In this document: piece after piece, positions 1 through 64,000 of the stretch | Layout of the letters: each line of letters starts with the position of its first letter | Numbering within the stretch: position 1 is the first letter of the stretch | Assembly: GCA_028715175.1 (NCBI GenBank) | Contig: JAQUSJ010000001.1 | Span: forward strand, 7,760 to 71,759 | Direction of reading: 5' to 3' | DNA from: Candidatus Daviesbacteria bacterium | Lineage (GTDB): Bacteria > Patescibacteriota > Microgenomatia > Daviesbacterales > UBA10151 | Length of the DNA stretch: 64,000 nt | Made by a program: the position numbers and the translations under genes | Notes under the pieces: model-generated | Databases searched by the model: none | What the model was told of the DNA's origin: nothing | The model's input: the letters and a program-made list of their open reading frames with translations, nothing else

Positions 1-88
1 AATGATCCTCACAGTCCACGTGACATATCACCCAAATAGCCACACATTTGCTTGACTTTTATCCCATGAATAGTTAGCATTAAGTCAA

Positions 89-598
89 ATGAATATCCCA
101 AAAAGTAAGTTCCTAATAATTGGAATTGTGGCTGTACTTTTAGTTGGCGGGTGGTTAGTTTACAAAAATTTCCCTAAAAGCCAAGTAGTTCAACAAACTA
201 AACAGGTTGTTCAGGAAAAGGTTTTATCTAAAGATGATTTATTAAAGCAACGGTCTACTGATTATTCTGTTGCATTTCAATATAAAGATTTCAGCAAGGT
301 ATATGATTTTTTAACTCCTGAAGACAAAAAGCTAATTTCCAAAGATGAATATATAAAGATCCAAAAGGAGGCTTCCCAATCCTCCATAAAAGATTTTACC
401 ATTGATTTAGTTGAAGTTAATGGTGACGAAGGTATTGTAAGGACTTCACTGACTTATTGCTTATTTGGTATATGCACTGGTGCGGGACAAAATAATAACA
501 TTCAAACTCAAAAGACAACCTCTAGGTGGATTTTTATAGATGGGCAATGGTATAGACCTGCAATATCTGAAAATAAGGAATTATACGGAATCAAATAA
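89..598 (+). CDS. hypothetical membrane-anchored protein (N-terminal TM helix)
   Basis: ORF of 169 aa with a hydrophobic N-terminal segment (IIGIVAVLLVGGWLV); no recognisable catalytic motif. Confidence 0.4.
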   Translation: MNIPKSKFLIIGIVAVLLVGGWLVYKNFPKSQVVQQTKQVVQEKVLSKDDLLKQRSTDYSVAFQYKDFSKVYDFLTPEDKKLISKDEYIKIQKEASQSSIKDFTIDLVEVNGDEGIVRTSLTYCLFGICTGAGQNNNIQTQKTTSRWIFIDGQWYRPAISENKELYGIK

Positions 599-862
599 AT
601 GGCTAAATTAAAGTGTGATAATTGCGACCACTACAATTTTAGGCGATTTTCTGATTGGGCAATCCTTATGGGTGCTATGTTTGCCTTATTTGGTTTTCTA
701 ATAGGGGTATTATGGTCTCCTGCACTTTCACTCTTCGTAATTGGTATTGGTATCCTAATAGGTAGTTGGTTTTATAGGCGCTCCAAGAAAGATCAGTATC
801 AATGCTTAAATTGTAAAAAGACCTTCTCCATAATTGAAGCTAAAAAATTAAACTCCCTTTAA
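599..862 (+). CDS. small membrane protein with two CxxC pairs (zinc-ribbon-like) flanking TM helices
   Basis: CDNCDH...CLNCKK motifs around a hydrophobic core; start codon abuts the stop of the previous ORF. Confidence 0.4.
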   Translation: MAKLKCDNCDHYNFRRFSDWAILMGAMFALFGFLIGVLWSPALSLFVIGIGILIGSWFYRRSKKDQYQCLNCKKTFSIIEAKKLNSL

Positions 863-925
863 TCCCTATAGTTTAGCCTTGTAATGTATCCCCAATAGAT
901 GCTAAAATAAGGCTGCAAAATGTAG

Positions 926-1858
926 ATGGATATGACAAATTCCAATTTTTTAAGACAAGCAGCTATAAGGAGCTTAGCAGGAGGATTATTTAATGGAACT
1001 ACTGCTAAAGCGCGGATAGCTAATTTTATCCCACCAGACCTCCCTAAACCTACAATTCCTTTACCTACTAACTTTCAATCTTTTCTACCTCCAATTCCTC
1101 AAAAAGTCAGTTCACCCTTGCTACCATTTTTGAAACCTACTGTTAAACCTTTCATAAGGATTGTTAGTCCTGAAGTTGCTTTTATGAATGGGATAAGGAA
1201 GGAAATATCAGATATTGTGAATGATGGCATAGATCAAACTTTAGCCCGAGTGCTTCCCACAATTGATTCACTTGGTTTTGGGGAAGGGAAAATGATTAAA
1301 ACAGCAGTATTGTACATAGATATCCGAGACTCCTCATACATCAGGTTTAATCGTACTCCCAAAGCAGCAGCAAAAATTTATATGAGTTTTCATAGATCAA
1401 TGGTTAAAGCAGGAAAAAGGTATGGTGGGCAAATTGGTGGCTTTGCAGGAGATAGGATCATGGTAATATTCCCTCCAACATCTGTAAACAACAACCGCCA
1501 AAGATCTAATGCTGTAAAAACTGCTATTTTAATGCAGAATGTTTTAGATAAGATTGTTAATCCAATGTTAAACCAAAAATTTGATTATTCACTAACCTGT
1601 GGAATAGGAATAGATTTTGGGGAAATGTTGGTGGTTAAAGCTGGGGCTTACGGAACTGGGAATAATGATTTAATTTGGACTGGCGATCCAGCTAATTTAG
1701 CATCAAAATTAGCTGATGAGGAAAATGGCGGTATCTACATAAGTTCAGCCGTCTATGAATCTATGAGTCAAGATTTAAAGGATAAGCAAATTTGGCTTCA
1801 AAATGTTAACTCAAATGTAAGTAAAAATAGTTATATGTATTTAGACCTATCCAACTAA
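926..1858 (+). CDS. class III nucleotidyl (adenylate/guanylate-type) cyclase domain protein, PycC-like candidate
   Basis: Cyclase-homology-domain motifs: LYIDIRDSS (first metal-binding Asp), FAGDRIMVIF (second Asp), GIGIDFGEMLVV and DLIWTGDPANLASKLAD (matches the YDVWGDTVNxASR transition-state motif). Pro-rich N-terminal region. Confidence 0.6.
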   Translation: MDMTNSNFLRQAAIRSLAGGLFNGTTAKARIANFIPPDLPKPTIPLPTNFQSFLPPIPQKVSSPLLPFLKPTVKPFIRIVSPEVAFMNGIRKEISDIVNDGIDQTLARVLPTIDSLGFGEGKMIKTAVLYIDIRDSSYIRFNRTPKAAAKIYMSFHRSMVKAGKRYGGQIGGFAGDRIMVIFPPTSVNNNRQRSNAVKTAILMQNVLDKIVNPMLNQKFDYSLTCGIGIDFGEMLVVKAGAYGTGNNDLIWTGDPANLASKLADEENGGIYISSAVYESMSQDLKDKQIWLQNVNSNVSKNSYMYLDLSN

Positions 1859-1861
1859 AAT

Positions 1862-2398
1862 ATGAACAGCAATAATAGATTGCTGCCCCAAAAGGATAGG
1901 ATAACAATTGAGGAGGAAAATCTTAAAAGAGTAACCAAGTGGATACAGGCAAGTGATGCCAAAATTGGTACTATACTTGCTTTTCAGGCAGGCCTCATAG
2001 CTTTTTTAGCAACCAAAGGGAATGAAATTGGACAAATATTGACTTTAAACCAAATCAATAACACTTCAGCTCCTCTAGTTTTAGCACTTTTAGTTTTTTT
2101 ATTATCCTCACTGTATTCATTAAAGGAGGCATTCAGTGGACTTTTCCCAGACACTAAAACAAGGACAATCTCCTTGATATTTTTTGGTAGTATTCCAGCA
2201 TTTGGAGTAGATAAATTTAAAAGGAATTTTCAAAATCTTTCCTATAATGACTACGAGGATGAATTATTGTCTCAAATTTATGTAAACTCATCTATAGCCT
2301 CAAAAAAATTTAATCATGTAAAAAATAGCATCAAAGGTCTGTTTGTTGCAGGAATTGCATGGTTAGTTATTCTTATACTTGTTCCAATTTTACTTTAA
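1862..2398 (+). CDS. multi-pass transmembrane protein, candidate effector partner of the upstream cyclase (SLATT/PycTM-like)
   Basis: 178 aa with 3-4 predicted TM helices (IGTILAFQAGLIAFLA, LVLALLVFLLSSLYSL, GLFVAGIAWLVILILVPILL); starts 4 nt after the cyclase stop (operon). Confidence 0.5.
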   Translation: MNSNNRLLPQKDRITIEEENLKRVTKWIQASDAKIGTILAFQAGLIAFLATKGNEIGQILTLNQINNTSAPLVLALLVFLLSSLYSLKEAFSGLFPDTKTRTISLIFFGSIPAFGVDKFKRNFQNLSYNDYEDELLSQIYVNSSIASKKFNHVKNSIKGLFVAGIAWLVILILVPILL

Positions 2399-2403
2399 AT
2401 AAG

Positions 2404-2739
2404 TCAGTCTCTATCAAAAACATCCAACTTGGATTTATCATTTGCTTCCATCCAACATCTACTTAAGAACCCAATAGCTGTCGCAGGTTGACTACTCGGA
2501 ATTTTCCCTGTCCAAACTCCATTTATAGCCTCACCCAACAATTTTTTTAGATCTTTAGTCTTTGTGATCTCCACAGCTTCACCATAAGCCTTAAAAAACC
2601 TTCTATTTAGACCTCCTTTAATGACTGCCTCTCTTTTTTTATCCTGATAAGCTGGATCATGGGTAAAACATAAGCTACTACCCTTGATAGCATTAGCACC
2701 ACACTGTATTCCATTAGGTTTAATTTGACTACATTTCAT
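2404..2739 (-). CDS. hypothetical protein (Cys/His-containing, possible zinc-binding)
   Basis: ORF of 111 aa; no recognised family. Confidence 0.35.
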   Translation of the reverse strand: MKCSQIKPNGIQCGANAIKGSSLCFTHDPAYQDKKREAVIKGGLNRRFFKAYGEAVEITKTKDLKKLLGEAINGVWTGKIPSSQPATAIGFLSRCWMEANDKSKLDVFDRD

Positions 2740-2879
2740 AAGTTACTTATGGGGGGCATACCCCTGTTAGCCTCAAACCAAGTGCAAAAAGTCTCATTTC
2801 CTCCACCTATTTAAGCATAGATATAGGTTCTAACAGCCTCCCGCCCCCGCAACACACTTCGACAAGCTCAGTACAAGCT

Positions 2880-3230
2880 TTACTTAAAAAATACCTTCCA
2901 CCAACCCAACCAATTGGGAAGACGAACTTGAGCTGATTGACTGGCACCCAGTACTGCTTTTAACTTTTCCTCTGGAATAACCACCACAGTCTCCCCTTTT
3001 CTTGAAAAACCCAGCTTGTCTCTGATTTCCTCTTCTATAAATTCCTGTGACTGAATTTGGGCAAGTTCACTCTTTAACTGCTTATTTTTAACCTCCAGCT
3101 TATAAACAGCATCCGCGGCCTCTGATAATCTTTCCCCGGATCTGGTAACCTCAATTATCTGGTTCACAAGATTATAGACAATAAATAAAACTACTAAAAT
3201 AATCAAACCTGACGTGATTTTTCTAATCAT
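2880..3230 (-). CDS. septum formation initiator family protein (FtsB/DivIC-like)
   Basis: N-terminal TM helix followed by a coiled-coil (KNKQLKSELAQIQSQEFIEEEIR), typical of FtsB/DivIC. Confidence 0.55.
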   Translation of the reverse strand: MIRKITSGLIILVVLFIVYNLVNQIIEVTRSGERLSEAADAVYKLEVKNKQLKSELAQIQSQEFIEEEIRDKLGFSRKGETVVVIPEEKLKAVLGASQSAQVRLPNWLGWWKVFFK

Positions 3231-3304
3231 AGTTAATTAAATTTAATCATTCTGCGTATCCTCATCCTTGACAAAGTCAGCCTATAACATTAAAATGTAC
3301 TATT

Positions 3305-4168
3305 ATGGTTTCTTTGCATGATGCACACCAACAATTTATAGATCATCTTAAAGGTAGATCCAGAGCTTCAGCTACTATCTTAGCTTATGGCAAAGATATT
3401 GATCAACTGGTGAGTTTTTTGGAAAACATAGGCAAAACCGATCCCAACCAAGTTGAAACTACAGATTTACAGGCATTTATGCAAAAATTGGCTGATGAAC
3501 ATTATACTGCCAAATCAATCTCACGAAAAACCAATTCCACCAAAACATTTTTCAAGTTTTTAAAAAGTTCTAATTTAATAAATTCTGATCCAACAACAGC
3601 TTTAGAGCATCCCAAATTCGAAAATAAACCACCCAGGATTTTAACCAAATTGGAATATCGGAGCTTACGTGATGCGGCCAGATCCGATACCAGAATATCG
3701 GCAGTCGTAGAATTACTCCTTCAAACTGGTATCAGGATTGGCGAACTTGCCAAACTGCGGGTTGAAGATATTGATTTGAACAATTTAACTCTCCATGTTC
3801 CTCCGTTTGAAGATACCCGCGAAAGAGTGATACCGCTCAATAAATCAGCAGCAGAAGCAGTCAAAAACTATCTTCCGATAAGAGCAAAAACCCCAAATCA
3901 TGCCTTATTCGTTACTAAAACCGGCCGCCCCTTACTTATTAGAAATATCAGGACTGCGATCGACAGATACTTCAGAATTGCCGGTATCAAAGATGCCAAA
4001 CTCAACGATCTCCGGCATACTTGGGTAACATTTCAGCTTCAAGCAGGACTACCAATGACCATGGTATCAAAGTTAGCCGGCCACAAAAGACTTTCAACAA
4101 CCGAAAAATACCTCCAATTCATCCAAGGCCCAACTGCGGAGGGAAAAGTTAAGTTAGAAGAGCTGTAA
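3305..4168 (+). CDS. tyrosine site-specific recombinase (XerC/XerD-integrase family)
   Basis: C-terminal catalytic motifs LRHTWVTFQL...GHKRLSTTEKYLQ (R..HxxR...Y) and an N-terminal SAM-like core-binding domain; 287 aa. Confidence 0.75.
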   Translation: MVSLHDAHQQFIDHLKGRSRASATILAYGKDIDQLVSFLENIGKTDPNQVETTDLQAFMQKLADEHYTAKSISRKTNSTKTFFKFLKSSNLINSDPTTALEHPKFENKPPRILTKLEYRSLRDAARSDTRISAVVELLLQTGIRIGELAKLRVEDIDLNNLTLHVPPFEDTRERVIPLNKSAAEAVKNYLPIRAKTPNHALFVTKTGRPLLIRNIRTAIDRYFRIAGIKDAKLNDLRHTWVTFQLQAGLPMTMVSKLAGHKRLSTTEKYLQFIQGPTAEGKVKLEEL

Positions 4169-4180
4169 AGGAAAAGTTTT

Positions 4181-4603
4181 ATGGTGCAACGATCTCCGGA
4201 AATAACTCTATATCCAAATAGAGTAGTGAATGATCCCCAGATTCTGTATAGAGCAATCCGCTATGAGTTTATGACTCCGCCAAAAATTGGGGCGAGATCG
4301 TTATGCAGAATTTTATTGTGCACAATTACTGAGCGTCCAGACATGGTTGCTCTATATGTGGGTCATCCTTTTCCTTCAGTTGGAACTTTAACCGTCATGA
4401 CAAAGGCAGAAGAAAGAGCAAGAGTAGAAAAAGAAATTAGCGATGGATTAAACAATAAACGAATAGTACCAGCAACTCAAGAATTAATGTTTGCAACTAC
4501 AGGGCAGTTTGTAGAAACCGTCATCGCAGCAGTTAATGATTCTAACTGCCCTCCAGCAGAGAAAAATTCTCTGTTTTCTAGTCTCGCTAAACTACAACCA
4601 TAA
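4181..4603 (+). CDS. hypothetical protein
   Basis: ORF of 140 aa between the recombinase and a tRNA; no recognised motifs. Confidence 0.35.
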   Translation: MVQRSPEITLYPNRVVNDPQILYRAIRYEFMTPPKIGARSLCRILLCTITERPDMVALYVGHPFPSVGTLTVMTKAEERARVEKEISDGLNNKRIVPATQELMFATTGQFVETVIAAVNDSNCPPAEKNSLFSSLAKLQP

Positions 4604-4634
4604 TAGTTTTTTGGTAGCCGGACCAGAATTAAAG

Positions 4635-4705
4635 TAGGCCCGGAAGGAATCGAACCCTCGTCTTGACTGTATAAGAATCAGGTATTACCATTATACGACG
4701 GGCCT
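4635..4705 (-). tRNA. tRNA-Ile (anticodon UAU)
   Basis: Manual fold of the reverse complement: acceptor AGGCCCG/CGGGCCT, D-stem GTAT/ATAC, anticodon stem TGATT/AGTCA with loop CTTATAC (U33, anticodon TAT, A37), T-arm GAGGG-TTCGATT-CCTTC, discriminator A. Confidence 0.7.
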
Positions 4706-4736
4706 AGGCACTAATTGTACCAAAGATTATAATCAC

Positions 4737-4810
4737 TGTCATTCTGGAGGTCGAAGGCCGATAGAATCTTTAAAGATCCTGTCACTCGCTTCGCTCGTTC
4801 CAGGATGACT
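4737..4810. repeat. left flanking repeat block of the GIY-YIG gene (inverted/direct copies of a ~25-nt motif ...tcgctcgttccagGATGAC)
   Basis: gtcattctggaggtcgaaggccgatagaatct at 4737-4770 is the reverse complement of agattctatcg...ctccagaatgac at 5129-5165; a second direct copy tcactcgcttcgctcgttccaggatgac lies at 4782-4810. Confidence 0.4.
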
Positions 4811-4837
4811 ATAGAATAACTCATTCCAGTATGATAA

Positions 4838-5125
4838 TTACAAAATAGCTTGATAAAGATCTTTAAAATTTGGATTTTTGCTTTTAATTAATTCAATTTT
4901 CTTCCGCCTTAATAAATTCTTTATTGTCTTTTCTCTTTTAATAGCATTTTCTGGATCTTGGAATACTTCAAAATAAACTAGCTTGTCTATGTTGTATTTT
5001 TGAGTAAATCCAGCAACTGATTTTTGCTTATGCTCATAAACTCTTCTAATTAAATTATTGGTTATACCAGTATATAAAACAGTGTTTCTGAAGTTTGTCA
5101 GAATATAGATGTAGTATTGTTTCAC
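4838..5125 (-). CDS. GIY-YIG nuclease family protein (free-standing, homing-endonuclease-like)
   Basis: YIYILTN...LYTGITNNLIRRVYEHK GIY-YIG signature; 95 aa. Confidence 0.75.
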   Translation of the reverse strand: MKQYYIYILTNFRNTVLYTGITNNLIRRVYEHKQKSVAGFTQKYNIDKLVYFEVFQDPENAIKREKTIKNLLRRKKIELIKSKNPNFKDLYQAIL

Positions 5126-5128
5126 TAA

Positions 5129-5165
5129 CTAGATTCTATCGCTCCACTTCGTTTCGCTCCAGAAT
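5129..5165. repeat. right flanking repeat of the GIY-YIG gene (inverted copy of the 4737-4770 motif)
   Basis: agattctatcgctccacttcgtttcgctccagaatgac. Confidence 0.4.
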
Positions 5166-5176
5166 GACGCGGTCCC

Positions 5177-7519
5177 CTACAGTCTCGCTCTTGATGCTAT
5201 CTCTCCCTCGACTTGAGTCACATCCCGACCATATTTCAACCTAGATAACTCTCTGATGGCCTGGCCTATTTGGGGATTTAGCATAGCCTTCCATTTTTTC
5301 ATATCTTTAGTTGTATCCAGGGAAAAAGGCACCACCGGCTCACCATTAACAATGGTTTTAATATAAGTATGAGGAGCTTCAATATTTACCAGATCTGCCT
5401 CTGTAAAAGTGGGTGAAAATTCATGCTGCAGGTAATTGGCATCAGTTACACCCACTCTAAACCCGATAATTGTACCAACGTTTCCAAAAACAGCGTTTTT
5501 CAAATCCTCACCTATCTGACCAATAAATTGATTAGCCACAATCAAGTTTAATCTATATTTCCTGGCTTCAGAAAGAATATCCGCAAAAGTATCGGTAGCG
5601 AAATTTTGAAACTCATCAACATAAAGATAAAAATCCCGCCGCTCCTCCATCGGCACATCAGAACGGGACATGGCAGCAGCTAAAATTTTGGGGACTAAAA
5701 TTAATCCCAGGAAATTGGAGTTTTCCTCCCCTATCCGCCCTTTTGAAAGATTCATAATTAAAATCTTTCCTTCATCCATAACTTTCCGCAGGTCAAACGA
5801 GGATTTTGATTGGCCAATAATATTCCTCATCATTTTATTGGTAACAAACCGGCCGAATTTAGACACCGTATAATCCAAAACTTCCGATTTGTGGAAGTCC
5901 GTAGTTTGAGCAATCTGGTCTGTCCAATAACGCCTCACAACCGGATCAGTAACTTTCGGCAGGAGTTCTTTGACAAAGTTGGCATCAGTCATAATTCTGA
6001 CCACCTCCACAAAAGTAGCGCCCGGATCACTCATAGCAGTAAGCATCGCATTCCTAACACCATGTTCAAAACGGGGACCGATAATTCCTGTTTTATTAGG
6101 ATCAAAAAGTTTGTACATGAGTCCTATTATTGAAGCTACGACAAAATGTTTTTGTTCTTCGGCATAAGCTTCCAGCATGTTTAATCCAAATGGCCGGGTC
6201 ATATCAGAGGGATCAAAATAAATTACATCTTCCGCTCTCTGGGGCGGGATCAGTTGCAACATCTCCTCAGCCGCATCTCCGTGGGGATCAATAAAACAGA
6301 GTCCTTTGCCGGCCATAACGTCTTGCAACATTAAAGTTTTAAGTAATTCCGACTTTCCTGTACCGGTCCGGCCGATGATATACATATGCCTTCGCCTGTC
6401 GTCTTCCGAAAGATAGACCGGCCTGTCTACGCCGCGGAAAACAGACCTGCCTAAAAATAAACCGCTGACGGGAATCTTTTCCGGAGCCGGAGCCCGTTTT
6501 GATGAAAGCCAACTGATATAAGGCGTTTCAATGGACTTGTTCGGAAAATGAAAAATAGAGGCCAGTTCATCAGGTGCTAGAACCGAAAGCTTAGTAAATC
6601 TGGGCATATAACGATAAATAAAATCGGTTAAAAACCCTTTTTGGGAATACACTTTGGCGCTGGTGAATGAGTTATATGGTCCGCTAAATTGCTCAAAAGC
6701 TGTTTTGATATTGGCCAGATGAGCTTTGGCAGCTGCTTCGGAAGTGCTGGAAGTGACAATCCGCAAACTGATGTCAAATCCTGATTTGGAAAGCTTACCT
6801 TCAACTGCTTCCAGCTCCTTGGCGTCGGGAAGAGCTTTCGGATTTTTTTCATCTCCCGGCTCTTTTTGTTTTTTCAGCCATTTTTTACCTAAATCCTTCC
6901 AGGTATTACCCGAAGGCGAGATCATAAGCTGTATGGCTATTCCTTCGTTCATTTGCATCTTGGCAAAAGCCGAAGTCAGGGCTGAAAGAGGGTCTGTAGG
7001 CAGGTCGCGGAAAGTTTTAATCGGGAAATAATCCGCATTCTTCAGTTTCAACTGAGTATAAGCTACTTCCCCGGTCTCAGAAAAGATATTGTATTCTGGA
7101 ACCTCTTTAATTTCGGCATCAGGATAAGCGCCATGAATTTGTTTCTCAATTAAATCCTGGTGTGATTTATAACAAGCCACAAAAAATCTGATTGATTCGT
7201 GCAAAGCTACAACCTCAAAAGACAAATGTGGTTGCGGGTTCAAAACACCTAACATCCCTCCGGATTTCCGCAGAGACGAAAGGGTGGCAAAGAGCTGTTC
7301 AATGGCATCTATTTTAACTTCATTCCCTCTCGGGACTTTAATTTGTAAAAGCACAAACTGCAATGACAACTTTTCCCTACCCCTGTACTTAATCCAATCC
7401 ACCAGGTATTTACGCAAAAAAAGAAAAATACCCGCCAGCAAAAGCAGCAGTCCTAAAACTGCAATTGTAGCTATGATTAAACCTGTAAAATCTATTCCGC
7501 TTGCTTGAGTAACTTCCAT
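5177..7519 (-). CDS. type IV secretion coupling-protein-like P-loop ATPase (VirD4/TraG/TraD or DUF87 family)
   Basis: N-terminal TM helix. Walker A YIIGRTGTGKSELLKTL, FIDPHGD, and a Walker B-like LYVDEFQNF...LIVANQ. 780 aa. Confidence 0.5.
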   Translation of the reverse strand: MEVTQASGIDFTGLIIATIAVLGLLLLLAGIFLFLRKYLVDWIKYRGREKLSLQFVLLQIKVPRGNEVKIDAIEQLFATLSSLRKSGGMLGVLNPQPHLSFEVVALHESIRFFVACYKSHQDLIEKQIHGAYPDAEIKEVPEYNIFSETGEVAYTQLKLKNADYFPIKTFRDLPTDPLSALTSAFAKMQMNEGIAIQLMISPSGNTWKDLGKKWLKKQKEPGDEKNPKALPDAKELEAVEGKLSKSGFDISLRIVTSSTSEAAAKAHLANIKTAFEQFSGPYNSFTSAKVYSQKGFLTDFIYRYMPRFTKLSVLAPDELASIFHFPNKSIETPYISWLSSKRAPAPEKIPVSGLFLGRSVFRGVDRPVYLSEDDRRRHMYIIGRTGTGKSELLKTLMLQDVMAGKGLCFIDPHGDAAEEMLQLIPPQRAEDVIYFDPSDMTRPFGLNMLEAYAEEQKHFVVASIIGLMYKLFDPNKTGIIGPRFEHGVRNAMLTAMSDPGATFVEVVRIMTDANFVKELLPKVTDPVVRRYWTDQIAQTTDFHKSEVLDYTVSKFGRFVTNKMMRNIIGQSKSSFDLRKVMDEGKILIMNLSKGRIGEENSNFLGLILVPKILAAAMSRSDVPMEERRDFYLYVDEFQNFATDTFADILSEARKYRLNLIVANQFIGQIGEDLKNAVFGNVGTIIGFRVGVTDANYLQHEFSPTFTEADLVNIEAPHTYIKTIVNGEPVVPFSLDTTKDMKKWKAMLNPQIGQAIRELSRLKYGRDVTQVEGEIASRARL

Positions 7520-7520
7520 A

Positions 7521-7829
7521 TTATGCTGCTTTTTCCATTAACCTCCTCCTGATAAAGTCTATTGCTCTCGGAATTTTGCTTTGTGCAGTACGTATACGGG
7601 CATTATCGCCTGCACCTCCAATCTGTTCATCAACTATGCTTCCTACAACATGTACAGTATTCCCCCAAGCCTCTCCAATCGCTTCCAGTGGAGAGTTATC
7701 GTCCGGGTTCACATCAGCCGCAGTGGCCGGGTGACCAGCTTTAGTTAAATTACCGGCAACTTTTTCATGCAACATCTCTTCTTGATCTTTTGTATACTGT
7801 AAAACTTCTGTAGGAGCAGGTCCTGCCAT
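7521..7829 (-). CDS. hypothetical protein
   Basis: ORF of 102 aa immediately upstream of the T4CP-like gene on the same strand. Confidence 0.3.
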   Translation of the reverse strand: MAGPAPTEVLQYTKDQEEMLHEKVAGNLTKAGHPATAADVNPDDNSPLEAIGEAWGNTVHVVGSIVDEQIGGAGDNARIRTAQSKIPRAIDFIRRRLMEKAA

Positions 7830-7836
7830 AAATGTA

Positions 7837-8766
7837 TTATCTCATATTTGCCAGATATTCTTCGGCTTCAAATGCAGCTTTACAGCCGGCTCCTGCCGCT
7901 GTGATTGCCTGCCTGTATTTATAATCCGAAACATCACCTGCCGCAAAAACCCCAGGAATGCTCGTTTGGGTTTCATCTTTAACCACAATATAACCTTTTT
8001 GATCCAGATCCAATTGACCTTTCAGAAAATCAGTATTGGGCTTATGACCAATTGCAACAAACAATCCGTCTACTGCCAGCTCGCTAATCTCACCTATTTG
8101 GGTATTTTTTAACCTCAAACCAGTAACTTTATCGTTTCCCAATACTTCCTCTACTACTGAATTCCAGATAAAATTGATATTTGGCTTTAACTTAACTAAT
8201 TCCTGCAAGGCCACTTGGGCCCTTAAGCTTTCTCTCCTGTGTATGACAGTAACCTTTGAGCAGAGCTTGGATAAATAGTTTGCTTCACGCAAGGCGGTAT
8301 CTCCTCCACCCACAACTGCCACACTTTTCCCTTTAAAGAAAAAACCGTCGCAAACCGCACAGGCTGATACCCCTTTCCCTTTTAGTTTTTCCTCAGATGG
8401 CAATCCCAGCCATATTGCCGACGCTCCTGTGGCAATAATTAAACTATCAGTCGTCAAACACCGGTTGTCAATCTGAACTACAAATGGTTTTTCCTTAAGA
8501 TCCACAGAAACCACATCTTCGCCGATAAAACGGGTGCCGAACCGTTCGGCCTGCTTGCGCATTTTTGCCATTAATTCGGGACCTTGAATACCTGTTTCAA
8601 ATCCCGGATAATCATCTACATCTGTTGTCTTAATTAACTGTCCCCCTGCCTCCTTTCCAGCAATAACCAGCGGCTTTAAATTACCTCTGGCAGCATAGAT
8701 AGCAGCTGTTAACCCTGCGGGTCCGGAACCGATAATAATTACTTTCTCTACTGGAGACTGTTCCAT
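7837..8766 (-). CDS. trxB: thioredoxin-disulfide reductase
   Basis: FAD site IIIGSGPAGLTAA, redox-active CAVCDG, NADPH site VAVVGGGDTALREA; 309 aa. Confidence 0.9.
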   Translation of the reverse strand: MEQSPVEKVIIIGSGPAGLTAAIYAARGNLKPLVIAGKEAGGQLIKTTDVDDYPGFETGIQGPELMAKMRKQAERFGTRFIGEDVVSVDLKEKPFVVQIDNRCLTTDSLIIATGASAIWLGLPSEEKLKGKGVSACAVCDGFFFKGKSVAVVGGGDTALREANYLSKLCSKVTVIHRRESLRAQVALQELVKLKPNINFIWNSVVEEVLGNDKVTGLRLKNTQIGEISELAVDGLFVAIGHKPNTDFLKGQLDLDQKGYIVVKDETQTSIPGVFAAGDVSDYKYRQAITAAGAGCKAAFEAEEYLANMR

Positions 8767-8848
8767 ATAAAAGTATTAAGTAGCAGGTAGCATGTATTAT
8801 GGGGAAACAAACCACTTAATACTTAATACATGATACTAGATGCAAACC

Positions 8849-9088
8849 CTATCTTCCAGTTGAGCTGGAAGTAGCGCTTTTTGCCTTAGTTGACCCGGTT
8901 GCTTCTTCCGCCTTTGGTGTAGCAGACGGGCTGGCTACTGTAGAAGGTGTTGGCACAGGTGTAACTTCCTCTTGCTGATTTACCTGTGGGGAAACAATCG
9001 ATGTAGTCTTACTGCGAAGCCATACTAAATAACCTGCAATAACCACCAATACCAGTATAACTATGACTATTGAAGTGTTTCTGTTCAT
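8849..9088 (-). CDS. small membrane protein with Ser/Thr/Pro-rich tail
   Basis: N-terminal TM helix and a low-complexity STP-rich C-terminus. Confidence 0.35.
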   Translation of the reverse strand: MNRNTSIVIVILVLVVIAGYLVWLRSKTTSIVSPQVNQQEEVTPVPTPSTVASPSATPKAEEATGSTKAKSATSSSTGR

Positions 9089-9122
9089 GAACTCACCTCC
9101 CCCCGGGCAACTGTTCTTTATC

Positions 9123-9773
9123 TTAAACCTTTTGTTTGCGTAAAATCAATACTGAAGCAAAAAATCCTACTGCCATACCCAACAAAGTTCCCCCAATTAC
9201 ATCTGATAACCAGTGTTCACCTAAATATATTCTGGTTAATGCCATCAGAAATGCAAGTGCAGCAAGTGAGCAAAAAATAATAAATCTATAATGAAAATTT
9301 CTTGAGGAAAAGATCATCGCAGAAGCAAACACAGTAATAATAAAAATTGTTCTGGTCATATGGCCTGAAGGATAAGAAAAATTGGTATGTACATAAAAAC
9401 TTGGCAAACTGGTAGGTAAAATGCTTCTGTGAAACAGGACCGGCGGCCCCGGGTGAAAAACCACTAATTTGCCGAAGATTTCTCCGAGTGAAGCAGGGAC
9501 AATCATCAGCCAGCCGGCAATTGCCAGCCACCTTTTTCGCAAAAAAGCCAAAAAAGCAAACACCAAACAGAGGCCAATCGTCACTTCGACAGAGCCGAGC
9601 AAACTAAAGTAGGAAAAAGTTTCATCAAAACGACGCGAGATATGATCCTGCAACTTAACAGTCGTGTCAAAATCTGTTTTTTGCCAACGTTCCTTGGCTA
9701 CAGTATAGGAAAAATAAGTAAAAAGCAGCACAAATACCAATGAAAGAAGAAATAATTTAGTTTTCACACACAA
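9123..9773 (-). CDS. PAP2-family phosphatase (phosphatidic acid phosphatase/undecaprenyl-diphosphatase-like)
   Basis: PAP2 motifs PSGH (SYPSGHMT) and HWLSDV; multiple TM helices. Confidence 0.7.
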   Translation of the reverse strand: MCVKTKLFLLSLVFVLLFTYFSYTVAKERWQKTDFDTTVKLQDHISRRFDETFSYFSLLGSVEVTIGLCLVFAFLAFLRKRWLAIAGWLMIVPASLGEIFGKLVVFHPGPPVLFHRSILPTSLPSFYVHTNFSYPSGHMTRTIFIITVFASAMIFSSRNFHYRFIIFCSLAALAFLMALTRIYLGEHWLSDVIGGTLLGMAVGFFASVLILRKQKV

Positions 9774-9774
9774 A

Positions 9775-10257
9775 TTATTGTACAGTAATTGAGCCGATTA
9801 AAGAAGATGTGGAATAGCTGCCGATAGTTTTTGTCACAAATTTTAGTTTTGCCCCCACTAACTTGGTAGCTCTTTGGAAATGGTGGATATTGTCATTTTT
9901 GGCTGTTGTCGCAATAATATCAGGCTTGATTTTTTTTATAAGAGAATCGTATTCAAGATCATTCTTCATAAATGGCAGCAAAACTACATAATCTACTGGT
10001 CGCAGTGCAGATAAAATTTTGGCCCGCTCGGCTTGACTATGAACCGGGCGATTAACACCTTTTATAGTCTTAATTTTCTCATCGCTTTCCAGAAGCACTA
10101 TCAAGGCCTCACCTGCTTTTTTTGCTTTCTCCAAAAATATCACATGACCAGGATGCAAAACATCAAAACACCCTCCTGCCAGGACGACTACTTTGCCTTG
10201 TTTTTTCAACCAGTCACAAAGACTGCCGATTTTATTTATAGATATAATTTCTGCCAT
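9775..10257 (-). CDS. cytidylyltransferase-like nucleotidyltransferase (HxGH family; TagD/RfaE-II/RibL-like)
   Basis: GGCFDVLHPGH motif. Start chosen at the internal Met (MAEIISINK) because the longer ORF would overlap the divergent neighbour. Confidence 0.6.
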   Translation of the reverse strand: MAEIISINKIGSLCDWLKKQGKVVVLAGGCFDVLHPGHVIFLEKAKKAGEALIVLLESDEKIKTIKGVNRPVHSQAERAKILSALRPVDYVVLLPFMKNDLEYDSLIKKIKPDIIATTAKNDNIHHFQRATKLVGAKLKFVTKTIGSYSTSSLIGSITVQ

Positions 10258-10287
10258 ATTTTTGATAGTTATGTTACACTTTTGTTG

Positions 10288-10728
10288 ATGGATAATCCAG
10301 AAAATATTACAAGTGTAATCAAAAATATCAATGTTATTCACCAAAGCAGATTAAAACCTCTTGAAAAGCTAGCCTTATTCGTAACAGAAAAAATAGGCAC
10401 AATGGGCTTTTTCTTTTTTATTTTACTCTTTAATCTTGGATGGATAATATGGAATACCTTAGCTCCTAAAAATTTGGTGTTCGATCAAGCTTTTAGCTTT
10501 TTAATACTGCTGCTAATCAACAATATTTTGCAGATTTTGTTCATGCCTTTAATCATGGTCGGACAAAATCTACAGGGCCGTCATGCAGAACTTCGGGCCG
10601 AACAAGAATTCAGGACAGATGTAAAAGCGGCGAAAGAAATTGAAGTAATTTTGCTTCATTTAGAAAACCAACAAAAATTAATGCAAAAAATGTTGGAGAA
10701 AATTGAAGAATTAACTCGCCGCAAGTAA
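10288..10728 (+). CDS. DUF1003-family membrane protein
   Basis: Two TM helices followed by LQGRHAELRAEQEFRTDVKAAKEIE, typical of DUF1003. Start taken at the internal Met (MDNPEN); the upstream extension in the ORF track overlaps the divergent gene. Confidence 0.55.
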   Translation: MDNPENITSVIKNINVIHQSRLKPLEKLALFVTEKIGTMGFFFFILLFNLGWIIWNTLAPKNLVFDQAFSFLILLLINNILQILFMPLIMVGQNLQGRHAELRAEQEFRTDVKAAKEIEVILLHLENQQKLMQKMLEKIEELTRRK

Positions 10729-10983
10729 TTTTTCCCTGGCTAATTTGGCTTCTTCTTTTATCTTAAGCAAAGACGCGGTTTTAGCTTTCCTCTCGGCAAT
10801 GCCTTTATCAACAATCTTTTGACATTCCGGATCAGGACAAATTGTCATAGTATATGTTACGCTGGAAGCGCCAACCTTACCAACCCAAGTTTTACCATCT
10901 ATCCGTTCCTTACCGCATTTAACACAAGGGTTGCTCATTAGAGGTGCAGTATAACAGAATATAGTCTCTAAATCAACCTTCAC
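10711..10983 (-). CDS. zinc-ribbon small protein
   Basis: CVKCGK...CPDPEC pairs; 90 aa. Confidence 0.35.
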   Translation of the reverse strand: MKVDLETIFCYTAPLMSNPCVKCGKERIDGKTWVGKVGASSVTYTMTICPDPECQKIVDKGIAERKAKTASLLKIKEEAKLAREKLLAAS

Positions 10984-10989
10984 ATCAGG

Positions 10990-12276
10990 CTATTTTTTAA
11001 AAATATGTTTTTCCCTTGAAGTTTGACTTTGCCATTTAGGGTTTTGGCGGGTGGCGATTTCTATTTTATGAGCGGCAATTTCCGCTTTTTTCTTGGCTTT
11101 TTGCACATCTGGGTCTGTTGCTAAAACTATACCCATTCTTCTGTTGATATGTGCCTCATTTTTACCAAATAGCAAAATTGTCACGCCTTCCTCGTCTAAA
11201 GCATTTGTTAAATTGTTATAACCCGGATCAAAACCTGTAATAGGTGAAAGAATCACATGAGAGGCGGCTGGAGTAATTATTGGCACCACATCAAAACCTA
11301 AGCGTTTTTTGGTGGGAATTGGTAAACCAGTAATGGCCCGTACATGTAGTGCTGCCTCAGAAAAACCAAGCTGGTGAGAGACAAAAGTCACCATGCCAGT
11401 ATCATGCGGCCGGGGACTACACTCATTGGCCCAAACCATGTCTCCTTTGACAAACAGCTCGCAGCCAAATACCCCAACTCCGCCAAGAGCGTCTGTAACT
11501 TTTTTGGCAACTTCGTAAACTTTTTTCTCGGCTGACTCGCTTATTTCCGCCATCTGCCAACTCGAATGATAATCCCCTCCTCTAGTTTGGTATTGCCCCA
11601 CAGGCAGACAAAATGAAGTCTTGATCGCTCCGTTCTCCCGGTGCCTAATTACCAGCTCTGTCACTTCCAAATCAAAATCAATATTTTTCTCAACTATTAA
11701 CTTATCAGCCGACCCCCGGGCTTCTAAATGAGCTTTCTCGTATGCTTTCTCGATATCATTTTCGCTCATCACTTTACTTGAACCGCTGCCGGAAGAATCC
11801 TGAATGGCCTTAACCCAACAAGGGAATCCGGCCTTTTTGCAAGCTTTCCTTAACTCCTGCAAAGAAGCAGCATAAGCATATTCCGAAACCGGCACACCGG
11901 TTTTTACAATCATCTCGCGGATCCGCTCACGCTGCATTGCTGTATATGTAGCTTTGGCATTGGGGATGACATTAAATCCTTCTTTTTCCAGATCAAACAG
12001 GAGATCCAAATTGATAGCCTCAATTTCCGGCACAATATAATCCGGCCGCTCCCTTTCAATCACGCTTCGCAGGAAACCTGCATCTTTTAAGTTCCCTGTA
12101 TAAGCACGGTGTGCCACCTGTTGACCCGGGGCTCCTTCGTAACGGTCAACTGCAATGGTGAAAAAACCAAGGCGCATGGCTTCGATAATCACTTCTTTGC
12201 CAAGTTCTCCGGCGCCCAGCAACATGATTTTGGTGGATTTGGCAGATAAAGGTGAAAAAAGAATATTGCGCTTCAT
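10990..12276 (-). CDS. ATP-grasp enzyme, PurT/PurK-like (formate-dependent GAR transformylase family)
   Basis: N-terminal KIMLLGAGELGKEVIIEAMRLG resembles the PurT/PurK nucleotide-binding start; ATP-grasp core; 428 aa. Confidence 0.6.
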   Translation of the reverse strand: MKRNILFSPLSAKSTKIMLLGAGELGKEVIIEAMRLGFFTIAVDRYEGAPGQQVAHRAYTGNLKDAGFLRSVIERERPDYIVPEIEAINLDLLFDLEKEGFNVIPNAKATYTAMQRERIREMIVKTGVPVSEYAYAASLQELRKACKKAGFPCWVKAIQDSSGSGSSKVMSENDIEKAYEKAHLEARGSADKLIVEKNIDFDLEVTELVIRHRENGAIKTSFCLPVGQYQTRGGDYHSSWQMAEISESAEKKVYEVAKKVTDALGGVGVFGCELFVKGDMVWANECSPRPHDTGMVTFVSHQLGFSEAALHVRAITGLPIPTKKRLGFDVVPIITPAASHVILSPITGFDPGYNNLTNALDEEGVTILLFGKNEAHINRRMGIVLATDPDVQKAKKKAEIAAHKIEIATRQNPKWQSQTSREKHIFKK

Positions 12277-12352
12277 GAAATAATTAGGGCAAGTTATCTC
12301 AACATCATAAAGGCTACTCTCAAAATTCGCAAGTATATCTTTATAATGTAGC

Positions 12353-12523
12353 TTACATCTTTAGCAGTAGAAGAGCCTGATAAACCAATATGGCTGGCCA
12401 GACAATAGCTTTGAGTATGCCCAGAAACCCCATCCCAAAGGTGGTGGCGTGCTGGAGGAAATAGATTAGAGCTCCAATAAAACCTAAGCCGTATATAGCA
12501 CCTGATGTACCGTTACCTTTCAT
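12353..12523 (-). CDS. small membrane protein
   Basis: Two hydrophobic helices; start taken at the internal Met to avoid overlap with the upstream gene. Confidence 0.3.
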   Translation of the reverse strand: MKGNGTSGAIYGLGFIGALIYFLQHATTFGMGFLGILKAIVWPAILVYQALLLLKM

Positions 12524-13686
12524 CTTTGACCTCCTTTTAAAGCAGTTTTCCTCAGTTGTAGATAATATTCCTTTTTGGTTACAAGTAGAGCTCCCAATCC
12601 AATAAGGGCTGCCAATAATCCCGTAAGCCATCCTAGCACCGGAATAAGTGTAATTAGGTAATAAACCAAAAGCCCTAAGCTAAAAGTAAGATAAACATTC
12701 CATCTTTGTTTAAAATATTTCATCATCCACCTCCCTAAAGCCAGGGATATAAATATTTTAGCCAGCCACAAACCAAAACCTATAAAGAATATCCATAAAA
12801 CAGCCAGCGGCAGGCCGATGACTGTAATCAAAAGTAAAATTATCAGGATTGGCGTAACTGCTACTACCAGCAATCCAAGACCTAAATTTAATAACCAATG
12901 ATCCACCACTACCTCGCTCATCTGGTTAGTAAACCTCGGCACCAGTTTAAGTACTAAAAAACCAATCAGCAGAGCAGACAGAAAACTAAAAAACTTAAAA
13001 GCGGCTCCAAATCCAACCATAGCTTTTCCGGCTCCTGAATATTGCTGGATTTTGGGTGGGATATTTTGGGTTATTTTCCCGGATACGGAAGCTTCAGGGT
13101 TAATATTGGCTTTATTTTCGCTCCAGTAAATTAAATTACCTTGGAGCTTAGCTGTTGGCGCCAAGCTTAATTGATTCACCCCGGCATTAACATCACCACC
13201 CATCTCATTTCCAATGTTAACCATGCCTCCAGCCAAATTAGCCCCTTTGCCAATTGGGCTAAGCAGATTGATATTCCCTCCGGCTGAAGTTAAACTGCCG
13301 GCCACTTGGGCTTGTGGAGATAAAGTAAGACTACCTCCGGCAATAGTGACGTTACGGCCGACATTGCCGTTTAAATTGATATTACCTCCAACTGCACGGA
13401 TATTGCCAGAAACAGTACCATTAATATTTAAATTTCCTCCGACCACTAAAAGATCGCCGTTAACAGCACCATTTAAGATCACAGAACCGCCAGCAAGATA
13501 TGCATCGCCGTTAACCGTGCCATCAACCAAGACATTGCTTCCGGAGGCAAAATAATCTTGGTTAATAACTTCATTTGAAAATAGAGTAGAATTTTGACCT
13601 GAACGGAAATTATTTTGGGCAAAAGTGGTCCTGGGAGTAATAACGAGCAGGAACGCAATAATTAAAACTACGAACCAGCTTCTCAT
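12520..13686 (-). CDS. secreted/membrane protein with beta-helical Gly/Asn-rich repeats and C-terminal TM helices
   Basis: Signal peptide; repetitive GxVNGD/GGN motifs (bactofilin/polymer-forming-like beta-helix); 3-4 C-terminal TM helices. Confidence 0.45.
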   Translation of the reverse strand: MRSWFVVLIIAFLLVITPRTTFAQNNFRSGQNSTLFSNEVINQDYFASGSNVLVDGTVNGDAYLAGGSVILNGAVNGDLLVVGGNLNINGTVSGNIRAVGGNINLNGNVGRNVTIAGGSLTLSPQAQVAGSLTSAGGNINLLSPIGKGANLAGGMVNIGNEMGGDVNAGVNQLSLAPTAKLQGNLIYWSENKANINPEASVSGKITQNIPPKIQQYSGAGKAMVGFGAAFKFFSFLSALLIGFLVLKLVPRFTNQMSEVVVDHWLLNLGLGLLVVAVTPILIILLLITVIGLPLAVLWIFFIGFGLWLAKIFISLALGRWMMKYFKQRWNVYLTFSLGLLVYYLITLIPVLGWLTGLLAALIGLGALLVTKKEYYLQLRKTALKGGQR

Positions 13687-13792
13687 AGTTTTAATTTATA
13701 CCTCTTTAAGTATTTTTTCAATGATCTAGATCACTATCAGTTAAAAACAGCGGCTATCCAAACACCGACAAAATTAATGTTAAGATAAATAT

Positions 13793-14365
13793 ATGGAGGA
13801 GTTGATTGATTTAAATAGCCGATGGAAACATTGGCATTATAAGAATACTGTTTTACTCGTTCTTAGCTTGATTGTCTTCTTTCTGTTTGCTGAGCATCCT
13901 GCTGTGCGCAATGCAATCGATTTAATTGGCAGCTTTGGTTATATTGGAGCTTTTATTACAGGAATACTCTTTGTTTCTATCTTTACTGTAGCTCCGGCTG
14001 CAGTGGTACTCTATTTTCTTGCAGATAATCTTAATCCCCTATTGGTAGCTTTGTTTGCCGGAATAGGCGCGGTAGTTGGTGATTATCTAATCTTTAGATT
14101 TTTGAAAGATCGTGTATTTGATGAACTTACACCATTATTTATGAAAAGTGGCGGCAATAAGATAGTGAAACTCTTTAAAACACCGTATTTTGGATGGTTG
14201 CTCCCCTTGCTGGGAGCACTTATTATTGCTTCTCCTTTTCCGGATGAAGTAGGCATAGGATTGCTTGGAGCGTCTAAGTTACGAAACTGGCAGTTTCTTA
14301 TTTTATCCTTCATTTTAAACTCAATCGGGATATTTATAGTTATTATTGCAGCAAAATCTTTTTAG
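13793..14365 (+). CDS. polytopic membrane protein
   Basis: Several TM helices; 190 aa. Confidence 0.4.
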
Positions 14366-14966
14366 CTCGGATGAGTCTTTTGTCAACTTCTCCCCAGTTA
14401 ATGATATTCCAAAAAGCATCAATAAATTTAGATCTTTCGTTTTGGTAGTCAAGATAATAAGCGTGTTCCCAAACATCCAGAACTAACAAAATCTTAAAAC
14501 CTGGATAAAGATTAACATTATGCTTCTCAATTTGCATCACTAAAAGCCTTTTTGTTTGCTGACAATAGGCAAGCGCTCCCCAGCCTGAACCCTCTACCGT
14601 CGAGGCTGCTTGAGAGAACTCTTGCTTAAAGCGTTTGGTACTACCAAACTCTAATTTTATAATGTTTGCTAAAACATCTTTTGGTTCACCACCTCCACCT
14701 TTTTCAACCGGAGCCATATTTTCCCAAAAAAGTGAATGGAGAACATGTCCGCCAATGTTAAAAGACAACTCTTTTAAGATTGCTTTCATGTCCAAACTAC
14801 TGCCTTGTTTTCTTGATTTTTCTATTCTTTCTAAAATCGCATTTGTACCATTGACATATCCTTGATGGTGTTTTTGATGATGAATCATCAATTGCCTCTC
14901 TGAAATATAAGGCTCAAGATCATGATAGCCGTAGGGCAGTTTTGGTAATTGATAAAATTTAGCTAT
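14343..14966 (-). CDS. sodA: Fe/Mn superoxide dismutase (5' end uncertain; no canonical start codon for the conserved N-terminus)
   Basis: [19 protein letters not shown] motifs. The in-frame upstream extension encodes the canonical SOD N-terminus [22 protein letters not shown], but the only candidate start there is ATA at 14964-14966. Confidence 0.8.
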
Positions 14967-14982
14967 CCTCCTTCACCTCCTT

Positions 14983-17076
14983 TTAGTTTGTAATTAGTAA
15001 ATCTTTTTCTACTCTTTTCAATGACACAGCATTTACTGCCACAATAATTGAGGAAGCTGACATTAAAAGCGCAGAAACTTCAGGCCTTAGAGTGATTCCG
15101 TAACTGGGATAGAAAACTCCGGCAGCAACAGGAATAGCTAAAATATTATAAACACTTGCCCAGACAAGATTTTGTTTCATTTTTCTCACTGTAGCCTTAC
15201 TAAGACGTATGGCCCGCAATATATCGACTGGATCAGATTTCATGAGAACTATATCGGCAGTCTCAATTGCCACATCAGTTCCGGCTCCTATCGCTATTCC
15301 AATATCGGCTTGCGCCAAAGCCGGAGCATCATTCACCCCATCTCCCACCATTGCCACAAATTTACCCTCACTTTGAAGTTGTTTAATATACTCAGCCTTA
15401 TCCTCAGGTAAAACTTCGGCAAACACCCGATCGATGCCAAGTTTCTTACCAATCACCTCAGCTGTTTTTTTATTGTCTCCAGTAACCATAACCACCTCTA
15501 AGCCAAGTTCTTCCATCCGCTTTATGGCCACAAAAGCACTTTTTTTGACGGTATCGGCTGCTGCCGCAACCCCTCTTACTTTACCGTCAACCGCTAAAAT
15601 CATCAGTGTCTTACCCTCGCGCAGCAGACGTTCAACATCTTTTTGTACAGAATCAAGGTTAACTTTTCGATCCTGCATAAGTTTAATTGCGCCAACTAGA
15701 ATATGCTGACCTCCAACTACCGCTTCAACTCCGTGACCGGCAATTGAGGAAAATTTGTCTACACTTTGCAGGGTTAATTTTCTCCTTTTTGCTTCTTCTA
15801 AAACTGCTTTGCTCAAGGGATGAGCAGATTTAGCTTCAACCGCAGCAGTAAGGCGCAAAACTGTATTGGCACTAAATCCCTTCACTGCTACCACATCGGT
15901 AATTTTGGGTTTACCTTCTGTCAAAGTGCCGGTTTTATCCAATACCACTGTCTGGATCTTTGAGGTTTGTTCAAGAGTAGTCGCGTCCTTGATAAGGATA
16001 TTGTGTTTAGCGCCCAAGCCAGTACCAACTGCTACGGCCGTGGGAGTAGCCAAACCCAAGGCATCAGGACAGGCAATGACGATTGCAGAAACCGCAAAGG
16101 TTAACGCCAGCAGCAACCCTTCTCCGGCAATAAAAAACCAGACTATAAAAGTTAACAAACCTGCGCCAATTGCCAATATGACTAAATATTGTGCAGCACG
16201 ATCTGCAATCCTTTGCCCCGGTGCTTTGGAATTTTGGGCAGTCTCAACCATCTTCACGATCTGTGCAAGAACAGTATCCATACCTATTTTAGTTGCCTTA
16301 AATTTCACTGATCCTGATTGATTGATCGAGCCCCCAATCACCTGATCCCCTGCCTTCTTAAAAACAGGCAATGATTCGCCGGTGACCAAAGACTCATCAA
16401 CCGACGTTTTCCCTTCCAAAACTTGCCCATCAACCGGCACTTTATCGCCTGGTTTAAGCAGTAAAATGTCGTTGATTTTAACTTCAGACGTAGGTACGAT
16501 AATCTCTTTACCGTTCCTAATTACTCTGGCTTGAGGTGGTACAAGATCAAAAAGCGCCCGCAGCGCCTCAGAGGTACCTTTTCTTGACTTCATTTCCATC
16601 CAATGACCAAAAAGGACAAAGGTAACAAGAAGCGCTGCTGCTTCAAAAAAAGTTTCCCCACCCACAAAAACAGTGATAAAAACGCTAAAAAGATAGGCAG
16701 CAAACACACCTGTGGCAATTAAAACCATCATGTTAAGAGTTTTATTTTTTAAAGCCTGATAAGCACCGATTGAAAAAATAGAACCAAACTTAAATACAAC
16801 AGGGGTTGTTAACAAAAACAGCAACCAATTATGAGGAATAGGAGTTGGTAATTCAATTCCTAAAAACTCAGTAAAAACAGGCGAATAAAGAAAAACAGGA
16901 ATGGAAAATAGTAACGACCACAAAAAACGATTACGCATATCCTTTTCCATAAAAGCGGCCATTCGAGGGTCAACCATCGCTTGTTCATGATCACCATGGT
17001 TCATCTGACTCATATCATGCTCAGCCGGTCTATGCTTTGCATGGGAATGATTCATTGAATGGTGATTCATTTTCAT
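14983..17076 (-). CDS. heavy-metal-translocating P1B-type ATPase (copper-type), His-rich N-terminus
   Basis: DKTGTLT, GDGVNDAPAL, TGES motifs; TM6 motif is CPD (IACPDALGLATP) rather than CPC/CPH; N-terminal MNHHSMNHSHAKH... His-rich region. Confidence 0.85.
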   Translation of the reverse strand: MKMNHHSMNHSHAKHRPAEHDMSQMNHGDHEQAMVDPRMAAFMEKDMRNRFLWSLLFSIPVFLYSPVFTEFLGIELPTPIPHNWLLFLLTTPVVFKFGSIFSIGAYQALKNKTLNMMVLIATGVFAAYLFSVFITVFVGGETFFEAAALLVTFVLFGHWMEMKSRKGTSEALRALFDLVPPQARVIRNGKEIIVPTSEVKINDILLLKPGDKVPVDGQVLEGKTSVDESLVTGESLPVFKKAGDQVIGGSINQSGSVKFKATKIGMDTVLAQIVKMVETAQNSKAPGQRIADRAAQYLVILAIGAGLLTFIVWFFIAGEGLLLALTFAVSAIVIACPDALGLATPTAVAVGTGLGAKHNILIKDATTLEQTSKIQTVVLDKTGTLTEGKPKITDVVAVKGFSANTVLRLTAAVEAKSAHPLSKAVLEEAKRRKLTLQSVDKFSSIAGHGVEAVVGGQHILVGAIKLMQDRKVNLDSVQKDVERLLREGKTLMILAVDGKVRGVAAAADTVKKSAFVAIKRMEELGLEVVMVTGDNKKTAEVIGKKLGIDRVFAEVLPEDKAEYIKQLQSEGKFVAMVGDGVNDAPALAQADIGIAIGAGTDVAIETADIVLMKSDPVDILRAIRLSKATVRKMKQNLVWASVYNILAIPVAAGVFYPSYGITLRPEVSALLMSASSIIVAVNAVSLKRVEKDLLITN

Positions 17077-17085
17077 AAATTATTC

Positions 17086-17646
17086 CTAGCTCTTTTTTGA
17101 TGAAGCTAATTCAGAAGTCCAAGCAACCAAAGCCTCCAGTAACTCCTTTATTTTATTTCTCGTATAATCATCTATTAAGTTACCTTGTTTATCAAACTTC
17201 TCCGGGGCATTAGGTATCATTACTTCCGGCCGATTTAAGGGAAACATATTTAAGAAAACAAATATCTGTCTTAAATGATATTGAGCCCTGGAGGTTCCCA
17301 ACATCCCGGGAGATGCTCCCATAATACCTACAGGCTTGCCTTCCCAACTGTTATCTGCATACGGACGAGACGCCCAATCGATGGCATTTTTCAAAACCCC
17401 CGGAACGGAGTAATTATATTCGGGGGTTACAAACAAAATTGCATCTGCTGCTCTGATTGCCTTCTTTAGCTTTTTTACTACTTCGGGAGGGTTATTTTCC
17501 TGATCTTGATTAAATGGAGGAATTTTTCCCAAAGAGTCAAAAATCCCAAGGGTAGCATTTTTAGGTACCAAACCCTGAGCAGCTTTAAGCGCTGCTTTAT
17601 TAAATGAGTCTTTCCGTAAACTCCCTGCCATTGCTAAGATTTTGAT
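17086..17646 (-). CDS. NADPH-dependent FMN reductase (flavodoxin-like fold)
   Basis: MIKILAMAGSLRKDSFN start typical of NADPH-dependent FMN reductase/ChrR-like proteins; start taken at the internal Met. Confidence 0.75.
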   Translation of the reverse strand: MKILAMAGSLRKDSFNKAALKAAQGLVPKNATLGIFDSLGKIPPFNQDQENNPPEVVKKLKKAIRAADAILFVTPEYNYSVPGVLKNAIDWASRPYADNSWEGKPVGIMGASPGMLGTSRAQYHLRQIFVFLNMFPLNRPEVMIPNAPEKFDKQGNLIDDYTRNKIKELLEALVAWTSELASSKKS

Positions 17647-17846
17647 CATAGTCTTAGCTTCTCCAACGCGCTTGACGCGCAACTGCTTTATTATACTATT
17701 ATAGTGATTTAATTCCAATAAGTTTAAGTGCCGTTTTAATATACCTGAGACCCTTAATTCTCACTGAAAGGTGTATATAATCCGCTAGCTCACCTACAAA
17801 AAAGGATTGACATGAAGAATCTAAATAGCATAAGCTAAAAATAGAC

Positions 17847-18113
17847 ATGACCAAAGTAAAAAATGCTGGCGGAAGAAAAGTTTCCATCACTCACACACTA
17901 ATTATCTGGACAGGCATTCTTCTGGCCATTTTTGGTGCCCTGGTAGCAGCTCTGGGACTGGGAGGAGTAACTACTTTTACTTTCAAGTGGAAAGATATAA
18001 TAGAACTAAACAGCACAAGTGTAGGAATAGTTATTATGATTACGGGTGTAGTTTTAGCCTGGTATCAGGCAAATCATTTACCCAAAGGGGTCGGTGTTTT
18101 AATGAAGCATTAA
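17847..18113 (+). CDS. small membrane protein
   Basis: Two TM helices; 88 aa. Confidence 0.35.
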   Translation: MTKVKNAGGRKVSITHTLIIWTGILLAIFGALVAALGLGGVTTFTFKWKDIIELNSTSVGIVIMITGVVLAWYQANHLPKGVGVLMKH

Positions 18114-18114
18114 T

Positions 18115-18735
18115 TTGCCGCATCGGATGATTAAAAAGCATTCACAAGGTTTTATCAATCCAATAAGTTTGGTTTTAATTGCTTTCCTGGTAATCGGGGT
18201 AGGAATTTTTTTCTTCCTTAAAAATAAAGGCATTACCAATGCTCCTCCATCTCCCACAGAGTCTCCGGCCCCTACACAATCTCAGACAGAAAATAGCCAA
18301 ATTCCTGATGATTGGCTCACCTTTAAAAATACAACTTACCTTTACCAAATAAATTACCCTCCCCAGTTTCATGCTCAAGGCGATAAAGAACCACCCTATC
18401 CACCCCCACCAGTTAGTAAATCATTTACTCTCAAATATGACAATGGAGAATGGTGTGACTTTGCCATTGTTGCTTCAACCAACATAGAGGGGTTTAGGGG
18501 TGAAATAGCAAGTATCCGCGAACAAGGGAAGGACACCGAATCCCTAACTACTATCGCAGGAGTTGCTGCGTTTGTGTTTGATGCCCAGGGAGGAGACGCC
18601 ATCAATCGCACCTATTATCTAGATCAAAATAACCCTCGTCTTCGCATGGGATATAACTACCGCCCCGCCGGAAAATACAGCCAAGAATGTGCGGATATCG
18701 TCACCAAAATGGTCTCCTCGTTCAAATTTCTTTAA
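18115..18735 (+). CDS. hypothetical secreted/membrane-anchored protein
   Basis: N-terminal TM/signal anchor and a Pro/Ser-rich linker. Confidence 0.35.
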   Translation: MPHRMIKKHSQGFINPISLVLIAFLVIGVGIFFFLKNKGITNAPPSPTESPAPTQSQTENSQIPDDWLTFKNTTYLYQINYPPQFHAQGDKEPPYPPPPVSKSFTLKYDNGEWCDFAIVASTNIEGFRGEIASIREQGKDTESLTTIAGVAAFVFDAQGGDAINRTYYLDQNNPRLRMGYNYRPAGKYSQECADIVTKMVSSFKFL

Positions 18736-18816
18736 AAATAACTCTTCTCTTTACCAAGGTTCTTCAGAATCCGATATGAGTCGAAAAGTAGGATTATAAA
18801 TGTTATAATTAAGCTG

Positions 18817-19233
18817 ATGACTAAGAAAAAAATTTTAATAGCTTTCATTGTCATTATCATCCTAGTTTTTTTAGTTATCTTATTTATAAAAAATAGCAGC
18901 TATACTAGTACGCCAAGTTCCTCTCTTCCCCAACAAACAATTACCCCCCAACCAACAGCTTCTTCAGGACAAGAAACAGCTACTAAAAATCAGGTTATTA
19001 TTGAAAAAAATTCCTTTAACCCACAAGAAATTTCCATCAAAGCTGGAGATACAGTTACCTGGGTTAATAATGATTCCTATAATCATACAGTTACAGGTTC
19101 TAATGGAGCGTTTGATAGTGGAAACATGGCCAGCGGAACTAAATTTAGTTTTACTTTTCCCAAAGCTGGAACCTTCTCCTATGCCTGTAGCATCCACCCA
19201 TTTATGCAAGGGAGTGTTGTTGTTAGTGAATAG
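18817..19233 (+). CDS. cupredoxin (plastocyanin/azurin-like blue copper protein)
   Basis: Type-1 copper ligands in the HTVTG...YACSIHPFMQG pattern (His, Cys, His, Met); signal anchor. Confidence 0.75.
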   Translation: MTKKKILIAFIVIIILVFLVILFIKNSSYTSTPSSSLPQQTITPQPTASSGQETATKNQVIIEKNSFNPQEISIKAGDTVTWVNNDSYNHTVTGSNGAFDSGNMASGTKFSFTFPKAGTFSYACSIHPFMQGSVVVSE

Positions 19234-20831
19234 TGATTATGAATTATAAAGCTATTGCTTTAGTTGTCCTTTTTTTATTAGTTCTTTTTGGTGTCTATTA
19301 TTATAGTAATAGCAGTAAAAAAATATCATTACCGCAACCTGCAAATGTAAACTTAAGCGAATGGCCAAGCGCCAACCAGAATTTTTCCAACACCAGAAGT
19401 GCTTTAAATGCCACAATTGACTTGACAAATATTTCTAATTTAAAACCTTTTTGGTCATTTCCCATCAAGGGCATCAGCGAATGGGGTGCAGCCACCACCA
19501 ATCCTATTATTATTGATAATATTGTTTATTTCCAGGATCTAAAAAGCAATATTTATGCGGTGGATTTTGAATCAGGCAAACAAATTTGGGAAAAAGAATA
19601 TAACCTGGATATTGCTGGTCCAGCTGGGGTATCTATTGAAAATGGCATGATTTTTGGCATTAAGGGGCATTTTGAAATAGTTGGATTGGATTTACAAGGC
19701 AATGAGCTTTGGGCAACAAACTTATCAAAAAATCAAAATATTGGGATTGACATTCAAACTACTGCCCAGGGTGAAAAAGTTTATGTTTCCACTGTACCTG
19801 GAGTAAGTAATGAAAATTTTTATAAAGGAGGAGCCGTAGGCATTCTTTATGCTCTTGATCAAAAAACAGGTAAAATTTTGTGGAGTTTTAACACTGTTGA
19901 TTCAAAAGATATTTGGGGCAATAAAGATGTTAATAGTGGTGGTGGTGCCTGGTATCCGCCAGCCATAGATACCCAAAAAGGTATTTTATATTGGGGAATA
20001 GGCAACCCTGCTCCTTGGCCTGGCACAAAGGATTTTCCCAATGGCAGCAGCAGGTTAGGTCCCAACCTTTATACCAACAGCTTGATTGCTTTAAATCAAC
20101 AAGATGGAAAATTACTCTGGTACAATCAGGTTTTGCCGCACGATCTGTTTGATTATGATCTACAGGTATCCCCTATTCTTACCACTTTAGATATCAGTGG
20201 CAGTAAAAAAGAGGTAATTATTGGAGCAGGTAAAATGGGAAAAGTATATTTGTTTGATAGAGAAAACGGAAAAACTATCTGGGAAACAAGTGTTGGGCAA
20301 CACTTAAATGATAATTTAAAAACATTGCCAGAGGGGATAACTAAAGTTTCTCCCGGACCACTGGGCGGAGTAGAGACCAACATGGCTTATTCTGATAACA
20401 TGATTTTTGTACCCATTGTTAATATGGTGGTTGAATATACTCCTTCTGAATTTGTGGCTAAATCATTTGATCTGGGAGCTGGGAAAGGAGAACTGGTAGC
20501 TTTAGATGCCGTAAGCGGAAAAATTCTTTGGAGCAATCAATTCGATTCAATAAATGTTGGAGCAGCTACTGTGGTCAATGATTTGGTGTTTACTGCCACT
20601 TTTAATGGTAAAATTTATGCCTTCAATAAAAAAACAGGTGAGAAAGTTTGGGAATATCAAGCTCCGGGCGGAATAAATGGCTGGCCAGCAGTTAAAGATA
20701 ATACCATTATTTTTCCTGTAGGAATGGGCAAAAATCCAATACTTTTGGCTTTTAAAATAGGAGCAAATGGAATCATTCCTTCAAGTTCTCCACTACCCCC
20801 AGCAGGAGCTGGAAAAGATTTTGGACAATAA
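19233..20831 (+). CDS. PQQ-repeat beta-propeller protein (quinoprotein dehydrogenase-like)
   Basis: Repeated PQQ-like motifs (NIYAVDFESGKQIWE, ILYALDQKTGKILWS, KIYAFNKKTGEKVWE) and GGGAWYPPAIDTQKGILYWGIGNPAPW, which resembles the quinoprotein dehydrogenase signature. Confidence 0.65.
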   Translation: MIMNYKAIALVVLFLLVLFGVYYYSNSSKKISLPQPANVNLSEWPSANQNFSNTRSALNATIDLTNISNLKPFWSFPIKGISEWGAATTNPIIIDNIVYFQDLKSNIYAVDFESGKQIWEKEYNLDIAGPAGVSIENGMIFGIKGHFEIVGLDLQGNELWATNLSKNQNIGIDIQTTAQGEKVYVSTVPGVSNENFYKGGAVGILYALDQKTGKILWSFNTVDSKDIWGNKDVNSGGGAWYPPAIDTQKGILYWGIGNPAPWPGTKDFPNGSSRLGPNLYTNSLIALNQQDGKLLWYNQVLPHDLFDYDLQVSPILTTLDISGSKKEVIIGAGKMGKVYLFDRENGKTIWETSVGQHLNDNLKTLPEGITKVSPGPLGGVETNMAYSDNMIFVPIVNMVVEYTPSEFVAKSFDLGAGKGELVALDAVSGKILWSNQFDSINVGAATVVNDLVFTATFNGKIYAFNKKTGEKVWEYQAPGGINGWPAVKDNTIIFPVGMGKNPILLAFKIGANGIIPSSSPLPPAGAGKDFGQ

Positions 20832-20919
20832 AAAAGCAATTTTTCAATAAGTTCGAGAATCGTAACTCTAATATAACCACGCAATTGTCTTGTATTATCA
20901 AGGTTTTCTCTGATTATTA

Positions 20920-20980
20920 TCCTGAGCAACGCCGAAGGACTTTAGGCTTGCTATAGTCCTGAGTGAAGCCGAAGGATCGC
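20920..20980. repeat. two direct copies of a ~21-nt motif TCCTGAGYRAMGCCGAAGGA
   Basis: tcctgagcaacgccgaaggac at 20920-20940 and tcctgagtgaagccgaaggatcgc at 20957-20980. Confidence 0.35.
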
Positions 20981-21012
20981 TCAAATCAGAGAGGAAATAG
21001 AAAAAGCGCAGT

Positions 21013-21642
21013 TTATTTTATAGAAGGGTCGAGAGTTGTAGTATTCTTTATCGGACCAGGGTAACCACTAGCCCTGCTTGATGATGATGTATGTATATTA
21101 GTAGAAGCATATATCTGTCCTTCTCTTAAACCGTCTATCAGAGTTGTATGTTTTGTTTTGAATCTTTTTATTTCATCTAGTGCTTTACTCATTCTTTCCT
21201 TGTATTTCTCCTCAGTTAGCTGGGTCTTGAATTTGTCGAGTGAGTCTAAAAAATCCTTTACTAGAGTTTCAACATCTAATATTGCGCCAACCCCGCTTTG
21301 TTTATATACAGCAGGTCTCAAATTATTCCTACTAATTGCACCCCTTGCAAAATACTCATGTGCTAATCCATTTCTGAAGATATCTCGCAAAATATCAATA
21401 GGATATTCATCCTTATGAACAAAGCATTTATCAATGTATTCTTTAGAATTGTCGGTAAAATTTCCTTCTTCCCCCAGTAAGAATCCGCCAAGATACTCCA
21501 TATAAGCCAGAACACATAAAGCTAGAGGAAAGTTGATATTACCAACCGCACCGTCTAAAGCAGGAATTTCGGTTGTCATCCTTTCCAGATCATGTTTAAT
21601 CCAACCGAAGACTATTTTGTTAAGAAAAGTGTCCAAATTCAT
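21013..21642 (-). CDS. hypothetical protein with an Rx4H (HEPN-like) motif
   Basis: FRNGLAHEY fits the HEPN R-x4-6-H motif; otherwise unassigned; 209 aa. Confidence 0.3.
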   Translation of the reverse strand: MNLDTFLNKIVFGWIKHDLERMTTEIPALDGAVGNINFPLALCVLAYMEYLGGFLLGEEGNFTDNSKEYIDKCFVHKDEYPIDILRDIFRNGLAHEYFARGAISRNNLRPAVYKQSGVGAILDVETLVKDFLDSLDKFKTQLTEEKYKERMSKALDEIKRFKTKHTTLIDGLREGQIYASTNIHTSSSSRASGYPGPIKNTTTLDPSIK

Positions 21643-21729
21643 AAAATAATTGGTATATTAAGTGCCACTTGGCTCCATATTCCTAGTCTTAATCGAACTG
21701 ACAGTTTAGCCACATTAATAAAATGCTCT

Positions 21730-22416
21730 TTAGGCTAAATCCTTCTTCTTTTCTTCAAATTCTTTTTTATCTATTTCTCCTTTAGCATAACGTTCTTTAA
21801 GAATTTCTAAGGGTGCTTTGTCTTGATCTGTACTGCTTTGTTTAGTTCCTCCCAAATAACGGACTAAAGCAACAACACCAAGAATTATAAGAATCCAAAA
21901 TATAATCATAAAGATCCAACCGAACCCAAAGCCTCCCCAGCCCATCATGTTGCCCCAACCGCCGTTATAACCCATCATAGGATTTCCACCTCCTCCCGTC
22001 ATCCACCACATCATTGGGAAACCATATCCTGAAGGTAGTGGTGCGTTTGTATCGCAACCGCTTGATCTTTTACCAAGAGCTATATGCATTTGTTCTTCTC
22101 CGTTTTGACCCATCATATTCTGCATCATTTGGTTCATAACAGCATGTCTTTCAGTATTTCCGATTGATTGACCCATATAGTATTCGCCTAACACTTCATA
22201 ATCATCGTCTTTTACGCTGCTGCAAGTTATTTGCTTTGATTGCAGCTGCTCCCAAATTTGTTTTCCTTTGGCTTCGTCTTCGGCAGTTGCGGATACTTCG
22301 GAAGAGGACGTATTGGAATTATTGCCCCAGTTCATCATCCCTTGAGCTGAAGCAGAAGAAGAAAATACAGTTATTAAAATCGTAAACGCAGTTAAAACTA
22401 ACAATAGTTTTTTCAT
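21730..22416 (-). CDS. secreted Met/Gly-rich membrane protein with C-terminal SHOCT domain
   Basis: Signal peptide, Met-rich segments (MMQNMMGQ, PMMWWMTGGGGNPMMGYNGGWGNMMGWGG), TM helix, C-terminal LEILKERYAKGEIDKKEFEEKKKDL (SHOCT). Confidence 0.55.
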   Translation of the reverse strand: MKKLLLVLTAFTILITVFSSSASAQGMMNWGNNSNTSSSEVSATAEDEAKGKQIWEQLQSKQITCSSVKDDDYEVLGEYYMGQSIGNTERHAVMNQMMQNMMGQNGEEQMHIALGKRSSGCDTNAPLPSGYGFPMMWWMTGGGGNPMMGYNGGWGNMMGWGGFGFGWIFMIIFWILIILGVVALVRYLGGTKQSSTDQDKAPLEILKERYAKGEIDKKEFEEKKKDLA

Positions 22417-22420
22417 AGAT

Positions 22421-23092
22421 TTAAAAAGTAACTACTTTATCACTCTTCTTTATCAGATTATAGAGTTCTTTCATACCGCTTACCGGACAGGTTTTATCTG
22501 ATTTATCTCGATTGCAGTCATAACATGTCACCTGAATGTTGTTTTCCTCGGAACTTCCTCCTTTTGAAACAGGAATCATGTGATCAAATTCAATTTCATT
22601 ATCCTTTAAAACTTTTCCACATAATTGACATTGATTATTATCTCTCCTTACCACTCTCAACATTACATGGCGAGGGATGTTTCTTCCTACTCTCCTTAAT
22701 TTTTCAGTTTCTGTAAATGGTTCGTTTACAAAAAAAACCGGACATAGATGACCAAAAACAGAGCATGCTTTTTGTAAGTCGTCTTTTGAGTGTTTGATGG
22801 GGTAATTATCTGACTTAAATTCTTTTACTTCTTTTTCAAATATCTTTTTTCTTTCACCCGAATAAGCTTTCTTCTCTAGTTGTTGCCTAAGAAATTTATT
22901 ATGTTCTATTGCTTCTGCTCTAGTAGAACCTGGTAACGGAAACTCTTCAACCGATACACCATAAGGACAATATTTTAATTCCCAACAAGGTTTACATACA
23001 TTTTTTGTTCTCTTTTTCCATTCCTTGTCAACAACTTCATCACTGGTTTTTGGGTTAAACCCTAGAAGGGTTTTAATAAAGGGACTGATCAT
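22421..23092 (-). CDS. HNH endonuclease domain protein
   Basis: CQLCGK...EFDHMIPVSKGGSSEENNIQVTCYDCNRDK HNH motif; extra N-terminal Cys cluster. Confidence 0.7.
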   Translation of the reverse strand: MISPFIKTLLGFNPKTSDEVVDKEWKKRTKNVCKPCWELKYCPYGVSVEEFPLPGSTRAEAIEHNKFLRQQLEKKAYSGERKKIFEKEVKEFKSDNYPIKHSKDDLQKACSVFGHLCPVFFVNEPFTETEKLRRVGRNIPRHVMLRVVRRDNNQCQLCGKVLKDNEIEFDHMIPVSKGGSSEENNIQVTCYDCNRDKSDKTCPVSGMKELYNLIKKSDKVVTF

Positions 23093-23120
23093 TTTTATTG
23101 TCTTATTTGGGTCAGATTAA

Positions 23121-23382
23121 GAAAATTGAGCTCCCCCGCGTGGATTCGAACCACGAACCTTCTTCTTACAGAACTCCTTCTGTTACCAAAAGGTCTGGAC
23201 TATCTTATGTCGCCTGAGGCGACTCGGGTATATAGTCTCTACACATTTACCCCGCCATGGCGGGGATTTAGCTCGGGATTATCCTTCGATAAACTTAGGA
23301 CTTCCCCGAATTAGCCCGATTTTTCAATCCCGATTACTCGGGAAAGCTGCCTGATTAGACAGGAAGCCGCTCTACCATTGAG
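23121..23382 (-). tRNA. tRNA-Asn (GUU) interrupted by a group I intron; exons 23349-23382 and 23121-23158
   Basis: 5' exon TCCCCTGTAGCTCAATGGTAGAGCGGCTTCCTGT and 3' exon TAAGAAGAAGGTTCGTGGTTCGAATCCACGCGGGGGAG rejoin to give anticodon loop CTGTTAA (GUU). The 5' exon ends in U and the intron ends in G. Confidence 0.7.
23159..23348 (-). ncRNA. group I intron (190 nt, no ORF) within the tRNA-Asn anticodon loop
   Basis: Conserved core elements GTAGAGACTA (R) and AAGATAGTCC (S) forming P7; P/Q-like AATTCGGGGAAG and AATCCCGAGC; hairpins P2 (CCCGAGTAATCGGG), P6a (CCCCGCCATGGCGGGG), P8 (GTCGCCTCAGGCGAC); terminal G. Confidence 0.7.
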
Positions 23383-23460
23383 CTACAGGGGAATTAGGTT
23401 AATGTACAATTAAGAATGTACAATTAATAATTCAAAACATTTAAAAGTGCAATTTTACAA

Positions 23461-23844
23461 TTATCTTTTTGGACTATTCCCTTTAGTCCTCTTAATAATT
23501 GAAGTCAAAATTTTAATGATCTCTTGATTTTCTTCTAAAAGAACTTCTAACCTTGACTTGGAGATTATACCTACTTCTGCAATCATTCTCAACCAATATT
23601 CGGTTTCTCTGGCCTCCTTAAGTGCTACAGTCAAACCATAAATAAATTCTTTTCTCGAACCTGCATTTTGGGCTTCTTCTGTATTAGCTCCAATACTGGT
23701 ACCACACCTGATCAATTGATTCCCAATAGCAATTCCAGCAGAATTTCTAGGTAGGGACATAACCAATTTAACAACCCTCACTCCAAAATTAAATGTTCTC
23801 TCTCGGATGTCAAAAACTTTGTTTTCCGAGCCTGAATTGTACAT
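23461..23844 (-). CDS. four-helix-bundle protein (23S rRNA intervening-sequence protein family)
   Basis: AIGNQLIRCGTSIGANTEEAQNAGSRKEFIYGLTVALKEARETEYWLRM matches the family motif. Confidence 0.7.
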   Translation of the reverse strand: MYNSGSENKVFDIRERTFNFGVRVVKLVMSLPRNSAGIAIGNQLIRCGTSIGANTEEAQNAGSRKEFIYGLTVALKEARETEYWLRMIAEVGIISKSRLEVLLEENQEIIKILTSIIKRTKGNSPKR

Positions 23845-24103
23845 TTTACATTATACATTGTACATTATCTTTAGGGGTGAGAAATTTGTATAAACAAATC
23901 AGTCAGTATTTCAAAAATCATGTTTATTATAACTCTGCTATTCATATCCTGGTTGGGATAGGTGTAGGCATACTTTTAACTTATCCTTTGGCAGGAACTC
24001 ACCCTGTCCGTTGGGGACTTACGTTTTTGGCTTTGGGAATCTTAGGACACCTTTGTCCTTTGGTTAAAAAATAATCGGGAACATATTTAACTTAAGAAAG
24101 GAG

Positions 24104-24364
24104 GTGAAAAATATGAATCCTAATAAAACAGGCCTTGCCTTAGGTGGTCTTATGGGATTGTGGCATCTTGTCTGGGGACTGTTTGTTGCTTTTGGGATGG
24201 CCCAAATATTGCTGGATTGGATCTATTCTTTGCATTTTTTGAATAATCCATTCGCAGTCCAAAGCTTTAATGCAGTAGTGTGGCTTACTTTGGTAGTAGT
24301 AACAGCAGTAGTAGGTTATATCTTTGGCTATGTTTTTGCCGTAATTTGGAATAAGCTTCATTAA
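24104..24364 (+). CDS. small membrane protein
   Basis: Strong RBS AAGGAGGTG 8 nt upstream; three hydrophobic helices. Confidence 0.45.
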   Translation: MKNMNPNKTGLALGGLMGLWHLVWGLFVAFGMAQILLDWIYSLHFLNNPFAVQSFNAVVWLTLVVVTAVVGYIFGYVFAVIWNKLH

Positions 24365-24647
24365 TGAAGCTTGCGAGCTAATCGCTCTAAAAATCAATAA
24401 ATAGAGGTTTTATTCTAAATAGTCTCTTAACTTTTTAGCTAGAGAATCTGATACTTTATCTAAATGAACCTTTAAAAGTTCTGTTGTGGTTTTCAAACAC
24501 TTTCAAACATTTAAAAAATTTTTATCTTACAGTTGACGGATATTTGATTTAACAGTATAATACGCAAAGTAAGTAATGCTAGAACTCTTCTGAATGCGCC
24601 GCTAAAAATTCGGAGGGCTATGAAGGGAATTCTTCTTTATCGGCTGC

Positions 24648-25328
24648 TTGTCGTTTAAGTTTTCCCTTTTAATATTCATGGTAGAAAGAAGATTCAGATT
24701 AATAGTACCTGCTGCTTTGTTGGCGCTTTTGCTGCTGAGCAGTGGCGGTAAACCATCAGAAACTGATGCTGCTGAAACAGGAATTATCAGTGAAATTGCG
24801 CCAGCAAGTCTGGTTGAAGGTTATCATGAAGTTCTAGATTCAATACCTGAATTAACATCCAACCCCGAGCCAGATCCAACAGAAAAAAATCCAGCTATCT
24901 TGGATATTCCTGAACTAGGCAAGTTCTACCCAACAAATTTAGTTATGGAAGGTCCAGCTAGCACTTATTCAGTAGAAGGATGTCTTGGCTGCAGACCCGA
25001 TAGACTAATGGCTAACGGGGATCCCCTAGATAACAGTAAGCTTACTTTAGCTGCTCTGCCAGAATTTCTCCTCAATACATATGTTCTGGTAGAGAATATT
25101 ACTATAGATAATGATAATAAATTCCCTGATAATAGGGGCGGGGTAGTAGCTAAGGTGACTGACAGAGGCAGATTCCCAAAAGGGAGAATAGCAGATCTAA
25201 CATTAACCACAAATCATTTTGTACTTGGGGGCCAACCATTGCCTCAAGGAAAAACACTCATAGTAAGGCTGACTGGTTTAGAACCAATCGAATCTGTTCG
25301 AGATAATCTTATTCCAAATAATCCCTAA
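24648..25328 (+). CDS. secreted 3D-domain (MltA/RlpA-like barrel) protein
   Basis: Signal peptide; C-terminal [25 protein letters not shown] resembles the 3D domain. Confidence 0.5.
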
Positions 25329-26400
25329 GTTTTTTAGCCCGGGTGGGGTGCTTTAGTTTTCTAATGGCTTTTGCTTCTATTTGCCTAATACGCTCCCTGG
25401 TTACTCCAAACTCTTTCCCGACTTCTTCCAAAGTCCGCTGTTTCCCATCTTCCAATCCAAAACGAAGCTGTAGAACTCTTTTTTCCCTGGGAGAAAGACT
25501 ATTCAACACTTCATCAAGGTGAACCTTCAAAAGTTCCCGGGTGGCTTGCTCGTCCGGTTGCAATCCCTGATCGGCAATAAAATCCCCTAAATGAGAGTCT
25601 TCTTCGTCTCCCACGGGCGTTTCCAGAGAGGTTGGCTCCTGTGAAACCTTAATAATTTCCCGGGCCTTACTCTCGTCAATTCCCAGCGCTTTAGCAACTT
25701 CTTCCGGGGCCGGTTCCCTGCCCAACTCCTGCATGAGTCTCCTTTGAGTTCTATTAAATCTGTTTATTGTTTCAACCATATGTACGGGAATGCGAATAGT
25801 CCTGGCCTGGTCAGCGATTGCCCTGGTGATAGCTTGCCTGATCCACCAAGTGGCATAGGTTGAAAATTTATAGCCCCTTCTCCAGTCATACTTATCAACC
25901 GCCCTCATCAAACCGATATTACCCTCTTCTATTAAATCCAAAAGGCTCATTCCGCGCCCCACATATTTCTTGGCAATAGATACAACCAGTCTTAAGTTGG
26001 CGCTGATTAACTTATCCCGGGCTCTCTGCTCATTTTTTTCGGCTCTTTTTGCTAAATCTATCTCGTCTTGTGCTGTAAGAAGTGGAATCTTGCCTATGTC
26101 GCGTAGATACTGCCTGACAGGATCTGTAACCGAACCGCTTTCCAGAGTTGATAATACTTCCAGCTCTTTTTCCAGCTCTGTGGCAGTCTTAGTGTCGGTT
26201 TCAAGCTCTTCTGCTGTATTTTCAAACACATCAATATTTTCATTGATTAATTTGACATAAAATTCATCTAACTGCTCTATCGCTTCTTCAGGCTTAGGGA
26301 AAACTACCAGAATCTCTTCCTGGGTCACAAATCCCCGGTTTTTCCCTAGTTTAATAAGCTTCTTTATATCCAGCGGTGTTTGTTTTTTGATTTTAGCCAT
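25309..26400 (-). CDS. rpoD: RNA polymerase sigma-70 factor
   Basis: Regions 2-4: [51 protein letters not shown]-terminal HTH. Start taken at MAKIKKQ. Confidence 0.9.
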
Positions 26401-26457
26401 AATGGTTAGTAACAAGTACAGGAGTAACAAGGCACAAGTTAAATAACTTGTTACTTG

Positions 26458-28233
26458 TTACAAATTCTTCAATTTCACCGATAAATCTCTGGCTTTTTTG
26501 CTAAGAGATTCTACTACTTCCAGTTTACCAAACTCCTGCGCATTTTTAATTTCCAAAGATAGCTTCTCCAGAGATGCCTTGATTAAAGCTTTTTTAAGTT
26601 CCGATACAACCCCGTCAAGCTCTTTTCTCCAAAACCCCTCATCAACCAGTCTTCTGTCGAGCTCTACTAAGTATAATCTATCTACCTCTGATAGCAATTC
26701 TTTTGGCAAATTTATAACAAATTCATTAATATTAAAAGCCTTGCTTTTAAAAGATATCGAATCTAAATACAATACCAAAAGTACATAAAGTTGGCGCCAT
26801 TTCTCTGCCAGGAATAATGTCTCCGGAAAACTTGGGATAAAAACTAAATCTTTTGGCGGATGCAAAAGCAGAGCGATTAAATATTCTTCCAGCAGCTCTC
26901 TTCTTGATTTGGATGGTACGATATCATCCTCTACAGTTGTCTTTTGGAAAATTGCGGTATAGCTTTGTGAGGTTGATTTGCGGATTTTTTCAACGCCGTC
27001 TCGTATGATTTTCTCTTCTGTTTTTAGAAAAGCTGACAATCTTTGAATATAACGTTCCCTGACCAGATCATCAGTGATTTTAGCCCAAATAGGCATCAGC
27101 TCTTCTCCAATCTTTTTCAAATCGTTCGGATTTTTACTGTCATATCTTTTAGCAATAGACGTTAGATAATAATCATAAATTGGCACCGCCTCTGTTATAG
27201 CTTTCTGCCAGATAGCCGGATCGGCCTTGACTGCCTGCGCAGCATCTTTATCTCCTTCAAGCTGGATCACTTTGATATTTAATCCTGCCTTATCCGCCAT
27301 CTCAATCCCGCGCCGGCTGGCGCTATCCCCTGCCAGATCCATATCAAAACCCAACAGTAAGCTTTCCGTATACTTTTTAAGTAGATCAATTTGTCCTTCT
27401 GTCAACGCAGTACCTTTGGAAGCAACTATATTTTTGAATCCTGCCTGAAAAGATAAAATCATGTCCATTTCCCCTTCTACCAGAATCGCTTCTTTTTTGT
27501 TTCTGATTTCTCCTTTGGCCAAATTAAGGCCAAATAAAAAACTGCCTTTGTCAAAAATCGGGGTCTGAGGAGTATTTATGTATTTTGGTTCGGCATGATA
27601 CAGGACCCGACCCGAAAATCCTCTTAATTTATCTTTGCTATCAAACAGCGGATAGGTAATCCTGCCTCTAAACCGGTCATAACTGTCAGATTTTGAGGCA
27701 ACCCCGAGACCCGATATCACGATTTCCTGGGTGCTAAATCCTCTCTTGAGTAAAAATTTAGTCAGGGATTCCCAGGAATTAGGAGCATATCCTATGCCAA
27801 ATTGGGAAATTGTTTCAAGACTCACACCTCTGTCTTGCAAGTATTCCAAAGCCTTTTTGCCTAATGGGTGTTTAGTTAAAATATAGTGGAAAAATTCCTG
27901 GGCTTTAAGATTGACTTCAAATAGTCTTTCTTTAAAATCTTTTTTGTCAGGGGATTTTTTTAAGGTCACTCCGGCTTTATTAGCCAGTATTTCCAGTGCC
28001 TCCTTGAATTCCATACCTTCTTTTTCCATCAAGAAAGTAAAGACATCTCCGCTTTTTTGACAGCCAAAACATTTGAAGATTTGGCGCTCGGGTGAAACTA
28101 TAAATGAGGGTGTTTTCTCGTTATGGAAAGGGCAATTTGCTTTAAAATTAACACCGGCTTTTTTTAAAGGAAGATATTCCGAGATTAAATCTACAATATT
28201 AATTTTTTCTTTAATCAGTTCGGTGTCATCCAT
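26458..28233 (-). CDS. dnaG: DNA primase
   Basis: Zinc-binding CPFHNEKTPSF...CFGCQKSGDVFTF, Toprim domain; immediately upstream of rpoD (classical operon). Confidence 0.9.
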   Translation of the reverse strand: MDDTELIKEKINIVDLISEYLPLKKAGVNFKANCPFHNEKTPSFIVSPERQIFKCFGCQKSGDVFTFLMEKEGMEFKEALEILANKAGVTLKKSPDKKDFKERLFEVNLKAQEFFHYILTKHPLGKKALEYLQDRGVSLETISQFGIGYAPNSWESLTKFLLKRGFSTQEIVISGLGVASKSDSYDRFRGRITYPLFDSKDKLRGFSGRVLYHAEPKYINTPQTPIFDKGSFLFGLNLAKGEIRNKKEAILVEGEMDMILSFQAGFKNIVASKGTALTEGQIDLLKKYTESLLLGFDMDLAGDSASRRGIEMADKAGLNIKVIQLEGDKDAAQAVKADPAIWQKAITEAVPIYDYYLTSIAKRYDSKNPNDLKKIGEELMPIWAKITDDLVRERYIQRLSAFLKTEEKIIRDGVEKIRKSTSQSYTAIFQKTTVEDDIVPSKSRRELLEEYLIALLLHPPKDLVFIPSFPETLFLAEKWRQLYVLLVLYLDSISFKSKAFNINEFVINLPKELLSEVDRLYLVELDRRLVDEGFWRKELDGVVSELKKALIKASLEKLSLEIKNAQEFGKLEVVESLSKKARDLSVKLKNL

Positions 28234-28363
28234 AGGTTTGCAATAATCCCAAAGGCCCCACGTTAATGTAAACTGAACGGGGAAGACTTCCAGGTATTGT
28301 TTGGCGCAATTCTACTCCAAAAATATCCCGAAAACAAGGGGTAGGTAGTATAATACCTGTTAC

Positions 28364-28450
28364 GGAGGAGTCACATAGTGGCCCATTGTACGTACTTGGA
28401 AAGTACGCGAGCGAAAGCTCACGTGGGTTCGAATCCCACCTCCTCCGCCA
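28364..28450 (+). tRNA. tRNA-Ser (GGA), CCA encoded
   Basis: Acceptor GGAGGAG/CTCCTCC, anticodon arm CGTAC-TTGGAAA-GTACG, long variable arm GAGCGAAAGCTC, T-arm GTGGG-TTCGAAT-CCCAC, GCCA tail; TATAAT about 10 nt upstream. Confidence 0.85.
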
Positions 28451-28479
28451 AATTACACTTTTAGTAAAGAGCGGGTTTC

Positions 28480-29691
28480 ATGGATAGATTTAAAAATTAT
28501 TTTTCAGGAATTAACCGGAACGTTGTTATTTTAGGCGTAGTTAGCTTATTAACTGATTTAAGCGGCCAGATGGTTTTTCCGTTGTTACCTTTGTATATTA
28601 CTACGGTTTTAGGCGGTGGAGCTGTAGCGGTCGGTTTGGTTGAAGGCGCAGCAGAGGCAACTGCCTCTCTTTTGAAAGTCGTTTCTGGTTATTGGTCGGA
28701 TAAAATCAGAAAAAGAAAGCCATTTGTTTTTTTTGGCTACACGCTGTCGGCTATAATGAAGCCGGTGTTGGTCTTTGCTGGAAATTGGTTTACAATCTTA
28801 GTAATCCGCATTGGCGACCGAATTGGTAAAGGTTTACGGGACGCACCGCGCGATGCGATTATTGCGGAATCAAACGACCGAGCAACTATAGGCAAGGCCT
28901 ATGGTTTTAACAGGGCTTTAGATGGATTAGGTTCAGTGGGTGGCGCAGTATTGGCATTTTTATTATTACCTGTTTTCGGCTTTGCAAATCTATTTAAATT
29001 GGCAGTCATTCCTGGCCTTATTTCGGTGGCAGTTATTTTTTTAGTCAAAGAACCGGCCAGGGTTGAAAAAGTTAAGAAAAAAATTTCCCTGCGATTGGGA
29101 TTTTCCGAATTAACCCGTGAGTTAAAAATATTTATACTAATCGCTACAATTTTTACTTTAGGAAACTATAATTATGCTTTTTTGATGCTAAGGGCGCAGG
29201 CTAACGGTCTGGACAATGAAAAAACCATCATGCTTTATGCGCTTTTTTATTTAATTTATACACTGCTATCGATGCGGGCAGGAATGCTATCTGATAAATT
29301 CGGGCGCAGACCAGTAATTTTGGCTGGTTATATTATATTCACCATACTTTCCTTCGGCTTATATCTGTTTAATGGTTTAACCTTCACTATTATTTCATTT
29401 GTCTTGTTCGGTATATTTTTCGCCTTGATCGATGGTGCTCAACGAGCCTTAGTCTCTGATTTATCACCGGTTGAAATTAAAGGAACAGCCCTGGGCACTT
29501 TTCATACCTTTACCGGTTTAGCTGCCATGCCAGCGGGCTTTATTGCCGGTCAGCTTTGGACCGTAATTAATTCTGGTGCGACATTTTTGTTTGGAACTAT
29601 AATCGGGATTATTTCTGTATCTGTATTTTATTTGCTACTTTATAAAGGCTACGGGTCGAAAAGAGAAGTTTTAACACACTCAAACGAATAA
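28480..29691 (+). CDS. MFS transporter
   Basis: 12 TM helices, GDRIGKG and DKFGRRP MFS loop motifs. Confidence 0.8.
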   Translation: MDRFKNYFSGINRNVVILGVVSLLTDLSGQMVFPLLPLYITTVLGGGAVAVGLVEGAAEATASLLKVVSGYWSDKIRKRKPFVFFGYTLSAIMKPVLVFAGNWFTILVIRIGDRIGKGLRDAPRDAIIAESNDRATIGKAYGFNRALDGLGSVGGAVLAFLLLPVFGFANLFKLAVIPGLISVAVIFLVKEPARVEKVKKKISLRLGFSELTRELKIFILIATIFTLGNYNYAFLMLRAQANGLDNEKTIMLYALFYLIYTLLSMRAGMLSDKFGRRPVILAGYIIFTILSFGLYLFNGLTFTIISFVLFGIFFALIDGAQRALVSDLSPVEIKGTALGTFHTFTGLAAMPAGFIAGQLWTVINSGATFLFGTIIGIISVSVFYLLLYKGYGSKREVLTHSNE

Positions 29692-29706
29692 TGATATAAT
29701 AATTTT

Positions 29707-29952
29707 ATGTTTGATTGGAATATCGCCAATCCAAACTTAAGTATCTTCTTGCTGATAGTTTGGGAGGCTTCGTGGAAAGGAATTGCTCTTTGGAAATCTG
29801 CCAAAAGAGGAGACAGGCTTTGGTTTGTTGCCATGTTTTTAATCAACTTTTTTGGACTCATCCCCATCTTTTACCTTTGGAGAACTAAACAATTAGAAGA
29901 CGTTTTAAAAGATTTTCAGAATTTCTTTAAATTAAGATTTAAGAGGAAATAA
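29707..29952 (+). CDS. small membrane protein (PLD-nuclease N-terminal-like domain)
   Basis: Two TM helices with KSAKRGDRLWFVAMFLINFFGLIPIFYLW. Confidence 0.45.
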   Translation: MFDWNIANPNLSIFLLIVWEASWKGIALWKSAKRGDRLWFVAMFLINFFGLIPIFYLWRTKQLEDVLKDFQNFFKLRFKRK

Positions 29953-29961
29953 ACAAGTTTG

Positions 29962-30588
29962 TTACTTCGTAATAAGCAGCAGATATTCTTTGTTCCCTGC
30001 TCCGCCTAAAATTGGTGACTCCATGCAATCGTTTATTGCAAATTGCAAATCGTTAATTGTTTTAATTATCTGATCTTTTACTTTTTCAGCGATCTCAGGA
30101 GACAAAACACCCTTTACTAAATCTTTTTTCTCAGCTTCGTAATGTGGTTTAAGCAAAGCGATAATAAACCCACCTGGCTTAAGGAATTTTTTAATCACTG
30201 GCAAAACCAGTTCCAGCTTAGTCCAGCCGGCATCAATAGTGACTAGATCTACTTTTTCCACCTCGGAGGAGCCAGAACCCACCCCCGAGGTGTCTTTAGC
30301 TTTCCCACCTTCCAGGTGGGCTTTGACTCCTGGAAGGTGTGCCAAATACAGAACATTTGTCCGCTCCATTACCACTACTCTTGGATCATTGCGCAGCTTC
30401 CAGGCCAGTTCTCCGTAAGAAGTATCCAGGGCATATACTTTTCTAGCCCCATTTTGCAGTAAACAATCTACAAATCCTCCGGTTGAAGAACCTACATCTA
30501 AAACAACTTTATCTGTAACATCAACTTTAAATTGATCTAAGGCTGCTTGAAGTTTGATTCCTCCTCTGGAAACAAATTGTCTATCCAT
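29962..30588 (-). CDS. tlyA: TlyA-family rRNA 2'-O-methyltransferase (FtsJ-like)
   Basis: SAM-binding LDVGSSTGGFVDCLLQNGARKVYALD. Confidence 0.75.
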   Translation of the reverse strand: MDRQFVSRGGIKLQAALDQFKVDVTDKVVLDVGSSTGGFVDCLLQNGARKVYALDTSYGELAWKLRNDPRVVVMERTNVLYLAHLPGVKAHLEGGKAKDTSGVGSGSSEVEKVDLVTIDAGWTKLELVLPVIKKFLKPGGFIIALLKPHYEAEKKDLVKGVLSPEIAEKVKDQIIKTINDLQFAINDCMESPILGGAGNKEYLLLITK

Positions 30589-30985
30589 TTTTGATTTCTA
30601 AAGCCTTTTTTAAAAGTTCCTTATCCTGAGAAAAAGTTAACTGTTTTAAAGCGTCTTCCGGCTCGTACCAGCCGGATTCTTCCACCTCAAAGTCATGATC
30701 GGCAATATCACCTGAGACGTATTTCATTAAAAAATAAACCACCACTTTAAATATCCTCTCTCCTTTCAGGGTATAGACATATTTGGAATAACCTACTTTA
30801 CCGATAATTTCAGCCTCTATGCCCCCTTCTTCTTTAACTTCTCTTATGGCTGCTTCTTCACTGGTCTGCCCAGGATCAATCAAACCTTTGGGGAAGCTCC
30901 AGTGTTTATTTTGGGAATGCTTAGTCAAAAGCACCTGACCTTTTTCATTAAAAACTATTCCACCAGCACTAAATTCTCGTTTCAT
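30581..30985 (-). CDS. NUDIX hydrolase
   Basis: Nudix box GLIDPGQTSEEAAIREVKEEGGIEAEI; start taken at MKREFSAGG so as not to overlap tRNA-Arg. Confidence 0.75.
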   Translation of the reverse strand: MKREFSAGGIVFNEKGQVLLTKHSQNKHWSFPKGLIDPGQTSEEAAIREVKEEGGIEAEIIGKVGYSKYVYTLKGERIFKVVVYFLMKYVSGDIADHDFEVEESGWYEPEDALKQLTFSQDKELLKKALEIKNG

Positions 30986-30995
30986 GTTTTTAAGG

Positions 30996-31068
30996 CGTGC
31001 CCGAGAGGATTCGAACCTCCAATCCCGAGATCCGGAATCTCGTGCTTTGTCCATTGAGCCACGGGCAC
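30996..31068 (-). tRNA. tRNA-Arg (CCG)
   Basis: Acceptor GTGCCCG/CGGGCAC, anticodon arm CGAGA-TTCCGGA-TCTCG, T-arm GGAGG-TTCGAAT-CCTCT. Confidence 0.8.
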
Positions 31069-31078
31069 ATACTGTAAG

Positions 31079-31165
31079 CGGTGGGAGCAGGATTCGAACC
31101 TGCGGTCACCTTTCGGCAACAGATGTTTTCGAAACATCCGCTCTAGGCCACTAAGCGATCCCACC
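31079..31165 (-). tRNA. tRNA-Ser (CGA)
   Basis: Acceptor GGTGGGA/TCCCACC, anticodon arm GATGT-TTCGAAA-ACATC, long variable arm TGTTGCCGAAAGGTGACC. Confidence 0.85.
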
Positions 31166-31170
31166 CTCTG

Positions 31171-31244
31171 CACCCCTGAAAGGATTCGAACCTTCGACCT
31201 CAACGTCCGCAACGTTGCGCTCTAATCCGCTGAGCTACAGGGGT
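31171..31244 (-). tRNA. tRNA-Arg (anticodon GCG as read; A1-U72 acceptor)
   Basis: Acceptor ACCCCTG/CAGGGGT, D-arm GCTCAGCGGATTAGAGC, anticodon arm CAACG-TTGCGGA-CGTTG, T-arm GAAGG-TTCGAAT-CCTTT. Confidence 0.7.
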
Positions 31245-31308
31245 AGGCACATGGGTATTTTAGCATTATTAGATTGCCACGGCCACTACGTGGCCTCGCA
31301 ATGACAAT

Positions 31309-31338
31309 GTCTGAAAGCTGATAGCTGAAGACTGAAAG
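31309..31338. repeat. half-copy of the dispersed palindromic repeat family (tcagct/tcagac words)
   Basis: gtctgaaagctgatagctgaagactgaaag is the reverse complement of the left-arm words of the 37666, 50757 and 59027 elements; preceded by the small palindrome ggccactacgtggcc. Confidence 0.4.
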
Positions 31339-31920
31339 TTATCTATGTATATTTTCCAATGGAAAATGTTTTTGCAAGCCTTCTGACCATTTCTCCATCC
31401 ATGATTTATAAGGTACCTCCACAAAGGGTAAAAAGCGGGCAACAGTTTTTTTGACTTTCTCTTCATCTCCATCTTGCAGCACCAACATTAACTGAGCCGG
31501 AAAACGCAGTCTGGTTTGAATATGCAATATTTTTGATCCGTCTTTCTCTTTAAGCCAGAAGGCATCCAAAAAATGCCAGAAGTAGAAATCTTCGCCGATG
31601 GTAATCCCCTGGGTGGAAATCCGGTATTCTATATTATGCGGCGGTACAAAAGCCAATACATAAGCCACAAAGGCAAAAGATAAAATAGTGGCAATCAGTA
31701 AAAATTCTTTAGCTAAAAATAGTATTAAAACCAGCAAAATGACAATAATTGCTAAAGTGGTATAGTAAGACCTGTCTTTTTTTCTAAAAGGACGGGCCGG
31801 CGCCTTCCAGGAAAGTAAAGTTTTAATCTCTTCCGCCTCCATCATTTTAGGGGTAAAAAATTCTGGTCTGTTGGTTTCTATCGGGTCTTTCTTAGACTGC
31901 TTGGCGGTATCTTTGGGCAT
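31339..31920 (-). CDS. hypothetical membrane protein
   Basis: Two central TM helices; 193 aa. Confidence 0.4.
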   Translation of the reverse strand: MPKDTAKQSKKDPIETNRPEFFTPKMMEAEEIKTLLSWKAPARPFRKKDRSYYTTLAIIVILLVLILFLAKEFLLIATILSFAFVAYVLAFVPPHNIEYRISTQGITIGEDFYFWHFLDAFWLKEKDGSKILHIQTRLRFPAQLMLVLQDGDEEKVKKTVARFLPFVEVPYKSWMEKWSEGLQKHFPLENIHR

Positions 31921-32003
31921 TTGTCTTTAGTTTAACTTTAAAAGGGTTCTATGTAAAGCGACATGGATTATCAAGTACTAGTTTGCTACAATTAGCTCCT
32001 AAG

Positions 32004-32091
32004 GGTGGGGTGCTTGGAGTGGTTTATCAGGTTGGTCTTGAAAACCAATGGCCGAGCAATCGGCCCGTGAGTTCGAATCTCACCCCCACCG
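32004..32091 (+). tRNA. tRNA-Ser (UGA)
   Basis: Acceptor GGTGGGG/CCCCACC, anticodon arm TTGGT-CTTGAAA-ACCAA, long variable arm TGGCCGAGCAATCGGCCC. Confidence 0.85.
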
Positions 32092-32114
32092 CCCTTTGGT
32101 ATAATATCCCATAA

Positions 32115-32201
32115 GGAGAGGTCGCTTAGTGGCCTAGAGCGGCGCAGTGCTAATGCGTTGTCCCTGTAAGGGGACCGTGGGTTCGAATCCCACCCTCTCC
32201 G
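32115..32201 (+). tRNA. tRNA-Ser (GCU)
   Basis: Acceptor GGAGAGG/CCTCTCC, anticodon arm GCGCA-GTGCTAA-TGCGT, long variable arm TGTCCCTGTAAGGGGACC. Confidence 0.85.
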
Positions 32202-32241
32202 CAAATTTGATCTTCTCTCCAATATCCTATAAAATATTGCG

Positions 32242-32691
32242 ATGCGTTTAAAAGAATGTCTAGAGGGAACACCTATTTACCTTTGCGGAACTCCTGCTGT
32301 AGGATTTAGAGAGAGCTGGTACAATCGATTACGCGATGAAATATTTCTTCATCTTCAAGCTTTAAACGAGAAAACTCTTCTAAGAGGAAGTCATGCTGAA
32401 GATTTAAAGACGGTAGCCAGAACTGGTACTGACCAGCCATATTTATCGATGACATATGTGGTTCCTTGTATAGATATTTGTAGCATCGATTACCCCTTTG
32501 GAATAGCAACTACAATAATGCTTGTTTATCGATCTTCAGCGCTACGTGAAATGGCAGGAGATGCAGAAAACATGGGGGTGGACTTTAATAGATACGAGTT
32601 TATAACCGATCCAAAAGAAGCATTACTCGGAATAATTGACCTCCGGGAAGTTAAAAAACGACTTAAAACACTTCCGAGCATATGGGATTAA
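32242..32691 (+). CDS. hypothetical protein
   Basis: ORF of 149 aa; no recognised motifs. Confidence 0.35.
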   Translation: MRLKECLEGTPIYLCGTPAVGFRESWYNRLRDEIFLHLQALNEKTLLRGSHAEDLKTVARTGTDQPYLSMTYVVPCIDICSIDYPFGIATTIMLVYRSSALREMAGDAENMGVDFNRYEFITDPKEALLGIIDLREVKKRLKTLPSIWD

Positions 32692-33390
32692 CTATCTAGC
32701 CAAAGTAAGCGCCCAGACTTTTTTGGCTCCAGCTCTTTTCAGTTCGTAACAACATTCCCGAAGGGTTGAACCGGTAGTCCAGACATCATCAATTAAAAGT
32801 ATGTAGGGAGTAGTTGGTAGTTGGGAGTTGGGAGAAAGCGCAAAAGCATTACGGATATTTTTGTGCCGATCATAACCTTTTAACTTAACTTGGGACTTTG
32901 TATAGCGAATACGTTTTATGCCGTCGCAATAAGCTAAACCTAATTTTTTGGATAACATTTGTCCTATAAGAGAGGACTGATTAAAACCCCTGCTGTTTTC
33001 TCTCCAGAAATGCAGCGGCACCGGAATTACTACCCAATCCTCTCCTCTGTTTTTCTTAATCTGGTCAAAAACAAACGGCTGGAATTTTGCCCAATATTCA
33101 ATGGTAATATCTACAAGAGTCTCTGCAAATCCTTTGACTTTACCATATTTAAGCTGCTTGATAGCTTCCCGGAGAGAACCCTGGTAAATCCCCAGACTCC
33201 AAAGCCCATCCAGACCATATTTTCTTTTGCAAATCGGGTGAGTTTGTCCGCCAACAGCCAGTCTTTCACATTTCGGGCAGACAAGATCGGTTTGTAAAAT
33301 ATCTGAAATACAATTTTTACAAAAATATGTATCAAATTTTCCGCAACCGACACATTTTTTAGGAAAAAGCAAATCTAAAATTAAATTCAT
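32692..33390 (-). CDS. comF: ComF-family protein (phosphoribosyltransferase-domain competence protein)
   Basis: N-terminal Cys4 zinc finger (CVGCGK...CPKCER) and PRTase motif LIDDVWTTGSTL. Confidence 0.75.
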   Translation of the reverse strand: MNLILDLLFPKKCVGCGKFDTYFCKNCISDILQTDLVCPKCERLAVGGQTHPICKRKYGLDGLWSLGIYQGSLREAIKQLKYGKVKGFAETLVDITIEYWAKFQPFVFDQIKKNRGEDWVVIPVPLHFWRENSRGFNQSSLIGQMLSKKLGLAYCDGIKRIRYTKSQVKLKGYDRHKNIRNAFALSPNSQLPTTPYILLIDDVWTTGSTLRECCYELKRAGAKKVWALTLAR

Positions 33391-33432
33391 AATAGTTGAT
33401 TTTAGGCCTAATTTATGGTAATATAATGGCCT

Positions 33433-33851
33433 GGGGATGTATAGTCTCGACAGGATTGCTCTTTAAAAACTGCAAGCCGTTAAGGAAACATTAAACGTTA
33501 AATATTGTTTCAAAACACAAACGGCAATGATATTGCTCGTTACCTGAAGCAGTTCGCTGCTAAGATCGCAGGCGCTAACCCATTTATGGGTCAGCAACTC
33601 GCTTTCCGAATAGCTTATAGCTAAAGGTTACTTTAGAAATTGTTCTCTTTCTGACGGAACACTAAGGTACGTACAAAGTCAGGATGCTGTTAATACAATT
33701 TTGATCGATCAGTATTAACAAAAGAAAGTTTGGTCATTCAATAGTTTTCCTGCTAATTGGTTACAACTATTGAATAAAAATTAATTAGCTAAGCTTGTAG
33801 AAGTTTTTTTAGTTGCAATTTTGGACGGGGGTGCAAAACCCCCCATCTCCA
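33433..33851 (+). ncRNA. ssrA: tmRNA (ssrA)
   Basis: 5' end GGGGATGTATAGTCTCGACAGGA resembles the tmRNA tRNA-like 5' end (GGGGCUGAUUCUGGAUUCGACGGGA). 3' end GGACGGGGGTGCAAAACCCCCCATCTCCA parallels the E. coli tmRNA 3' GGACGGGGGTTCAAATCCCCCCAGCTCCACCA, with acceptor GGGGATG/CATCTCC. TTGATT-N19-ATATAAT promoter just upstream; smpB lies 0.6 kb away. Confidence 0.7.
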
Positions 33852-33891
33852 CACCATTGACTATTGCTCCACAGTAGTATACGCTGAGAGC

Positions 33892-34359
33892 ATGAAAAAG
33901 AAGTGCATTAAGTGCCATAGAATATTTGTGGCATCCAGCAGACACAAACTGTGTCCATCTTGTAGGGGACAAATATACAAAAAGCCGTGTCCTAATTGCG
34001 GAAAACTTATCCAACCAAAATCATTTCTTTGTGGCAAATGCGACGGTACACACAGAAGGAAAAAAGATGGGTCTATTTATAATGATAGGAAAGGTTACGC
34101 TCTTATTTTATCAAGAGATCATCCGAGAGCATCAAATCGTTATGTTTTTGAACATATTTTGGTAATGGAGAAAAAATTGGGAAGACATTTATTGCCTAAT
34201 GAAAACATTCACCATAAGAACGGAGTTAAAAACGATAATCGTATTGAAAATTTGGAATTATGGGTTAGACCACAACCAACTGGAGTTAGGGCTAAAGATG
34301 CCATAATGTGGGCAAAGGAAATATTAAAAACTTACGGAAACGACGAAAATCAGTATTAA
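33892..34359 (+). CDS. HNH endonuclease (homing-endonuclease-like)
   Basis: Zinc-ribbon Cys pairs at the N-terminus; HNH core ILVMEKKLGRHLLPNENIHHKNGVKNDNRIENLELW. Confidence 0.7.
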   Translation: MKKKCIKCHRIFVASSRHKLCPSCRGQIYKKPCPNCGKLIQPKSFLCGKCDGTHRRKKDGSIYNDRKGYALILSRDHPRASNRYVFEHILVMEKKLGRHLLPNENIHHKNGVKNDNRIENLELWVRPQPTGVRAKDAIMWAKEILKTYGNDENQY

Positions 34360-34412
34360 AAATACGTTTACAAGATTGCTTCGCTAATCGCTCGCAATGA
34401 CGTAAAAGCAAA

Positions 34413-34853
34413 TTATTCTTTTCCTCTTAGTTCCTGTTCTACTCTTCTTTGGTGATCCCGTTCTTTAAGTGCTTTTCTGTGATCAAATTCTTTTTTGCTT
34501 TTCGCCAAACCGATCTCCACTTTAAACCGGTTGTTTTTTTCATAAATGGAAACCGGCACCAGGGTTACGGATTTGCCGGAAGTTTTGCCTATCAAAGAAT
34601 TGATTTGATCCTTATGAAGCAGTAACTTCCTGCTTCTTCCCGCGTCATATTCCTTATCTGAAGCTTGAATATACAACGGGATATTGGCATTAATCAAAAA
34701 CGCCTCGCCGTTTAGAACCCTGACATGGCTTTCTCCTAAATCAATTCTCCCTGCTCTGATAGATTTAACCTCAGCGCCGGATAAAACAACCCCCGCTTCC
34801 AAATGCTCCAGAATGTGATAATTGTGAAGGGCTTTACGGTTGATAATTCTCAT
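34413..34853 (-). CDS. smpB: SsrA-binding protein
   Basis: MRIINRKALHNYHILEHLEAGVVLSGAEVKSIRAGRIDL... is the canonical SmpB sequence. Confidence 0.9.
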   Translation of the reverse strand: MRIINRKALHNYHILEHLEAGVVLSGAEVKSIRAGRIDLGESHVRVLNGEAFLINANIPLYIQASDKEYDAGRSRKLLLHKDQINSLIGKTSGKSVTLVPVSIYEKNNRFKVEIGLAKSKKEFDHRKALKERDHQRRVEQELRGKE

Positions 34854-34977
34854 AGCGACAATGGATTATAGAAAATGGAAGATAGTATTTTGAAAATAGA
34901 TTATCGAAGATAGAGAATAATCTAACCTCTACTTTCCACCTTCTACCACTATTTTCTACATTCTACCACCTATCGTC

Positions 34978-36861
34978 CTATTTTAAATCTGCAGTATATA
35001 TCTTACTCCCCTCAATTAAATAAACTTTTTTATTTTTCTCATCCACCACCAAATCCGTGGCTACGCCAAACTTAGCCCCGGTAATTTGTCCTTTGTAACT
35101 GCCTGTTTTAGTTAGAATCAAAAGCCGGGAATTGCCGGAATCCAAAAGATAAAGATTATCGGTATCGGATGAGGTAAATATGCTTTTCGGATCTTTAACC
35201 CCGGAGGGTAGCCCGGAATAGGAAAAATTATCTTTATTACCTTTGGTAAACCTCAAAATTTCTCCTCCGTTTTTAAGAACATAAACCGAGGATTCAATCT
35301 GCATCCTCAAAGTACCGCTTAAATCAACCTTGGTCTCTTTGCTTAGATATTCCCTTTTGTCCGAATATCCTTCAGCGGCGGGCAAGTATTTCCAGATTTG
35401 CCCTGAGCCTGCCGAAGGATTACCGGAGTCCAAAAGATAAACATTGCCGGCAAAACCGTAAATATCTTTAATATCTCCCCAATCACTATCTTTTTTGGCA
35501 ACAGTAGTTAGTTTTGAATTTGCTATATCTACCTTCAAAATGCCTTTATCCTGTGAATAGACAAACGAGAACCCTCCGTTGATCGAAGCAAAAGAAGCTT
35601 CGCCCAATTTTTCGCTCCCTGCCAGAATTTGATTGCTCTTTTTTGCCAAGTCTACCACCGCCAGTGTTTTGACTCCCTGATCCAGCAATAATAATTTACC
35701 TCCTGACAAACTCATTTGGGTAGCCTGAAAATTTTTCTTGACTAAATCCATATCCAGAAATACCGGAAAATCAAAAACGCTTGATTGTTGCAAAATTCCA
35801 GCAGAATCCTGCTCAATCTGATTCTTAAAACTCAAGGCTTCCTGGTCTTTCGGTTTAAGAACCAGCGCTTTATTGACTTTATCCTGAGCCGTATCCAGTT
35901 TATTTTTGGCGTCAGTTGGGTTTAAGCTGGCAATAGCTTTGGCAGAGTTAAAATCGTCTTTTGCCTGCTGCAAAAGCTCGCTAAACTGCGTTTGCCTTTC
36001 GCGGTCGCGACTCAACTTATATTTGTAGCCAATACCGGAAGCAATAATTAAAAGCAGCACGACTGCCAAAATTAACCTGCCTCTGCCGCTTTTTGGGAAA
36101 TATGTCTTTAACCATTTGGATAAACGGAAAGCGTAACTCGCAATAGCTTTAACTGGCAGCGATATTTTCTTCGCAGAGTCTTCGCTAATGTTTTGTTCTA
36201 CCAGATTCACTTCTTCTTCTCGGGGAGACAGAGGTGAAATTTCCGTATCTTCTTCCGTAATAGCTACTGCCAAAGCAGCCAATCCCTGGTTGTCTAACTC
36301 GGAGGCGCCAATTTTACTTTCAATTTCTTCTTCAAAACTTTCAATTGGCAAATCCAGAGATTTTTCCAACTCCGATCCCAAAAAAGTGATAAAACTTTTT
36401 GTGGAAATAAGCAATTTGTCGCCGTCTTCCAAAAATCCGGAAACGAGACAAGCTTCTTGCTTTGCAGCAGACTGCGAGGGAGTGCCGACCGATAAAAGTG
36501 ATAACAACTTATCTTTACGTTTTAAGTTAACTTCAACCTGACCTTTACCAATCAGATACAGTATCTTGCCGGAAATAACTGCTAAACCTAAACTAAAATC
36601 TTCTTCCCCTAAAAATTTTTCCTCAAACTCCTTAAAAGTAGCAGTTAATTTCTCTCCTGCTCCGCCTTCTGACTCAAAATAAAAATCTTCAATTTCGGAA
36701 AGCGCGGCTCTGCCTTTGGTAAAAGCATCGTCGGAAATCAATTCCAAAACTGCCAAAAAAGTACTATCCTCCCGTACCGCCGAAGCTGCTTGAGCAGCTT
36801 TTTGATCAGTATTTAATCCAATAACCTGCGCTATTTTTAATTTCATCAGAGTATCCCCCAA
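34978..36861 (-). CDS. membrane-anchored protein with N-terminal PP2C-like fold region and C-terminal NHL/beta-propeller-like repeats
   Basis: Central TM helix (LILAVVLLLIIASGIGY); C-terminal repeats of the LYLLDSGNSRLLIL type; weak PP2C-like N-terminal similarity. Confidence 0.4.
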   Translation of the reverse strand: MGDTLMKLKIAQVIGLNTDQKAAQAASAVREDSTFLAVLELISDDAFTKGRAALSEIEDFYFESEGGAGEKLTATFKEFEEKFLGEEDFSLGLAVISGKILYLIGKGQVEVNLKRKDKLLSLLSVGTPSQSAAKQEACLVSGFLEDGDKLLISTKSFITFLGSELEKSLDLPIESFEEEIESKIGASELDNQGLAALAVAITEEDTEISPLSPREEEVNLVEQNISEDSAKKISLPVKAIASYAFRLSKWLKTYFPKSGRGRLILAVVLLLIIASGIGYKYKLSRDRERQTQFSELLQQAKDDFNSAKAIASLNPTDAKNKLDTAQDKVNKALVLKPKDQEALSFKNQIEQDSAGILQQSSVFDFPVFLDMDLVKKNFQATQMSLSGGKLLLLDQGVKTLAVVDLAKKSNQILAGSEKLGEASFASINGGFSFVYSQDKGILKVDIANSKLTTVAKKDSDWGDIKDIYGFAGNVYLLDSGNPSAGSGQIWKYLPAAEGYSDKREYLSKETKVDLSGTLRMQIESSVYVLKNGGEILRFTKGNKDNFSYSGLPSGVKDPKSIFTSSDTDNLYLLDSGNSRLLILTKTGSYKGQITGAKFGVATDLVVDEKNKKVYLIEGSKIYTADLK

Positions 36862-37106
36862 GCCAAAATTATGAATCCGATAGCCAATCCAGCATGCACA
36901 ATAGCTATCGCTCTGAGTAAAGGCGAAATTCTTGTTATAAGAGTCTTGCTCATTAAATCAACTTGTCTAACAATAATCAAGGAAAATATAGCGTAAAATA
37001 TCAAAATTAGCAAAATTGCACCTTTGGTAAAGATCAAAATATAATCATTGCTTATTAAGCTTTGTGTTACAGTTGTAGGCATTGTTTCCCTATTCCGGAA
37101 CCACAC
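36846..37106 (-). CDS. small membrane protein
   Basis: Two TM helices; overlaps the upstream gene by 16 nt. Confidence 0.3.
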   Translation of the reverse strand: MWFRNRETMPTTVTQSLISNDYILIFTKGAILLILIFYAIFSLIIVRQVDLMSKTLITRISPLLRAIAIVHAGLAIGFIILAWGIL

Positions 37107-37647
37107 GAGTGTATGGTTTTCCGATTAAATCCAGGATTATATCTGCAACCGTCGCCGGATGTGGAATATTGTGCATCTCTATAGCGACAGTCGCGCCGGC
37201 TGTTTGAACTTTGACATTGCCGAAATTAAATAAAGTCCCGAGTATGCCGGCAGTGACAGAATCGGTTTCTTCTATTTTTGGTAGCGGCGCCAAATCAACC
37301 GCTTTATAAAGCAGATATTCAAACTCCATATCAATAATTTTTTCATTAGTGACAATAGAGACATTAAAATACCAATTCAAAAATCCTTCAAAAACAACTA
37401 TCAGGACAAAAAGGTAATTGATGATTATCCCTGCCAACTGATAGGTTTCCGGAAACAAGGCCAGATCAAAACCTATCAGAGGAACTATCTTAAACACTGC
37501 AAAAGGAATAAAAAAAATAAATATCGAAAGAGCGATCCAGGACAAATTGGTAATCGGGTGAGCGCGTAACAAAAGCAGTATCTTCTCATTAGGGTCCTGC
37601 CCTTCGAAACGGCAATTGCTGGGCCGCTCAATATATGCGGAAAACAT
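37090..37647 (-). CDS. membrane protein with bacterial PH (bPH_2/YdbS-like) domain
   Basis: Two N-terminal TM helices followed by a roughly 90-aa soluble domain. Confidence 0.4.
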   Translation of the reverse strand: MFSAYIERPSNCRFEGQDPNEKILLLLRAHPITNLSWIALSIFIFFIPFAVFKIVPLIGFDLALFPETYQLAGIIINYLFVLIVVFEGFLNWYFNVSIVTNEKIIDMEFEYLLYKAVDLAPLPKIEETDSVTAGILGTLFNFGNVKVQTAGATVAIEMHNIPHPATVADIILDLIGKPYTRVVPE

Positions 37648-37665
37648 TAAGCCAAGTATAACATA

Positions 37666-37745
37666 GTAGTCGTCAGCTATCAGTCTTCAGCTTTCAGACT
37701 TTTTTGAATCTGTCTGACGACTGACGTCTGATAACTGATAGCTAT
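37666..37745. repeat. dispersed imperfect-palindrome repeat element (about 80 bp), copy A
   Basis: agtcgtcagctatcagtcttcagctttcagac-ttttttgaatct-gtctgacgactgacgtctgataactgatagct; right arm is about 97 percent identical to the 59027-59105 copy. Confidence 0.5.
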
Positions 37746-39529
37746 TTCTGTTCAATATTAAACAGCGGTCCGACAATTTGAATATTGGCAGGCGCTCTCA
37801 GGTTAAAGAAGTTCTTAAAATCTGTCGCATTGATGCTTTGCGTGCCTCCATCACCTGATACACTAACTTGAGTGGAACGTCCGCTGCCGGTATCCCATCC
37901 TACGCTGACCGAGGAAATCGAATTAAACGACTTAATACCCCTATTTTGTAACTCCTGCCGAACTCTGCCGGCATCCCAAGTGTCTGTACCGTCTGGATTA
38001 GATTTGTCCGTTTGCGACAAATGAGTCTGAGTAGAAGAATCTGCTTTAGCAAGGAGCAGAACATTAACAATGTCAGCCAACTCATCTGACTTTAACCAGG
38101 CTGTTTTATTATAACCGGCTCTTGAGCCCCAATCACAGTAAAACCACGGGCTGCCTTTATCATAGGCGTTATTTTGTAAATCGGAAAAATTGCCAACCGG
38201 GCTGCTTGTATCAATAGCGTTTTTTGTCCAACTGGTATTATTCCAACCGATCGAACCTGAGGAAAAAACATAACCTCCGTGGGTAGAAGAAAACCAGGCT
38301 TTGGCCGGTGAGCCGCCGTTTGTCAGAACAATACCGGAAGTAGCAGCAACTGCAGCTTGCCAATTACCGTCATTTGTTTCTTTTTTAACAACCTGGCATT
38401 GCTGGGAAGGACAAATGGGGCCGGATCCATTGTTTGTATAAGCAAGCGCATAAGACCTGGCAGCAATCGCTTGGGCTTTCAAGGCTTCAAAAGGCCATCC
38501 TGCCGGCATTTCATATAAGTGCTTAAGATATTCTTCGATATTATAATTTTCATCAAAAGATTGACCGTATTCGTTTCTGCCGGAAACATGGATATTAATA
38601 CCGGTTGAGTAACCTGTTGTATAGTCGGCATTGAAATAGGCAGACAAAATTGTCTGCGCGCTCTGTCCGGCTTCTGCCCGACCTTTGGCGCCGTATTGGT
38701 TTAACCCAACCCGGTTTGGCACACCATAAGTAAAAGCTGCAAAACGGGGAGAAAACCCGGGGTCAATACCGCGATCGTCAACACAACCTCCCTGCATAGT
38801 ATAAGCACTGCGGGGGATATTCAAACTGGCCAGTTTGGCGGCAATTAATTCCTGCTGTCTGGCTGATAAAGAAGCGATTTGTTTACCCAGATCTGCCTGA
38901 TAAGCTTTGGCTTTTTTAATTTCGCCTCCTAAAAATTTAGCGTTTTTGTCAACGTCTGCTTGAATCAAAGCTAATCTGGCTTTATCTTTTTCCAGTTTTT
39001 CTTTTTCAGTCAGGAGACTTACAACTTCAGCCGTAATAGAACTAATGATCTGACGGTCTTCTTTGGTAACAGACTGGCGGTATGAGAGCTCTCTGAATAA
39101 ATCCCCTGCTTGAATAGATGAAAGAATAACCAGCAGAGGATCTGTCAGATATGAACGGATGTAGTAAGCTTTTATTCTTTGCTCCAAAAGGGCTTGCTGC
39201 AGAGCTAATTTATCTTCCCTTGTATCCAGATCTTTTTGTTTTTGGGCAATTCCTGCCACCAAATTATCAATAGTAGCTTGGATTTGGGCCAGTTGCCGCT
39301 GCAACGATTCAAGTTGACCTTCCAAGGGCTTGGTAGCATTGACAGATAGCTCCCGGGCGTGATTTAGAGAATCAATCTGTTTTTGCAGGTCTTCTATCTC
39401 ATCAGCAAAGACAGCTGGTAGTAAGTAGTAAGTAGTAAGTAGTAAGGATAAGACAGCCAAAATGGCTACCAAAAATTTCTTGGCAGATAACATGTTTCTA
39501 ATTTTACCATCCTGGCTACAAACTACCAA
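37742..39529 (-). CDS. SpoIID/LytB-domain protein with N-terminal coiled coil (peptidoglycan remodelling)
   Basis: LKHLYEMPAGWPFEALKAQAIAARSYALAY is the SpoIID/LytB signature; long N-terminal coiled coil; signal anchor. Confidence 0.7.
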   Translation of the reverse strand: MVVCSQDGKIRNMLSAKKFLVAILAVLSLLLTTYYLLPAVFADEIEDLQKQIDSLNHARELSVNATKPLEGQLESLQRQLAQIQATIDNLVAGIAQKQKDLDTREDKLALQQALLEQRIKAYYIRSYLTDPLLVILSSIQAGDLFRELSYRQSVTKEDRQIISSITAEVVSLLTEKEKLEKDKARLALIQADVDKNAKFLGGEIKKAKAYQADLGKQIASLSARQQELIAAKLASLNIPRSAYTMQGGCVDDRGIDPGFSPRFAAFTYGVPNRVGLNQYGAKGRAEAGQSAQTILSAYFNADYTTGYSTGINIHVSGRNEYGQSFDENYNIEEYLKHLYEMPAGWPFEALKAQAIAARSYALAYTNNGSGPICPSQQCQVVKKETNDGNWQAAVAATSGIVLTNGGSPAKAWFSSTHGGYVFSSGSIGWNNTSWTKNAIDTSSPVGNFSDLQNNAYDKGSPWFYCDWGSRAGYNKTAWLKSDELADIVNVLLLAKADSSTQTHLSQTDKSNPDGTDTWDAGRVRQELQNRGIKSFNSISSVSVGWDTGSGRSTQVSVSGDGGTQSINATDFKNFFNLRAPANIQIVGPLFNIEQK

Positions 39530-39566
39530 CTACTAACTACCCACTAATTATGGTAAGTTAAATCTA

Positions 39567-40673
39567 ATGTCCAAAGTTTTTGCAAATACTCTTTTTGTCT
39601 TAATTTTATTTTTCCTTCTCTTTTTTATTGGTTTACCTGAAACAGTGTGGGCAGGCGCAATCTATTGTACTCCACAAAATGTAGAGGTTGAAACAAACAA
39701 TGATTTTAATACTAAAGTAACCATAAGCACACAAGGCACTGCTATTAGAGATGGCGATAAACTTGCAATGGATATTTTTAATAACAAAGAGAGGGTTAAA
39801 CAATCAGAAGAGGTTACAGTAGAAAATCAAACTGTAGTTTTTAACTTAGGAAAATTAATTCCCGGAACATATTCTTATAATTTATTTCGAGTCGAAACAC
39901 CTCGTTCGCAAACATTATGTCTTGGTCGACAAGATGGAGCTATCTTTAGTGTCGATGAAAAAGGCCAGGGAGGAGAAATAACTGCAAGCAATAATATTGA
40001 ATTCATACCTAGCTCTCCCACCCCAAGAGACATTATTTTTGTTCGTGTAAAAAATCTACCAGAGGATACGGCATATTTGGTAGCCTTTTCGCGCGGCAAA
40101 GAACAAATTAGCCAAACCAGACCTAGCCGATGTTTTATTTCAGATAACCAAGAATTTGCTTTTTATATCGAACCTCTTGAAGCAGGTTACTGGAATGTAG
40201 TCGTCTCTAAAAAAGCCGGACAACCAAATGACGATCAATGCCAGTTCGCTACCGGATCTCCATTAGCTAGTGGAACAATTAGAATTTCTGAAACTGATAT
40301 TGTTATTCCCACTAAACCACCTCAAAAGGCCTCAGCAAAAGGAGATCCTTGTGATGATAAAGAAAGAGGGCCGGCATTTAAGACTGCCATTGGCTGTATT
40401 CATACCAACCCAACAGAACTTATTAAAGATATCCTCACCTTTGTTATTGGTATCTCCGGAGGACTAGCATTTTTAATGATGCTTTTGGGGGCATTTCAGA
40501 TGTTAACCTCTGCTGGAAATCCTGAAACTTTGAATGCAGGTAAAGATAGATTAACCAGTGCAATCATTGGACTTTTGTTTATTGTTTTTGCAATACTACT
40601 ACTACAAATTATTGGAGTTGGTATACTAAGCATACCAGGATTTGGCAAAGGTTTACCAAATAAATTTATATGA
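39567..40673 (+). CDS. secreted protein with C-terminal VirB2/TrbC-like 2-TM pilin-like module
   Basis: C-terminus GAFQMLTSAGNPETLNAGKDRLTSAIIGLLFIVFA is homologous to the five downstream small paralogs. Confidence 0.45.
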   Translation: MSKVFANTLFVLILFFLLFFIGLPETVWAGAIYCTPQNVEVETNNDFNTKVTISTQGTAIRDGDKLAMDIFNNKERVKQSEEVTVENQTVVFNLGKLIPGTYSYNLFRVETPRSQTLCLGRQDGAIFSVDEKGQGGEITASNNIEFIPSSPTPRDIIFVRVKNLPEDTAYLVAFSRGKEQISQTRPSRCFISDNQEFAFYIEPLEAGYWNVVVSKKAGQPNDDQCQFATGSPLASGTIRISETDIVIPTKPPQKASAKGDPCDDKERGPAFKTAIGCIHTNPTELIKDILTFVIGISGGLAFLMMLLGAFQMLTSAGNPETLNAGKDRLTSAIIGLLFIVFAILLLQIIGVGILSIPGFGKGLPNKFI

Positions 40674-40993
40674 ATAAGTTGGCATTAACATTACCCGGAA
40701 CCGGAAATATTATAGACAGCCCTGTTCAAGACAGGTTTCCCGATCTTGGGAGTGTTCTTTCAGGTCTTCTAAATATTACCTTCTATATTGCCGTATTCAT
40801 AACTTTCTACTTTTTCATTTGGGGAGCTTTTGCTTATATTGTGGCTCAAGGCAAAAAAGAAGATTTAGCCAAAGCCAGAAATAGAATTACCTGGTCACTA
40901 ATTGGGCTAATAATAATATTTCTGTCGTATTTTATAGCCAGATTTGTTGCCGAAATTCTCAAGACTAACATCAAAGGAGGGCTACCGTTCTGA
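40670..40993 (+). CDS. VirB2/TrbC-like 2-TM pilin-like protein (paralog 2)
   Basis: WGAFAYIVAQGKKEDLAKARNRITWSLIGL core between two TM helices; ATGA start/stop overlap with the upstream gene. Confidence 0.45.
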   Translation: MNKLALTLPGTGNIIDSPVQDRFPDLGSVLSGLLNITFYIAVFITFYFFIWGAFAYIVAQGKKEDLAKARNRITWSLIGLIIIFLSYFIARFVAEILKTNIKGGLPF

Positions 40994-41061
40994 AAAAATT
41001 TCCGATTCTACTTGCCCGGGTTAACATTGATGAAAAATTTGGCTTTGGAGGAATCACTTCA

Positions 41062-41310
41062 TTGGGGAAAGCAACCAGTGATTTGGTACCCCCTATATTT
41101 TCTATTGCAACAGCACTGGTAGTTATGTATTTCCTGTGGGGGGCTTTAAAATTTTTAATGTCCGGAGCAAACAAAGAAGAAACAGCCGAGGCAAGACAAA
41201 TGATTACCCATGCCATAATAGGGTTTATAATATTAATATTCGCATTTTTTATTTTGCAGTTCTTATTGAACGGTTTATTCAATATAAAGGATTTTCAAAT
41301 AATCAAATGA
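41062..41310 (+). CDS. VirB2/TrbC-like 2-TM pilin-like protein (paralog 3)
   Basis: WGALKFLMSGANKEETAEARQMITHAIIGF core; TTG start. Confidence 0.45.
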   Translation: MGKATSDLVPPIFSIATALVVMYFLWGALKFLMSGANKEETAEARQMITHAIIGFIILIFAFFILQFLLNGLFNIKDFQIIK

Positions 41311-41762
41311 AAATTTTATCTTTACTCATAATATTTTTTACATTTTTGCTTTTAACAAATAACGTTTATGCTCTTGACTGTTCTGGAGCAGATAAAGATA
41401 GAGTTGAGTGTAGATTCGGCACGATTACTCCTCCTTCACCCATAGCGGGTTTTATTGGTGGTGACCAAACAGGCACGGCAGGAATCAGTAAATTTTTATC
41501 AAATGGTGTGGCCCTCATTTACTCTATTGCGGTGGTAATTTTAGTTTTTATGCTCCTTTGGGGATCATTTGAATGGATAATCTCCGAAGGAGATAAAGAA
41601 AAAATCGCTGCCGCCCAAAAAAGAATCCTTAATGCCATTATTGGCATAATTCTTTTTGCCGTTGCTTTTGCCGTTATAAAACTTTTGGGCCAATTTACCG
41701 GTTTTGAATTTTTTGTAGGACAAAATCCACCATCTCTCTTGCCATATGAAAGAACTATATAA
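41307..41762 (+). CDS. VirB2/TrbC-like 2-TM pilin-like protein (paralog 4) with signal peptide
   Basis: WGSFEWIISEGDKEKIAAAQKRILNAIIGI core; ATGA overlap with the upstream gene (start taken at MKILSLL). Confidence 0.45.
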   Translation: MKILSLLIIFFTFLLLTNNVYALDCSGADKDRVECRFGTITPPSPIAGFIGGDQTGTAGISKFLSNGVALIYSIAVVILVFMLLWGSFEWIISEGDKEKIAAAQKRILNAIIGIILFAVAFAVIKLLGQFTGFEFFVGQNPPSLLPYERTI

Positions 41763-41808
41763 CCGCCGCTTGACAAATAAATTTTTGTGTGACTAAAATA
41801 AATTGTAG

Positions 41809-42192
41809 ATGAAAAAATTATTAGCTTTGCCCTCTGCTATTACTGCTTTATCAATACCTGTACTAACATTTGCTGCAGACGAAAAGATAAATATCAGTCC
41901 TCCCCCGTACGGCTATAAAAGCCTTGGCGGCTTTGTTACTAACCTAATCACTATTGCTTTTAGCGTTGCTATCCTGACAGTTTTGGTTATGCTTATCTGG
42001 GGAGCATTTGAATGGATTGTATCCGGAGGTGACAAAGAAGCTGTAGGTAAGGCCAGAAACAGAATTCTCAATGCTCTCATAGGTTTAGCTGTTTTGGCAA
42101 TAGCCTTTGCTCTGGCAACTGTTGGCGCTCAAATTTTAGGTTTCCCAGATATCACAAGCGGCCTCCCTATCCCGACACCGCCTCCACAATAA
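41809..42192 (+). CDS. VirB2/TrbC-like 2-TM pilin-like protein (paralog 5) with signal peptide
   Basis: WGAFEWIVSGGDKEAVGKARNRILNALIGL core. Confidence 0.45.
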   Translation: MKKLLALPSAITALSIPVLTFAADEKINISPPPYGYKSLGGFVTNLITIAFSVAILTVLVMLIWGAFEWIVSGGDKEAVGKARNRILNALIGLAVLAIAFALATVGAQILGFPDITSGLPIPTPPPQ

Positions 42193-42222
42193 ACTTCGTA
42201 AGATTGATCTGCAACGATATTC

Positions 42223-42576
42223 GTGGTAAGTTTAAAGTATATGGGCCCAGACGCTGCAGGTTTAACAGAAATTGAAAGAGTTATCGGTAATGTTATTTCC
42301 GTTATTGTAGGTCTTGGACTTATTGCCATGCTGGTGATGTTAATTTGGTCTGGATTTAAGTTCCTTTTTTCCGGCGGAGACCCCAAAGCTGTGGAGGTTG
42401 CCCGTCTGACATTTGCCTGGGCAATTTTAGGAATTATTTTTATGGCTATTGCCTGGTTAATTTTGCAGCTTATTGCAAGCTTTACCGGATTACCAGTAAC
42501 AGTATTTAATATAAAAAGTCTATGCGGTGACCCGCAAGCAAATTTTCCGTTTTGCAGCCCATCACCTGCCCCTTAA
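42223..42576 (+). CDS. VirB2/TrbC-like 2-TM pilin-like protein (paralog 6)
   Basis: WSGFKFLFSGGDPKAVEVARLTFAWAILGI core. Confidence 0.45.
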   Translation: MVSLKYMGPDAAGLTEIERVIGNVISVIVGLGLIAMLVMLIWSGFKFLFSGGDPKAVEVARLTFAWAILGIIFMAIAWLILQLIASFTGLPVTVFNIKSLCGDPQANFPFCSPSPAP

Positions 42577-42615
42577 AACTTGCAAAACAGGGATGATTTG
42601 TTTTACTGTTAAAGT

Positions 42616-44406
42616 ATGACTGCCTGGAAGTTAGTTGTTAGTTGTTCGTTATTAGTTATTAGTTTATTTTTAGCACCTCTCTCTGCACTGGCTGTATCTT
42701 CTCTCCCTAGCTCAAGCACCTCTGCAACTACAACCTACAACCTACAACCTACAACCTCTTTACCTCCTACCATTCCCCCTACCTCTCCTCTTTATACTGA
42801 TCTTTTGGTCAATAATATGTTCCATACTTTCAGCTGTCTGGCTGTGGGACAATCTGTAATTGGCCAACCATGCTTAACTTATCAGATTACCAAAAACGCC
42901 CAGGGGGCAATCCAAAGCGTGCCTGTTCTTTCTTCGGTAAATTTATCCGGAGGAACTTTAGGCGCTGTTACTTCTGTAATTGGGGCTTTATACATGAATC
43001 CGCCTGTTCGAACTGCTGATTATCTAGCCTCTGTAGGAGAGGGTTTGGGAATAGTTAAACAGGCTCATGCTCAGGGAGTAACCGGATCCGGGGCCAATGT
43101 GCTAAAACCCATTATCAGCTTATGGCAAGTGTCAAGAAATATTTCATATGTCATCATGATCATTATTTTTGTGATCATAGGCTTGATGATTATGTTTAGA
43201 AATAGAATAAATCCACAAACCGTCATTACCGCCCAAACTGCATTACCCGGATTAGTGATTGGTTTAATCTTAATTACTTTCTCTTACTTTTTGGCAGGAC
43301 TGATTTCTGACATGGCCTTTATAGGAACAAACATCGTCGGCTATTACTTTTCTGCTGCCCAAAATTCGCCGTCTGGTTCAACTATACATTGTCCCGATTC
43401 GTCCAGCCTGGTGGATTGCACAGAAAAGGCAAATGTTTTAAGTATCTTCAGCCCGCTGACAGGAATTATTGACAAAAATAATGCTGCTACTATGTTAAGC
43501 AATGTATGGAGTTCGCTGAGCGTAGAAGCCCAACGTTTACTAACAATGCTGGCAATGTTTATAACAGCCCAAACAACCTTACAAAGCACAGAATTTTTAA
43601 AGATGATTCCTAAATTTGGAGAAGCTGTTCAAGCGCTTCTTGTTGGCATTACAGTAGGTGCTACCCTAACAAATCCTACTGCTCTTATTGGACTTGCTCT
43701 AGCCTTTATAGCAACCGCTATATTACTATATTCCATGTTTAAACTATTGCTACGTCTTATAAATAACTATATAACCATTATCTTTTTAACCATCACTGCC
43801 CCTTTCCAATTTTTAGCAGCATCTTTGCCCGGCAGACAGGGAATCGCTACTGGTTGGATTTTAAATATGTTAGCCAATATTTTGGCATTTCCGGCAGTCC
43901 TGGCTGTATTCTATTTTGTGGCTTTTCTTTTGGGACCAAATGTTGAAGCTGTAAAAAAATTACCATTTCAAGTTTCTGATAAAACTGCGGTAACCGGCAT
44001 CTCGGCTTTTCCTCTGCTCGGAGGCTTAGATCTTAACTTTATCAATCTTCTCTTAGCTTTTGGAGCTTTGGTGGCGCTACCTTCTATTCCAGATATTATT
44101 GGTAAAACAGTTGGTAGAGCTTCTCAAGCTGAACAACTGATTGGTCAGGGGATTGGGGCTGGAATTGCCCAAGGTAGAGGCTATGCCGGCCAATTCCAGC
44201 AAGGAGTAGGAGCAGCCAGTAGCCAATTTGCTAGAGCCAGAGGTTTGTTCAATACTCCTGGATATAAAATGCAGTTAGTCCCTGGGACTACGGATCAATA
44301 CCAAATCGTAGAAACATATGAAGCAGGAAGAGGCGCTACTTTTGGAACTCTAAGCAGAAGAGGAATTACCAAGCCACCAAAATTAGAACCAGGTGTCGAA
44401 GAGTAA
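42616..44406 (+). CDS. polytopic membrane protein, VirB6/TrbL-like candidate
   Basis: 596 aa with signal peptide, Ser/Thr/Pro-rich N-terminal region and at least 6 TM helices; positioned after the pilin array as in T4SS loci. Confidence 0.4.
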   Translation: MTAWKLVVSCSLLVISLFLAPLSALAVSSLPSSSTSATTTYNLQPTTSLPPTIPPTSPLYTDLLVNNMFHTFSCLAVGQSVIGQPCLTYQITKNAQGAIQSVPVLSSVNLSGGTLGAVTSVIGALYMNPPVRTADYLASVGEGLGIVKQAHAQGVTGSGANVLKPIISLWQVSRNISYVIMIIIFVIIGLMIMFRNRINPQTVITAQTALPGLVIGLILITFSYFLAGLISDMAFIGTNIVGYYFSAAQNSPSGSTIHCPDSSSLVDCTEKANVLSIFSPLTGIIDKNNAATMLSNVWSSLSVEAQRLLTMLAMFITAQTTLQSTEFLKMIPKFGEAVQALLVGITVGATLTNPTALIGLALAFIATAILLYSMFKLLLRLINNYITIIFLTITAPFQFLAASLPGRQGIATGWILNMLANILAFPAVLAVFYFVAFLLGPNVEAVKKLPFQVSDKTAVTGISAFPLLGGLDLNFINLLLAFGALVALPSIPDIIGKTVGRASQAEQLIGQGIGAGIAQGRGYAGQFQQGVGAASSQFARARGLFNTPGYKMQLVPGTTDQYQIVETYEAGRGATFGTLSRRGITKPPKLEPGVEE

Positions 44407-44433
44407 GAAGACACAAAATAAAGCTCCGGTTTA

Positions 44434-47400
44434 TTAAAGAGCCATCTTATCAAATAACCAACCAGCCCAATCGCGGCCATCATACTTTCTAACCCATTGA
44501 CCATTTTCAGCTACAAACCAGTAATAAGGCTTCCTAAGGAATGAGTAGACTTCTGCTTCAGCCGGATATGCCTGCGCTCCGCCTCCGGGCCCCTTATCCA
44601 GCAACCAATCTACGTAAGCGTTCCAAAACATTCTTGCAATATGCCTGGAAGTCCCGGTATTCTTTTCCTTCTCCAGGGCTATAGCCGGATTAAACCTACC
44701 ATTGGGTAAAAAGACATCTGTTTTTCTTAAATCTAAAGCTCCACCTGCATTTCTCTGATCCGAATACATTGTCCTAACTTTTCTTAATGTATCCCATACT
44801 CTACCAAAATTTTCCAGTAGTATATGAAATACTTCCACTTCTCCCTCAGGCTTCTGAAGAGCTTCAACTAGTTTCTCTCTGATCTTTAACACATCTTCAG
44901 AATTATTGGTTGGCTTCATTAATAAACCTTCATGATGATCCCCTGTCTTAGGATCAGTACCACCAATCAAAGCAAACCATAATATAGTACTGCTATCCAT
45001 CAGATTAATAAATTTAGTGATAGCAAATTGACTGGCTATTCTTTGGTTTGTTAATTCATGAATCTTATCATCCATCATTGAAACCGCTCCCATTACCCCA
45101 TGACGCCCTAAATTACCAGCCATGGTATCTGCGTGCATAGGAGCTACAGAGAGTGCTGCCTTAAGTCTTCTAGCCCATCTGTCAGGCATTTTGGCAGTCA
45201 AAGCTTCAATTTGCAAAGAAAATCTAAAATCACCCCCAAGATCTTCAGTATAATAACCAGTACCCATATGTTCCTTATTACCATCATTAGGCAAAGATCG
45301 CTCCTTGAAAACATTTCTTACCCCAACCCAACCTAAAAGCGACTCTTCAACCGCAGCATCAAAAACAATCCCTTCCAAAGTCATTTGTTCCCCAGCAAAC
45401 TCTTTGACCCGGCACAAAGTGGGATCCAACGTCAGAAGTAAACCAGCAAAAATATCAGCATCTTCTGGCCGTAACTTTCCATCCCTGATTTGTCTGGCTT
45501 GGTCAATTACATAATCAGGCAACAAAGTATGCGTATTGTTGCTTTGATAAGCCCAATAAGTGTGAGCTGTATGCAGGGCTAACCAACTGTCTGCGGCAGT
45601 CGGGACATCCAAATCAACTTCTTCAACAAAAACAAATGTTCCGTCACCCCGTTCTGTTAAAATATATTTAGGATTGTCTTCAAGACCATAATGCAGGATA
45701 AGGTTACCAAGATCTATAAGTTTACGATCCTTTCCTCCGGGTTTATCATAAATAATGAGCTTACCGCTTGTTGCATCAAAATCGCTCTCGCCTAAACCAA
45801 CAGGTTTACCACTTTTATCGTAACCAAAGATAGGCTGACTGTTTTCATCAAAAGCAATAATAGGTAGCCCATTTTGGCTGTAGCCGAAAACATGCGGCCT
45901 TTTTAACTTCATCTGGCTAAGAGCAATTGGCTGAAGTTCAATCATACCGGACTTTAATTCACCATTCTCATCAAAATAATCTAAGTAATTAGCTGCATAA
46001 TCAGCATCAGAAAATTTTGCCGCAAATCCTTTTTCATAAATGGCATCTACCGCCCTTTCAAGTGCTTTCTGTACCATGGCTTCTCTGTATCTAGCTCTAA
46101 AATTAGGGTACCTATACTGATCATTTTCATCCTTACCCTCTACTCTTTCCTTAAACCCTTCTGTTTGCCAAATAGGTGAGTCGTCTCTATATTTCATCCG
46201 TATCCAATTTACAACAGCCATACCGGCTTTTTGAGCCAGATGGGCTGGGATATGATCAAATGTAAGATTTTCTCTGTCCGCAGGATTCAGGCTGTTATAT
46301 AGAGCTTGTTCTGTAGGAGGAAAAGAATCCAGTCGCCTACCTTTAGCTATCTCATCCAAAATCCATCCTTTATGCTGATTCTCGGTAAAACCTTTTCTTC
46401 TCTGCGCAGGCGACCATTGGCTGATATCAGGATCTGAAGCTTTTTGCTCCTTATGATTGTCCTGCCGGAATTTCAAATACTCCCGGACATATTGATTTTT
46501 ACCAACGAAATAAACTGCTCCACCTCTGATAGTTGTTTCGTGAGTTACGCCCTGCATTTGCATAGCTACATCAAAGCTAGTTTCTGAATCGGCATAATAT
46601 TTATCGTAAAACCTCTTATCTTGTCTTTTAATCCGTTTTAACTTCACTAATTTATCAATCAATTTTTCTTTTCTCCCTAAAACTACCGTCCCTGTCCTAA
46701 CTTCCTGCCTAAGTTCATCCATTAGGGTTTGGATTCTGCCTAACTTAACAGAATCCCGTAATTTTCTGGGGAAATTCTCGGGGAGTTTATCAATATCCAA
46801 ACCTTTGTTGCGAACATATTCCTGATAGTTATTTCTGTGAGCATCGCTATTATCAAACCCATCAAACAGGGCCTTCAAAGCCTCGGCAGATTGATGAATA
46901 CCTATCCGCTCCTGATTAGTCTTCGGGTGTACTCTTTGCGCTAAATAAAATTCCCTGTCATCGTCTTCCGCAAAGCTGTCTAAATCATCATCATTCTCTT
47001 TCAGATGTTTATCAAGCTGTTCCAAGCGTACTGCCCTTTTGTAACGCAATTCTGGATCCGAAACAAGATCTACATCACGCCAGTCATAGTCTTTTAAGAC
47101 AATGCCCATGCCTCTTTCTTTTTGTATTCCATAAATTATTGCCCTGATATACTCCTGCACCTGAGTGCGATCTCCAAATTGTCCTCTTGACCCTTGGGCG
47201 TTTAAGGCAAATTCAATCATAGCCAAATTATCAAAACAAAAGGTATGAAATCCAACTCCGCATTCCTCGCCTGAGCGCAGAGCTCTAACCCATCTTTGAG
47301 GTCCTTCGTGCATAGCCATTGCCATTGCACCCTGCTTAGCCCCTTCTTTGTTATAATGCTCGCTATTGTAAAAAGTGTGCCAGAGAAAAGCCCGTCCTTC

Positions 47401-48804
47401 AAATTCCTGCCTCAGCTCTTCCACAAATCCAGAGGTCATCTGATCTGACCCAAGATCCTTATTCGCTTGCTCTAAAGCCAACTCTTCTCCCCTTGCGACC
47501 AACACTTGTTTGAAATTCATTAGGTTTTGCATTAGCTCATTTGGGTCATACCCCAAAGCTTTATTTTTGAGCATTTGCAGAAAAGATTCTTTGGCAACAC
47601 GGAATTGGGCAGGAGTCCTAGCCTTTATCGTATAATAATTCGGATAACCGCCGTATGGCTCCCAATAAAGTTCTGTTATCTCGCCTTCCTCTTCTTCGCC
47701 TGGGATATGCCATTCGCCTTCTTGATAAGAACCTGGATCTTCACCATTAATTATTTTCCTAAGTTTTCCCCGCGTCCACAGAATATATGCTGTTTCAAGA
47801 TCCATTAACGGGGGATTAACTTCAGGATCTTTTGCTTTACCAAGCAGAGCATCCTCAATGGCCTGCCGGGCTTCTGGTTCCCTCTGCATCAATAAAGCCA
47901 AAGCCTGCTGCTTCGAATAGGTTCTATTCCTAAAACCTAAAAATATTGCATTATAAACCTCATCAACCCCCTTTAGTAACCCTTTTCTATGCGCTTCTTT
48001 AAAATATTTTAGTAAATCATTTTCTACTTGTTCTCTTTCGGGAATTGAAAGATGCAAATTTAGATACTTGGCAGTTAAAGATCCTAAATCCTCGCCTCTT
48101 TTTTCAATATCAGTAAAATCTTCAGGTTCAGGTTCATCTTGCTTTTTTGCCTTTTCAACACCTTTGGCAATTCTTTCTTCATAGGCCTTTTTTATTGCAT
48201 CATGCAGCGTCTGACCGGGCTCACGCTTGACCTTGTGCTCTTCCTCAGAATCAAAATGGTCCTGCAAATATCTGTCTTTTTGTTCGGTTTTCTCAACAAA
48301 AGCAGTTAATCTTCTACACAATTCATAGAGCTTTGGACCATTTTCAGCATCCCATCTAACTTCATAAGGCAACTCCGTTTCCATGTAGGTAATCTGTTCC
48401 ACTAGCCATCTGCCTCTTTCCGGACTAGTCTCCCACTCTGGCCCACTAGTTGGCTCTGGAACTATGGGTCCCTCATCTTCTGCACCTCCTGCTACTTCTA
48501 ACATCCTTGCCATCTCTTCACCTGTTCCTGGATCGATAAAAATCCTATAACCACCCTTTTGTTTTACCGAGTATTCTTCTACTCTTTTAGAGTCAAACGC
48601 CGGTGAGATATGCCAAGATCTTTGAAGATCTTGCTTACCAGATGGCTGAGGTAAAGTTTGTCCCTCAGCTTCGGCTGATCCTGCGCCCTGCAAGGGAACG
48701 GCACCTTCTATATTCTGTGGAGGCCCAGGAGGAATACTCGCTCCTGAGGAGCCTCCCCCCTCTACTGGTGTTCCTTCTGCCATATTTCTTTCTATATTTG
48801 CCAT
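44434..48804 (-). CDS. giant hypothetical protein (1456 aa), no recognised domains
   Basis: Uninterrupted 4.4 kb ORF on the opposite strand, embedded in the T4SS-like locus; Gly/Pro-rich N-terminus; acidic. Confidence 0.5.
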   Translation of the reverse strand: MANIERNMAEGTPVEGGGSSGASIPPGPPQNIEGAVPLQGAGSAEAEGQTLPQPSGKQDLQRSWHISPAFDSKRVEEYSVKQKGGYRIFIDPGTGEEMARMLEVAGGAEDEGPIVPEPTSGPEWETSPERGRWLVEQITYMETELPYEVRWDAENGPKLYELCRRLTAFVEKTEQKDRYLQDHFDSEEEHKVKREPGQTLHDAIKKAYEERIAKGVEKAKKQDEPEPEDFTDIEKRGEDLGSLTAKYLNLHLSIPEREQVENDLLKYFKEAHRKGLLKGVDEVYNAIFLGFRNRTYSKQQALALLMQREPEARQAIEDALLGKAKDPEVNPPLMDLETAYILWTRGKLRKIINGEDPGSYQEGEWHIPGEEEEGEITELYWEPYGGYPNYYTIKARTPAQFRVAKESFLQMLKNKALGYDPNELMQNLMNFKQVLVARGEELALEQANKDLGSDQMTSGFVEELRQEFEGRAFLWHTFYNSEHYNKEGAKQGAMAMAMHEGPQRWVRALRSGEECGVGFHTFCFDNLAMIEFALNAQGSRGQFGDRTQVQEYIRAIIYGIQKERGMGIVLKDYDWRDVDLVSDPELRYKRAVRLEQLDKHLKENDDDLDSFAEDDDREFYLAQRVHPKTNQERIGIHQSAEALKALFDGFDNSDAHRNNYQEYVRNKGLDIDKLPENFPRKLRDSVKLGRIQTLMDELRQEVRTGTVVLGRKEKLIDKLVKLKRIKRQDKRFYDKYYADSETSFDVAMQMQGVTHETTIRGGAVYFVGKNQYVREYLKFRQDNHKEQKASDPDISQWSPAQRRKGFTENQHKGWILDEIAKGRRLDSFPPTEQALYNSLNPADRENLTFDHIPAHLAQKAGMAVVNWIRMKYRDDSPIWQTEGFKERVEGKDENDQYRYPNFRARYREAMVQKALERAVDAIYEKGFAAKFSDADYAANYLDYFDENGELKSGMIELQPIALSQMKLKRPHVFGYSQNGLPIIAFDENSQPIFGYDKSGKPVGLGESDFDATSGKLIIYDKPGGKDRKLIDLGNLILHYGLEDNPKYILTERGDGTFVFVEEVDLDVPTAADSWLALHTAHTYWAYQSNNTHTLLPDYVIDQARQIRDGKLRPEDADIFAGLLLTLDPTLCRVKEFAGEQMTLEGIVFDAAVEESLLGWVGVRNVFKERSLPNDGNKEHMGTGYYTEDLGGDFRFSLQIEALTAKMPDRWARRLKAALSVAPMHADTMAGNLGRHGVMGAVSMMDDKIHELTNQRIASQFAITKFINLMDSSTILWFALIGGTDPKTGDHHEGLLMKPTNNSEDVLKIREKLVEALQKPEGEVEVFHILLENFGRVWDTLRKVRTMYSDQRNAGGALDLRKTDVFLPNGRFNPAIALEKEKNTGTSRHIARMFWNAYVDWLLDKGPGGGAQAYPAEAEVYSFLRKPYYWFVAENGQWVRKYDGRDWAGWLFDKMAL

Positions 48805-49019
48805 AAATTCCTCTCCTTGGGAAATCCATGGCCTATCTCAAGCATAGAACTTCCCAAATCTAACTGTCAAATCTTCTTTTTAGATTTGTTTATCGCTTAT
48901 CGTTAATCGGAAATTTAATATTCGATATACGAAGAGCGATTAGTGTTACAATAAACCATCAACCAATTCTGTGCTTGATTAAATTCTTACAAAATCCTGA
49001 CGGGGTTCAGTTCAAAGGT

Positions 49020-49466
49020 TCAGGACAATCTCTTATTTAAATCTATACTTCTTAGATATTGCAAAAAGTTTGCAGGAGCCATCACCATTATATTAAAATC
49101 CTCTTTTATTTTATCTATCTTAAAATGTTTGGTGTTATAAGAAATTAGATAATTCGCTTTAGCTTTTTTTGCTCCCGCTATAATGTGGGCATCGTCTTGA
49201 TCAACAATATATTCTGAATATTTTACTTTAATTTCTTTTAACTGTTGCTTTAGATATACCTTTTTGAAGCTTCTTTTAAGAAGATTTTTAAGCTCAGTCT
49301 GATCAAGCCCTAATCTATCAGCTACTTCTATTAATTCTTTCTGAGATACATTTGAAATATATAATTTAAGATTAGTTATGCTACTGAGCAAAAGATTAGC
49401 TGCCCCTGATGAAGAAATTAACGAAGAGATGACCACATCTGAGTCAATGAATACCTTTTTAAACAT
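49020..49466 (-). CDS. PIN-domain protein (VapC-like toxin)
   Basis: VFIDSDVVISSL...YLISYNTKHF; acidic residues in PIN positions. Confidence 0.65.
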   Translation of the reverse strand: MFKKVFIDSDVVISSLISSSGAANLLLSSITNLKLYISNVSQKELIEVADRLGLDQTELKNLLKRSFKKVYLKQQLKEIKVKYSEYIVDQDDAHIIAGAKKAKANYLISYNTKHFKIDKIKEDFNIMVMAPANFLQYLRSIDLNKRLS

Positions 49467-49730
49467 TTAACTACTGTTAATCTTAGACCTGATTTTTTTA
49501 ATCTCTGCTTGTATGGTGGGGAGTTGTTTCAGATCTTCCTTTTCAGCCAAATAAAGGTCATAATCCAGTCCGGTGAAAACAAAGGAGATGGAGCTTGCCG
49601 GGACACGATAAACCTTACCGATCTTTTTAGCTATTATCTCGCCCCTTTGAATTAAATCATAAATTGTATTTTTGCTCAGTTGTAGAATATTAGCTACTTG
49701 CTCGGGAGTATATGCTTTAGTGCTAATCAT
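49467..49730 (-). CDS. helix-turn-helix DNA-binding protein (excisionase/MerR-type; antitoxin-like partner of the PIN gene)
   Basis: YTPEQVANILQLSKNTIYDLIQRGEI HTH_17-like; stop abuts the PIN start. Confidence 0.6.
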   Translation of the reverse strand: MISTKAYTPEQVANILQLSKNTIYDLIQRGEIIAKKIGKVYRVPASSISFVFTGLDYDLYLAEKEDLKQLPTIQAEIKKIRSKINSS

Positions 49731-49787
49731 GATTATTTTATACCAAACATTACTAAATTTGTCAATAGGTAATTAAAACCTACAATA

Positions 49788-50696
49788 CTATCCGCATCTT
49801 TTAACTGTCCTACAGCTAGGACAGCTCTGGCCGGCCCTGACAATACAATTTATTGCTTCACCACAAACAGGACAATTCCTACAAAAATCAGGATCTTTAG
49901 TATTTACCCCATCACCCACTACTAAAGAATTCTCTGAAAATACCTGAAAAGCAGTCTTAGGGGGGCAGCTACCAGAGTATGACCCCAACACTTGCTTAAT
50001 AGCCATTTGCGCTTCATCTGTAGAATATAGCCCTGGAATAGAGAAAAACTCTTTTTGGACCATTGTAGCCTGTCTAAGAACCTCTTCTTTCAGTCTTCTA
50101 TCTTCTCCAATTCTGACCATTTCCCATACAGCAGGCGCATCAATTAACTCTTCTAAGGCATGGATCCAAAAATTGCCATGGGTCTTTAAAATCAGCGGGG
50201 TTGCCCTGACCTGATCAAAATTGAAAAAATTTGGCTGGTTCTGGCTAAACTGCGCCAAACCACGGGCAAATTCCAGAGACTGATTCTCATCAAAATCAAA
50301 TAAAATAGCCCGGTTAAATAATCTTTTGAGACCATTCTTATACTCTATCTCGCTGACAATTATTTTTAAGACAGAATATGCTCCAAGATAGGGAGGGCTA
50401 ACCCAGACAATTACTCCCTCATTACGACTGACTGCCCACTCTTCCATAGCAACTACCGCTCTATATTCCAACTGACCCAGGTGACTAGTTTTATCTTCAA
50501 TTGTATCTTTGACCCTGCAATGAGCGGTAGGAGAAAATAACTCTCCGTTTGATCTAACTTCAAAATAATAAGGGTCAGGAACTCTGTGAGTTTCGAGGCT
50601 GTAAGAAGCTATCTCTTCAACAACTTGCTTTTCAGGTTTACCTTGCCAATTTTTGATAAAAGAAGTTATTTCTGGTCGTTCTAGTGATACTGACAT
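49788..50696 (-). CDS. hypothetical protein with C-terminal Cys-rich zinc ribbon
   Basis: CRNCPVCGEAINCIVRAGQSCPSCRTVKRCG at the C-terminus. Confidence 0.35.
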   Translation of the reverse strand: MSVSLERPEITSFIKNWQGKPEKQVVEEIASYSLETHRVPDPYYFEVRSNGELFSPTAHCRVKDTIEDKTSHLGQLEYRAVVAMEEWAVSRNEGVIVWVSPPYLGAYSVLKIIVSEIEYKNGLKRLFNRAILFDFDENQSLEFARGLAQFSQNQPNFFNFDQVRATPLILKTHGNFWIHALEELIDAPAVWEMVRIGEDRRLKEEVLRQATMVQKEFFSIPGLYSTDEAQMAIKQVLGSYSGSCPPKTAFQVFSENSLVVGDGVNTKDPDFCRNCPVCGEAINCIVRAGQSCPSCRTVKRCG

Positions 50697-50756
50697 ATTG
50701 CTCCTGCTCGGGATAGAATCTCGCCGTTAGGCGAAGTGGTCGGTCTCCTGACTTAA

Positions 50757-50838
50757 TCAGCTCTCAGCTTTCAGTCTTCAGCTATCAGACTAAAAATTCT
50801 TGTCTGACAACTGATGACCGACGACTGATGACTGAAAT
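50757..50838. repeat. dispersed imperfect-palindrome repeat element, divergent copy C
   Basis: tcagctctcagctttcagtcttcagctatcagac-taaaaattcttg-gtctgacaactgatgaccgacgactgatgactgaaatc. Confidence 0.45.
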
Positions 50839-51145
50839 CACAGTTGCGGCACAGTCCAGGATTCTCACCTGATTCCCTTTTTAAGAGCGAAGCTCGCAAG
50901 CTCCGCTTATTTCTTCTCCCGCCAGAGGCGGGATGAAATACCACAACGTTAGAATAACAACTCAAAACTCAAATGTCAAAACTCAAAACTAAAACTTAAA
51001 ATCTTAAAATTTTAAAACCTTTGAGATTTAAGATGCAGATTTGCGATTTGAGATCTAAGATTTGAGATTAATATGGATTGCCCCATAATGATCTGTTTTG
51101 TGACTCTTGCCATCATTTTTTTCACGATGTATATAGATAGTATCT

Positions 51146-52165
51146 ATGGAAGAAGTACATCCAATCCCGCAAAATGTGACAAGTTTCCAGTTCAAGCTGG
51201 TTGGGGATATGACCCTAAAGCAATTCGGCTATCTGGCTGCCGGCGCAGGTTTTGCTTATCTGGTTTTTGTCCTTTTCTCGCACGATTATCCAATCATAGC
51301 CTGGCCGATTGTTTTTTCTTCAACCATTTTAGGCATTGCTTTTGCTTTTGTGCCGATTGGATCACGGGCGCTGGACCACTGGTTAGCAGCATTTTTGAAA
51401 GCTGTTTATTCTCCTACTAAAAGAGCCTGGGCGAAAAACGGAAAAACTTACAAAGAAGACCCGTTGTTTGACAGCCGTCTGGTGATGTATCTTGCCGGTA
51501 CTCAAAATGCTCCTCCGGCCAAACCATCTGCTGCAACCATCACTCAAATTGCACGCCCCGCACCTTTACCAACACAAGAGAAGCTGCAAAAAACAGTAGA
51601 CCTGGCTCAAGAGGCACAACAACTGCAAATGAAGATCATCCAGTCGGAGCGGACTTTATCGCAAATTAAGGAACAGGCAACGCAACCCACACCTATACCC
51701 GTTGACTATAGCCAACAAGCCAGTAAGATCTTAACGGATTTAAAAAACCTGGTTAATCAAGCTTCCGAAGTAAAACAGCAAATTAAATCTATCCAGGAAC
51801 CAACAGTTCAACCTCAGGTTCCTATTTCCGAACCTGTCTTCAGAGAAAAAGTCAAAGTAATAGTGCCTGTGAAACCCAAACAAGCACAGATTGCGCTAAC
51901 TACATTTCCAAATGTCATAAACGGTATTGTCAAAGACAGGAACAATAATTATCTGGAAGGCGTAGTGGCAGTTATCTACGACAAAGAGGGCCTGCCTGTC
52001 CGGGCCCTAAAAACAAATAAACTCGGTCAATTTACCGGTTCAACACCGCTGCCTAATAAAACTTATACTTTGGAGCTTGAAAAAGACAATTATACTTTTG
52101 ATGTATTGCAGATTGAATTAACCGGAGAAGTTTTACCGCCTTTAGTGATTACAGCAAAATCATGA
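51146..52165 (+). CDS. PrgI-family (VirB3-like) membrane protein with extended C-terminal region
   Basis: N-terminus IPQNVTSFQFKLVGDMTLKQFGYLAAGAGFAYLVF with two TM helices is typical of the PrgI family preceding VirB4 in Gram-positive T4SS. Confidence 0.5.
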   Translation: MEEVHPIPQNVTSFQFKLVGDMTLKQFGYLAAGAGFAYLVFVLFSHDYPIIAWPIVFSSTILGIAFAFVPIGSRALDHWLAAFLKAVYSPTKRAWAKNGKTYKEDPLFDSRLVMYLAGTQNAPPAKPSAATITQIARPAPLPTQEKLQKTVDLAQEAQQLQMKIIQSERTLSQIKEQATQPTPIPVDYSQQASKILTDLKNLVNQASEVKQQIKSIQEPTVQPQVPISEPVFREKVKVIVPVKPKQAQIALTTFPNVINGIVKDRNNNYLEGVVAVIYDKEGLPVRALKTNKLGQFTGSTPLPNKTYTLELEKDNYTFDVLQIELTGEVLPPLVITAKS

Positions 52166-52932
52166 ATACAACACAGGAACATTTATCTATTTCAGATATT
52201 CGGGACGATATTCTTTTGCTGAAAGACGGGGGCGGGGCGCTTGTTCTGCAAGTCAGCGCTGTTAATTTTGGCTTACTTTCAGACAGGGAACAGGTGGCTA
52301 TCATTTCCGCATTCGCCCAAATGCTTAATTCCTTATCATTCAGCATCCAAATTGTCATCCATTCGGAAAGGCTCAACATCAGCTCTTATCTGAAAATATT
52401 GGATGACGCCAAAAAAGCCCAAAACAACCCGCTGCTTTCACAAATGATTACGGGATATAGACAATTTATCCAAACTACAATCAAAGAAAATGAGGTATTG
52501 GATAAAAGGTTTTATATTGTCATTCCGCTTTTCGCGCTAGAGCTGGGGCTAACTCCATCCAGAGAAAGTTTGGAGGGAAAAATTAAAACAATACTCATAC
52601 CAAGACGGGATCAAATTGTCAGACAGCTAGGCAGAGTCAATCTGAAAGCGATGCATCTGACCAAACAAAAATTGATTGAAGTTTTTTATTATATCTATAA
52701 TGGTCAAGTTGAGGAAAAACCGCCGGGACAAATCGTCAATCCGCAAGAATTAGCAGTTAAATTAAAACAACCCGTTCGACTCGCTGACGCTCGCTCAGGG
52801 CCTTCGGCCGCACAACCAACTTTTAATCCCGCAGCACAACAGCCAACATCACCAATCCCACCTGTGACAGAACCAATAACCACTCAAGGCACAAAAACAC
52901 ATCCTTTTGTAGTGGAGGAGTTAGGAGAATGA
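52162..52932 (+). CDS. VirB4/TcpF/PrgJ-type ATPase, N-terminal domain (separately encoded)
   Basis: LSISDIRDDILLLKDGGGALVLQVSAVNFGLLSDREQVAIISAFAQMLNSLSFSIQIVIHSERL matches the N-terminus of Gram-positive VirB4 homologs; ATGA overlap with the next ORF. Confidence 0.55.
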   Translation: MNTTQEHLSISDIRDDILLLKDGGGALVLQVSAVNFGLLSDREQVAIISAFAQMLNSLSFSIQIVIHSERLNISSYLKILDDAKKAQNNPLLSQMITGYRQFIQTTIKENEVLDKRFYIVIPLFALELGLTPSRESLEGKIKTILIPRRDQIVRQLGRVNLKAMHLTKQKLIEVFYYIYNGQVEEKPPGQIVNPQELAVKLKQPVRLADARSGPSAAQPTFNPAAQQPTSPIPPVTEPITTQGTKTHPFVVEELGE

Positions 52933-54698
52933 AGCTACCAAATTTATTTAGAAAAACAAAAACTCAGGAACAACTGCAACCCCAATTAACCGTTGAGGAT
53001 GTGATTGCTCCGGGCGAAATAGAAGTGGAGTTTAGTCATCTGAAGATAGACAGCCGTTTTTTCCGGACTTATTTTGTATCGGCTTACCCCAGATTTGTTG
53101 AGCCTAACTGGCTTGAACCGCTAATTTCTTTTGACCATTCGCTCCTTGTTTCGATGTTTATTTACCCGTCGCAATCGCAAGGAGTACTGGATGAACTAAA
53201 GCGCAAAGTAGCTGAAATGGAAGCCACGATCCAGACCGATCTTGAACGGGGCAGAGCAGTGGATCCTGCGGTCGAAGTAGCCTTGGAAGATGCACGGAGC
53301 TTACAAGACCAGCTTGTCAGGGGGGTTGAACGATTCTTTCAATTTACCCTCTATATTACTGTGCCGGCAGAGAGCCTGGAAGAGCTGCAAAGCACTTCAA
53401 AACTGGTTGAATCAACACTTGCTTCCCTTTCTATAACCGCCAGACAGGTAACACTGCAAATGGAGGACGGCTTCAAATCCACCTTGCCGCAAGGAAAAGA
53501 TCTTCTAAATCTCGCCCATAACATGGATACCACGTCGCTAGCTACAACTTTCCCGTTTGCCTCGTCTGAACTGACTGCCAACGAGGGAATCATGTACGGC
53601 ATTAACGAGCATAATGGTTCCCTGATTTTATTTGACAGATTCAGTTTAGAAAATGCAAACTCGGTTATTTTCGCCAAAAGCGGAGCCGGCAAATCGTATT
53701 TAGTTAAACTTGAAGCCCTCAGATCTTTAATGTTTGGGACAGAAATAATTGTCATTGACCCGGAGCAGGAATACAAAATTTTGGCTCAGGCTGTTGGCGG
53801 AGAATATATTAATTTCTCCCCTTCGTCTCCGGTAAAAATCAATCCGTTTGATATGTCAGCCGAAGTAACTCCGGGTGAAAATGAACTGGGCCGTAAAATT
53901 CTGTCTTTAACCGGTTTTTTAAAATTGGTTTTGGGAACGCTAAATGCCCAAGAAGCCGCCATACTGGATAGAGCCTTAAAACAAACATACCAGCTCAAAG
54001 GAATCACAGATGATCCTAAAACCCAAACCAATCCGCCAGCTGGCGGACCTCCTTTAATGGAAGATTTATACAAAGTTTTAATCGGCATGGAAGAAGCTGT
54101 AGCTATGGAACTGGCAGCCCGCTTGGAGCGATTTATTAAAGGATCGCTCGCCGGTATTTTCTCCACCCAATCCAATGTTGATATTTCCAACTCGTTTACA
54201 GTATTTTCGGTCCGCGATTTGCCGGACCAGCTAAGACCGCTATCCATCCATATGATCTTAGACTATATATGGACCAAGATCAGAGGCAAACTCAAGAAAA
54301 GACTTTTGATTGTTGATGAAGCATGGTATTTGATGCGGAATCAGGATTCGGCGGATTTTTTGGTAGATATGGCCAAACGTGCCAGGAAATATTATTTAGG
54401 CTTAACTACCATTACGCAAGACGTGGAGGATTTCTTGAGTAACGAGCGGGGCAAAGAAATTATTTCCAATTCATCAATCCAAATTCTCCTGAAACAAGCT
54501 CCTGCTTCAATCGACCTTTTGGCCCATGTTTTTAACCTGTCAGAAGGGGAACAGAGACTTTTGATGTCAGAAGGAATTGGTGAAGGGATATTTTTTGCCG
54601 GCAATACCCATGTGGCAATGAGGGTGGTGGCTTCTCCGGAGGAACATCAATTGATTACCTCAAATCCTGCTGAAATACTGGCAAGACAGAAGATTTAG
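52929..54698 (+). CDS. VirB4/TcpF/PrgJ-type ATPase, C-terminal P-loop domain
   Basis: Walker A IFAKSGAGKSYLV, Walker B LLIVDEAWYLM, typical CagE/TrbE/VirB4 C-terminal region. Confidence 0.75.
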   Translation: MKLPNLFRKTKTQEQLQPQLTVEDVIAPGEIEVEFSHLKIDSRFFRTYFVSAYPRFVEPNWLEPLISFDHSLLVSMFIYPSQSQGVLDELKRKVAEMEATIQTDLERGRAVDPAVEVALEDARSLQDQLVRGVERFFQFTLYITVPAESLEELQSTSKLVESTLASLSITARQVTLQMEDGFKSTLPQGKDLLNLAHNMDTTSLATTFPFASSELTANEGIMYGINEHNGSLILFDRFSLENANSVIFAKSGAGKSYLVKLEALRSLMFGTEIIVIDPEQEYKILAQAVGGEYINFSPSSPVKINPFDMSAEVTPGENELGRKILSLTGFLKLVLGTLNAQEAAILDRALKQTYQLKGITDDPKTQTNPPAGGPPLMEDLYKVLIGMEEAVAMELAARLERFIKGSLAGIFSTQSNVDISNSFTVFSVRDLPDQLRPLSIHMILDYIWTKIRGKLKKRLLIVDEAWYLMRNQDSADFLVDMAKRARKYYLGLTTITQDVEDFLSNERGKEIISNSSIQILLKQAPASIDLLAHVFNLSEGEQRLLMSEGIGEGIFFAGNTHVAMRVVASPEEHQLITSNPAEILARQKI

Positions 54699-54713
54699 TG
54701 ATACCTTAATCTT

Positions 54714-56729
54714 ATGGCCCAATTCTTAAAAGCAAAGTTTTTAAGCGATGCTTTAAAGTGGAAAGCTGATTCGAGGCATGCAGCTGACAAATACTTTGCA
54801 GGTTTAAAGTATGATCCTTTCATCTTTCAACAAGCAAGATTAACTTTCCCCTCATATGATAAACGCTACCCTGTTCCGGCTAATAAAGAATTTGCTGAAA
54901 ACTTTGCCAGAGATTTAGCAAATCCAACCAGAAATAAAGAACTACTGAGAATAATCAACCCAGAGATTCTTACCCCAGAGTTGGAGGCGGCAAATCAACA
55001 GTTTGAGACAGCAGCGCGCCTGGAACAGCAGCAAGTAGCCCAGGCAACCGGCCAACCACCTGTCCAACCATTTTCCTTATCTGCACCACCCAGACCAATG
55101 CAACCGCGCATCATTCCTACTGTGGTAACCCCACCAGTAACCAAGGAAGAAGCAGCTGCCAAAACGCCGACAGAGGTACCTGCTGCCCAACCTCCCCCAG
55201 CCTCAACCCAACTTCCCCCACTGCCACAACAAATATTCAATGCTAATAGAAGCGGAATAGTCGCAAGAATGCGTAACATACAACCTCCCAACTGGCTGAA
55301 AAATCTTGGATCTAGTACGCGAATATTTGCCAGAAAGAATTTGGGCAGGATATTTGACGGCCTTAGAGGGATTATTGGAGGAATAGGCAGAGGAGTAGGA
55401 GGAGCTGTCAGCACAGGATTGGGCGCTACCGCTCCATCCTTAGGTCGAGCATTTCACGGGGGCTTAAATGCTGTTGGAAGAATTACCCAACCAGGAGGAG
55501 TTGATGGAATACCTTCGGGAGGATTAGTCAAATCACCTGTTGGGAAAAGAGGTGCTATAGCTCTACTTTTAGCAATGTTCCTGTTTGTCTTTATATCAGG
55601 TTTTCTGGGAGGATTAACAGAACCCACTTCGTCCCTTAAAGCTGCATCATTACCATCAGGCGGTGGAGATATCAGTAGTTGTAAATTCACCAGATCAGGC
55701 AACTCTCAACTCATCAAAAGCTCTATTCTCTCGGGTTGGATTAGCGGCGTAGCAGCTTCAGCGGGAATCCCACCAGCAGCTTTAGCCAGCATAGCTATGC
55801 ATGAAAATCCGAATTTTACAACCAACGCTGACAATAACCATGACGCTATAACATCTAACCAGTTTTGTAATAAAGGTGTAATGTTTTGCGAGGATGGACA
55901 GGGGCATGTTTTACATACCAAAGCAGACGATGGCATAAACGACCCTTGTACGCCAGCTGAAATTGCGACCGGGAATAGAACCGCTCAAGCAGTTGGATTA
56001 ATGCAAATTCTTGATATCTATAACCCAGGAAAAGATTTATGCAGTATCACGGAAAATTTAGCTATCGCAGCGGCAAAACTCAAAGCAAGCGGGATGACAG
56101 TACAACCCACTCAGGACCAAGTTAACGCTTCTATCAGTGGTTATTACAATGGCTGTACATATGGAAACTACAATTACTGTAATGAGGTCTGGCAAGATCT
56201 ACAAAACTGCCAAGTACAACCCGGAATTCCTCCTGTAGGCGGAGATTTTGCCAGCCAGTTAGTTGATAAAATCAAAAAATCATTGGCTTGCAATGGCTTT
56301 GTGACAATTTTTAATCATGATGCCTGCATAGCTTCAATCCAACCCATTCCACAGCTGTCTGCCCAGGCAATCCATAATTCAGTATTTAATGTAACGGGTA
56401 ATGTTTTACAATGTGTTGGCTTTGCACAAGCAATTGCTACAGATTTAATTGGAACAACCGGAAATGCGATTAACTATATATCAAATAATATCCCAGGTTA
56501 TCGTTTTATTATCCGAGAAAATAATCAAATTCAAGTAGGTGATTTACCTGTTTGGAGTGCGACTACTGATAGACGATACGGGCATATCGCTTATGTAACG
56601 AGTGTTCAAAATAACGGTACATTTCAAGTGGCAGAAGCAAATTTTTGCCCACAAGATTGTGGTAAAGTAGATTTACGAATTGATTCAGTTAATGACGATC
56701 AAATAGTTGGCTGGCTAAGGAAGAGATGA
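54714..56729 (+). CDS. T4SS-associated peptidoglycan hydrolase (PrgK/TcpG-like) with C-terminal CHAP domain
   Basis: CHAP Cys/His (LQCVGFAQA...RYGHIAYV); central region with transglycosylase-like IAMHENPNF; TM helix; Pro-rich linker. Confidence 0.65.
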   Translation: MAQFLKAKFLSDALKWKADSRHAADKYFAGLKYDPFIFQQARLTFPSYDKRYPVPANKEFAENFARDLANPTRNKELLRIINPEILTPELEAANQQFETAARLEQQQVAQATGQPPVQPFSLSAPPRPMQPRIIPTVVTPPVTKEEAAAKTPTEVPAAQPPPASTQLPPLPQQIFNANRSGIVARMRNIQPPNWLKNLGSSTRIFARKNLGRIFDGLRGIIGGIGRGVGGAVSTGLGATAPSLGRAFHGGLNAVGRITQPGGVDGIPSGGLVKSPVGKRGAIALLLAMFLFVFISGFLGGLTEPTSSLKAASLPSGGGDISSCKFTRSGNSQLIKSSILSGWISGVAASAGIPPAALASIAMHENPNFTTNADNNHDAITSNQFCNKGVMFCEDGQGHVLHTKADDGINDPCTPAEIATGNRTAQAVGLMQILDIYNPGKDLCSITENLAIAAAKLKASGMTVQPTQDQVNASISGYYNGCTYGNYNYCNEVWQDLQNCQVQPGIPPVGGDFASQLVDKIKKSLACNGFVTIFNHDACIASIQPIPQLSAQAIHNSVFNVTGNVLQCVGFAQAIATDLIGTTGNAINYISNNIPGYRFIIRENNQIQVGDLPVWSATTDRRYGHIAYVTSVQNNGTFQVAEANFCPQDCGKVDLRIDSVNDDQIVGWLRKR

Positions 56730-57442
56730 TTAATAAATTTATTGTCTTAATTATTGGCGTGTTAGTAATAGCAATTATCTTCAGCTTTCTAGTGCTCACT
56801 TTTCCCAATAAAAAACCAACCCAGATTCCACCAATCCTAACCATGCCAACCCCACAACCAACAATGGATTCTCAAACATCTGTTCCAGCTCAACCCTTAG
56901 CAATTATCTCATCTTATCCGGAAAATAATACTCAAAATATCCCTCCAAATACCACTTTGAGCTTTACATTTAACAATGATATTAATGTTGATCTAATATC
57001 AGTTAAATTTAACCCTGAAGCACAATTTAATCAAACTGTTGTCACAAAATTATTATTAATAAAACCAAAAACAGAACTTAAACCCAGTACTAAATATATT
57101 GTTGAGGTCTTCGGTAAAGGTATGCCTACATCTTACTCAATTCAGTTCCAAACGGCCGCTCAGAATCCAACAGGAACTTCTCCAAACGCAGAAGGAATAA
57201 AACAAATAGACGATACCTTAAGACGAGTACAGCCTGATGCATATCTGGCTAATAAACTTCCCTTTTCAACAAGTGATTTCAGCGCCAGTTCGGCCATCAA
57301 ATCTTCAACTAATAATTTATATTTTGTAATTGTATTACAAGGACCTGATAAAACCAGTTCTAAAAACGCATTTTTAGACTGGTTAAGATCGCTTCAGTTA
57401 ACAGAAGCCCAAATCCAGGGATTGGATATTGAATACCAATGA
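56726..57442 (+). CDS. secreted Ig-like (SbsA_Ig-type) domain protein
   Basis: Signal anchor; beta-rich domain with TLSFTFNNDINVD pattern. Confidence 0.4.
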   Translation: MINKFIVLIIGVLVIAIIFSFLVLTFPNKKPTQIPPILTMPTPQPTMDSQTSVPAQPLAIISSYPENNTQNIPPNTTLSFTFNNDINVDLISVKFNPEAQFNQTVVTKLLLIKPKTELKPSTKYIVEVFGKGMPTSYSIQFQTAAQNPTGTSPNAEGIKQIDDTLRRVQPDAYLANKLPFSTSDFSASSAIKSSTNNLYFVIVLQGPDKTSSKNAFLDWLRSLQLTEAQIQGLDIEYQ

Positions 57443-57903
57443 AAAGAAAAATTCTTATAGTGGTGGCTATTACTGGAGCTGTCTTGATCCTAATTTCTCA
57501 AAAAGATTTATATTCTAAATTTATCCCTGCTGCAAGTAATGATTCTCCTCAACCGGAGCCTGTCGAACAAACTGTGTCTGTAAACGACAAGCCAACCATT
57601 GTTTCTACTAAACCGGATCCGCTGGAAGAAACTATTGTGGCTGCTACAGATACCATAGAGATTACTTTTAACAGGCCCTTGGAAAACGTGGGAGAGTTTA
57701 AAGTCAGGATCGAACCAGAAATAGACTATAAAGTTGAACTCTCAAACGATAGAAGAACAGCCAAAATAATACCCATAAAACCATACCAGCTGGGCACTAC
57801 TTATACATTATTCATCGGCACTGAAACTAAATTTGACGGAATAGGCAGATGGGGGGAAGAGAAAATCTATCATTTTAGGACCATCAAATACACTGGTGTG
57901 TAA
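57439..57903 (+). CDS. secreted Ig-like domain protein
   Basis: Signal anchor; IEITFNRPLENVGEFKVRIEP Ig-like motif; 4-nt overlap with the upstream gene. Confidence 0.4.
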   Translation: MKRKILIVVAITGAVLILISQKDLYSKFIPAASNDSPQPEPVEQTVSVNDKPTIVSTKPDPLEETIVAATDTIEITFNRPLENVGEFKVRIEPEIDYKVELSNDRRTAKIIPIKPYQLGTTYTLFIGTETKFDGIGRWGEEKIYHFRTIKYTGV

Positions 57904-57919
57904 AACAGCTCTAGAATTG

Positions 57920-59023
57920 TCAATTTAATCTTACCGGCATTACTATATATTCCAATCCCTCTACTCCTATTGGTTTAATCAAAGCAGCAGACAAAGGCCC
58001 TGAAAATTCCATCAAAACTTGAGTTGAAGGAGAGTTTGAAATGGCATCCATTAAGAATTTAGTATTAAAGGCGATCGTAAGTTCGTCCCCCTCCACATCG
58101 CCCTCAATCTCATTTTCCTGACTGCCGACTTCTTTAGTGTGAGATTCCAATTTAAGAAAACCTTTCTTTGTGGTCAAAATAACTATATTGGCCTCGTTTT
58201 TGGCAAAAATCGCCGCCAGCTTGATCGCTTTCAAGAATTCCTCTTTTGTAACCGCAGCTCTGGCAATAATTTTTTGAGGAATAATCTTGCTCCAGGCAGG
58301 AAACTGACCTTCAATCAATCTTGATGAGACCTGGGTGGAGCCTAAACTAAACACGATCTGATTCTGATTCTCGCTGGTGGCAATACCTACTTCTTCCAGA
58401 TCTTGCTCCTCTGCCATCAACCTCAATACCTCTTCAAAAGTTTTTCTCGGTATTAAACTTTTAAATTGAACGTTTCCTTTGGGTAATTCCAGCCGGCGGT
58501 GAGCAAGCCTAAAACCGTCTGTTGCCACAAAATCCAATTTATTGGCAGAGATATCTGTTAAGATACCGGTTAAAACCGGCCTACCTTCATCAACAGCCGA
58601 AGCAAACAGAATCTGGGAAGAAGTTAAAAATGCTTCTTTAGGTAAACTGATGCCTGAGGAAGAAGATAATGGAATAGCCGGAAACTCCGCCGCAGCAATA
58701 CCATTAATTGTTGCTTTGAATTTGCCTGATTCTACAGTTAAAATTTCACCTTTTAGCTCTAAGCTGATTTTGTTTTGACCAAGACCGGAAACAAGTTCAA
58801 CCAGGGTTTTGGCAGGAACTGTAATGCTGCCCGGAATTTCCACCTCAACATTTAGATACTTGATCACTCCTATCTCCAGGTTGGTAGCAGCGATCTTGAG
58901 CTTTTGCCCTTCGGCTGATAATAAAATATTGTCCAGCACAGGAAGAGTTGATCTGATCCCTATTGATCTTGCAACCGATTGCAAAAAGGGTAAAAGGTCT
59001 TGTTGTAAAACTGATAATCTCAT
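57920..59023 (-). CDS. dnaN: DNA polymerase III beta sliding clamp
   Basis: 367 aa, MRLSVLQQDLLPFLQSVARSI start and three-domain clamp architecture; downstream of dnaA on the same strand. Confidence 0.9.
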   Translation of the reverse strand: MRLSVLQQDLLPFLQSVARSIGIRSTLPVLDNILLSAEGQKLKIAATNLEIGVIKYLNVEVEIPGSITVPAKTLVELVSGLGQNKISLELKGEILTVESGKFKATINGIAAAEFPAIPLSSSSGISLPKEAFLTSSQILFASAVDEGRPVLTGILTDISANKLDFVATDGFRLAHRRLELPKGNVQFKSLIPRKTFEEVLRLMAEEQDLEEVGIATSENQNQIVFSLGSTQVSSRLIEGQFPAWSKIIPQKIIARAAVTKEEFLKAIKLAAIFAKNEANIVILTTKKGFLKLESHTKEVGSQENEIEGDVEGDELTIAFNTKFLMDAISNSPSTQVLMEFSGPLSAALIKPIGVEGLEYIVMPVRLN

Positions 59024-59026
59024 AAT

Positions 59027-59105
59027 AGTCGTCGGCTTTCGGTCTTCAGCTATCAGACTTCAAAAATTTTGTCTGACGGCTGACGTCTGATAACTGATAG
59101 CTACT
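59027..59105. repeat. dispersed imperfect-palindrome repeat element, copy B (between dnaN start and upstream gene)
   Basis: agtcgtcggctttcggtcttcagctatcagac-ttcaaaaattttg-gtctgacggctgacgtctgataactgatagct. Confidence 0.5.
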
Positions 59106-59556
59106 CGTTTCCTTTCCCGGCAGTAGTGAACTTTTGAATTTCTTCTTCTGTAACCTTAATTAAACGGAAATTAACCCGTCCGGCAGCAATTAGGTTTTTA
59201 ATGTGTTTTTCTTCGTCTGTCAAGAGGTGAGTTGTACCGGATTTAACTTCAATAAAATCGATGCGCATATTATTTTTAATACCAATAAAGTCAATTGGCC
59301 AGCCAAGAGGAATAATCCGATCATAATCGTAGCGCAGTTCGGCATAAGCCAAAAGCTCTGCCATTTTCCCTTTTTGGGGATTAATTGACCCCTGGATAGT
59401 CTGTAAAACTCGTGCAGGTAATTCCTGAACTCCTTTATACAAATCTATCAGGTCTGTTGGAATATCTGTTTTCCTACCGTGAAGCCTACCGATTAAATAA
59501 GCTATTGCTAAAAGAAGAACTAATGCGCCAATTAAGTTCCAGTTAAGGTTATCCAC
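59101..59556 (-). CDS. membrane-anchored PD-(D/E)xK-type nuclease-like protein (Hjc/NERD/Mrr-like)
   Basis: N-terminal TM helix; core PIDFIGIKNNMRIDFIEVKSG (D...ExK) followed by LTDEEKHIKNLIAAGRVNFRLIKV; 151 aa; located between dnaA and dnaN. Confidence 0.45.
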   Translation of the reverse strand: MDNLNWNLIGALVLLLAIAYLIGRLHGRKTDIPTDLIDLYKGVQELPARVLQTIQGSINPQKGKMAELLAYAELRYDYDRIIPLGWPIDFIGIKNNMRIDFIEVKSGTTHLLTDEEKHIKNLIAAGRVNFRLIKVTEEEIQKFTTAGKGNE

Positions 59557-59733
59557 AGGTATGTTCGATTATACTACATAATTTAATAAACATTAGTAGT
59601 ATTAATATGTTTGGTGGATATGTTGGTAACTAAGAAAATTGAGGCTGATTTTTGGTAAATTTTCGTGTTGGCAGGTTGTTTAGAATTAGTGGATAAGTTG
59701 TGGATAACAAAACTTTTTTGTGGAAAAGTCCTA
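59557..59733. promoter_or_regulatory. oriC candidate segment: DnaA-box cluster plus AT-rich unwinding region, 3' of dnaA
   Basis: Perfect box TGTGGATAA at 59699-59707, 8/9 box AGTGGATAA at 59688-59696 and weaker boxes (TGTGGAAAA, TGGTGGATA); AT-rich tract around 59560-59660. Confidence 0.55.
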
Positions 59734-61068
59734 TCAGGCGCTTAAGGCCTGCAACTTTTGTTTGACCTCAATCAGTATCCGTTGTATTTCTCTGTCATGG
59801 CTCACCAATTTTTTAATTTTATCCCTGCCGTGCATGACAGTGGTGTGATCTCTTTTACCCAGCAGCAATCCTATTTTTTCCACAGTTAAATTTAACTGCT
59901 CGCTTAAGATAAACATGGCGAGATGTCTTGGCAAAACCAGCTCCTTTTGTCTTTTTGCTCCAATCAAGTCCTTATGGTTTAAATTGAAATACTGACAGAC
60001 GACTTCCAGGACTTTTTTAGGCTCAATTTTAATATTTTGCCTGGAGGTGATCCTGGTTTGTAGGTGCTTACTAATGTTTTCGTTAGTGAGAGGCAGATTT
60101 TGAGCTTGAAGCAGTTGCAGTATACCGACCAACTGTCCTTCCAGCTCTCTAATGTTGGTTTCAAAAGAGGCTGCCAAAAGTTTCAGGGTTTCCTCTGTCA
60201 GGATAACTTCGTGCTCCAGACACTTTGATCTAAGGATTGCTACCCTGGTATCAAAGTCAGGCGCCTGAATATCAATCATTAATCCTCCGGCGAACCGGGA
60301 CTTAAGCCTGTCTTCAAGTTTGGCAATTTCGTGAGGGGGTCTGTCTGAGGTAAGGACTATTTGGGAGTTTTTGCCGACTAATTCGTTAAATGTATGAAAA
60401 AATTCTTCCTGTGTTCCTTCCCTGCCTGAGAAAAATTGGATATCATCAACCAGTAATACATCCGGCGAGCGGTATTTGATCCGCAAGTCCCCCATTTTGT
60501 GGGTTTGGATCGCTCCAACATAGTCGTTCATGAACCTTTCGGAAGAAGAGTAGATGATTTTGGCGTGTGCTTTTTTATCCAAAATAGCATTGCCAATACC
60601 CAGCATTAAGTGAGTTTTGCCCACACCAGTCCCTCCATAAATGAATAAAGGATTATAAGAGGTGCCCGGATTTTGGACAATGGCCTGGGCGGCGGCGTAA
60701 GCCACATTATTTGAAGGGCCGACCACATAATTTGATAAGGTATATTTGGGGTTAAGGATGCTTGTTGGAGACTGAATTGGTTTGAAAAAATCCTCCTCTG
60801 TCTGACTTTTATCCTCTATGGCAGCTTCTTTGACAATGAATTCAATATACACTTTTTTGTCCAGCAGTTTCTCAAAGGTATCCTCGATTAAAGGTAAATG
60901 TCTTTGGTTGAGCGTTTCTTTAATAAAAGCAGACGGCGCGGCTAGCGTGATCTTATTGTTGTCAATTGATTTAAGAAAGGTTTGAGAAAAAAATGTCCTG
61001 AAGTTTGCAGAACTGGTATTTGGTTTGATGATGCTTAAAAATCGATGCCACAGTCTTAAATTATCCAT
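59734..61068 (-). CDS. dnaA: chromosomal replication initiator protein DnaA
   Basis: AAA+ Walker [11 protein letters not shown], box VII, C-terminal DnaA-box-binding HTH ([13 protein letters not shown]). Start taken at [10 protein letters not shown] (ATG) rather than the upstream GTG, which lies inside a DnaA box. Confidence 0.9.
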
Positions 61069-61179
61069 AGGAATTTTGAGGGCAGTGGAAAACTTATCCA
61101 CAATCTAATCCACAAGGTAAGTCTTGGCAATATAGAGAAACTATTAAAAAGTGTATCAAGTTATGATATACTTTCTTTT
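61069..61179. promoter_or_regulatory. dnaA-rpmH intergenic region with DnaA boxes and rpmH promoter
   Basis: Perfect TTATCCACA at 61094-61102 and 8/9 TAATCCACA at 61106-61114; -10-like GATATACT before rpmH. Confidence 0.55.
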
Positions 61180-61317
61180 ATGCCAAAGCGCACATACCAA
61201 CCTAAAAAATTGAAAAGACTCAGAAAGCACGGCTACAGAGCTAGAATTGCAACCAGTGGAGGCAGGAAAGTGCTAAAGCGAAGAAGAGCAGCCGGTAGAG
61301 CTAAACTCTCAATCTAA
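61180..61317 (+). CDS. rpmH: 50S ribosomal protein L34
   Basis: [45 protein letters not shown] (45 aa); not in the supplied ORF track because it is short. Confidence 0.9.
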
Positions 61318-61653
61318 ATGCTCCCCAAACTCAAAAGATTGAATTTAAAAAAAGATTTCAAATGGGTGGCTGCCGGGAAAAAACTGGAAACAAAATATGC
61401 GAAACTCTTTGTGAAACCAGGAGATAATCAAACCCCTAAAGTTGGGATAGCGGTTTCTTCTAAAACATTCGCAAAAGCTACCCGGCGGAACAGAGTCAGA
61501 AGACTGGTGTCTGCTGCCATAGAATCTTTGTATCCAAGTCTTCCAAATGACATAAATATAATAGCTCTTCCCAAAGCGGGGGCAATTGAGGTAAAATCAG
61601 GGGATATTCTTTTGGACCTGGAAGAAGGACTAAAGAAAGAAAGGATACTTTGA
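61318..61653 (+). CDS. rnpA: ribonuclease P protein component
   Basis: Basic 111-aa protein directly after rpmH; FAKATRRNRVRRLV motif. Confidence 0.85.
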   Translation: MLPKLKRLNLKKDFKWVAAGKKLETKYAKLFVKPGDNQTPKVGIAVSSKTFAKATRRNRVRRLVSAAIESLYPSLPNDINIIALPKAGAIEVKSGDILLDLEEGLKKERIL

Positions 61654-61672
61654 TCGGTACTATTTTAATTAT

Positions 61673-61873
61673 ATGAAGAATTTAGCAATTAACGTAATAA
61701 ATTTCTATCAAGTTTTTTTCTCTTTTGATAAAGGAATGTTAGCTGTATTTGCTCCAGGTGGAGCTTGTAAGCACGACCTCAGTTGTTCTGAATATACCAA
61801 GCAAAAAATTAAAGAATATGGGGTATTTAGGGGGAGCTGGTTTGGTTTGAAAAGAATTTGGAGGTGCAGGTGA
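61673..61873 (+). CDS. yidD: membrane protein insertion efficiency factor YidD
   Basis: Conserved Cys pattern CKHDLSCSEY in a 66-aa protein between rnpA and yidC. Confidence 0.8.
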   Translation: MKNLAINVINFYQVFFSFDKGMLAVFAPGGACKHDLSCSEYTKQKIKEYGVFRGSWFGLKRIWRCR

Positions 61874-62682
61874 ATATTGGTGATATTTTTAATTTAATTT
61901 TCTTCGGACCAATCATTAATATTTTGGTTTTGATTTTTCAGGGTCTTTCAGCCATCCATGTGCCGGGAGCATTGGGTTTTTCCATACTGATTTTGACAAT
62001 TTTGATTAGGTTATTGGTTTGGCCGTTTATGTCCTCTCAGATCAAGGCTACCAAAAAAATGGCTGATTTAAAGCCACACCTGGACGAGCTAAAACGAAAA
62101 CACAAGGAGAATAAGAAAGCTTTTGCCGAAGCGCAGATGGCGCTTTATAAAGAACACGGGATTAATCCTGCCGGCGGCTGCTTGCCTGCTTTGATACAAA
62201 TCCCGGTATTCATTGCGCTGTATCAAGCAATAATTAATATTTTACCCGGAGCAGGCGGACAAATTGATAAGATAAATTCTCTTTTATACTTTCCTCAATT
62301 GAAACTTCCAGCAGCGCTGGACCCAAATTTTCTGGGGCTTAATTTAGGCGTAAAACCTTCAGAGTTTGGCAGCCAGGGAATTTTCCTGCTTTTAATACCG
62401 GTTGTGACAGCCGGTCTAACTTTTATCCAATCTAAAATGACTTTGCCAAAACCGATTAAAAGTTACCCGTCGGATTCTCCGAAAGAATCGAAGGAAAAAG
62501 AAGGTCTGGAAGAAAGCATGGGTCAAGTACAATCCCAGATGGTTTATCTTATGCCAATTATGATTGGCTATTTTGCTTTCTCGTTCCCGGTCGGGCTTGC
62601 AATTTATTGGAATACATATACAATACTAGGGATCGTTCAGCAGCATAAGATTTCCGGCTGGGGAGGATTGAGTAAAAAATAA
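61858..62682 (+). CDS. yidC: membrane protein insertase YidC (short form)
   Basis: Five TM helices, PFMSSQIKATKKM...LYKEHGINP core typical of YidC/Oxa1. Confidence 0.85.
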   Translation: MEVQVNIGDIFNLIFFGPIINILVLIFQGLSAIHVPGALGFSILILTILIRLLVWPFMSSQIKATKKMADLKPHLDELKRKHKENKKAFAEAQMALYKEHGINPAGGCLPALIQIPVFIALYQAIINILPGAGGQIDKINSLLYFPQLKLPAALDPNFLGLNLGVKPSEFGSQGIFLLLIPVVTAGLTFIQSKMTLPKPIKSYPSDSPKESKEKEGLEESMGQVQSQMVYLMPIMIGYFAFSFPVGLAIYWNTYTILGIVQQHKISGWGGLSKK

Positions 62683-62685
62683 TTT

Positions 62686-63153
62686 ATGGAAGAACAACTA
62701 GGTGAAGTACTGGATAATTTATTAGGGATGCTTCTTTTGGAAGGGAGTTATGAGATAGAGGAAATGGATGAAAATTTTTTGGTAAGCATTGAAACAAAAG
62801 ACGCAGGAAGACTTATCGGTGCAAGAGGAGAATCTTTAGATGCTTTGCAGCTGCTGGTTAACCAGATGGTTGCCAGAAGAGTCGGGGAAGGTTCGCCGGC
62901 CGGCGAATTTAAGAGAGTTGTTACAGATGTTATGGGTTGGAGGAAACAAAGAGAGAGCGAGCTGAAGGTAAGTGCAGAAAGCTGGGGTAAGCAGGTTTTG
63001 GAAAGTAAGAAACCCCTGGATCTTGAACCGATGGTTCCCTGGCAGCGCAGAATTGTACATATGGCAATTTCAGAAATGAAGGGTCTTTCCTCCGAGAGTA
63101 TCGGCGAGGGCCGCGATAGACATATTGTGATAAAGCCTGTTGTTAAGAGCTAG
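62686..63153 (+). CDS. khpB: Jag/KhpB-family RNA-binding protein (KH plus R3H domains)
   Basis: C-terminal R3H RRIVHMAISEMKGLSSESIGEG; position after yidC. Confidence 0.75.
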   Translation: MEEQLGEVLDNLLGMLLLEGSYEIEEMDENFLVSIETKDAGRLIGARGESLDALQLLVNQMVARRVGEGSPAGEFKRVVTDVMGWRKQRESELKVSAESWGKQVLESKKPLDLEPMVPWQRRIVHMAISEMKGLSSESIGEGRDRHIVIKPVVKS

Positions 63154-63188
63154 CTACTGCCTTCGCTATCTTTAAATGTTATTCAAGC

Positions 63189-64000
63189 TTGAAAAGATCT
63201 TATTTTTTTTAACTGTACTTTTTCTTCCAACCCAACTTGGTTTACATTTCTGGCCGGAATTTAGTTATGTTTATTCCTTAAAAATTGATTATCTGTCCCC
63301 AACACTGTATTTCTGGGATATTTTAGCAACAGGACTTTTGATAGTTTGGGCGCTGCGCAAACCTATATTTAACAAAATTGCCCTAAATTTATTCCTGCTC
63401 TTTTTGTTTAGTCAAGCGCTGTCCCTTTTTGGCGCATCAAATATCGGAGCCGGTTTAGTTAGGCTTGAACAATATACGATAGCCGGTTTTTTTGGGGTTT
63501 ATTTGGCAAGTTACAAATTACAAGTTATAAGTAACAAGTTGTATTGGCCACTGATCCTGGCAGTTTTATTTGAAGCAATTTTGGCTACTTTGCAGTTTGT
63601 CAAAGGAGGAACTTTGGGGCTTTGGATTTTAGGGGAAAGGACATTTTCTATCTCCACTCCCGCAATTGCCAAATTTGATTTTTATGGCAGACAGTTTTTG
63701 CGGCCTTATGCCACTTTTCCCCACCCGAATGTTTTGGCGGGGTTTATGTTGATTGTTATTGCTATTTTGTCATTCCGCCGAAAGGTGGTTAATTGGATTC
63801 CTGCATTCGCAGGAATGACAATCCTCCTAGCAGTTTCGCGGGCAGCTATTCTGGCAGGTTTTGGGCTTGGGCTTATACTCCTAAATAGAAAGTGGAAAAT
63901 TATACTAATTTTGGTTGGACTATTTTTATCCCCGATTCTTTTTACAAGATTTTCCAGTATTTTTAATTTTGATAATTTAACGCTGCTTAGGCGTGAGGAA
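63189..64000 (+). CDS. polytopic membrane protein, O-antigen ligase/Wzy_C-like (partial, runs off the window)
   Basis: Open frame from TTG at 63189 to the window end with at least 8 TM helices and an LLAVSRAAILAG-type motif. Confidence 0.4.

Follow-up and report, generated by a model that had tools for sequence, protein, structure and literature searches.

The two genes at 926..2398 of a 64,000-nt stretch of a Candidatus Daviesbacteria contig (the window) most probably form a Pycsar anti-phage operon, carried as cargo by a small serine-integrase element in the chromosome. We give this reading a probability of about 0.85. An earlier note, made from the sequence of the window, had proposed a PycC cyclase followed by a PycTM effector. 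This design is borne out by matches to the PADLOC models of PycC (1.7e-47) and PycTM (1.7e-30), by BcPycC as the best structural match of the cyclase and by the presence of the pair in 69 of 82 related loci. The system is a member of the known Pycsar design and not a new design, since the standard PADLOC models would find it.

Both ORFs lie on the forward strand, at the positions first assigned to them. Gene 1 (926..1858) encodes 310 residues and gene 2 (1862..2398) encodes 178 residues, with 3 nt between the TAA stop codon of gene 1 and the ATG of gene 2. Identical proteins are found at NCBI as MDD5415387.1 and MDD5415388.1, encoded on a contig of 743,708 bp in a MAG assigned to Candidatus Daviesbacteria. 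The host therefore belongs to the CPR/Patescibacteria, in agreement with the candidate-phyla origin guessed beforehand. The NCBI product names are “adenylate/guanylate cyclase domain-containing protein” and “DUF5706 domain-containing protein”. Position 926 stands as the mechanical start of the cyclase ORF, but it is not the likely site of initiation. The true start is probably the ATG at 932 (MTNSN..., 308 aa), as in the NCBI annotation, because in a 73%-identical relative (L078) a 1-nt deletion abolishes the first ATG and leaves the second one intact. Just 5’ of the cyclase start, a consensus scan gives a promoter-like site at 879..908 (+ strand), composed of TTGTAA, an 18-nt spacer and TAAAAT with an upstream TG. 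The surrounding bases are the same in L078. This site might serve the operon, in a scan that overall returned fewer sites than in shuffled controls.

Residues 87-310 of gene 1 (1184..1858, + strand) form a class III nucleotidyl cyclase domain of the PycC family. Gene 1 matches 13 PADLOC models, all of them for PycC. Of these, PDLC02367 is the best and covers residues 86-302 and profile positions 3-217 out of 226, and PDLC00766 matches at 1.7e-38. When a BcPycC fragment was searched in the same way, its two best models were those of the window cyclase. Entry 7R65, BcPycC, is the top PDB match of gene 1 by sequence (5e-14). It is also the top Foldseek match (3.7e-13) of the AF2 model, in which the cyclase domain has a pLDDT of ~90. 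Thus, by sequence and by fold, the closest protein is BcPycC and not a sensor-linked Cya cyclase. The assignment rests on PADLOC, the PDB and the fold because the Pfam and NCBIfam scans were uninformative: the general cyclase model of Pfam, PF00211, has no match to gene 1 at E<=1, while relatives do match it. These two scans revealed no sensor or regulatory domain beside the cyclase core, as the earlier note had stated.

The cyclase motifs named in that note are all present, IDIRDSS with D132, GDRIMVIF with D176 and DLIWTGDPANLASKLAD with N257 and K261. D132, D176 and N257 do not vary in an alignment of 15 sequences. The position of K261 holds Lys or Arg in most relatives, and Lys in BcPycC as well. 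The predicted catalytic residues, the metal-binding D132 and D176 and the transition-state pair N257/K261, are therefore intact. The two metal-binding Asp are separated by 44 residues, as in BcPycC, AnPycC and EaPycC (spacings from PMC11224242). A helix ahead of the cyclase core is a hallmark of PycC (PMC11224242). It is found in the AF2 monomer model at residues 82-99, before the first strand, with a pLDDT of ~93.

Gene 2 (1862..2398, + strand) encodes a PycTM effector of 178 residues with three transmembrane helices. It matches the PADLOC PycTM model over positions 3-153 out of 154, and Pfam PF18967 (PycTM, formerly DUF5706) with 40.5 bits for a gathering cut-off of 27.2. The small multi-TM character noticed at first is confirmed by hydropathy, with hydrophobic helices at residues ~33-51, 69-86 and 156-178, whereas residues 101-114 form a weak segment. 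Lys and Arg residues are distributed in a way that fits a topology in which the N-terminus and the 87-155 loop would be cytoplasmic. An AF2 model computed with an alignment of 4 sequences is of low confidence (pLDDT 48, pTM 0.25), so the architecture of PycTM is taken from the HMM matches and hydropathy. As predicted, the Pfam scan showed no enzymatic domain, and the protein matches no family of transporters or housekeeping membrane proteins. The effector had been compared both to PycTM and to SLATT effectors. Only the first comparison holds, as the Pfam scan at E<=1 gave PycTM and no SLATT family.

Related loci were gathered with an alignment of the 8 closest cyclase sequences. The earlier note had made conservation of the pair in relatives a test of its proposal. 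In 69 of the 82 loci, a PycTM gene is found on the same strand as the cyclase gene and within 150 nt. Three more loci have an adjacent PycTM on the opposite strand, and in six the flanks are too short to tell. Only three loci with adequate flanks lack PycTM. The loci belong to Patescibacteria, Bacteroidota, Bacillota and Proteobacteria, as well as to four viral contigs. The neighbouring genes vary from one relative to the next, which is what a mobile defence module would show. In some relatives the pair adjoins recombinase or primase-like genes; in one (L005) it is surrounded by housekeeping genes, and element genes are absent from its vicinity.

The genomic context of the pair is that of a mobile element. 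Positions 1..2994 of the window are 100% identical to positions 3291..6284 of a separate metagenomic contig (L001). To the left of this overlap, L001 encodes an HTH regulator (repressor) and a phage-type serine integrase (phrog_95, 7e-63). From the identical 2,994 nt, we infer that the serine integrase is present in the same genome as the pair. The GC content is 31-38% in the region 1..862 and 40-45% further along the window. Because of the integrase and HTH regulator of L001 and of this low GC content, the pair is probably the cargo of a small (~6 kb) integrative element.

On the 5’ side, the region 1..862 (+ strand) encodes two ORFs that probably travel with the pair, one of 169 residues (89..598) and one of 87 residues with a Zn-ribbon and 2 TM (599..862). 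The latter is kept in the closest relative only, L078. On the 3’ side, a convergent ORF of 111 residues (2404..2739, - strand), also present in L001, either closes the island or is the first gene beyond it. It has no match in Pfam, PADLOC, NCBIfam or PHROGs. We considered these three ORFs as possible components of the Pycsar system and rejected them, since their conservation stops at relatives that are near-identical or 73% identical. Further along are found the housekeeping gene DivIC, which starts at 2880, a XerC/D-like recombinase (3305..4168) and tRNA-Ile (4634..4705). The latter two were considered as borders of the island. However, DivIC stands between them and the module, so that the serine integrase of L001 is the likelier mobility gene.

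The nucleotide made by the cyclase was approached through its base pocket. Mapping by alignment places Y130, G172, A174 and R177 in the pocket. In BcPycC, a cUMP synthase, UTP is recognised by Y50, D94 and R97 (PMC11224242). Y130 and R177 correspond to Y50 and R97, and A174 replaces D94. Hence, the window cyclase resembles a clade B uridylate cyclase at two of the three positions. G172 is located four residues ahead of the second metal-binding Asp, at the Lys/Glu position of the Lys/Asp or Glu/Cys patterns that specify purines, and neither pattern is present. The CTP residues of clade E are also missing, R142 and Q144 corresponding to G172 and A174. Since Y130 and R177 are kept and there is no Glu or Lys as in purine cyclases, our best guess for the product is cUMP. 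The alanine at the D94 position makes this assignment uncertain.

This alanine could enlarge the base pocket, and it bears on whether, among the Pycsar-related systems of a cyclase and a 3-TM effector, the pair belongs to a variant that signals with cGMP, as Pucsar does, or with another non-pyrimidine nucleotide. According to an August 2026 preprint (10.64898/2026.08.12.744502), Pucsar is a sister clade of Pycsar-1 in which cGMP-forming cyclases are paired with the same family of 3-TM effectors. We consider this variant unlikely. The spacing of the metal-binding Asp matches that of the pyrimidine PycCs and not the 52 residues of PfPucC (D70/D122), and the cyclase has its best PADLOC matches in the same models as BcPycC. 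Y130 and R177, which both occlude guanine in the BcPycC model of the preprint, are kept. G172 is neither Glu118 of PfPucC nor the Lys of adenylyl cyclases. These comparisons of the base pocket are soft tests, since the preprint derives the determinants from a modelled complex. Far less probable still is ordinary housekeeping cAMP/cGMP signalling, in which a class III adenylate/guanylate cyclase would happen to lie beside an unrelated small membrane protein. The product name given by NCBI to gene 1 points to it, and sequence and fold searches also retrieve the canonical cyclases CyaB and Cya2, whose scores are similar or weaker. However, a housekeeping enzyme would fit poorly with PADLOC matches that are exclusively PycC models, with a partner that exceeds the Pfam cut-off for PycTM, and with a pairing that recurs across phyla and on viral contigs. 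Moreover, the cyclase lacks a sensor domain, its distribution is patchy and linked to mobile elements, and its relatives are rare, with only 20 representatives out of 1.84 billion reaching E<=1e-30.

A third reading concerns the beneficiary of the module. This might chiefly be the mobile element, which the module would stabilise post-segregationally or shield by excluding competing elements, rather than the host and its defence against phages. Within an island as compact as ~6 kb, the nearby serine integrase and HTH repressor would agree with this, as would the relatives located on viral contigs or beside recombinase or primase-like genes. Such a location is nevertheless normal for bona fide defence systems, and the pair of L005 has no element genes in its vicinity. 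We therefore view a role mainly in the service of the element as rather improbable; it is in any case compatible with the Pycsar anti-phage operon that we favour.

Pycsar systems composed of PycC and PycTM were described by Tal et al. (2021, Cell 184:5728), as reported in PMC11224242. Among them, AnPycsar (clade D, Anabaena) is an experimentally validated cyclase and PycTM pair (PMC11224242). As in known Pycsar systems, a small PycTM effector is adjacent to the window cyclase in the same operon. The closest characterised cyclase is BcPycC (clade B, Burkholderia cepacia LK29, 7R65). Both are class III cyclases with a single domain, the PycC N-terminal helix, the same Asp spacing and the Asn-x3-Lys motif. 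They also share their best PADLOC subfamily models and the Tyr and Arg of the UTP site. In contrast, identity to BcPycC-type sequences is only ~22-27%, Ala is found for Asp94, the host is a Patescibacteria MAG and the window cyclase has an extra disordered, Pro-rich N-terminus of 85 residues. BcPycC itself acts with a TIR effector rather than with a TM protein. The fold and the cyclase/PycTM logic are shared with AnPycC-AnPycTM (8JSZ) and with the clade E cyclases EaPycC/EcPycC (cCMP, 8JSF), but the sequence matches to AnPycC and to EaPycC-EcPycC are much weaker (1.6e-3 and 0.028). The window cyclase also lacks the Cys3-His zinc ribbon of clade D and, as mentioned above, the CTP residues of clade E.

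Like Pucsar (PucC with PucTM or PucTIR), the present system combines a stand-alone cyclase with a 3-TM effector of the “pJV1-spdB3 family”. It differs from Pucsar by the absence of the guanine-recognising Glu, by the Asp spacing and by the Tyr and Arg of the pyrimidine pocket, in a comparison with the PucC features described in the preprint. CBASS with 2-TM effectors also associates a nucleotide second messenger with a small TM effector, and gene 2 matches the PADLOC CBASS “2TM Effector” models (6e-26). However, its best models are those of PycTM, and the synthase is a class III cyclase and not a CD-NTase/SMODS protein. No CD-NTase is found among the PADLOC matches of gene 1.

The N-terminal tail of the cyclase is the only unusual feature of this Pycsar system. 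It corresponds to residues 3-86 (932..1183, + strand) and contains a conserved LPPI motif. The Pro-rich segment seen by the earlier note is real, with 14 Pro within the first 90 residues. AF2 gives pLDDT values of 44-57, which predicts disorder, and no model of Pfam, PADLOC or NCBIfam covers residues 1-85. The tail is found in 16 of the 18 full-length members of a subclade (37-75% identity). Their ORFs have 47-90 extra upstream residues, with LPPI in common, and nearly all other relatives lack the tail. It thus appears to mark a small and rare PycC subclade, whose named members (n=3: the window, L009 and L010) are all Patescibacteria.

Both the disorder and the absence of a family model would also be expected if the tail were not part of the protein. 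Translation would then start at M87, as called for the relative P0003, in which the gene caller began at the equivalent Met, and the 85 upstream codons would be open by chance. We find this very improbable. In L078, the frame is open over the whole region and has a 9-nt in-frame indel. The dN/dS value between the window and L078 is 0.21 for the tail versus 0.15 for the cyclase domain. This value and the in-frame indel argue that the predicted tail is truly coding, and together with the 16 extended ORFs of the subclade they led us to reject an ORF-calling artefact.

By analogy with known systems, we infer the phage trigger, the nucleotide and the membrane disruption as follows. Phage infection would activate the dimeric class III cyclase PycC. 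The enzyme would then cyclise UTP, or less probably another NTP, to a 3’,5’-cyclic mononucleotide, most probably cUMP. Binding of this nucleotide to the cytoplasmic parts of the three-TM PycTM would cause its oligomerisation in the membrane and loss of membrane integrity. The infected cell would halt growth or die before the end of the phage cycle, as in abortive infection. As a tentative and rather doubtful extension, the lineage-specific tail (~60-90 residues) with its LPPI short linear motif could hold the cyclase off until infection, or sense infection. Possible ways would be docking onto a protein of the host or the phage, or cleavage by a phage protease.

In the searchable literature, which leaves out most subscription journals, we found no paper discussing Pycsar in Patescibacteria. 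There, the two words occur together only in an atlas of cold-seep viromes, which deals with other matters in its title and abstract. The practical value of the present identification is modest, because detection is already within reach of the standard PADLOC models. The generic names in public databases nevertheless mask a Pycsar system. A very small CPR genome would thus carry a complete and apparently intact cyclic-nucleotide abortive-infection system, probably brought by a mobile element. The subclade with the Pro-rich tail is a possible entry point to the regulation of PycC. If the proposed role of the tail is true, it would offer a handle on the trigger of a Pycsar cyclase in ultra-small episymbiotic bacteria.

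The pair consists of a cyclase ORF (926..1858, + strand, 310 aa) and an effector ORF (1862..2398, + strand, 178 aa), with 3 nt between the TAA stop of the first and the ATG of the second. All cyclase motifs quoted in the earlier note are found in the protein. D132 lies in IDIRDSS, D176 in GDRIMVIF, and N257 and K261 in DLIWTGDPANLASKLAD. D132, D176 and N257 show no variation in an alignment with 14 homologues, and the catalytic residues are intact. In L078, a 73%-identical relative, a 1-nt deletion abolishes the first ATG of the cyclase but spares the second. Translation therefore most likely starts at nt 932, in agreement with the NCBI call of 308 aa. The two ORFs, their spacing and their motifs are real as described in the earlier note; only the start probably moves, from 926 to 932.

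The cyclase belongs to the PycC family. It matches 13 PADLOC PycC models, the top ones being PDLC02367 (1.7e-47) and PDLC00766 (1.7e-38), each spanning residues 86-302. Pfam and NCBIfam scans gave no significant match. Among all PDB sequences, the best match is the clade B cUMP synthase BcPycC (7R65, 5e-14). Next come the canonical cyclases CyaB and Cya2, ahead of AnPycC (8JSZ), PaPycC (6YII) and EaPycC (8JSF). A best match to a sensor-bearing housekeeping Cya, the refuting outcome named in the earlier note, was not seen: 7R65 ranks above CyaB and Cya2. In the AlphaFold2 model, the cyclase domain (residues 82-306) is confident, with pLDDT ~90 or higher in most 10-residue blocks, and a Foldseek search of the PDB again places 7R65 at the top (3.7e-13). 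Because a BcPycC fragment also has PDLC00766 and PDLC02367 as top PADLOC models, the window cyclase belongs to the BcPycC-type subfamily as a divergent representative. The identical NCBI entry, MDD5415387.1, is named 'adenylate/guanylate cyclase domain-containing protein'.

The effector matches PADLOC PycTM (1.7e-30, profile positions 3-153 of 154) and Pfam PF18967 'Pycsar effector protein' (40.5 bits, gathering score 27.2). The identical NCBI entry, MDD5415388.1, is a 'DUF5706 domain-containing protein'. Hydrophobic helices are located at ~33-51, ~69-86 and ~156-178, with a weak extra segment at 101-114, so that the description of the protein as essentially TM helices is sound. The placement of Lys and Arg is compatible with a predicted N-in topology with three TM helices and a cytoplasmic 87-155 loop. 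Profile scans matched no SLATT, transporter or enzyme family. This agrees with the proposed lack of an enzymatic domain and goes against both a housekeeping membrane protein and the suggested SLATT-type effector.

The pair is conserved. In all of the closer relatives, at 37-75% identity, a PycTM gene lies immediately downstream. Scanning GTDB with a single genome for each species yielded 68 loci, spread over Patescibacteria, Saccharibacteria, Bacteroidota, Bacillota, Proteobacteria and one Asgard MAG; 4 further loci are on IMG/VR viral contigs. Cyclase ORFs are present at 82 loci, and at 69 of these a same-strand PycTM homologue lies within 150 nt. PycTM is adjacent on the opposite strand in 3 of the 82, the flank is too short to judge in 6, and only 3 have adequate flanks yet no PycTM. 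The gene neighbourhood varies, with enolase and RNase J at one locus and HTH, primase-like or recombinase genes at others. Changing neighbours of this sort are typical of a mobile defence module. The Asgard contig (Promethearchaeum sp. MAG) carries a PycC-like cyclase fragment (4073..4627) with no adjacent PycTM, which could reflect contamination, transfer or a different partner. In another relative, L005, a 174-aa multi-TM ORF (7401..7925) directly behind PycTM may be a second effector paralogue.

The reading as a Pycsar-like module holds, as PycC and PycTM profiles, fold and pairing all agree, and the locus shows all of the defining Pycsar features open to computational testing. CBASS, SLATT and sensor-linked housekeeping cyclase identities each fail, as does a Pucsar identity, the latter on a soft test. 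By its profiles, the locus belongs to the already known Pycsar kind, because existing PADLOC models pick it up strongly. A three-gene arrangement, long cyclase, PycTM and short second cyclase, is seen in L046 (3860..6609) and ~25 similar Bacillota loci. There, the long cyclase (~476 aa) has a C-terminal extension of ~135 residues. The second cyclase (~243 aa) has a differing pocket, F..N-x-N-x-D-C-x-W, and best matches PADLOC PDLC02368. These loci fit the remark 'multiple cyclases per locus' in the Pucsar preprint (10.64898/2026.08.12.744502).

Base-selecting residues and metal Asp are described for four synthases. BcPycC (UTP to cUMP) uses Y50, D94 and R97, AnPycC (UTP to cUMP) F60, K104 and F109 with metal Asp D62 and D106, and EaPycC (CTP to cCMP) F100, R142 and Q144 with D102 and D146 (PMC11224242). 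PfPucC (GTP to cGMP) uses E118 and K195 with D70 and D122 (10.64898/2026.08.12.744502). Our HMMER alignment maps the metal Asp of BcPycC to D52 and D96. From this alignment and one of 134 sequences, the window cyclase has Y130, A174 and R177 at the three UTP positions of BcPycC. At the position four residues ahead of the second metal Asp it has G172; purine cyclases have Lys or Glu there, and EaPycC has Arg. It therefore has two of the three BcPycC UTP residues and, with 44 residues between the metal Asp, the spacing type of pyrimidine cyclases, whereas the cCMP-type residues of EaPycC and the cGMP-type residues of PfPucC are absent. The best guess for the product is cUMP, at somewhat better than even odds, the uncertainty coming from the D-to-A change at position 174.

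Residues 1-85 of the cyclase matched no model and are predicted to be disordered (pLDDT 44-57). In L078 this frame is open throughout, with a sole internal indel of 9 nt, and dN/dS between the window and L078 is 0.21 in the tail and 0.15 in the domain. On sequence grounds, this Pro-rich N-terminal tail is coding. A tail of 47-90 residues is found in 16 of 18 full-length subclade members, with little in common other than an 'LPPI'-type motif and, where the tail meets the domain, a hydrophobic-K/R-I motif. In nearly all relatives outside the subclade, the domain begins at residue 3-10. Members of this subclade are rare. When 1.84 billion representatives were searched exhaustively, 3,430 matched at E<=1e-3 and just 20 at E<=1e-30; among the best 150, the alignment reaches into the tail in about 17. 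Members with organism names are from Daviesbacteria (the window), Saccharibacteria and a 'Patescibacteria group' MAG, in which the contig end cuts the cyclase gene. A 'Patescibacteria-specific' subclade is only suggestive, since the remaining members are metagenomic contigs. A regulatory or sensing role of the tail is unlikely, though conceivable. Elsewhere in the family, several cyclases of ~350-358 aa (P0032, P0036, P0041 and others) join an N-terminal leucine-rich-repeat region to a PycC-like domain and could be sensor-fused variants; as many as 161 sequences fall in a single cluster.

Both proteins are encoded on a 743,708-bp contig of a Candidatus Daviesbacteria MAG, which bears out the guess of a candidate-phyla (CPR) host. 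L001, a separate metagenomic contig that reaches 3.3 kb further left, matches window positions 1..2994 at 100% identity. Besides an HTH_3 regulator and two small ORFs, the additional stretch encodes a large serine recombinase of 590 aa, which matches phage integrase phrog_95 (7e-63). To the right of the pair are the housekeeping gene DivIC (2880..3230) and a XerC/D-like gene. GC is 31-38% across 1..2400 and 40-45% further along. The operon is probably cargo of a ~6 kb integrative element. The 169-aa and 87-aa ORFs upstream and the 111-aa ORF downstream are confined to the nearest relatives and were therefore rejected as conserved parts of the system. A tRNA-Ile with TAT anticodon (4634..4705, -), an uncommon bacterial way of reading AUA, adjoins a GIY-YIG ORF (4838..5125) and the XerC/D-like recombinase (3305..4168).

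The window has other features. A 780-aa membrane-anchored ATPase (5177..7519, -), with weak DUF87/HerA, TrwB and TraG-D_C matches, resembles a type IV secretion coupling protein, a kind already described for the T4SS of Patescibacteria. A group I intron (RF00028, 23176..23373) lies within a tRNA gene (23130..23392, -). ARAGORN in intron mode calls tRNA-Asp(GTC) with a 175-nt intron, the anticodon hinging on where exactly the intron is spliced out. The ORF immediately downstream encodes an HNH endonuclease, and one upstream a '23S rRNA-intervening sequence protein'; these neighbours occupy 22421..23092 and 23461..23844 (-). At 32004..32093 (+), Rfam scores a tRNA-Sec (48.7 bits, threshold 47), but ARAGORN calls tRNA-Ser(TGA), and this is probably not a selenocysteine tRNA. 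A 1,456-aa ORF (44434..48804, -), with no Pfam match at 1e-5, is followed by a PIN-domain ORF (49020..49466). A cobalamin riboswitch (50721..50916, -, 51 bits) precedes a 302-aa ORF (49788..50696, -) with no Pfam match, in a CPR genome whose metabolism is presumably minimal.

By homology to characterised Pycsar and Pucsar systems, infection would switch on the PycC dimer (PMC11224242). The active cyclase would produce a 3',5'-cNMP, which PycTM would detect via its cytoplasmic segments before assembling in the membrane. Its relative EcPucTM forms a hexamer that encloses a central channel (10.64898/2026.08.12.744502). Membrane integrity would then be lost and the infected cell would arrest or die. 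In a literature search that covered few subscription journals, a single paper mentioned both Pycsar and Patescibacteria; going by its title and abstract, it deals with cold-seep viruses. The locus is mildly novel in its conserved Pro-rich cyclase tail, in the putative serine-integrase vehicle of the operon and in its host lineage, an ultra-small CPR bacterium.

Follow-up and report, generated by a model that had tools for sequence, protein, structure and literature searches.

A compact group I intron in the tRNA-Asn(GUU) gene of a Daviesbacteria genome, and the HNH endonuclease gene beside it

A compact group I intron without an ORF splits the tRNA-Asn(GUU) gene of the window (here the whole 64-kb stretch of Candidatus Daviesbacteria DNA that was analysed) between nucleotides 35 and 36. 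This reading is fully supported, since a covariance model, the logic of the splice register, covariation among relatives and a published homolog with validated splicing all point to it. Such introns of Patescibacteria are described by Nakagawa et al. 2026 (mSystems, PMC13011429; preprint 10.1101/2025.07.03.662931). Considered as a whole, the locus is very probably best explained as a compact group I ribozyme in tRNA-Asn(GUU) with, next to it, an HNH endonuclease gene that is an unrelated insertion.

The split gene and its joined exons

The complete gene (262 nt) is on the minus strand at 23131..23392. The first-pass annotation, which named no strand, had the right length but a position (23121-23382) shifted by 10 nt. 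Exon 1 (23359..23392, 34 nt) provides the acceptor 5′ strand, the D arm, the anticodon-stem 5′ strand and C32 U33 G34 U35, with U35 at 23359. The intron (23169..23358, 190 nt), recognised by its match to RF00028, by nhmmer and by its published homolog, ends with its terminal G (omega G) at 23169. Exon 2 (23131..23168, 38 nt) starts with U36 A37 A38 and the anticodon-stem 3′ strand, and continues through the variable loop, the T arm and the acceptor 3′ strand to the discriminator G73; CCA is not encoded. Though the position had to be moved, the re-mapped boundaries give exons of 34 and 38 nt and an intron of 190 nt, as had been claimed, and the intron is indeed without an ORF (its strand has none that reaches 50 aa).

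The joined exons have the anticodon loop CUGUUAA that had been predicted for the spliced product, and ARAGORN calls them tRNA-Asn(gtt). They fold as a cloverleaf, with a G27-A43 mismatch in the anticodon stem, and match the Microgenomatia tRNA-Asn of GCA_016700135.1 at 58 of 72 positions. Their first 25 nt are identical to those of the published Patescibacteria tRNA-Asn of GCA_000503835.1.

Group I identity and the splice register

The Rfam model RF00028 (Intron_gpI) matches 23373..23176 on the minus strand over its full extent (model positions 1-253) with 65.2 bits, the gathering score being 50, and E 2.9e-14, so that the covariance search that had been put forward as a check on the group I assignment is positive. 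An nhmmer profile made from 71 related introns matches the window at E 2.4e-37.

For the splice register, all eight placements of the intron in the anticodon loop were enumerated. Only at 35/36 does the 5′ exon end with U and the intron with G; the insertion point between nucleotides 35 and 36 that was proposed at the outset is thus the sole register of the eight in accord with both splice-site rules, and the G that had been noted directly ahead of the 3′ exon is in place at 23169.

In P1 (23347..23362, minus strand) exon nucleotides C32-U35 and the first two intron nucleotides, C1 and U2 (together 23362-23357), are paired with the guide AGGCAG (23352-23347), and the 5′ splice site is marked by the wobble pair of U35 (23359) with G (23350). 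The G is the first of the GCAG at intron positions 9-12, just as the first-pass annotation had suggested. In the 72 introns of the alignment described below, CUGU/GCAG is invariant. The pair flanking the wobble joins intron position +1 to the base directly before GCAG; it covaries (CG 27, GC 24, AU 15, UA 4) and is standard, with four covarying types, in 77% of 99 introns; it is this covariation that fixes the 5′ splice site after U35. Since loop gaps blurred P1 in the alignment, its extension was checked sequence by sequence. The P1 alignment offered by Rfam, GCUUCCU/AGGCAGC, was rejected because the splice site then falls outside the helix, and covariation backs CUGUCU/AGGCAG. P1 holds only four exon base pairs, and a P10 pairing was looked for in the window intron and not found.

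Fold and covariation

A scan of one genome per species for a compact core followed by the 3′ half of tRNA-Asn gave at least 120 loci. Among the matches listed, 113 loci were parsed, and 98 of these are tRNA-Asn(GUU) split between CTGT and TAA. In a Pyrinomonadaceae MAG (locus L056, 2813-3098) the gene that this compact type interrupts at 35/36 (between CTCT and TAA) is tRNA-Lys(CUU), where a 151-aa Cys/His-rich ORF is found 56 nt downstream of the split gene; three scanned loci read CTTT before TAA and would be tRNA-Lys(UUU). The window intron and 71 distinct compact introns (72 sequences) make up alignment A1, to which the P1-P9 model was applied. In it 85.7% of cells are paired, as against 67.0% in shuffles, and the covariation score is 0.506, as against 0.176 in shuffles (none of 500 reaches 0.506) and 0.07-0.19 in slid registers. 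Compensatory changes are present in 41 of the 55 modelled pairs.

All helices lie on the minus strand. The P2 hairpin (23328..23343; 6 bp) and the P9 hairpin (23176..23193; 7 bp) are both capped by a GUAA (GNRA) tetraloop. Of P2 cells 96.5% are paired, with compensatory changes in all 6 pairs, and for P9, after which 7 nt ending in the omega G follow, the values are 87.8% and 7 of 7. P3 (23319-23315 with 23228-23224; 88% paired, 4 of 5 pairs compensatory) encloses P4 (23309-23304 with 23278-23273), P5 (23301-23297 with 23285-23281) and P6/P6a (23272-23243). P4 and P5 together are 85% paired with 9 of 11 pairs compensatory, and P6 is 100% paired. P7 (23239-23233 with 23202-23197) contains a bulged A. 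Between its strands lie the 3′ strand of P3 and the hairpin P8 (23223-23209), and P3 and P7 form a pseudoknot around P8 in the usual group I arrangement. The G-C pair 23237/23198 within P7 is presumably the guanosine-binding site. The two P7 strands that had been picked out by eye, GTAGAGACTA (23242-23233) and AAGATAGTCC (23206-23197), are present in the sequence, and the P2, P6a and P8 hairpins recur in the modelled structure. P7 is identical in all 72 sequences, but the search pattern required its sequence and so partly forced this invariance, which is accordingly no evidence for or against its pairing. With 30 nt between its strands there is no hairpin of the P7.1/P7.2 type.

The minimum free energy fold of the intron alone (−67.5 kcal/mol, z = −3.5; none of 200 shuffles folds as well) independently recovers P2, P3, P4, P5, P6a, P8 and P9.

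The HNH gene and its family

The free-standing HNH nuclease gene (22421..23092, minus strand; 223 aa, identical to NCBI MDD5415415.1 from Candidatus Daviesbacteria) is a neighbour of the intron and outside the element. Its place beside the tRNA gene was correctly given at first, but the spacing was not: between the 3′ end of the tRNA and the start codon at 23092 there are 38 nt, where 28 had been stated. That it encodes an HNH protein is confirmed by PF01844 (E 8e-13, residues 155-200). The motif occupies residues 155-201 (about 22490-22630), and the protein matches PDB 4h9d at E 1.7e-7. An AlphaFold2 model from a 15-sequence alignment (mean pLDDT 59.7, pTM 0.39) was too poor for a fold search. 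Identity with IscB or Cas9d was considered and rejected, as NCBIfam, PADLOC and PHROGs match the generic HNH core only and do so far below curated cut-offs.

More than 1200 homologs, of about 203 aa and 60-87% identity, are found in unrelated phyla. Besides the HNH core they share a Cys-rich, invariant N-terminal domain with the motif CKPCWELKYCPYG, and the motif FGHLCPVFF..EP.TET. The six homologs with readable context (65-87% identity) are at unrelated sites, for instance between etfB and etfA, beside spermidine synthase or beside restriction-modification genes. Two homologs directly adjoin a gene with an NYN/LabA-like RNase domain (L001, 4760-5326; L133, 2241-2735), and two others adjoin restriction-modification genes.

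The endonucleases truly carried by the intron class, and described as intron-encoded by Nakagawa et al. 2026, are of a different, small HNH family (about 100-134 aa), three intron-encoded members of which match one another at E 1e-32 to 1e-47 in BLASTP. Among the matches listed, this small family is inside the intron, in the P1 loop, in about 17 loci, and is free-standing beside an ORF-less intron-bearing tRNA-Asn in about 10 (L062, L038, L089, L024, L072, L094, L092, L048 and L074 are flanked in this way), with exon 1 being unique in each of the loci with a free-standing copy. In L062, L038 and L089 the small HNH gene ends 11-34 nt before exon 1, and in L024 its ORF overlaps the start of exon 1. 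Downstream copies are 55-140 nt away, those of L072 and L094 starting 55-60 nt after tRNA-Asn on the same strand. These placements give the impression of an endonuclease gene caught at different stages of a move between flank and intron, and the free-standing copies imply that the count of intron-encoded endonucleases in PMC13011429 understates potential mobility. For this intron class an endonuclease acting from beside the tRNA would be plausible, though what supports this concerns the small family and does not carry over to the family of the window HNH protein.

Does the HNH gene mobilise the intron?

The first-pass annotation suggested that the HNH gene might encode a homing enzyme acting in trans, or be what is left of an earlier mobility of the intron. 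With collaborative (trans) homing, the 223-aa protein would cut intronless tRNA-Asn alleles where the intron inserts; the host copy would be shielded by its intron, and new genomes would acquire both intron and HNH gene through repair. Very little of the probability goes to this. The HNH gene follows the tRNA gene on the same strand after 38 nt, nothing resembling a terminator was found between the two, and the scattered single-gene insertions of the window HNH family are a pattern typical of selfish nucleases. The relatives with a small HNH gene inside the intron or beside an ORF-less intron-bearing tRNA-Asn speak for it too, and since the layout of the window mirrors that in L072 and L094, position alone leaves room for a role.

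There are also precedents. F-CphI is encoded beside the psbA intron of cyanophage S-PM2 (PMC6083498, which cites Zeng et al. 2009), and T4 mobE is paired with I-TevIII (PMC2790892); in both, as in the window, a nuclease gene is next to a gene with an ORF-less intron. However, in the F-CphI and mobE systems the enzyme has been shown to cut the intronless allele, whereas for the window there are comparative data, and these reveal no association. Among the matches listed, tblastn found a homolog of the window HNH protein in none of the 120 intron-bearing tRNA loci. Conversely, none of the 91 HNH-homolog loci (342 kb) has the intron, as judged by the profile that scores E 2.4e-37 on the window as positive control, and Rfam found neither intron nor tRNA in the three homolog loci scanned with it (L001, L003 and L005). 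The suggested link to mobility is therefore not supported.

Eight tRNAs are present in the 91 homolog loci and only one of them, in L133, is tRNA-Asn. It is intronless, with an intact CUGUUAA loop, and is about 1 kb away on the other strand, with an NYN-like gene separating it from a 73%-identical HNH homolog; a candidate target thus coexists there, intact, with the enzyme. The closest homologs (L006 and L194, 84-87% identity) have no tRNA alongside. In BLASTP the window protein matches intron-encoded HNH proteins at E 0.025 or worse, over the shared HNH motif only, so it has no specific similarity to those of the intron class, and 60-87% identity across phyla with an invariant Cys-rich N-terminal domain is atypical of fast-evolving homing enzymes.

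A further argument comes from the Daviesbacteria locus L091, which shares the flanking orf86 and orf209 (87% identity for orf209) with the window but not the HNH gene: where the window has the HNH gene and a SHOCT-domain gene, L091 has a Fic-containing island. It is most improbable that the 223-aa protein represents another endonuclease family, unrelated to the small HNH enzymes, which independently came to occupy the site they hold downstream of tRNA-Asn in L072 and L094 and mobilises the intron in trans, though if it were so it would provide a bacterial chromosomal case of collaborative homing. Most likely the HNH gene is a single-gene insertion with no relation to the intron, in variable DNA 3′ of tRNA-Asn, and not a homing enzyme.

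Gene neighbourhood

The gene order dnaG, rpoD, intron-bearing tRNA-Asn recurs in other Daviesbacteria and in wider Patescibacteria contigs. In the window it runs on the minus strand from dnaG and rpoD (25309-28233) down to 23131, and in about 29 of the loci L012-L131 tRNA-Asn likewise follows 1-2 kb downstream. RpoD of the window is 86-97%, and DnaG 73-82%, identical to those of Daviesbacteria contigs, one of which, L125, has the closest intron among the matches listed (82% identity). What follows tRNA-Asn is not conserved. The Fic island of L091, a recombinase in L125 and the HNH and SHOCT genes of the window differ from one another, which identifies the DNA 3′ of tRNA-Asn as a variable region. 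A duplicated tRNA 3′ end, the mark of an att-bounded island, was sought in the window and none was found. The L125 gene (4485-6167, plus strand) encodes a 560-aa large serine recombinase (PF00239 and PF07508) and overlaps the 3′ end of tRNA-Asn (6060-6325, minus strand), which suggests an element integrated at tRNA-Asn.

Just upstream of the tRNA gene in the window, the ORF at 23461-23844 (minus strand) encodes a ‘23S rRNA intervening sequence protein’ (PF05635, E 2.3e-20). It is bracketed by a 35-nt inverted repeat of AATGTACAATT units (23400-23434 and 23833-23867), whose arms as RNA give −20.3 kcal/mol as against −6.7 ± 2.7 for shuffles. The repeat resembles the stem that frames rRNA intervening sequences, yet the neighbour at a distance of 8 nt is a gene for a tRNA. 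In L091 and L125 the position is taken by another gene: directly upstream of tRNA-Asn both encode a conserved protein of 231-243 aa (L125, 6329-7024; L091, 5926-6657; both minus strand). A LAGLIDADG reading of this protein, by eye from ‘GEGNKGDG’, was dropped, as Pfam gives weak N-terminal HTH matches only.

Several taxonomic labels in the set deserve caution. L117, L128 and L129 are labelled ‘uncultured Gammaproteobacteria’, and since their RpoD and DnaG are 82-91% and 58-75% identical to those of the Daviesbacteria window the labels look wrong. L013, L017, L042, L051, L063, L094 and L127 are labelled as DPANN or Methanosarcinales archaea and have a bacterial-type intron-bearing tRNA-Asn; for such archaeal cases mis-binning is suspected in Williams 2020 (bioRxiv 10.1101/2020.01.27.920355).

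Elsewhere in the window, Rfam reports a tRNA-Sec at 32004-32090 (48.7 bits, threshold 47) where ARAGORN calls tRNA-Ser(UGA), and this locus (32004-32093, plus strand) is probably an ordinary tRNA-Ser. Rfam also finds tmRNA (33433-33854, plus strand, 123 bits) and a cobalamin riboswitch (50721-50916, minus strand, 51.1 bits).

Alternative readings of the tRNA gene and its annotation

A decayed intron that no longer splices would make the locus a tRNA pseudogene, with the functional tRNA-Asn elsewhere in the genome. The short P1, the P10 that was not found and a length at the small end of the size range could be taken in that sense, and the search for other tRNA-Asn genes covers the 64-kb window of the genome. 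However, all core helices, the U-G wobble, the terminal G and the P7 sequences are intact and the exons fold into a normal cloverleaf. Compact relatives of 184-196 nt are known from further Microgenomatia, and in vitro splicing has been shown for one of these. ARAGORN in default mode found no second tRNA-Asn within the window, and a single genome seldom has both an intron-bearing and an intronless gene for the same anticodon (PMC13011429). The relic reading is consequently even harder to credit than trans homing.

Hardly any credence at all attaches to a different tRNA with the intron placed otherwise, either tRNA-Asp(GUC), as ARAGORN reports in intron mode, or tRNA-Thr(UGU) split at 33/34, as other tools tend to call, for while tool disagreement of this type is documented (PMC13011429), these registers need a 5′ exon ending with C or an intron ending with U or C, which breaks the group I rule, the exons have the 25-nt start of a Patescibacteria tRNA-Asn with U1-A72 and G73, unlike the Microgenomatia tRNA-Asp sequence GGGGTCG..., and the site after U35 set by P1 covariation has been confirmed experimentally as 35/36 in homologous introns (PMC13011429).

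With the gene taken as a split tRNA-Asn(GUU), its importance is mainly practical and concerns annotation; the locus opens no new question. By default ARAGORN does not detect the gene at all, and with its intron option (-i) it miscalls the locus as tRNA-Asp(gtc) with a misplaced 175-nt intron, in keeping with the finding that standard tRNA tools miss or misname such genes (PMC13011429). Routine annotation would thus score a reduced genome as being without tRNA-Asn and understate its completeness, a problem of missed tRNAs that was raised by PMC13011429. Should this be the sole tRNA-Asn gene, all asparagine codons of the organism would depend on ribozyme self-splicing.

Proposed splicing pathway

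A 262-nt precursor would first be transcribed from the tRNA-Asn gene. It would then fold into P1-P9, with C32-U35 and the first two intron nucleotides paired to AGGCAG and the U35-G pair setting the 5′ site. The predicted catalytic core would consist of the P3-P8 and P4-P6 domains together with P7, with GNRA loops capping P2 and P9. Sequence and covariation show the fold and the splice sites. A free guanosine held at P7 would next attack after U35, and the terminal G (23169) would afterwards take the place of the guanosine, with exon ligation then giving the loop CUGUUAA. As CCA is not encoded, it would be added after transcription. For transcription, and for everything from guanosine attack onward, the scheme follows the established group I mechanism and the validated homologs, and it is from the latter that we infer catalysis by the window intron. 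The tRNA-Asn would be functional only once spliced.

Relation to known introns

The window intron is a genuine and ordinary example of an element that is already known. In 95 complete Patescibacteria genomes, group I introns are present at 35/36 in 15 tRNA-Asn and 3 tRNA-Asp genes; self-splicing is precise in vitro and is blocked by a terminal G-to-C mutation (PMC13011429). The in vitro splicing covers the introns of GCA_016700035.1 (Asn) and GCA_001029755.1 (Asp). The window intron is not among the table entries of Nakagawa et al. 2026 that were compared. It aligns over its full length with the published Patescibacteria introns, identity to the validated tRNA-Asn intron being 52% in a full-length alignment. 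Williams 2020, which is a catalogue only, has a class ‘Asn.4Ug’ with the same tRNA and splice position, in which the 5′ exon stops at the fourth nucleotide of the anticodon loop, position −1 is U and the intron ends with G.

Subgroup assignment is less straightforward. The tRNA introns of Patescibacteria are assigned to subgroup IA and not IC (PMC13011429), and the compact Microgenomatia relatives fall inside the set that PMC13011429 calls IA. By the labels of Table S5, the spacer between the P7 strands is 59-77 nt in IA1, 36-48 nt in IC3 and 29-30 nt in IA3/IB3 introns, the window value being 30 nt. BLAST similarity to the subgroup-labelled introns of that table is mixed, and the core motifs GUGUAGAGACUA and AGAUAGUCCAGACC are common to the window intron and the fMet introns labelled IC3. 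The classical IC3 introns, of cyanobacterial tRNA-Leu(UAA) at 34/35 and of Azoarcus tRNA-Ile(CAU), have another host tRNA and another insertion position.

In most tRNA-Asn introns of Nakagawa et al. (222-262 nt) P7 and P3′ are separated by an additional hairpin of 22-30 nt, and the P7 strands are 59-77 nt apart; the window intron lacks this hairpin. The closest single published example is instead the 196-nt intron at 35/36 of tRNA-Asp in GCA_001029755.1, from the same phylum and class (Microgenomatia), which agrees with the window intron at 124 of 183 aligned positions (68% identity); many of the differences are compensatory and located in helices. Both introns are inserted after U35, have the guide GGCAGC and GNRA-capped P2 and P9, and have a compact core with neither the extra hairpin nor an ORF. 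What differs is the host, tRNA-Asn in the window and tRNA-Asp in its nearest validated relative. The window intron is a further compact member of a published class that the present scan finds in at least 98 species-level genomes.

Follow-up and report, generated by a model that had tools for sequence, protein, structure and literature searches.

A large part of bacterial diversity belongs to the Patescibacteria, whose cultivated members are all host-dependent. Tandem arrays of VirB2-like pilin genes are a published hallmark of the T4SS of this group: Quinonero-Coronel et al. (2025, PMC12102498) describe 441 arrays of 2-11 divergent genes in 383 assemblies, enriched in Microgenomatia and adjoining dnaA/dnaN. 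In Southlakia epibionticum ML1 (Saccharibacteria; Wang et al. 2023, PMC10633639), the T4SS including its six-gene pilin array is essential for epibiotic growth (PMC10633639, PMC12857230), and this one species tested is the only one for which essentiality has been demonstrated. Its six PF18895 genes each score GD/ES/ES in Tn-seq, i.e. growth defect and then essential (Table S1, PMC10633639), which argues that the copies are not redundant, with the proviso that polar effects may contribute to single-gene essentiality within an operon.

Here we analysed a window of 64,000 nucleotides of chromosomal DNA from a Candidatus Daviesbacteria MAG (Microgenomatia, CPR). We found that six consecutive genes on the plus strand, spanning 39567-42576 and referred to as g1 to g6 (positions p1 to p6 of the array, Table 1), are the VirB2-like pilin set of a chromosomal T4SS of an ultrasmall CPR bacterium. 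The system is best explained as an origin-proximal, monoderm-type (MPF-FATA-derived) T4SS. Open reading frames, PF18895 matches and an HMM scan agree on six consecutive paralogs at the coordinates given in the original prediction. On the other hand, its remark that six copies would be unusual for a T4SS locus does not hold for this lineage, given the published arrays and the six copies of S. epibionticum. Since such arrays have already been described, ours counts as one more example and not as a discovery; it adds no new kind of system, and its comparison with relatives sharpens the question.

Table 1. Features of the pilin locus and its surroundings (positions in the window).
Feature	Position	Strand	Description
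Coiled-coil and SpoIID-domain protein	37742..39529	-	Peptidoglycan remodelling; PF08486, E 4.5e-16; divergently transcribed
p1/g1	39567..40673	+	368 aa; signal peptide, two Ig/FN3-like beta-sandwich domains, Cys-rich linker, C-terminal PF18895 hairpin (aa 281-349)
p2/g2	40670..40993	+	107 aa; pilin without signal peptide; two TM segments; PF18895 35.2 bits
p3/g3	41062..41310	+	82 aa counted from TTG 41062; PF18895 39.1 bits
p4/g4	41307..41762	+	151 aa; signal peptide, Cys-containing N-terminal extension; PF18895 39.3 bits
Sigma-70-like promoter-like site	41770..41799	+	TTGACA-18-TAAAAT; just upstream of g5
p5/g5	41809..42192	+	127 aa; signal peptide; PF18895 29.1 bits; candidate major subunit
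p6/g6	42223..42576	+	117 aa; without signal peptide; two Cys in C-terminal tail; PF18895 40.1 bits
Polytopic membrane protein	42616..44406	+	596 aa; 39 nt after g6
PrgI/VirB3-like protein	51146..52165	+	PF12666 (PrgI), E 3.5e-8
TrsD-like protein	52162..52932	+	Resembles N-terminal part of VirB4; NCBIfam NF041427, E 2e-7, below cut-off
VirB4-type ATPase	52929..54698	+	PF19044, E 1.7e-25; CagE_TrbE_VirB, E 4.5e-5
CHAP-domain cell-wall hydrolase	54714..56729	+	PF05257, E 2.6e-12; PrgK/VirB1-like position

The layout of the locus, with PrgI/VirB3-, TrsD-, VirB4- and CHAP-hydrolase genes 8.6-14 kb downstream of the array and dnaN/dnaA adjoining it, matches the layout given for Patescibacteria in PMC12102498. 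That report defines an array as 2-11 pilin genes, in tandem or with one non-pilin gene between them, at most 20 CDS from virB4; here six genes stand in tandem and VirB4 is about the seventh gene after g6. Divergence is also comparable, with a mean identity of about 25-28% and a maximum of about 54%: the published values are 25% and 54%, while the paralogs share 20-40% identity in the window and reach a mean of 28.1% and a maximum of 53.9% across 32 genomes. In the passages searched, we did not find mention of the orthology by array position, the ectodomain fused to p1 or the promoter before p5, all described below.

All six genes exceed the gathering score of PF18895 (T4SS_pilin, 26.6 bits), with scores of 29.1-43.0 bits (E 1e-6 to 5e-11) and g1 the highest at 43 bits, and 60/60 ortholog modules match the same family above its cut-off. 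A six-frame scan of the window with an HMM built from the six modules returned exactly these six strong copies, plus one weak match of 17 bits inside the gene of the 596-aa protein. Furthermore, the protein identical to g1 is named 'pilin' at NCBI, and g2 has orthologs at the same array position in relatives. Hydropathy indicates two TM segments separated by a short charged loop in every copy, the two-helix arrangement of PF18895; only g1, g4 and g5 begin with a signal-peptide-like segment. The AlphaFold2 models place the helical hairpin at residues 282-314/319-352 of g1 (pLDDT 80 for the model) and 39-71/76-109 of g5 (pLDDT 96-98), with a pLDDT of 84-98 for the pilin module across the two. 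The predicted two-TM hairpin with a charged loop is thus borne out, and the shared module is present in all six genes, but the literal motif WGAFEWI(V/I)SGGDKE announced for them fits g4 and g5 only. Likewise, of the 82-152 aa expected for the five shorter proteins, the lower value corresponds to g3 while g4, the longest, has 151 residues.

The proteins resemble VirB2 (Agrobacterium) and TrbC (RP4) in their small size, two hydrophobic helices, short charged loop and VirB4-containing locus and, in some copies, in a Sec signal peptide; canonical systems instead have one pilin gene per locus and a diderm envelope, whereas here there are six in a monoderm-type system. The VirB2/TrbC-like assignment holds at the level of PF18895, but not of TrbC PF04956, whose cut-off of 27.9 bits is reached by no module: g6 alone of the six matches it (20.5 bits, E 5.7e-4), as do 3/60 ortholog modules at E<=0.01, none above cut-off. 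Homology to canonical TrbC/VirB2 is weak. No pilin came up when PDB sequences were searched with profiles of 6 or of 60 modules, the best matches being a designed TM protein and a cytochrome oxidase (E>=0.24). A tblastn search of a plasmid collection with a VirB2 sequence found real virB2 genes. The fold search gave no match to solved conjugative pilins, and it cannot separate a pilin hairpin from other hairpins.

Two-TM hairpins are common, and our Pfam scans gave low-scoring matches to many TM families, as one might expect if the six genes encoded unrelated small membrane proteins (holins, bacteriocin immunity proteins or competence/T2SS pseudopilins) that are pilin-like by composition. However, six genes and 60 orthologs fall above cut-off in a single family whose linkage to T4SS genes is conserved. 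Moreover, a PHROGs scan for holin-like families was negative except for one 17-bit match of unknown function, no holin, phage or defence family matched the six genes, no phage context was seen, and no class III (prepilin peptidase) signal was found, the N-termini being Sec-type or absent. We consider this explanation effectively refuted.

VirB4 co-occurrence, expected from the original prediction, is seen in the window and within 10 kb downstream of the array in 9/12 related loci checked. The PrgI, VirB4 and CHAP genes follow the order PrgI-PrgJ(VirB4)-PrgK of pCF10, and the SpoIID-domain protein is conserved beside p1 (40-67% identical in 11/12 related loci). A Gram-positive counterpart of the pilins in pCF10 PrgF, a 75-aa hairpin just before PrgH, was unsupported (hhalign 3%; nearest Pfam family Maff2). 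The array of S. epibionticum (SEML1_0014-0019) likewise consists of six tandem divergent PF18895 genes; the chromosomal monoderm-type T4SS cluster around it also contains PrgI, VirB4 and a TrsD-like gene. The array shares with ours some gene overlaps and a weak TrbC similarity in its last members (PMC10633639). Its pilins, however, measure 103-185 aa and carry no large ectodomain, whereas p1 here has 368 aa with Ig/FN3-like domains, and its VirB6-like gene of 1088 aa is divergent, whereas here an unrelated-looking polytopic gene of 596 aa lies on the same strand.

Outside CPR, the best curated match is the 'pilin-like conjugal transfer protein' of Mycoplasma ICEs, Mbov_0395/MMCAP2_0565. Its NCBIfam model, NF045849, scores the six genes at 19.0-30.3 bits, short of the 40-bit cut-off, and matches 56/60 ortholog modules at E<=0.01 (best E 5.9e-9, all below cut-off) over nearly its full 80 residues, which suggests a related family rather than membership. 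Judging from the consecutive locus-tag numbers in the model names, Mbov_0395 is apparently followed by the polytopic Mbov_0396 and the VirB4 Mbov_0397, so that an order of small hairpin, polytopic protein and ATPase would be common to the Mycoplasma ICE and our locus. In the ICE, however, the gene is single-copy, the host is wall-less, the use is conjugation and the pilin role is putative.

Small proteins of Mycoplasma ICEs have in addition been interpreted as VirB3-like (PMC12857230), in line with a rival reading in which the six proteins form no pilus. They might instead be integral-membrane parts of the translocon, such as VirB3-like anchors of the ATPase or a short stalk across the membrane or wall, that never form an extracellular filament. 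Monoderm T4SS generally lack pili (PMC12102498, PMC12857230); we found no report of a filament of PF18895 proteins in any organism, and to date solved filaments from CPR are limited to the Pam pili of another CPR species, which are Ig-like and assembled by donor-strand exchange (bioRxiv 10.64898/2026.03.03.709456). The below-cut-off Mycoplasma matches and the limited resolution of the fold search also leave room for this reading. On the other hand, a separate PrgI/VirB3 homologue already stands beside TrsD and VirB4. In some p3 and p6 orthologs the module is immediately preceded by a Cys-rich extension with a signal peptide, which would put the N-terminus of the module outside the cell; together, the signal peptides, the disulfide-rich N-terminal extensions and the p1 ectodomain point to the topology of VirB2 and not of VirB3. 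Moreover, six specialised copies and an adhesin-like fusion would be hard to explain for purely membrane-embedded parts. We regard a non-pilus role as unlikely and think it probable that the genes encode the VirB2-like PF18895 pilin set of the Daviesbacteria T4SS, building a heteromeric structure of specialised subunits.

The comparison of 63 related loci indicates that the six copies correspond to six ancient ortholog groups in the fixed order p1-p6. In an all-against-all analysis of 32 genomes, which constitutes the independent test of position orthology, identity is 56-67% between same positions vs 19-43% across positions, and the best match in another genome lies at the same position in 178/192 cases. 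The order p1-p6 is kept in nearly every Daviesbacteria locus recovered, a descriptive result, since many of these loci had also served to train the position-specific HMMs behind it. Conserved signatures set each group apart, among them its Cys pattern and whether it has a signal peptide. The closest paralogs are p4 and p5 (37% identity in the window, 43% on average across genomes). In more distant relatives p1 stays first and p6 last, and only p4/p5-like copies expand.

These observations bear on the possibility that the copies are interchangeable variants, i.e. alternative major subunits, deployed singly or in free mixture, that vary the surface and so help to evade immunity or the host or to broaden the host range. 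Such a role has been proposed for the VirB2 paralogs of Bartonella and Anaplasma and, as host-strain versatility, is suggested for Patescibacteria in PMC12102498; the strong divergence of the paralogs and a copy number of 4-11 among more distant Microgenomates lineages are in line with it. Our comparisons do not favour it for Daviesbacteria. Besides the one-to-one orthology and the group-specific signatures, g5 and g6 are under purifying selection, with dN/dS of 0.11 (g5, vs the closest relative) and 0.24 (g6), similar to PrgI (0.12) and TrsD (0.20). No DNA repeats were found between the six copies, nor direct repeats linking the genes, and thus there is no DNA-level homology to drive recombination between them; neither the nucleotide-level repeats nor the lineage-specific copy turnover of antigenic-variation cassettes was seen. 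The requirement for each S. epibionticum gene, to which polar effects may contribute, also speaks against interchangeability, as do the several ATGA overlaps, which imply co-expression; those predicted at 40670 and 41307 are present in the sequence (g1/g2, 4 bp, 40670-40673; g3/g4, 41307-41310). With fixed ortholog groups, no DNA repeats and purifying selection on g5 and g6, our data do not support antigenic variation through copies that replace one another, and we consider interchangeable variants in general quite improbable. Of the antigenic or functional variation originally proposed, only the functional part is favoured, in the form of specialised subunits: our data favour a fixed set of six over a pool of variants.

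The first gene was expected to be fused to a secreted N-terminal domain of about 270 aa, and it does encode a signal peptide followed by Ig/FN3-like domains, for which Foldseek returned tandem FN3/Ig domains of the PDB (E 2e-5 to 1e-4). The C-terminal module of p1 is 72-80% identical in the 11/12 related loci that hold p1, while its N-terminal 270 aa gave no tblastn match in any of the 12. Across genome pairs, the C-terminal modules align in 406/406 cases (median 72% identity) and the ectodomains over at least half their length in 33/406; p1 length in relatives ranges from 250 to 557 aa. Among the copies, hypervariability is confined to the p1 ectodomain. Variability is also concentrated in a swapped cassette downstream.

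The promoter-like site before p5, predicted from its motif, matches 11/12 consensus positions and is conserved: between p4 and p5, 22/29 genomes have a site with at least 10/12 positions matched, compared with 0/16, 1/28, 0/17 and 2/23 in the other four intervals.

Type IV pili and T2SS pseudopili combine an abundant subunit with conserved low-copy paralogs in fixed gene order and an adhesin-bearing member, and diderm T4SS divide labour between VirB2 and VirB5. The scheme we propose would parallel both, as a functional analogy only: type IV pili and T2SS have an unrelated fold and are built by an unrelated machine, and the locus has neither a prepilin peptidase signal nor a PilB-type ATPase. 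The pilins would enter the membrane so that both termini face outwards and the charged loop lies in the cytoplasm. The VirB4 ATPase, with PrgI/VirB3, TrsD and the polytopic protein, would then extract them from the membrane and assemble a conduit or pilus-like structure across the wall, which the CHAP and SpoIID hydrolases may open. In this heteromeric structure p5 would be the bulk subunit, because it is preceded by a conserved promoter-like site of its own and because no class other than p4/p5 expands in copy number in relatives. Low-copy specialised roles in priming, base or termination may fall to p2, p3 and p6, and p1, with its hypervariable ectodomain on a highly conserved pilin anchor, may be the host-contact subunit, at the tip or decorating the structure. 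These major/minor and tip assignments, with p5 as candidate major subunit and p1 as putative adhesin bearer, draw on the promoter-like motif, copy-number patterns and analogy.

The 596-aa protein directly follows p6 in every case and is 45-79% identical across most Daviesbacteria loci. By its position and topology it is a candidate VirB6 analogue. No Pfam or NCBIfam family was assigned to it, with stray N-terminal VlpA/VlpC matches in 4/20 members, and an exact-sequence look-up returned no record. A PrgH/VirB6-like identity by sequence was rejected (hhalign probability vs PrgH 0.06%; PF04610 matched by 0/20 members). Its residues 183-238, on the other hand, may form a pilin-like hairpin, weakly supported by hhalign (probability 33%, E 4.6e-4) and by our own HMM. 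Taking these elements jointly, a possible but doubtful reading would be that of an obligately heteromeric monoderm pilus of six non-redundant VirB2-like subunits, with p5 as bulk and p1 as a pilin-anchored hypervariable Ig/FN3-like adhesin setting host specificity. The 596-aa protein would then be the 'missing' Microgenomatia VirB6, its embedded hairpin nucleating assembly, and the module of small hairpin, polytopic protein and ATPase would have its origin in monoderm conjugation systems of the Mycoplasma ICE type and not in diderm T4SS. The six-subunit set, the p1 ectodomain variability and the p5 promoter-like site provide testable predictions in the tractable Saccharibacteria model.

Finally, two gene starts probably differ from those in Table 1. 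In g3, the EKFGFG motif conserved among the orthologs is encoded in the same open frame but before the single canonical start codon, and the true start is probably upstream of TTG 41062, at about 41026-41038; ATG 41030 lies one base out of frame beside an A5 run. Judging from orthologs, most of which start with M(G/N)P(D/P)PA-GL, g6 probably begins at ATG 42241 (111 aa).

Six consecutive pilin-like genes on the plus strand, as put forward in the original prediction, were borne out by our analysis; their products are 368, 107, 82, 151, 127 and 117 aa long (g1-g6; see table). An HMM of their modules (the PF18895, T4SS_pilin, two-helix hairpin unit present once per gene) recovered exactly these six from a six-frame translation of the 64-kb window, at 96-122 bits. 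Hydropathy indicated two transmembrane segments in all six copies and a signal-peptide-like N-terminus only in g1, g4 and g5. AlphaFold2 (mean pLDDT 80) modelled a long helical hairpin in both g1 (residues 282-314/319-352) and g5 (39-71/76-109), with the highest confidence within each model. Identity among the paralogs is 20-40%, the ATGA overlaps named in the prediction are read directly in the sequence at g1/g2 and g3/g4, and the protein identical to the g1 product is named 'pilin' by NCBI.

The gene sizes first proposed needed correction, g4 being 151 aa long and the starts of g3 and g6 being revised or in doubt. Since most orthologs at the sixth array position (positions p1-p6 across genomes) begin with M(G/N)P(D/P)PA-GL, g6 probably starts at ATG 42241 (111 aa) and not at GTG 42223. 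The sole canonical start of g3 is TTG 41062, with an ortholog-conserved EKFGFG upstream in the same open frame; ATG 41030 is out of frame by one base and adjoins an A5 run (41033-41037), in which an extra A would yield MKKFGFGGITSLGK... In the 41026-41062 region, g3 may therefore begin at a non-canonical codon, or the sequence may contain an error in the homopolymer run.

We gathered 63 loci from species-representative genomes, anchored on the family of the 596-aa polytopic membrane protein encoded directly after g6. Six pilin modules are present in nearly all Daviesbacteria loci whose upstream flank is complete, the first always C-terminal in a 250-560-aa ORF, and position-specific HMMs recovered the order p1-p2-p3-p4-p5-p6 in essentially all Daviesbacteria loci. 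Among 32 genomes, between-genome identity was 56-67% at the same position versus 19-43% at different positions, and in 178 of 192 cases the module that matched best in another genome occupied the same position. More distant relatives, including MAGs labelled Woesebacteria and Levyibacteriota, carry 4-11 copies; their arrays still open with a p1-like gene and close with a p6-like one, and the extra copies are p4/p5-like. The positions also have traits of their own: p1 combines a signal peptide with a long, Cys-rich ectodomain, p2 in no case has a signal peptide, p4 has an N-terminal extension containing Cys, and p6 mostly starts a few residues ahead of the first helix and carries two Cys in the tail.

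No nucleotide-level repeats were found among the six window genes. Compared with the closest relative, locus L031 (92% nucleotide identity), g5 and g6 gave dN/dS values of 0.11 and 0.24, similar to those of PrgI (0.12) and TrsD (0.20), and both genes are under purifying selection. The orthology by position, the order, the traits, the lack of repeats and the selection fit six old, non-interchangeable subunits and do not fit a pool of antigenic variants. The antigenic variation suggested in the original prediction is therefore quite improbable. As a separate observation, 2.5-4 kb of non-pilin DNA splits the array between p3 and p4 in some Daviesbacteria (loci L009, L016 and L041); L016 also has, ahead of its p1, a large ORF to which a p6-like module is fused.

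Variability in the array concentrates in the p1 ectodomain. The C-terminal module of p1 is the best conserved of the six: it is 72-80% identical to that of the window in the 11 of 12 related loci that hold p1, and it aligned in all 406 genome pairs (median identity 72%). A tblastn search with the first 270 residues of p1 from the window matched none of the 12 related loci, and p1 ectodomains aligned over at least half their length in 33 of 406 genome pairs. The AlphaFold2 model of this ectodomain comprises two beta-sandwich domains, which Foldseek matched to tandem FN3/Ig and macroglobulin MG domains (E 2e-5 to 1e-4). One survey notes that Patescibacteria yielded no PrgB-like adhesin (PMC12102498); p1 is a plausible candidate for such a role.

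A sigma-70-like promoter-like site precedes g5. Between p4 and p5, 22/29 genomes have a site matching at 10 or more of 12 positions; for the other four intervals the counts are 0/16, 1/28, 0/17 and 2/23. The site suggests additional transcription from p5 onward, and we propose p5 as the abundant subunit because this conserved site lies before it.

Positions of the array and of other features in the window
Feature	Position	Strand	Remark
tRNA-Ile	4634-4705	-	anticodon TAT; ARAGORN prediction
Group I intron	23176-23373	-	65 bits, gathering score 50
SpoIID-domain protein			divergent from g1
Pilin genes g1-g6	39567-42576	+	
Promoter-like site	41770-41799		TTGACA-18-TAAAAT; immediately before g5
596-aa polytopic membrane protein	42616-44406	+	first gene downstream of array
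1456-aa ORF	44434-48804	-	without recognised domain
PIN-domain gene			between 1456-aa ORF and PrgI/VirB3-like gene
302-aa ORF	49788-50696	-	no Pfam domain
Cobalamin riboswitch	50721-50916	-	51 bits, gathering score 31.5
PrgI/VirB3-like gene	51146-52165		
TrsD-like gene	52162-52932		
VirB4-type ATPase	52929-54698		
CHAP-domain hydrolase	54714-56729		
Two Big_5 proteins			after CHAP-domain hydrolase
dnaN	57920-59023		
dnaA	59734-61101		

For Microgenomatia, such a locus is nothing out of the ordinary. Quinonero-Coronel et al. 2025 surveyed Patescibacteria and describe 441 'VirB2 arrays' from 383 assemblies, each with 2-11 pilin genes; the mean within-array identity is 25% and the maximum 54% (PMC12102498). 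In addition, Wang et al. 2023 found predicted pilin genes in series within the T4SS cluster that is essential in Southlakia epibionticum, where six PF18895 genes (SEML1_0014-0019) were each scored GD/ES/ES (growth-defect then essential) by Tn-seq (PMC10633639); this six-pilin array was also highlighted by a 2025 review. Six pilins are unusual for a classical T4SS, as originally remarked, but not for this lineage. The family is also very large, since the six-module profile matched 83,394 cluster representatives (E<=1e-3) in a library of 1.84 billion proteins. Many of the top relatives carry 2-17 pilin modules per polypeptide, with signal-peptidase-like AYA|Q motifs between modules; multi-module examples in the representative library are P0361 (820 aa), P0363 (312 aa), P0368 (1775 aa) and P0380 (221 aa), the last resembling a p2-p3 fusion. 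Such polypeptides could be real polyproteins from which individual pilins are cut, or could stem from gene calls that read through tandem genes.

At the sequence level, the modules are only weakly close to canonical VirB2. With the TrbC/VirB2 model, g6 alone among the window genes matched, at 20.5 bits against a cut-off of 27.9, and 3 of 60 ortholog modules reached E<=0.01, no more than chance-like matches to other TM families. The module profiles found no pilins among PDB sequences, and fold searches with the g5 model carried no information, since thousands of chains match a helical hairpin. Outside CPR, the best curated relative was NCBIfam NF045849 ('Mbov_0395 family pilin-like conjugal transfer protein', from Mycoplasma ICEs), which matched all six window genes (19-30 bits) and 56 of 60 modules (best E 5.9e-9), all under its 40-bit cut-off. 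NCBIfam model names carry consecutive tags for this hairpin, a polytopic protein (Mbov_0396) and a VirB4 ATPase (Mbov_0397), which suggests, going by these locus tags, that the order in Mycoplasma ICEs may be as here. This fits a common descent of the pilins and the remaining MPF-FATA-type machinery; PMC12102498 raises the alternative that they were borrowed from diderm systems. PrgF of pCF10, tried as a further counterpart, gave a negative result.

The topology favours VirB2 over VirB3, because of the signal peptides, the N-terminal position of the disulfide-rich extensions and the p1 ectodomain, the net-basic loop, and a separate PrgI/VirB3 gene by VirB4. Both the pilin family and the T4SS linkage claimed at the outset hold (PF18895; PrgI, TrsD and VirB4 downstream), and it would be most surprising if these were unrelated small membrane proteins.

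The window is chromosomal. The 596-aa protein is 100% identical to an NCBI protein from a 'Candidatus Daviesbacteria bacterium' MAG (744-kb contig), and housekeeping genes include smpB and tmRNA, dnaG, an rpoD-like sigma factor and ftsJ. The T4SS cluster lies directly beside the replication origin, as judged from dnaN, dnaA and the following rnpA and yidC (57920-63153 block) plus a GC-skew sign switch near 60 kb. A VirD4-like ATPase gave a weak match 32 kb off. The placement beside the origin matches Patescibacteria reports, and the locus shares the monoderm-type, origin-proximal, relaxase-poor T4SS layout outlined in PMC12102498.

Family membership, hairpin topology, T4SS linkage and the six ordered ortholog groups are established, as are the hypervariability of the p1 ectodomain, the conservation of the promoter-like site ahead of p5 and the purifying selection on g5 and g6. 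We propose that the pilins would sit N-out/C-out in the membrane, and that VirB4 with PrgI, TrsD and the 596-aa protein would extract and stack them into a pilus-like or conduit structure, for which the CHAP and SpoIID hydrolases would open the wall. The bulk subunit would be p5, perhaps with p4; p2, p3 and p6 would be low-copy specialised subunits, and p1 would confront the host cell with an Ig-like adhesin that varies. The main alternative, which we consider unlikely, is that the proteins stay in the membrane as part of the translocon: no PF18895 filament has been observed so far, and the cryo-EM-solved filaments of another CPR bacterium are Pam pili, which are of a different kind (bioRxiv 10.64898/2026.03.03.709456). 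The order in which the six subunits are kept, the adhesin-like fusion in p1 and the promoter-like site ahead of p5 usefully refine the picture of this system in ways that lend themselves to testing.

The 596-aa protein showed no recognisable family and no PrgH similarity. Since VirB6 homologues are reported to be scarce in Microgenomatia (PMC12102498), it is a positional candidate for the VirB6 role. The six-module HMM gave a weak 17-bit match within its gene, and the protein may contain an embedded pilin-like hairpin. Residues 183-238 scored a 33% probability (E 4.6e-4) in hhalign against the pilin profile, Pfam TrbC gave E 0.027, and the weak match recurs in the orthologs of eight loci (L003, L007, L022-L024, L039, L043 and L045).

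Nucleotide identity to L031 is 92% over 41766-43350 and 94% over 48971-53973, and the ~5.5 kb between (window 43350-48800; L031 1715-7760) show no DNA similarity, a sharp mosaic break. Within it, the C-terminal half of the 596-aa protein (~350 aa) is 18-60% identical in amino acids, save one conserved TM block at 82%, and an unrelated 1284-aa ORF replaces the 1456-aa ORF. The 1456-aa protein lacks signal peptide, TM segments and Pfam domains; among Daviesbacteria it varies or is missing. The 43350-48800 stretch may be a swapped cassette that couples the membrane protein to a partner or substrate in the cytoplasm.

The cobalamin riboswitch, upstream of the 302-aa ORF, sits with it downstream of the pilin array and ahead of the PrgI, TrsD and VirB4 genes, and two small minus-strand ORFs flank the group I intron. 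The predicted isoleucine tRNA has a TAT anticodon; in most bacteria a modified CAT anticodon is used instead.
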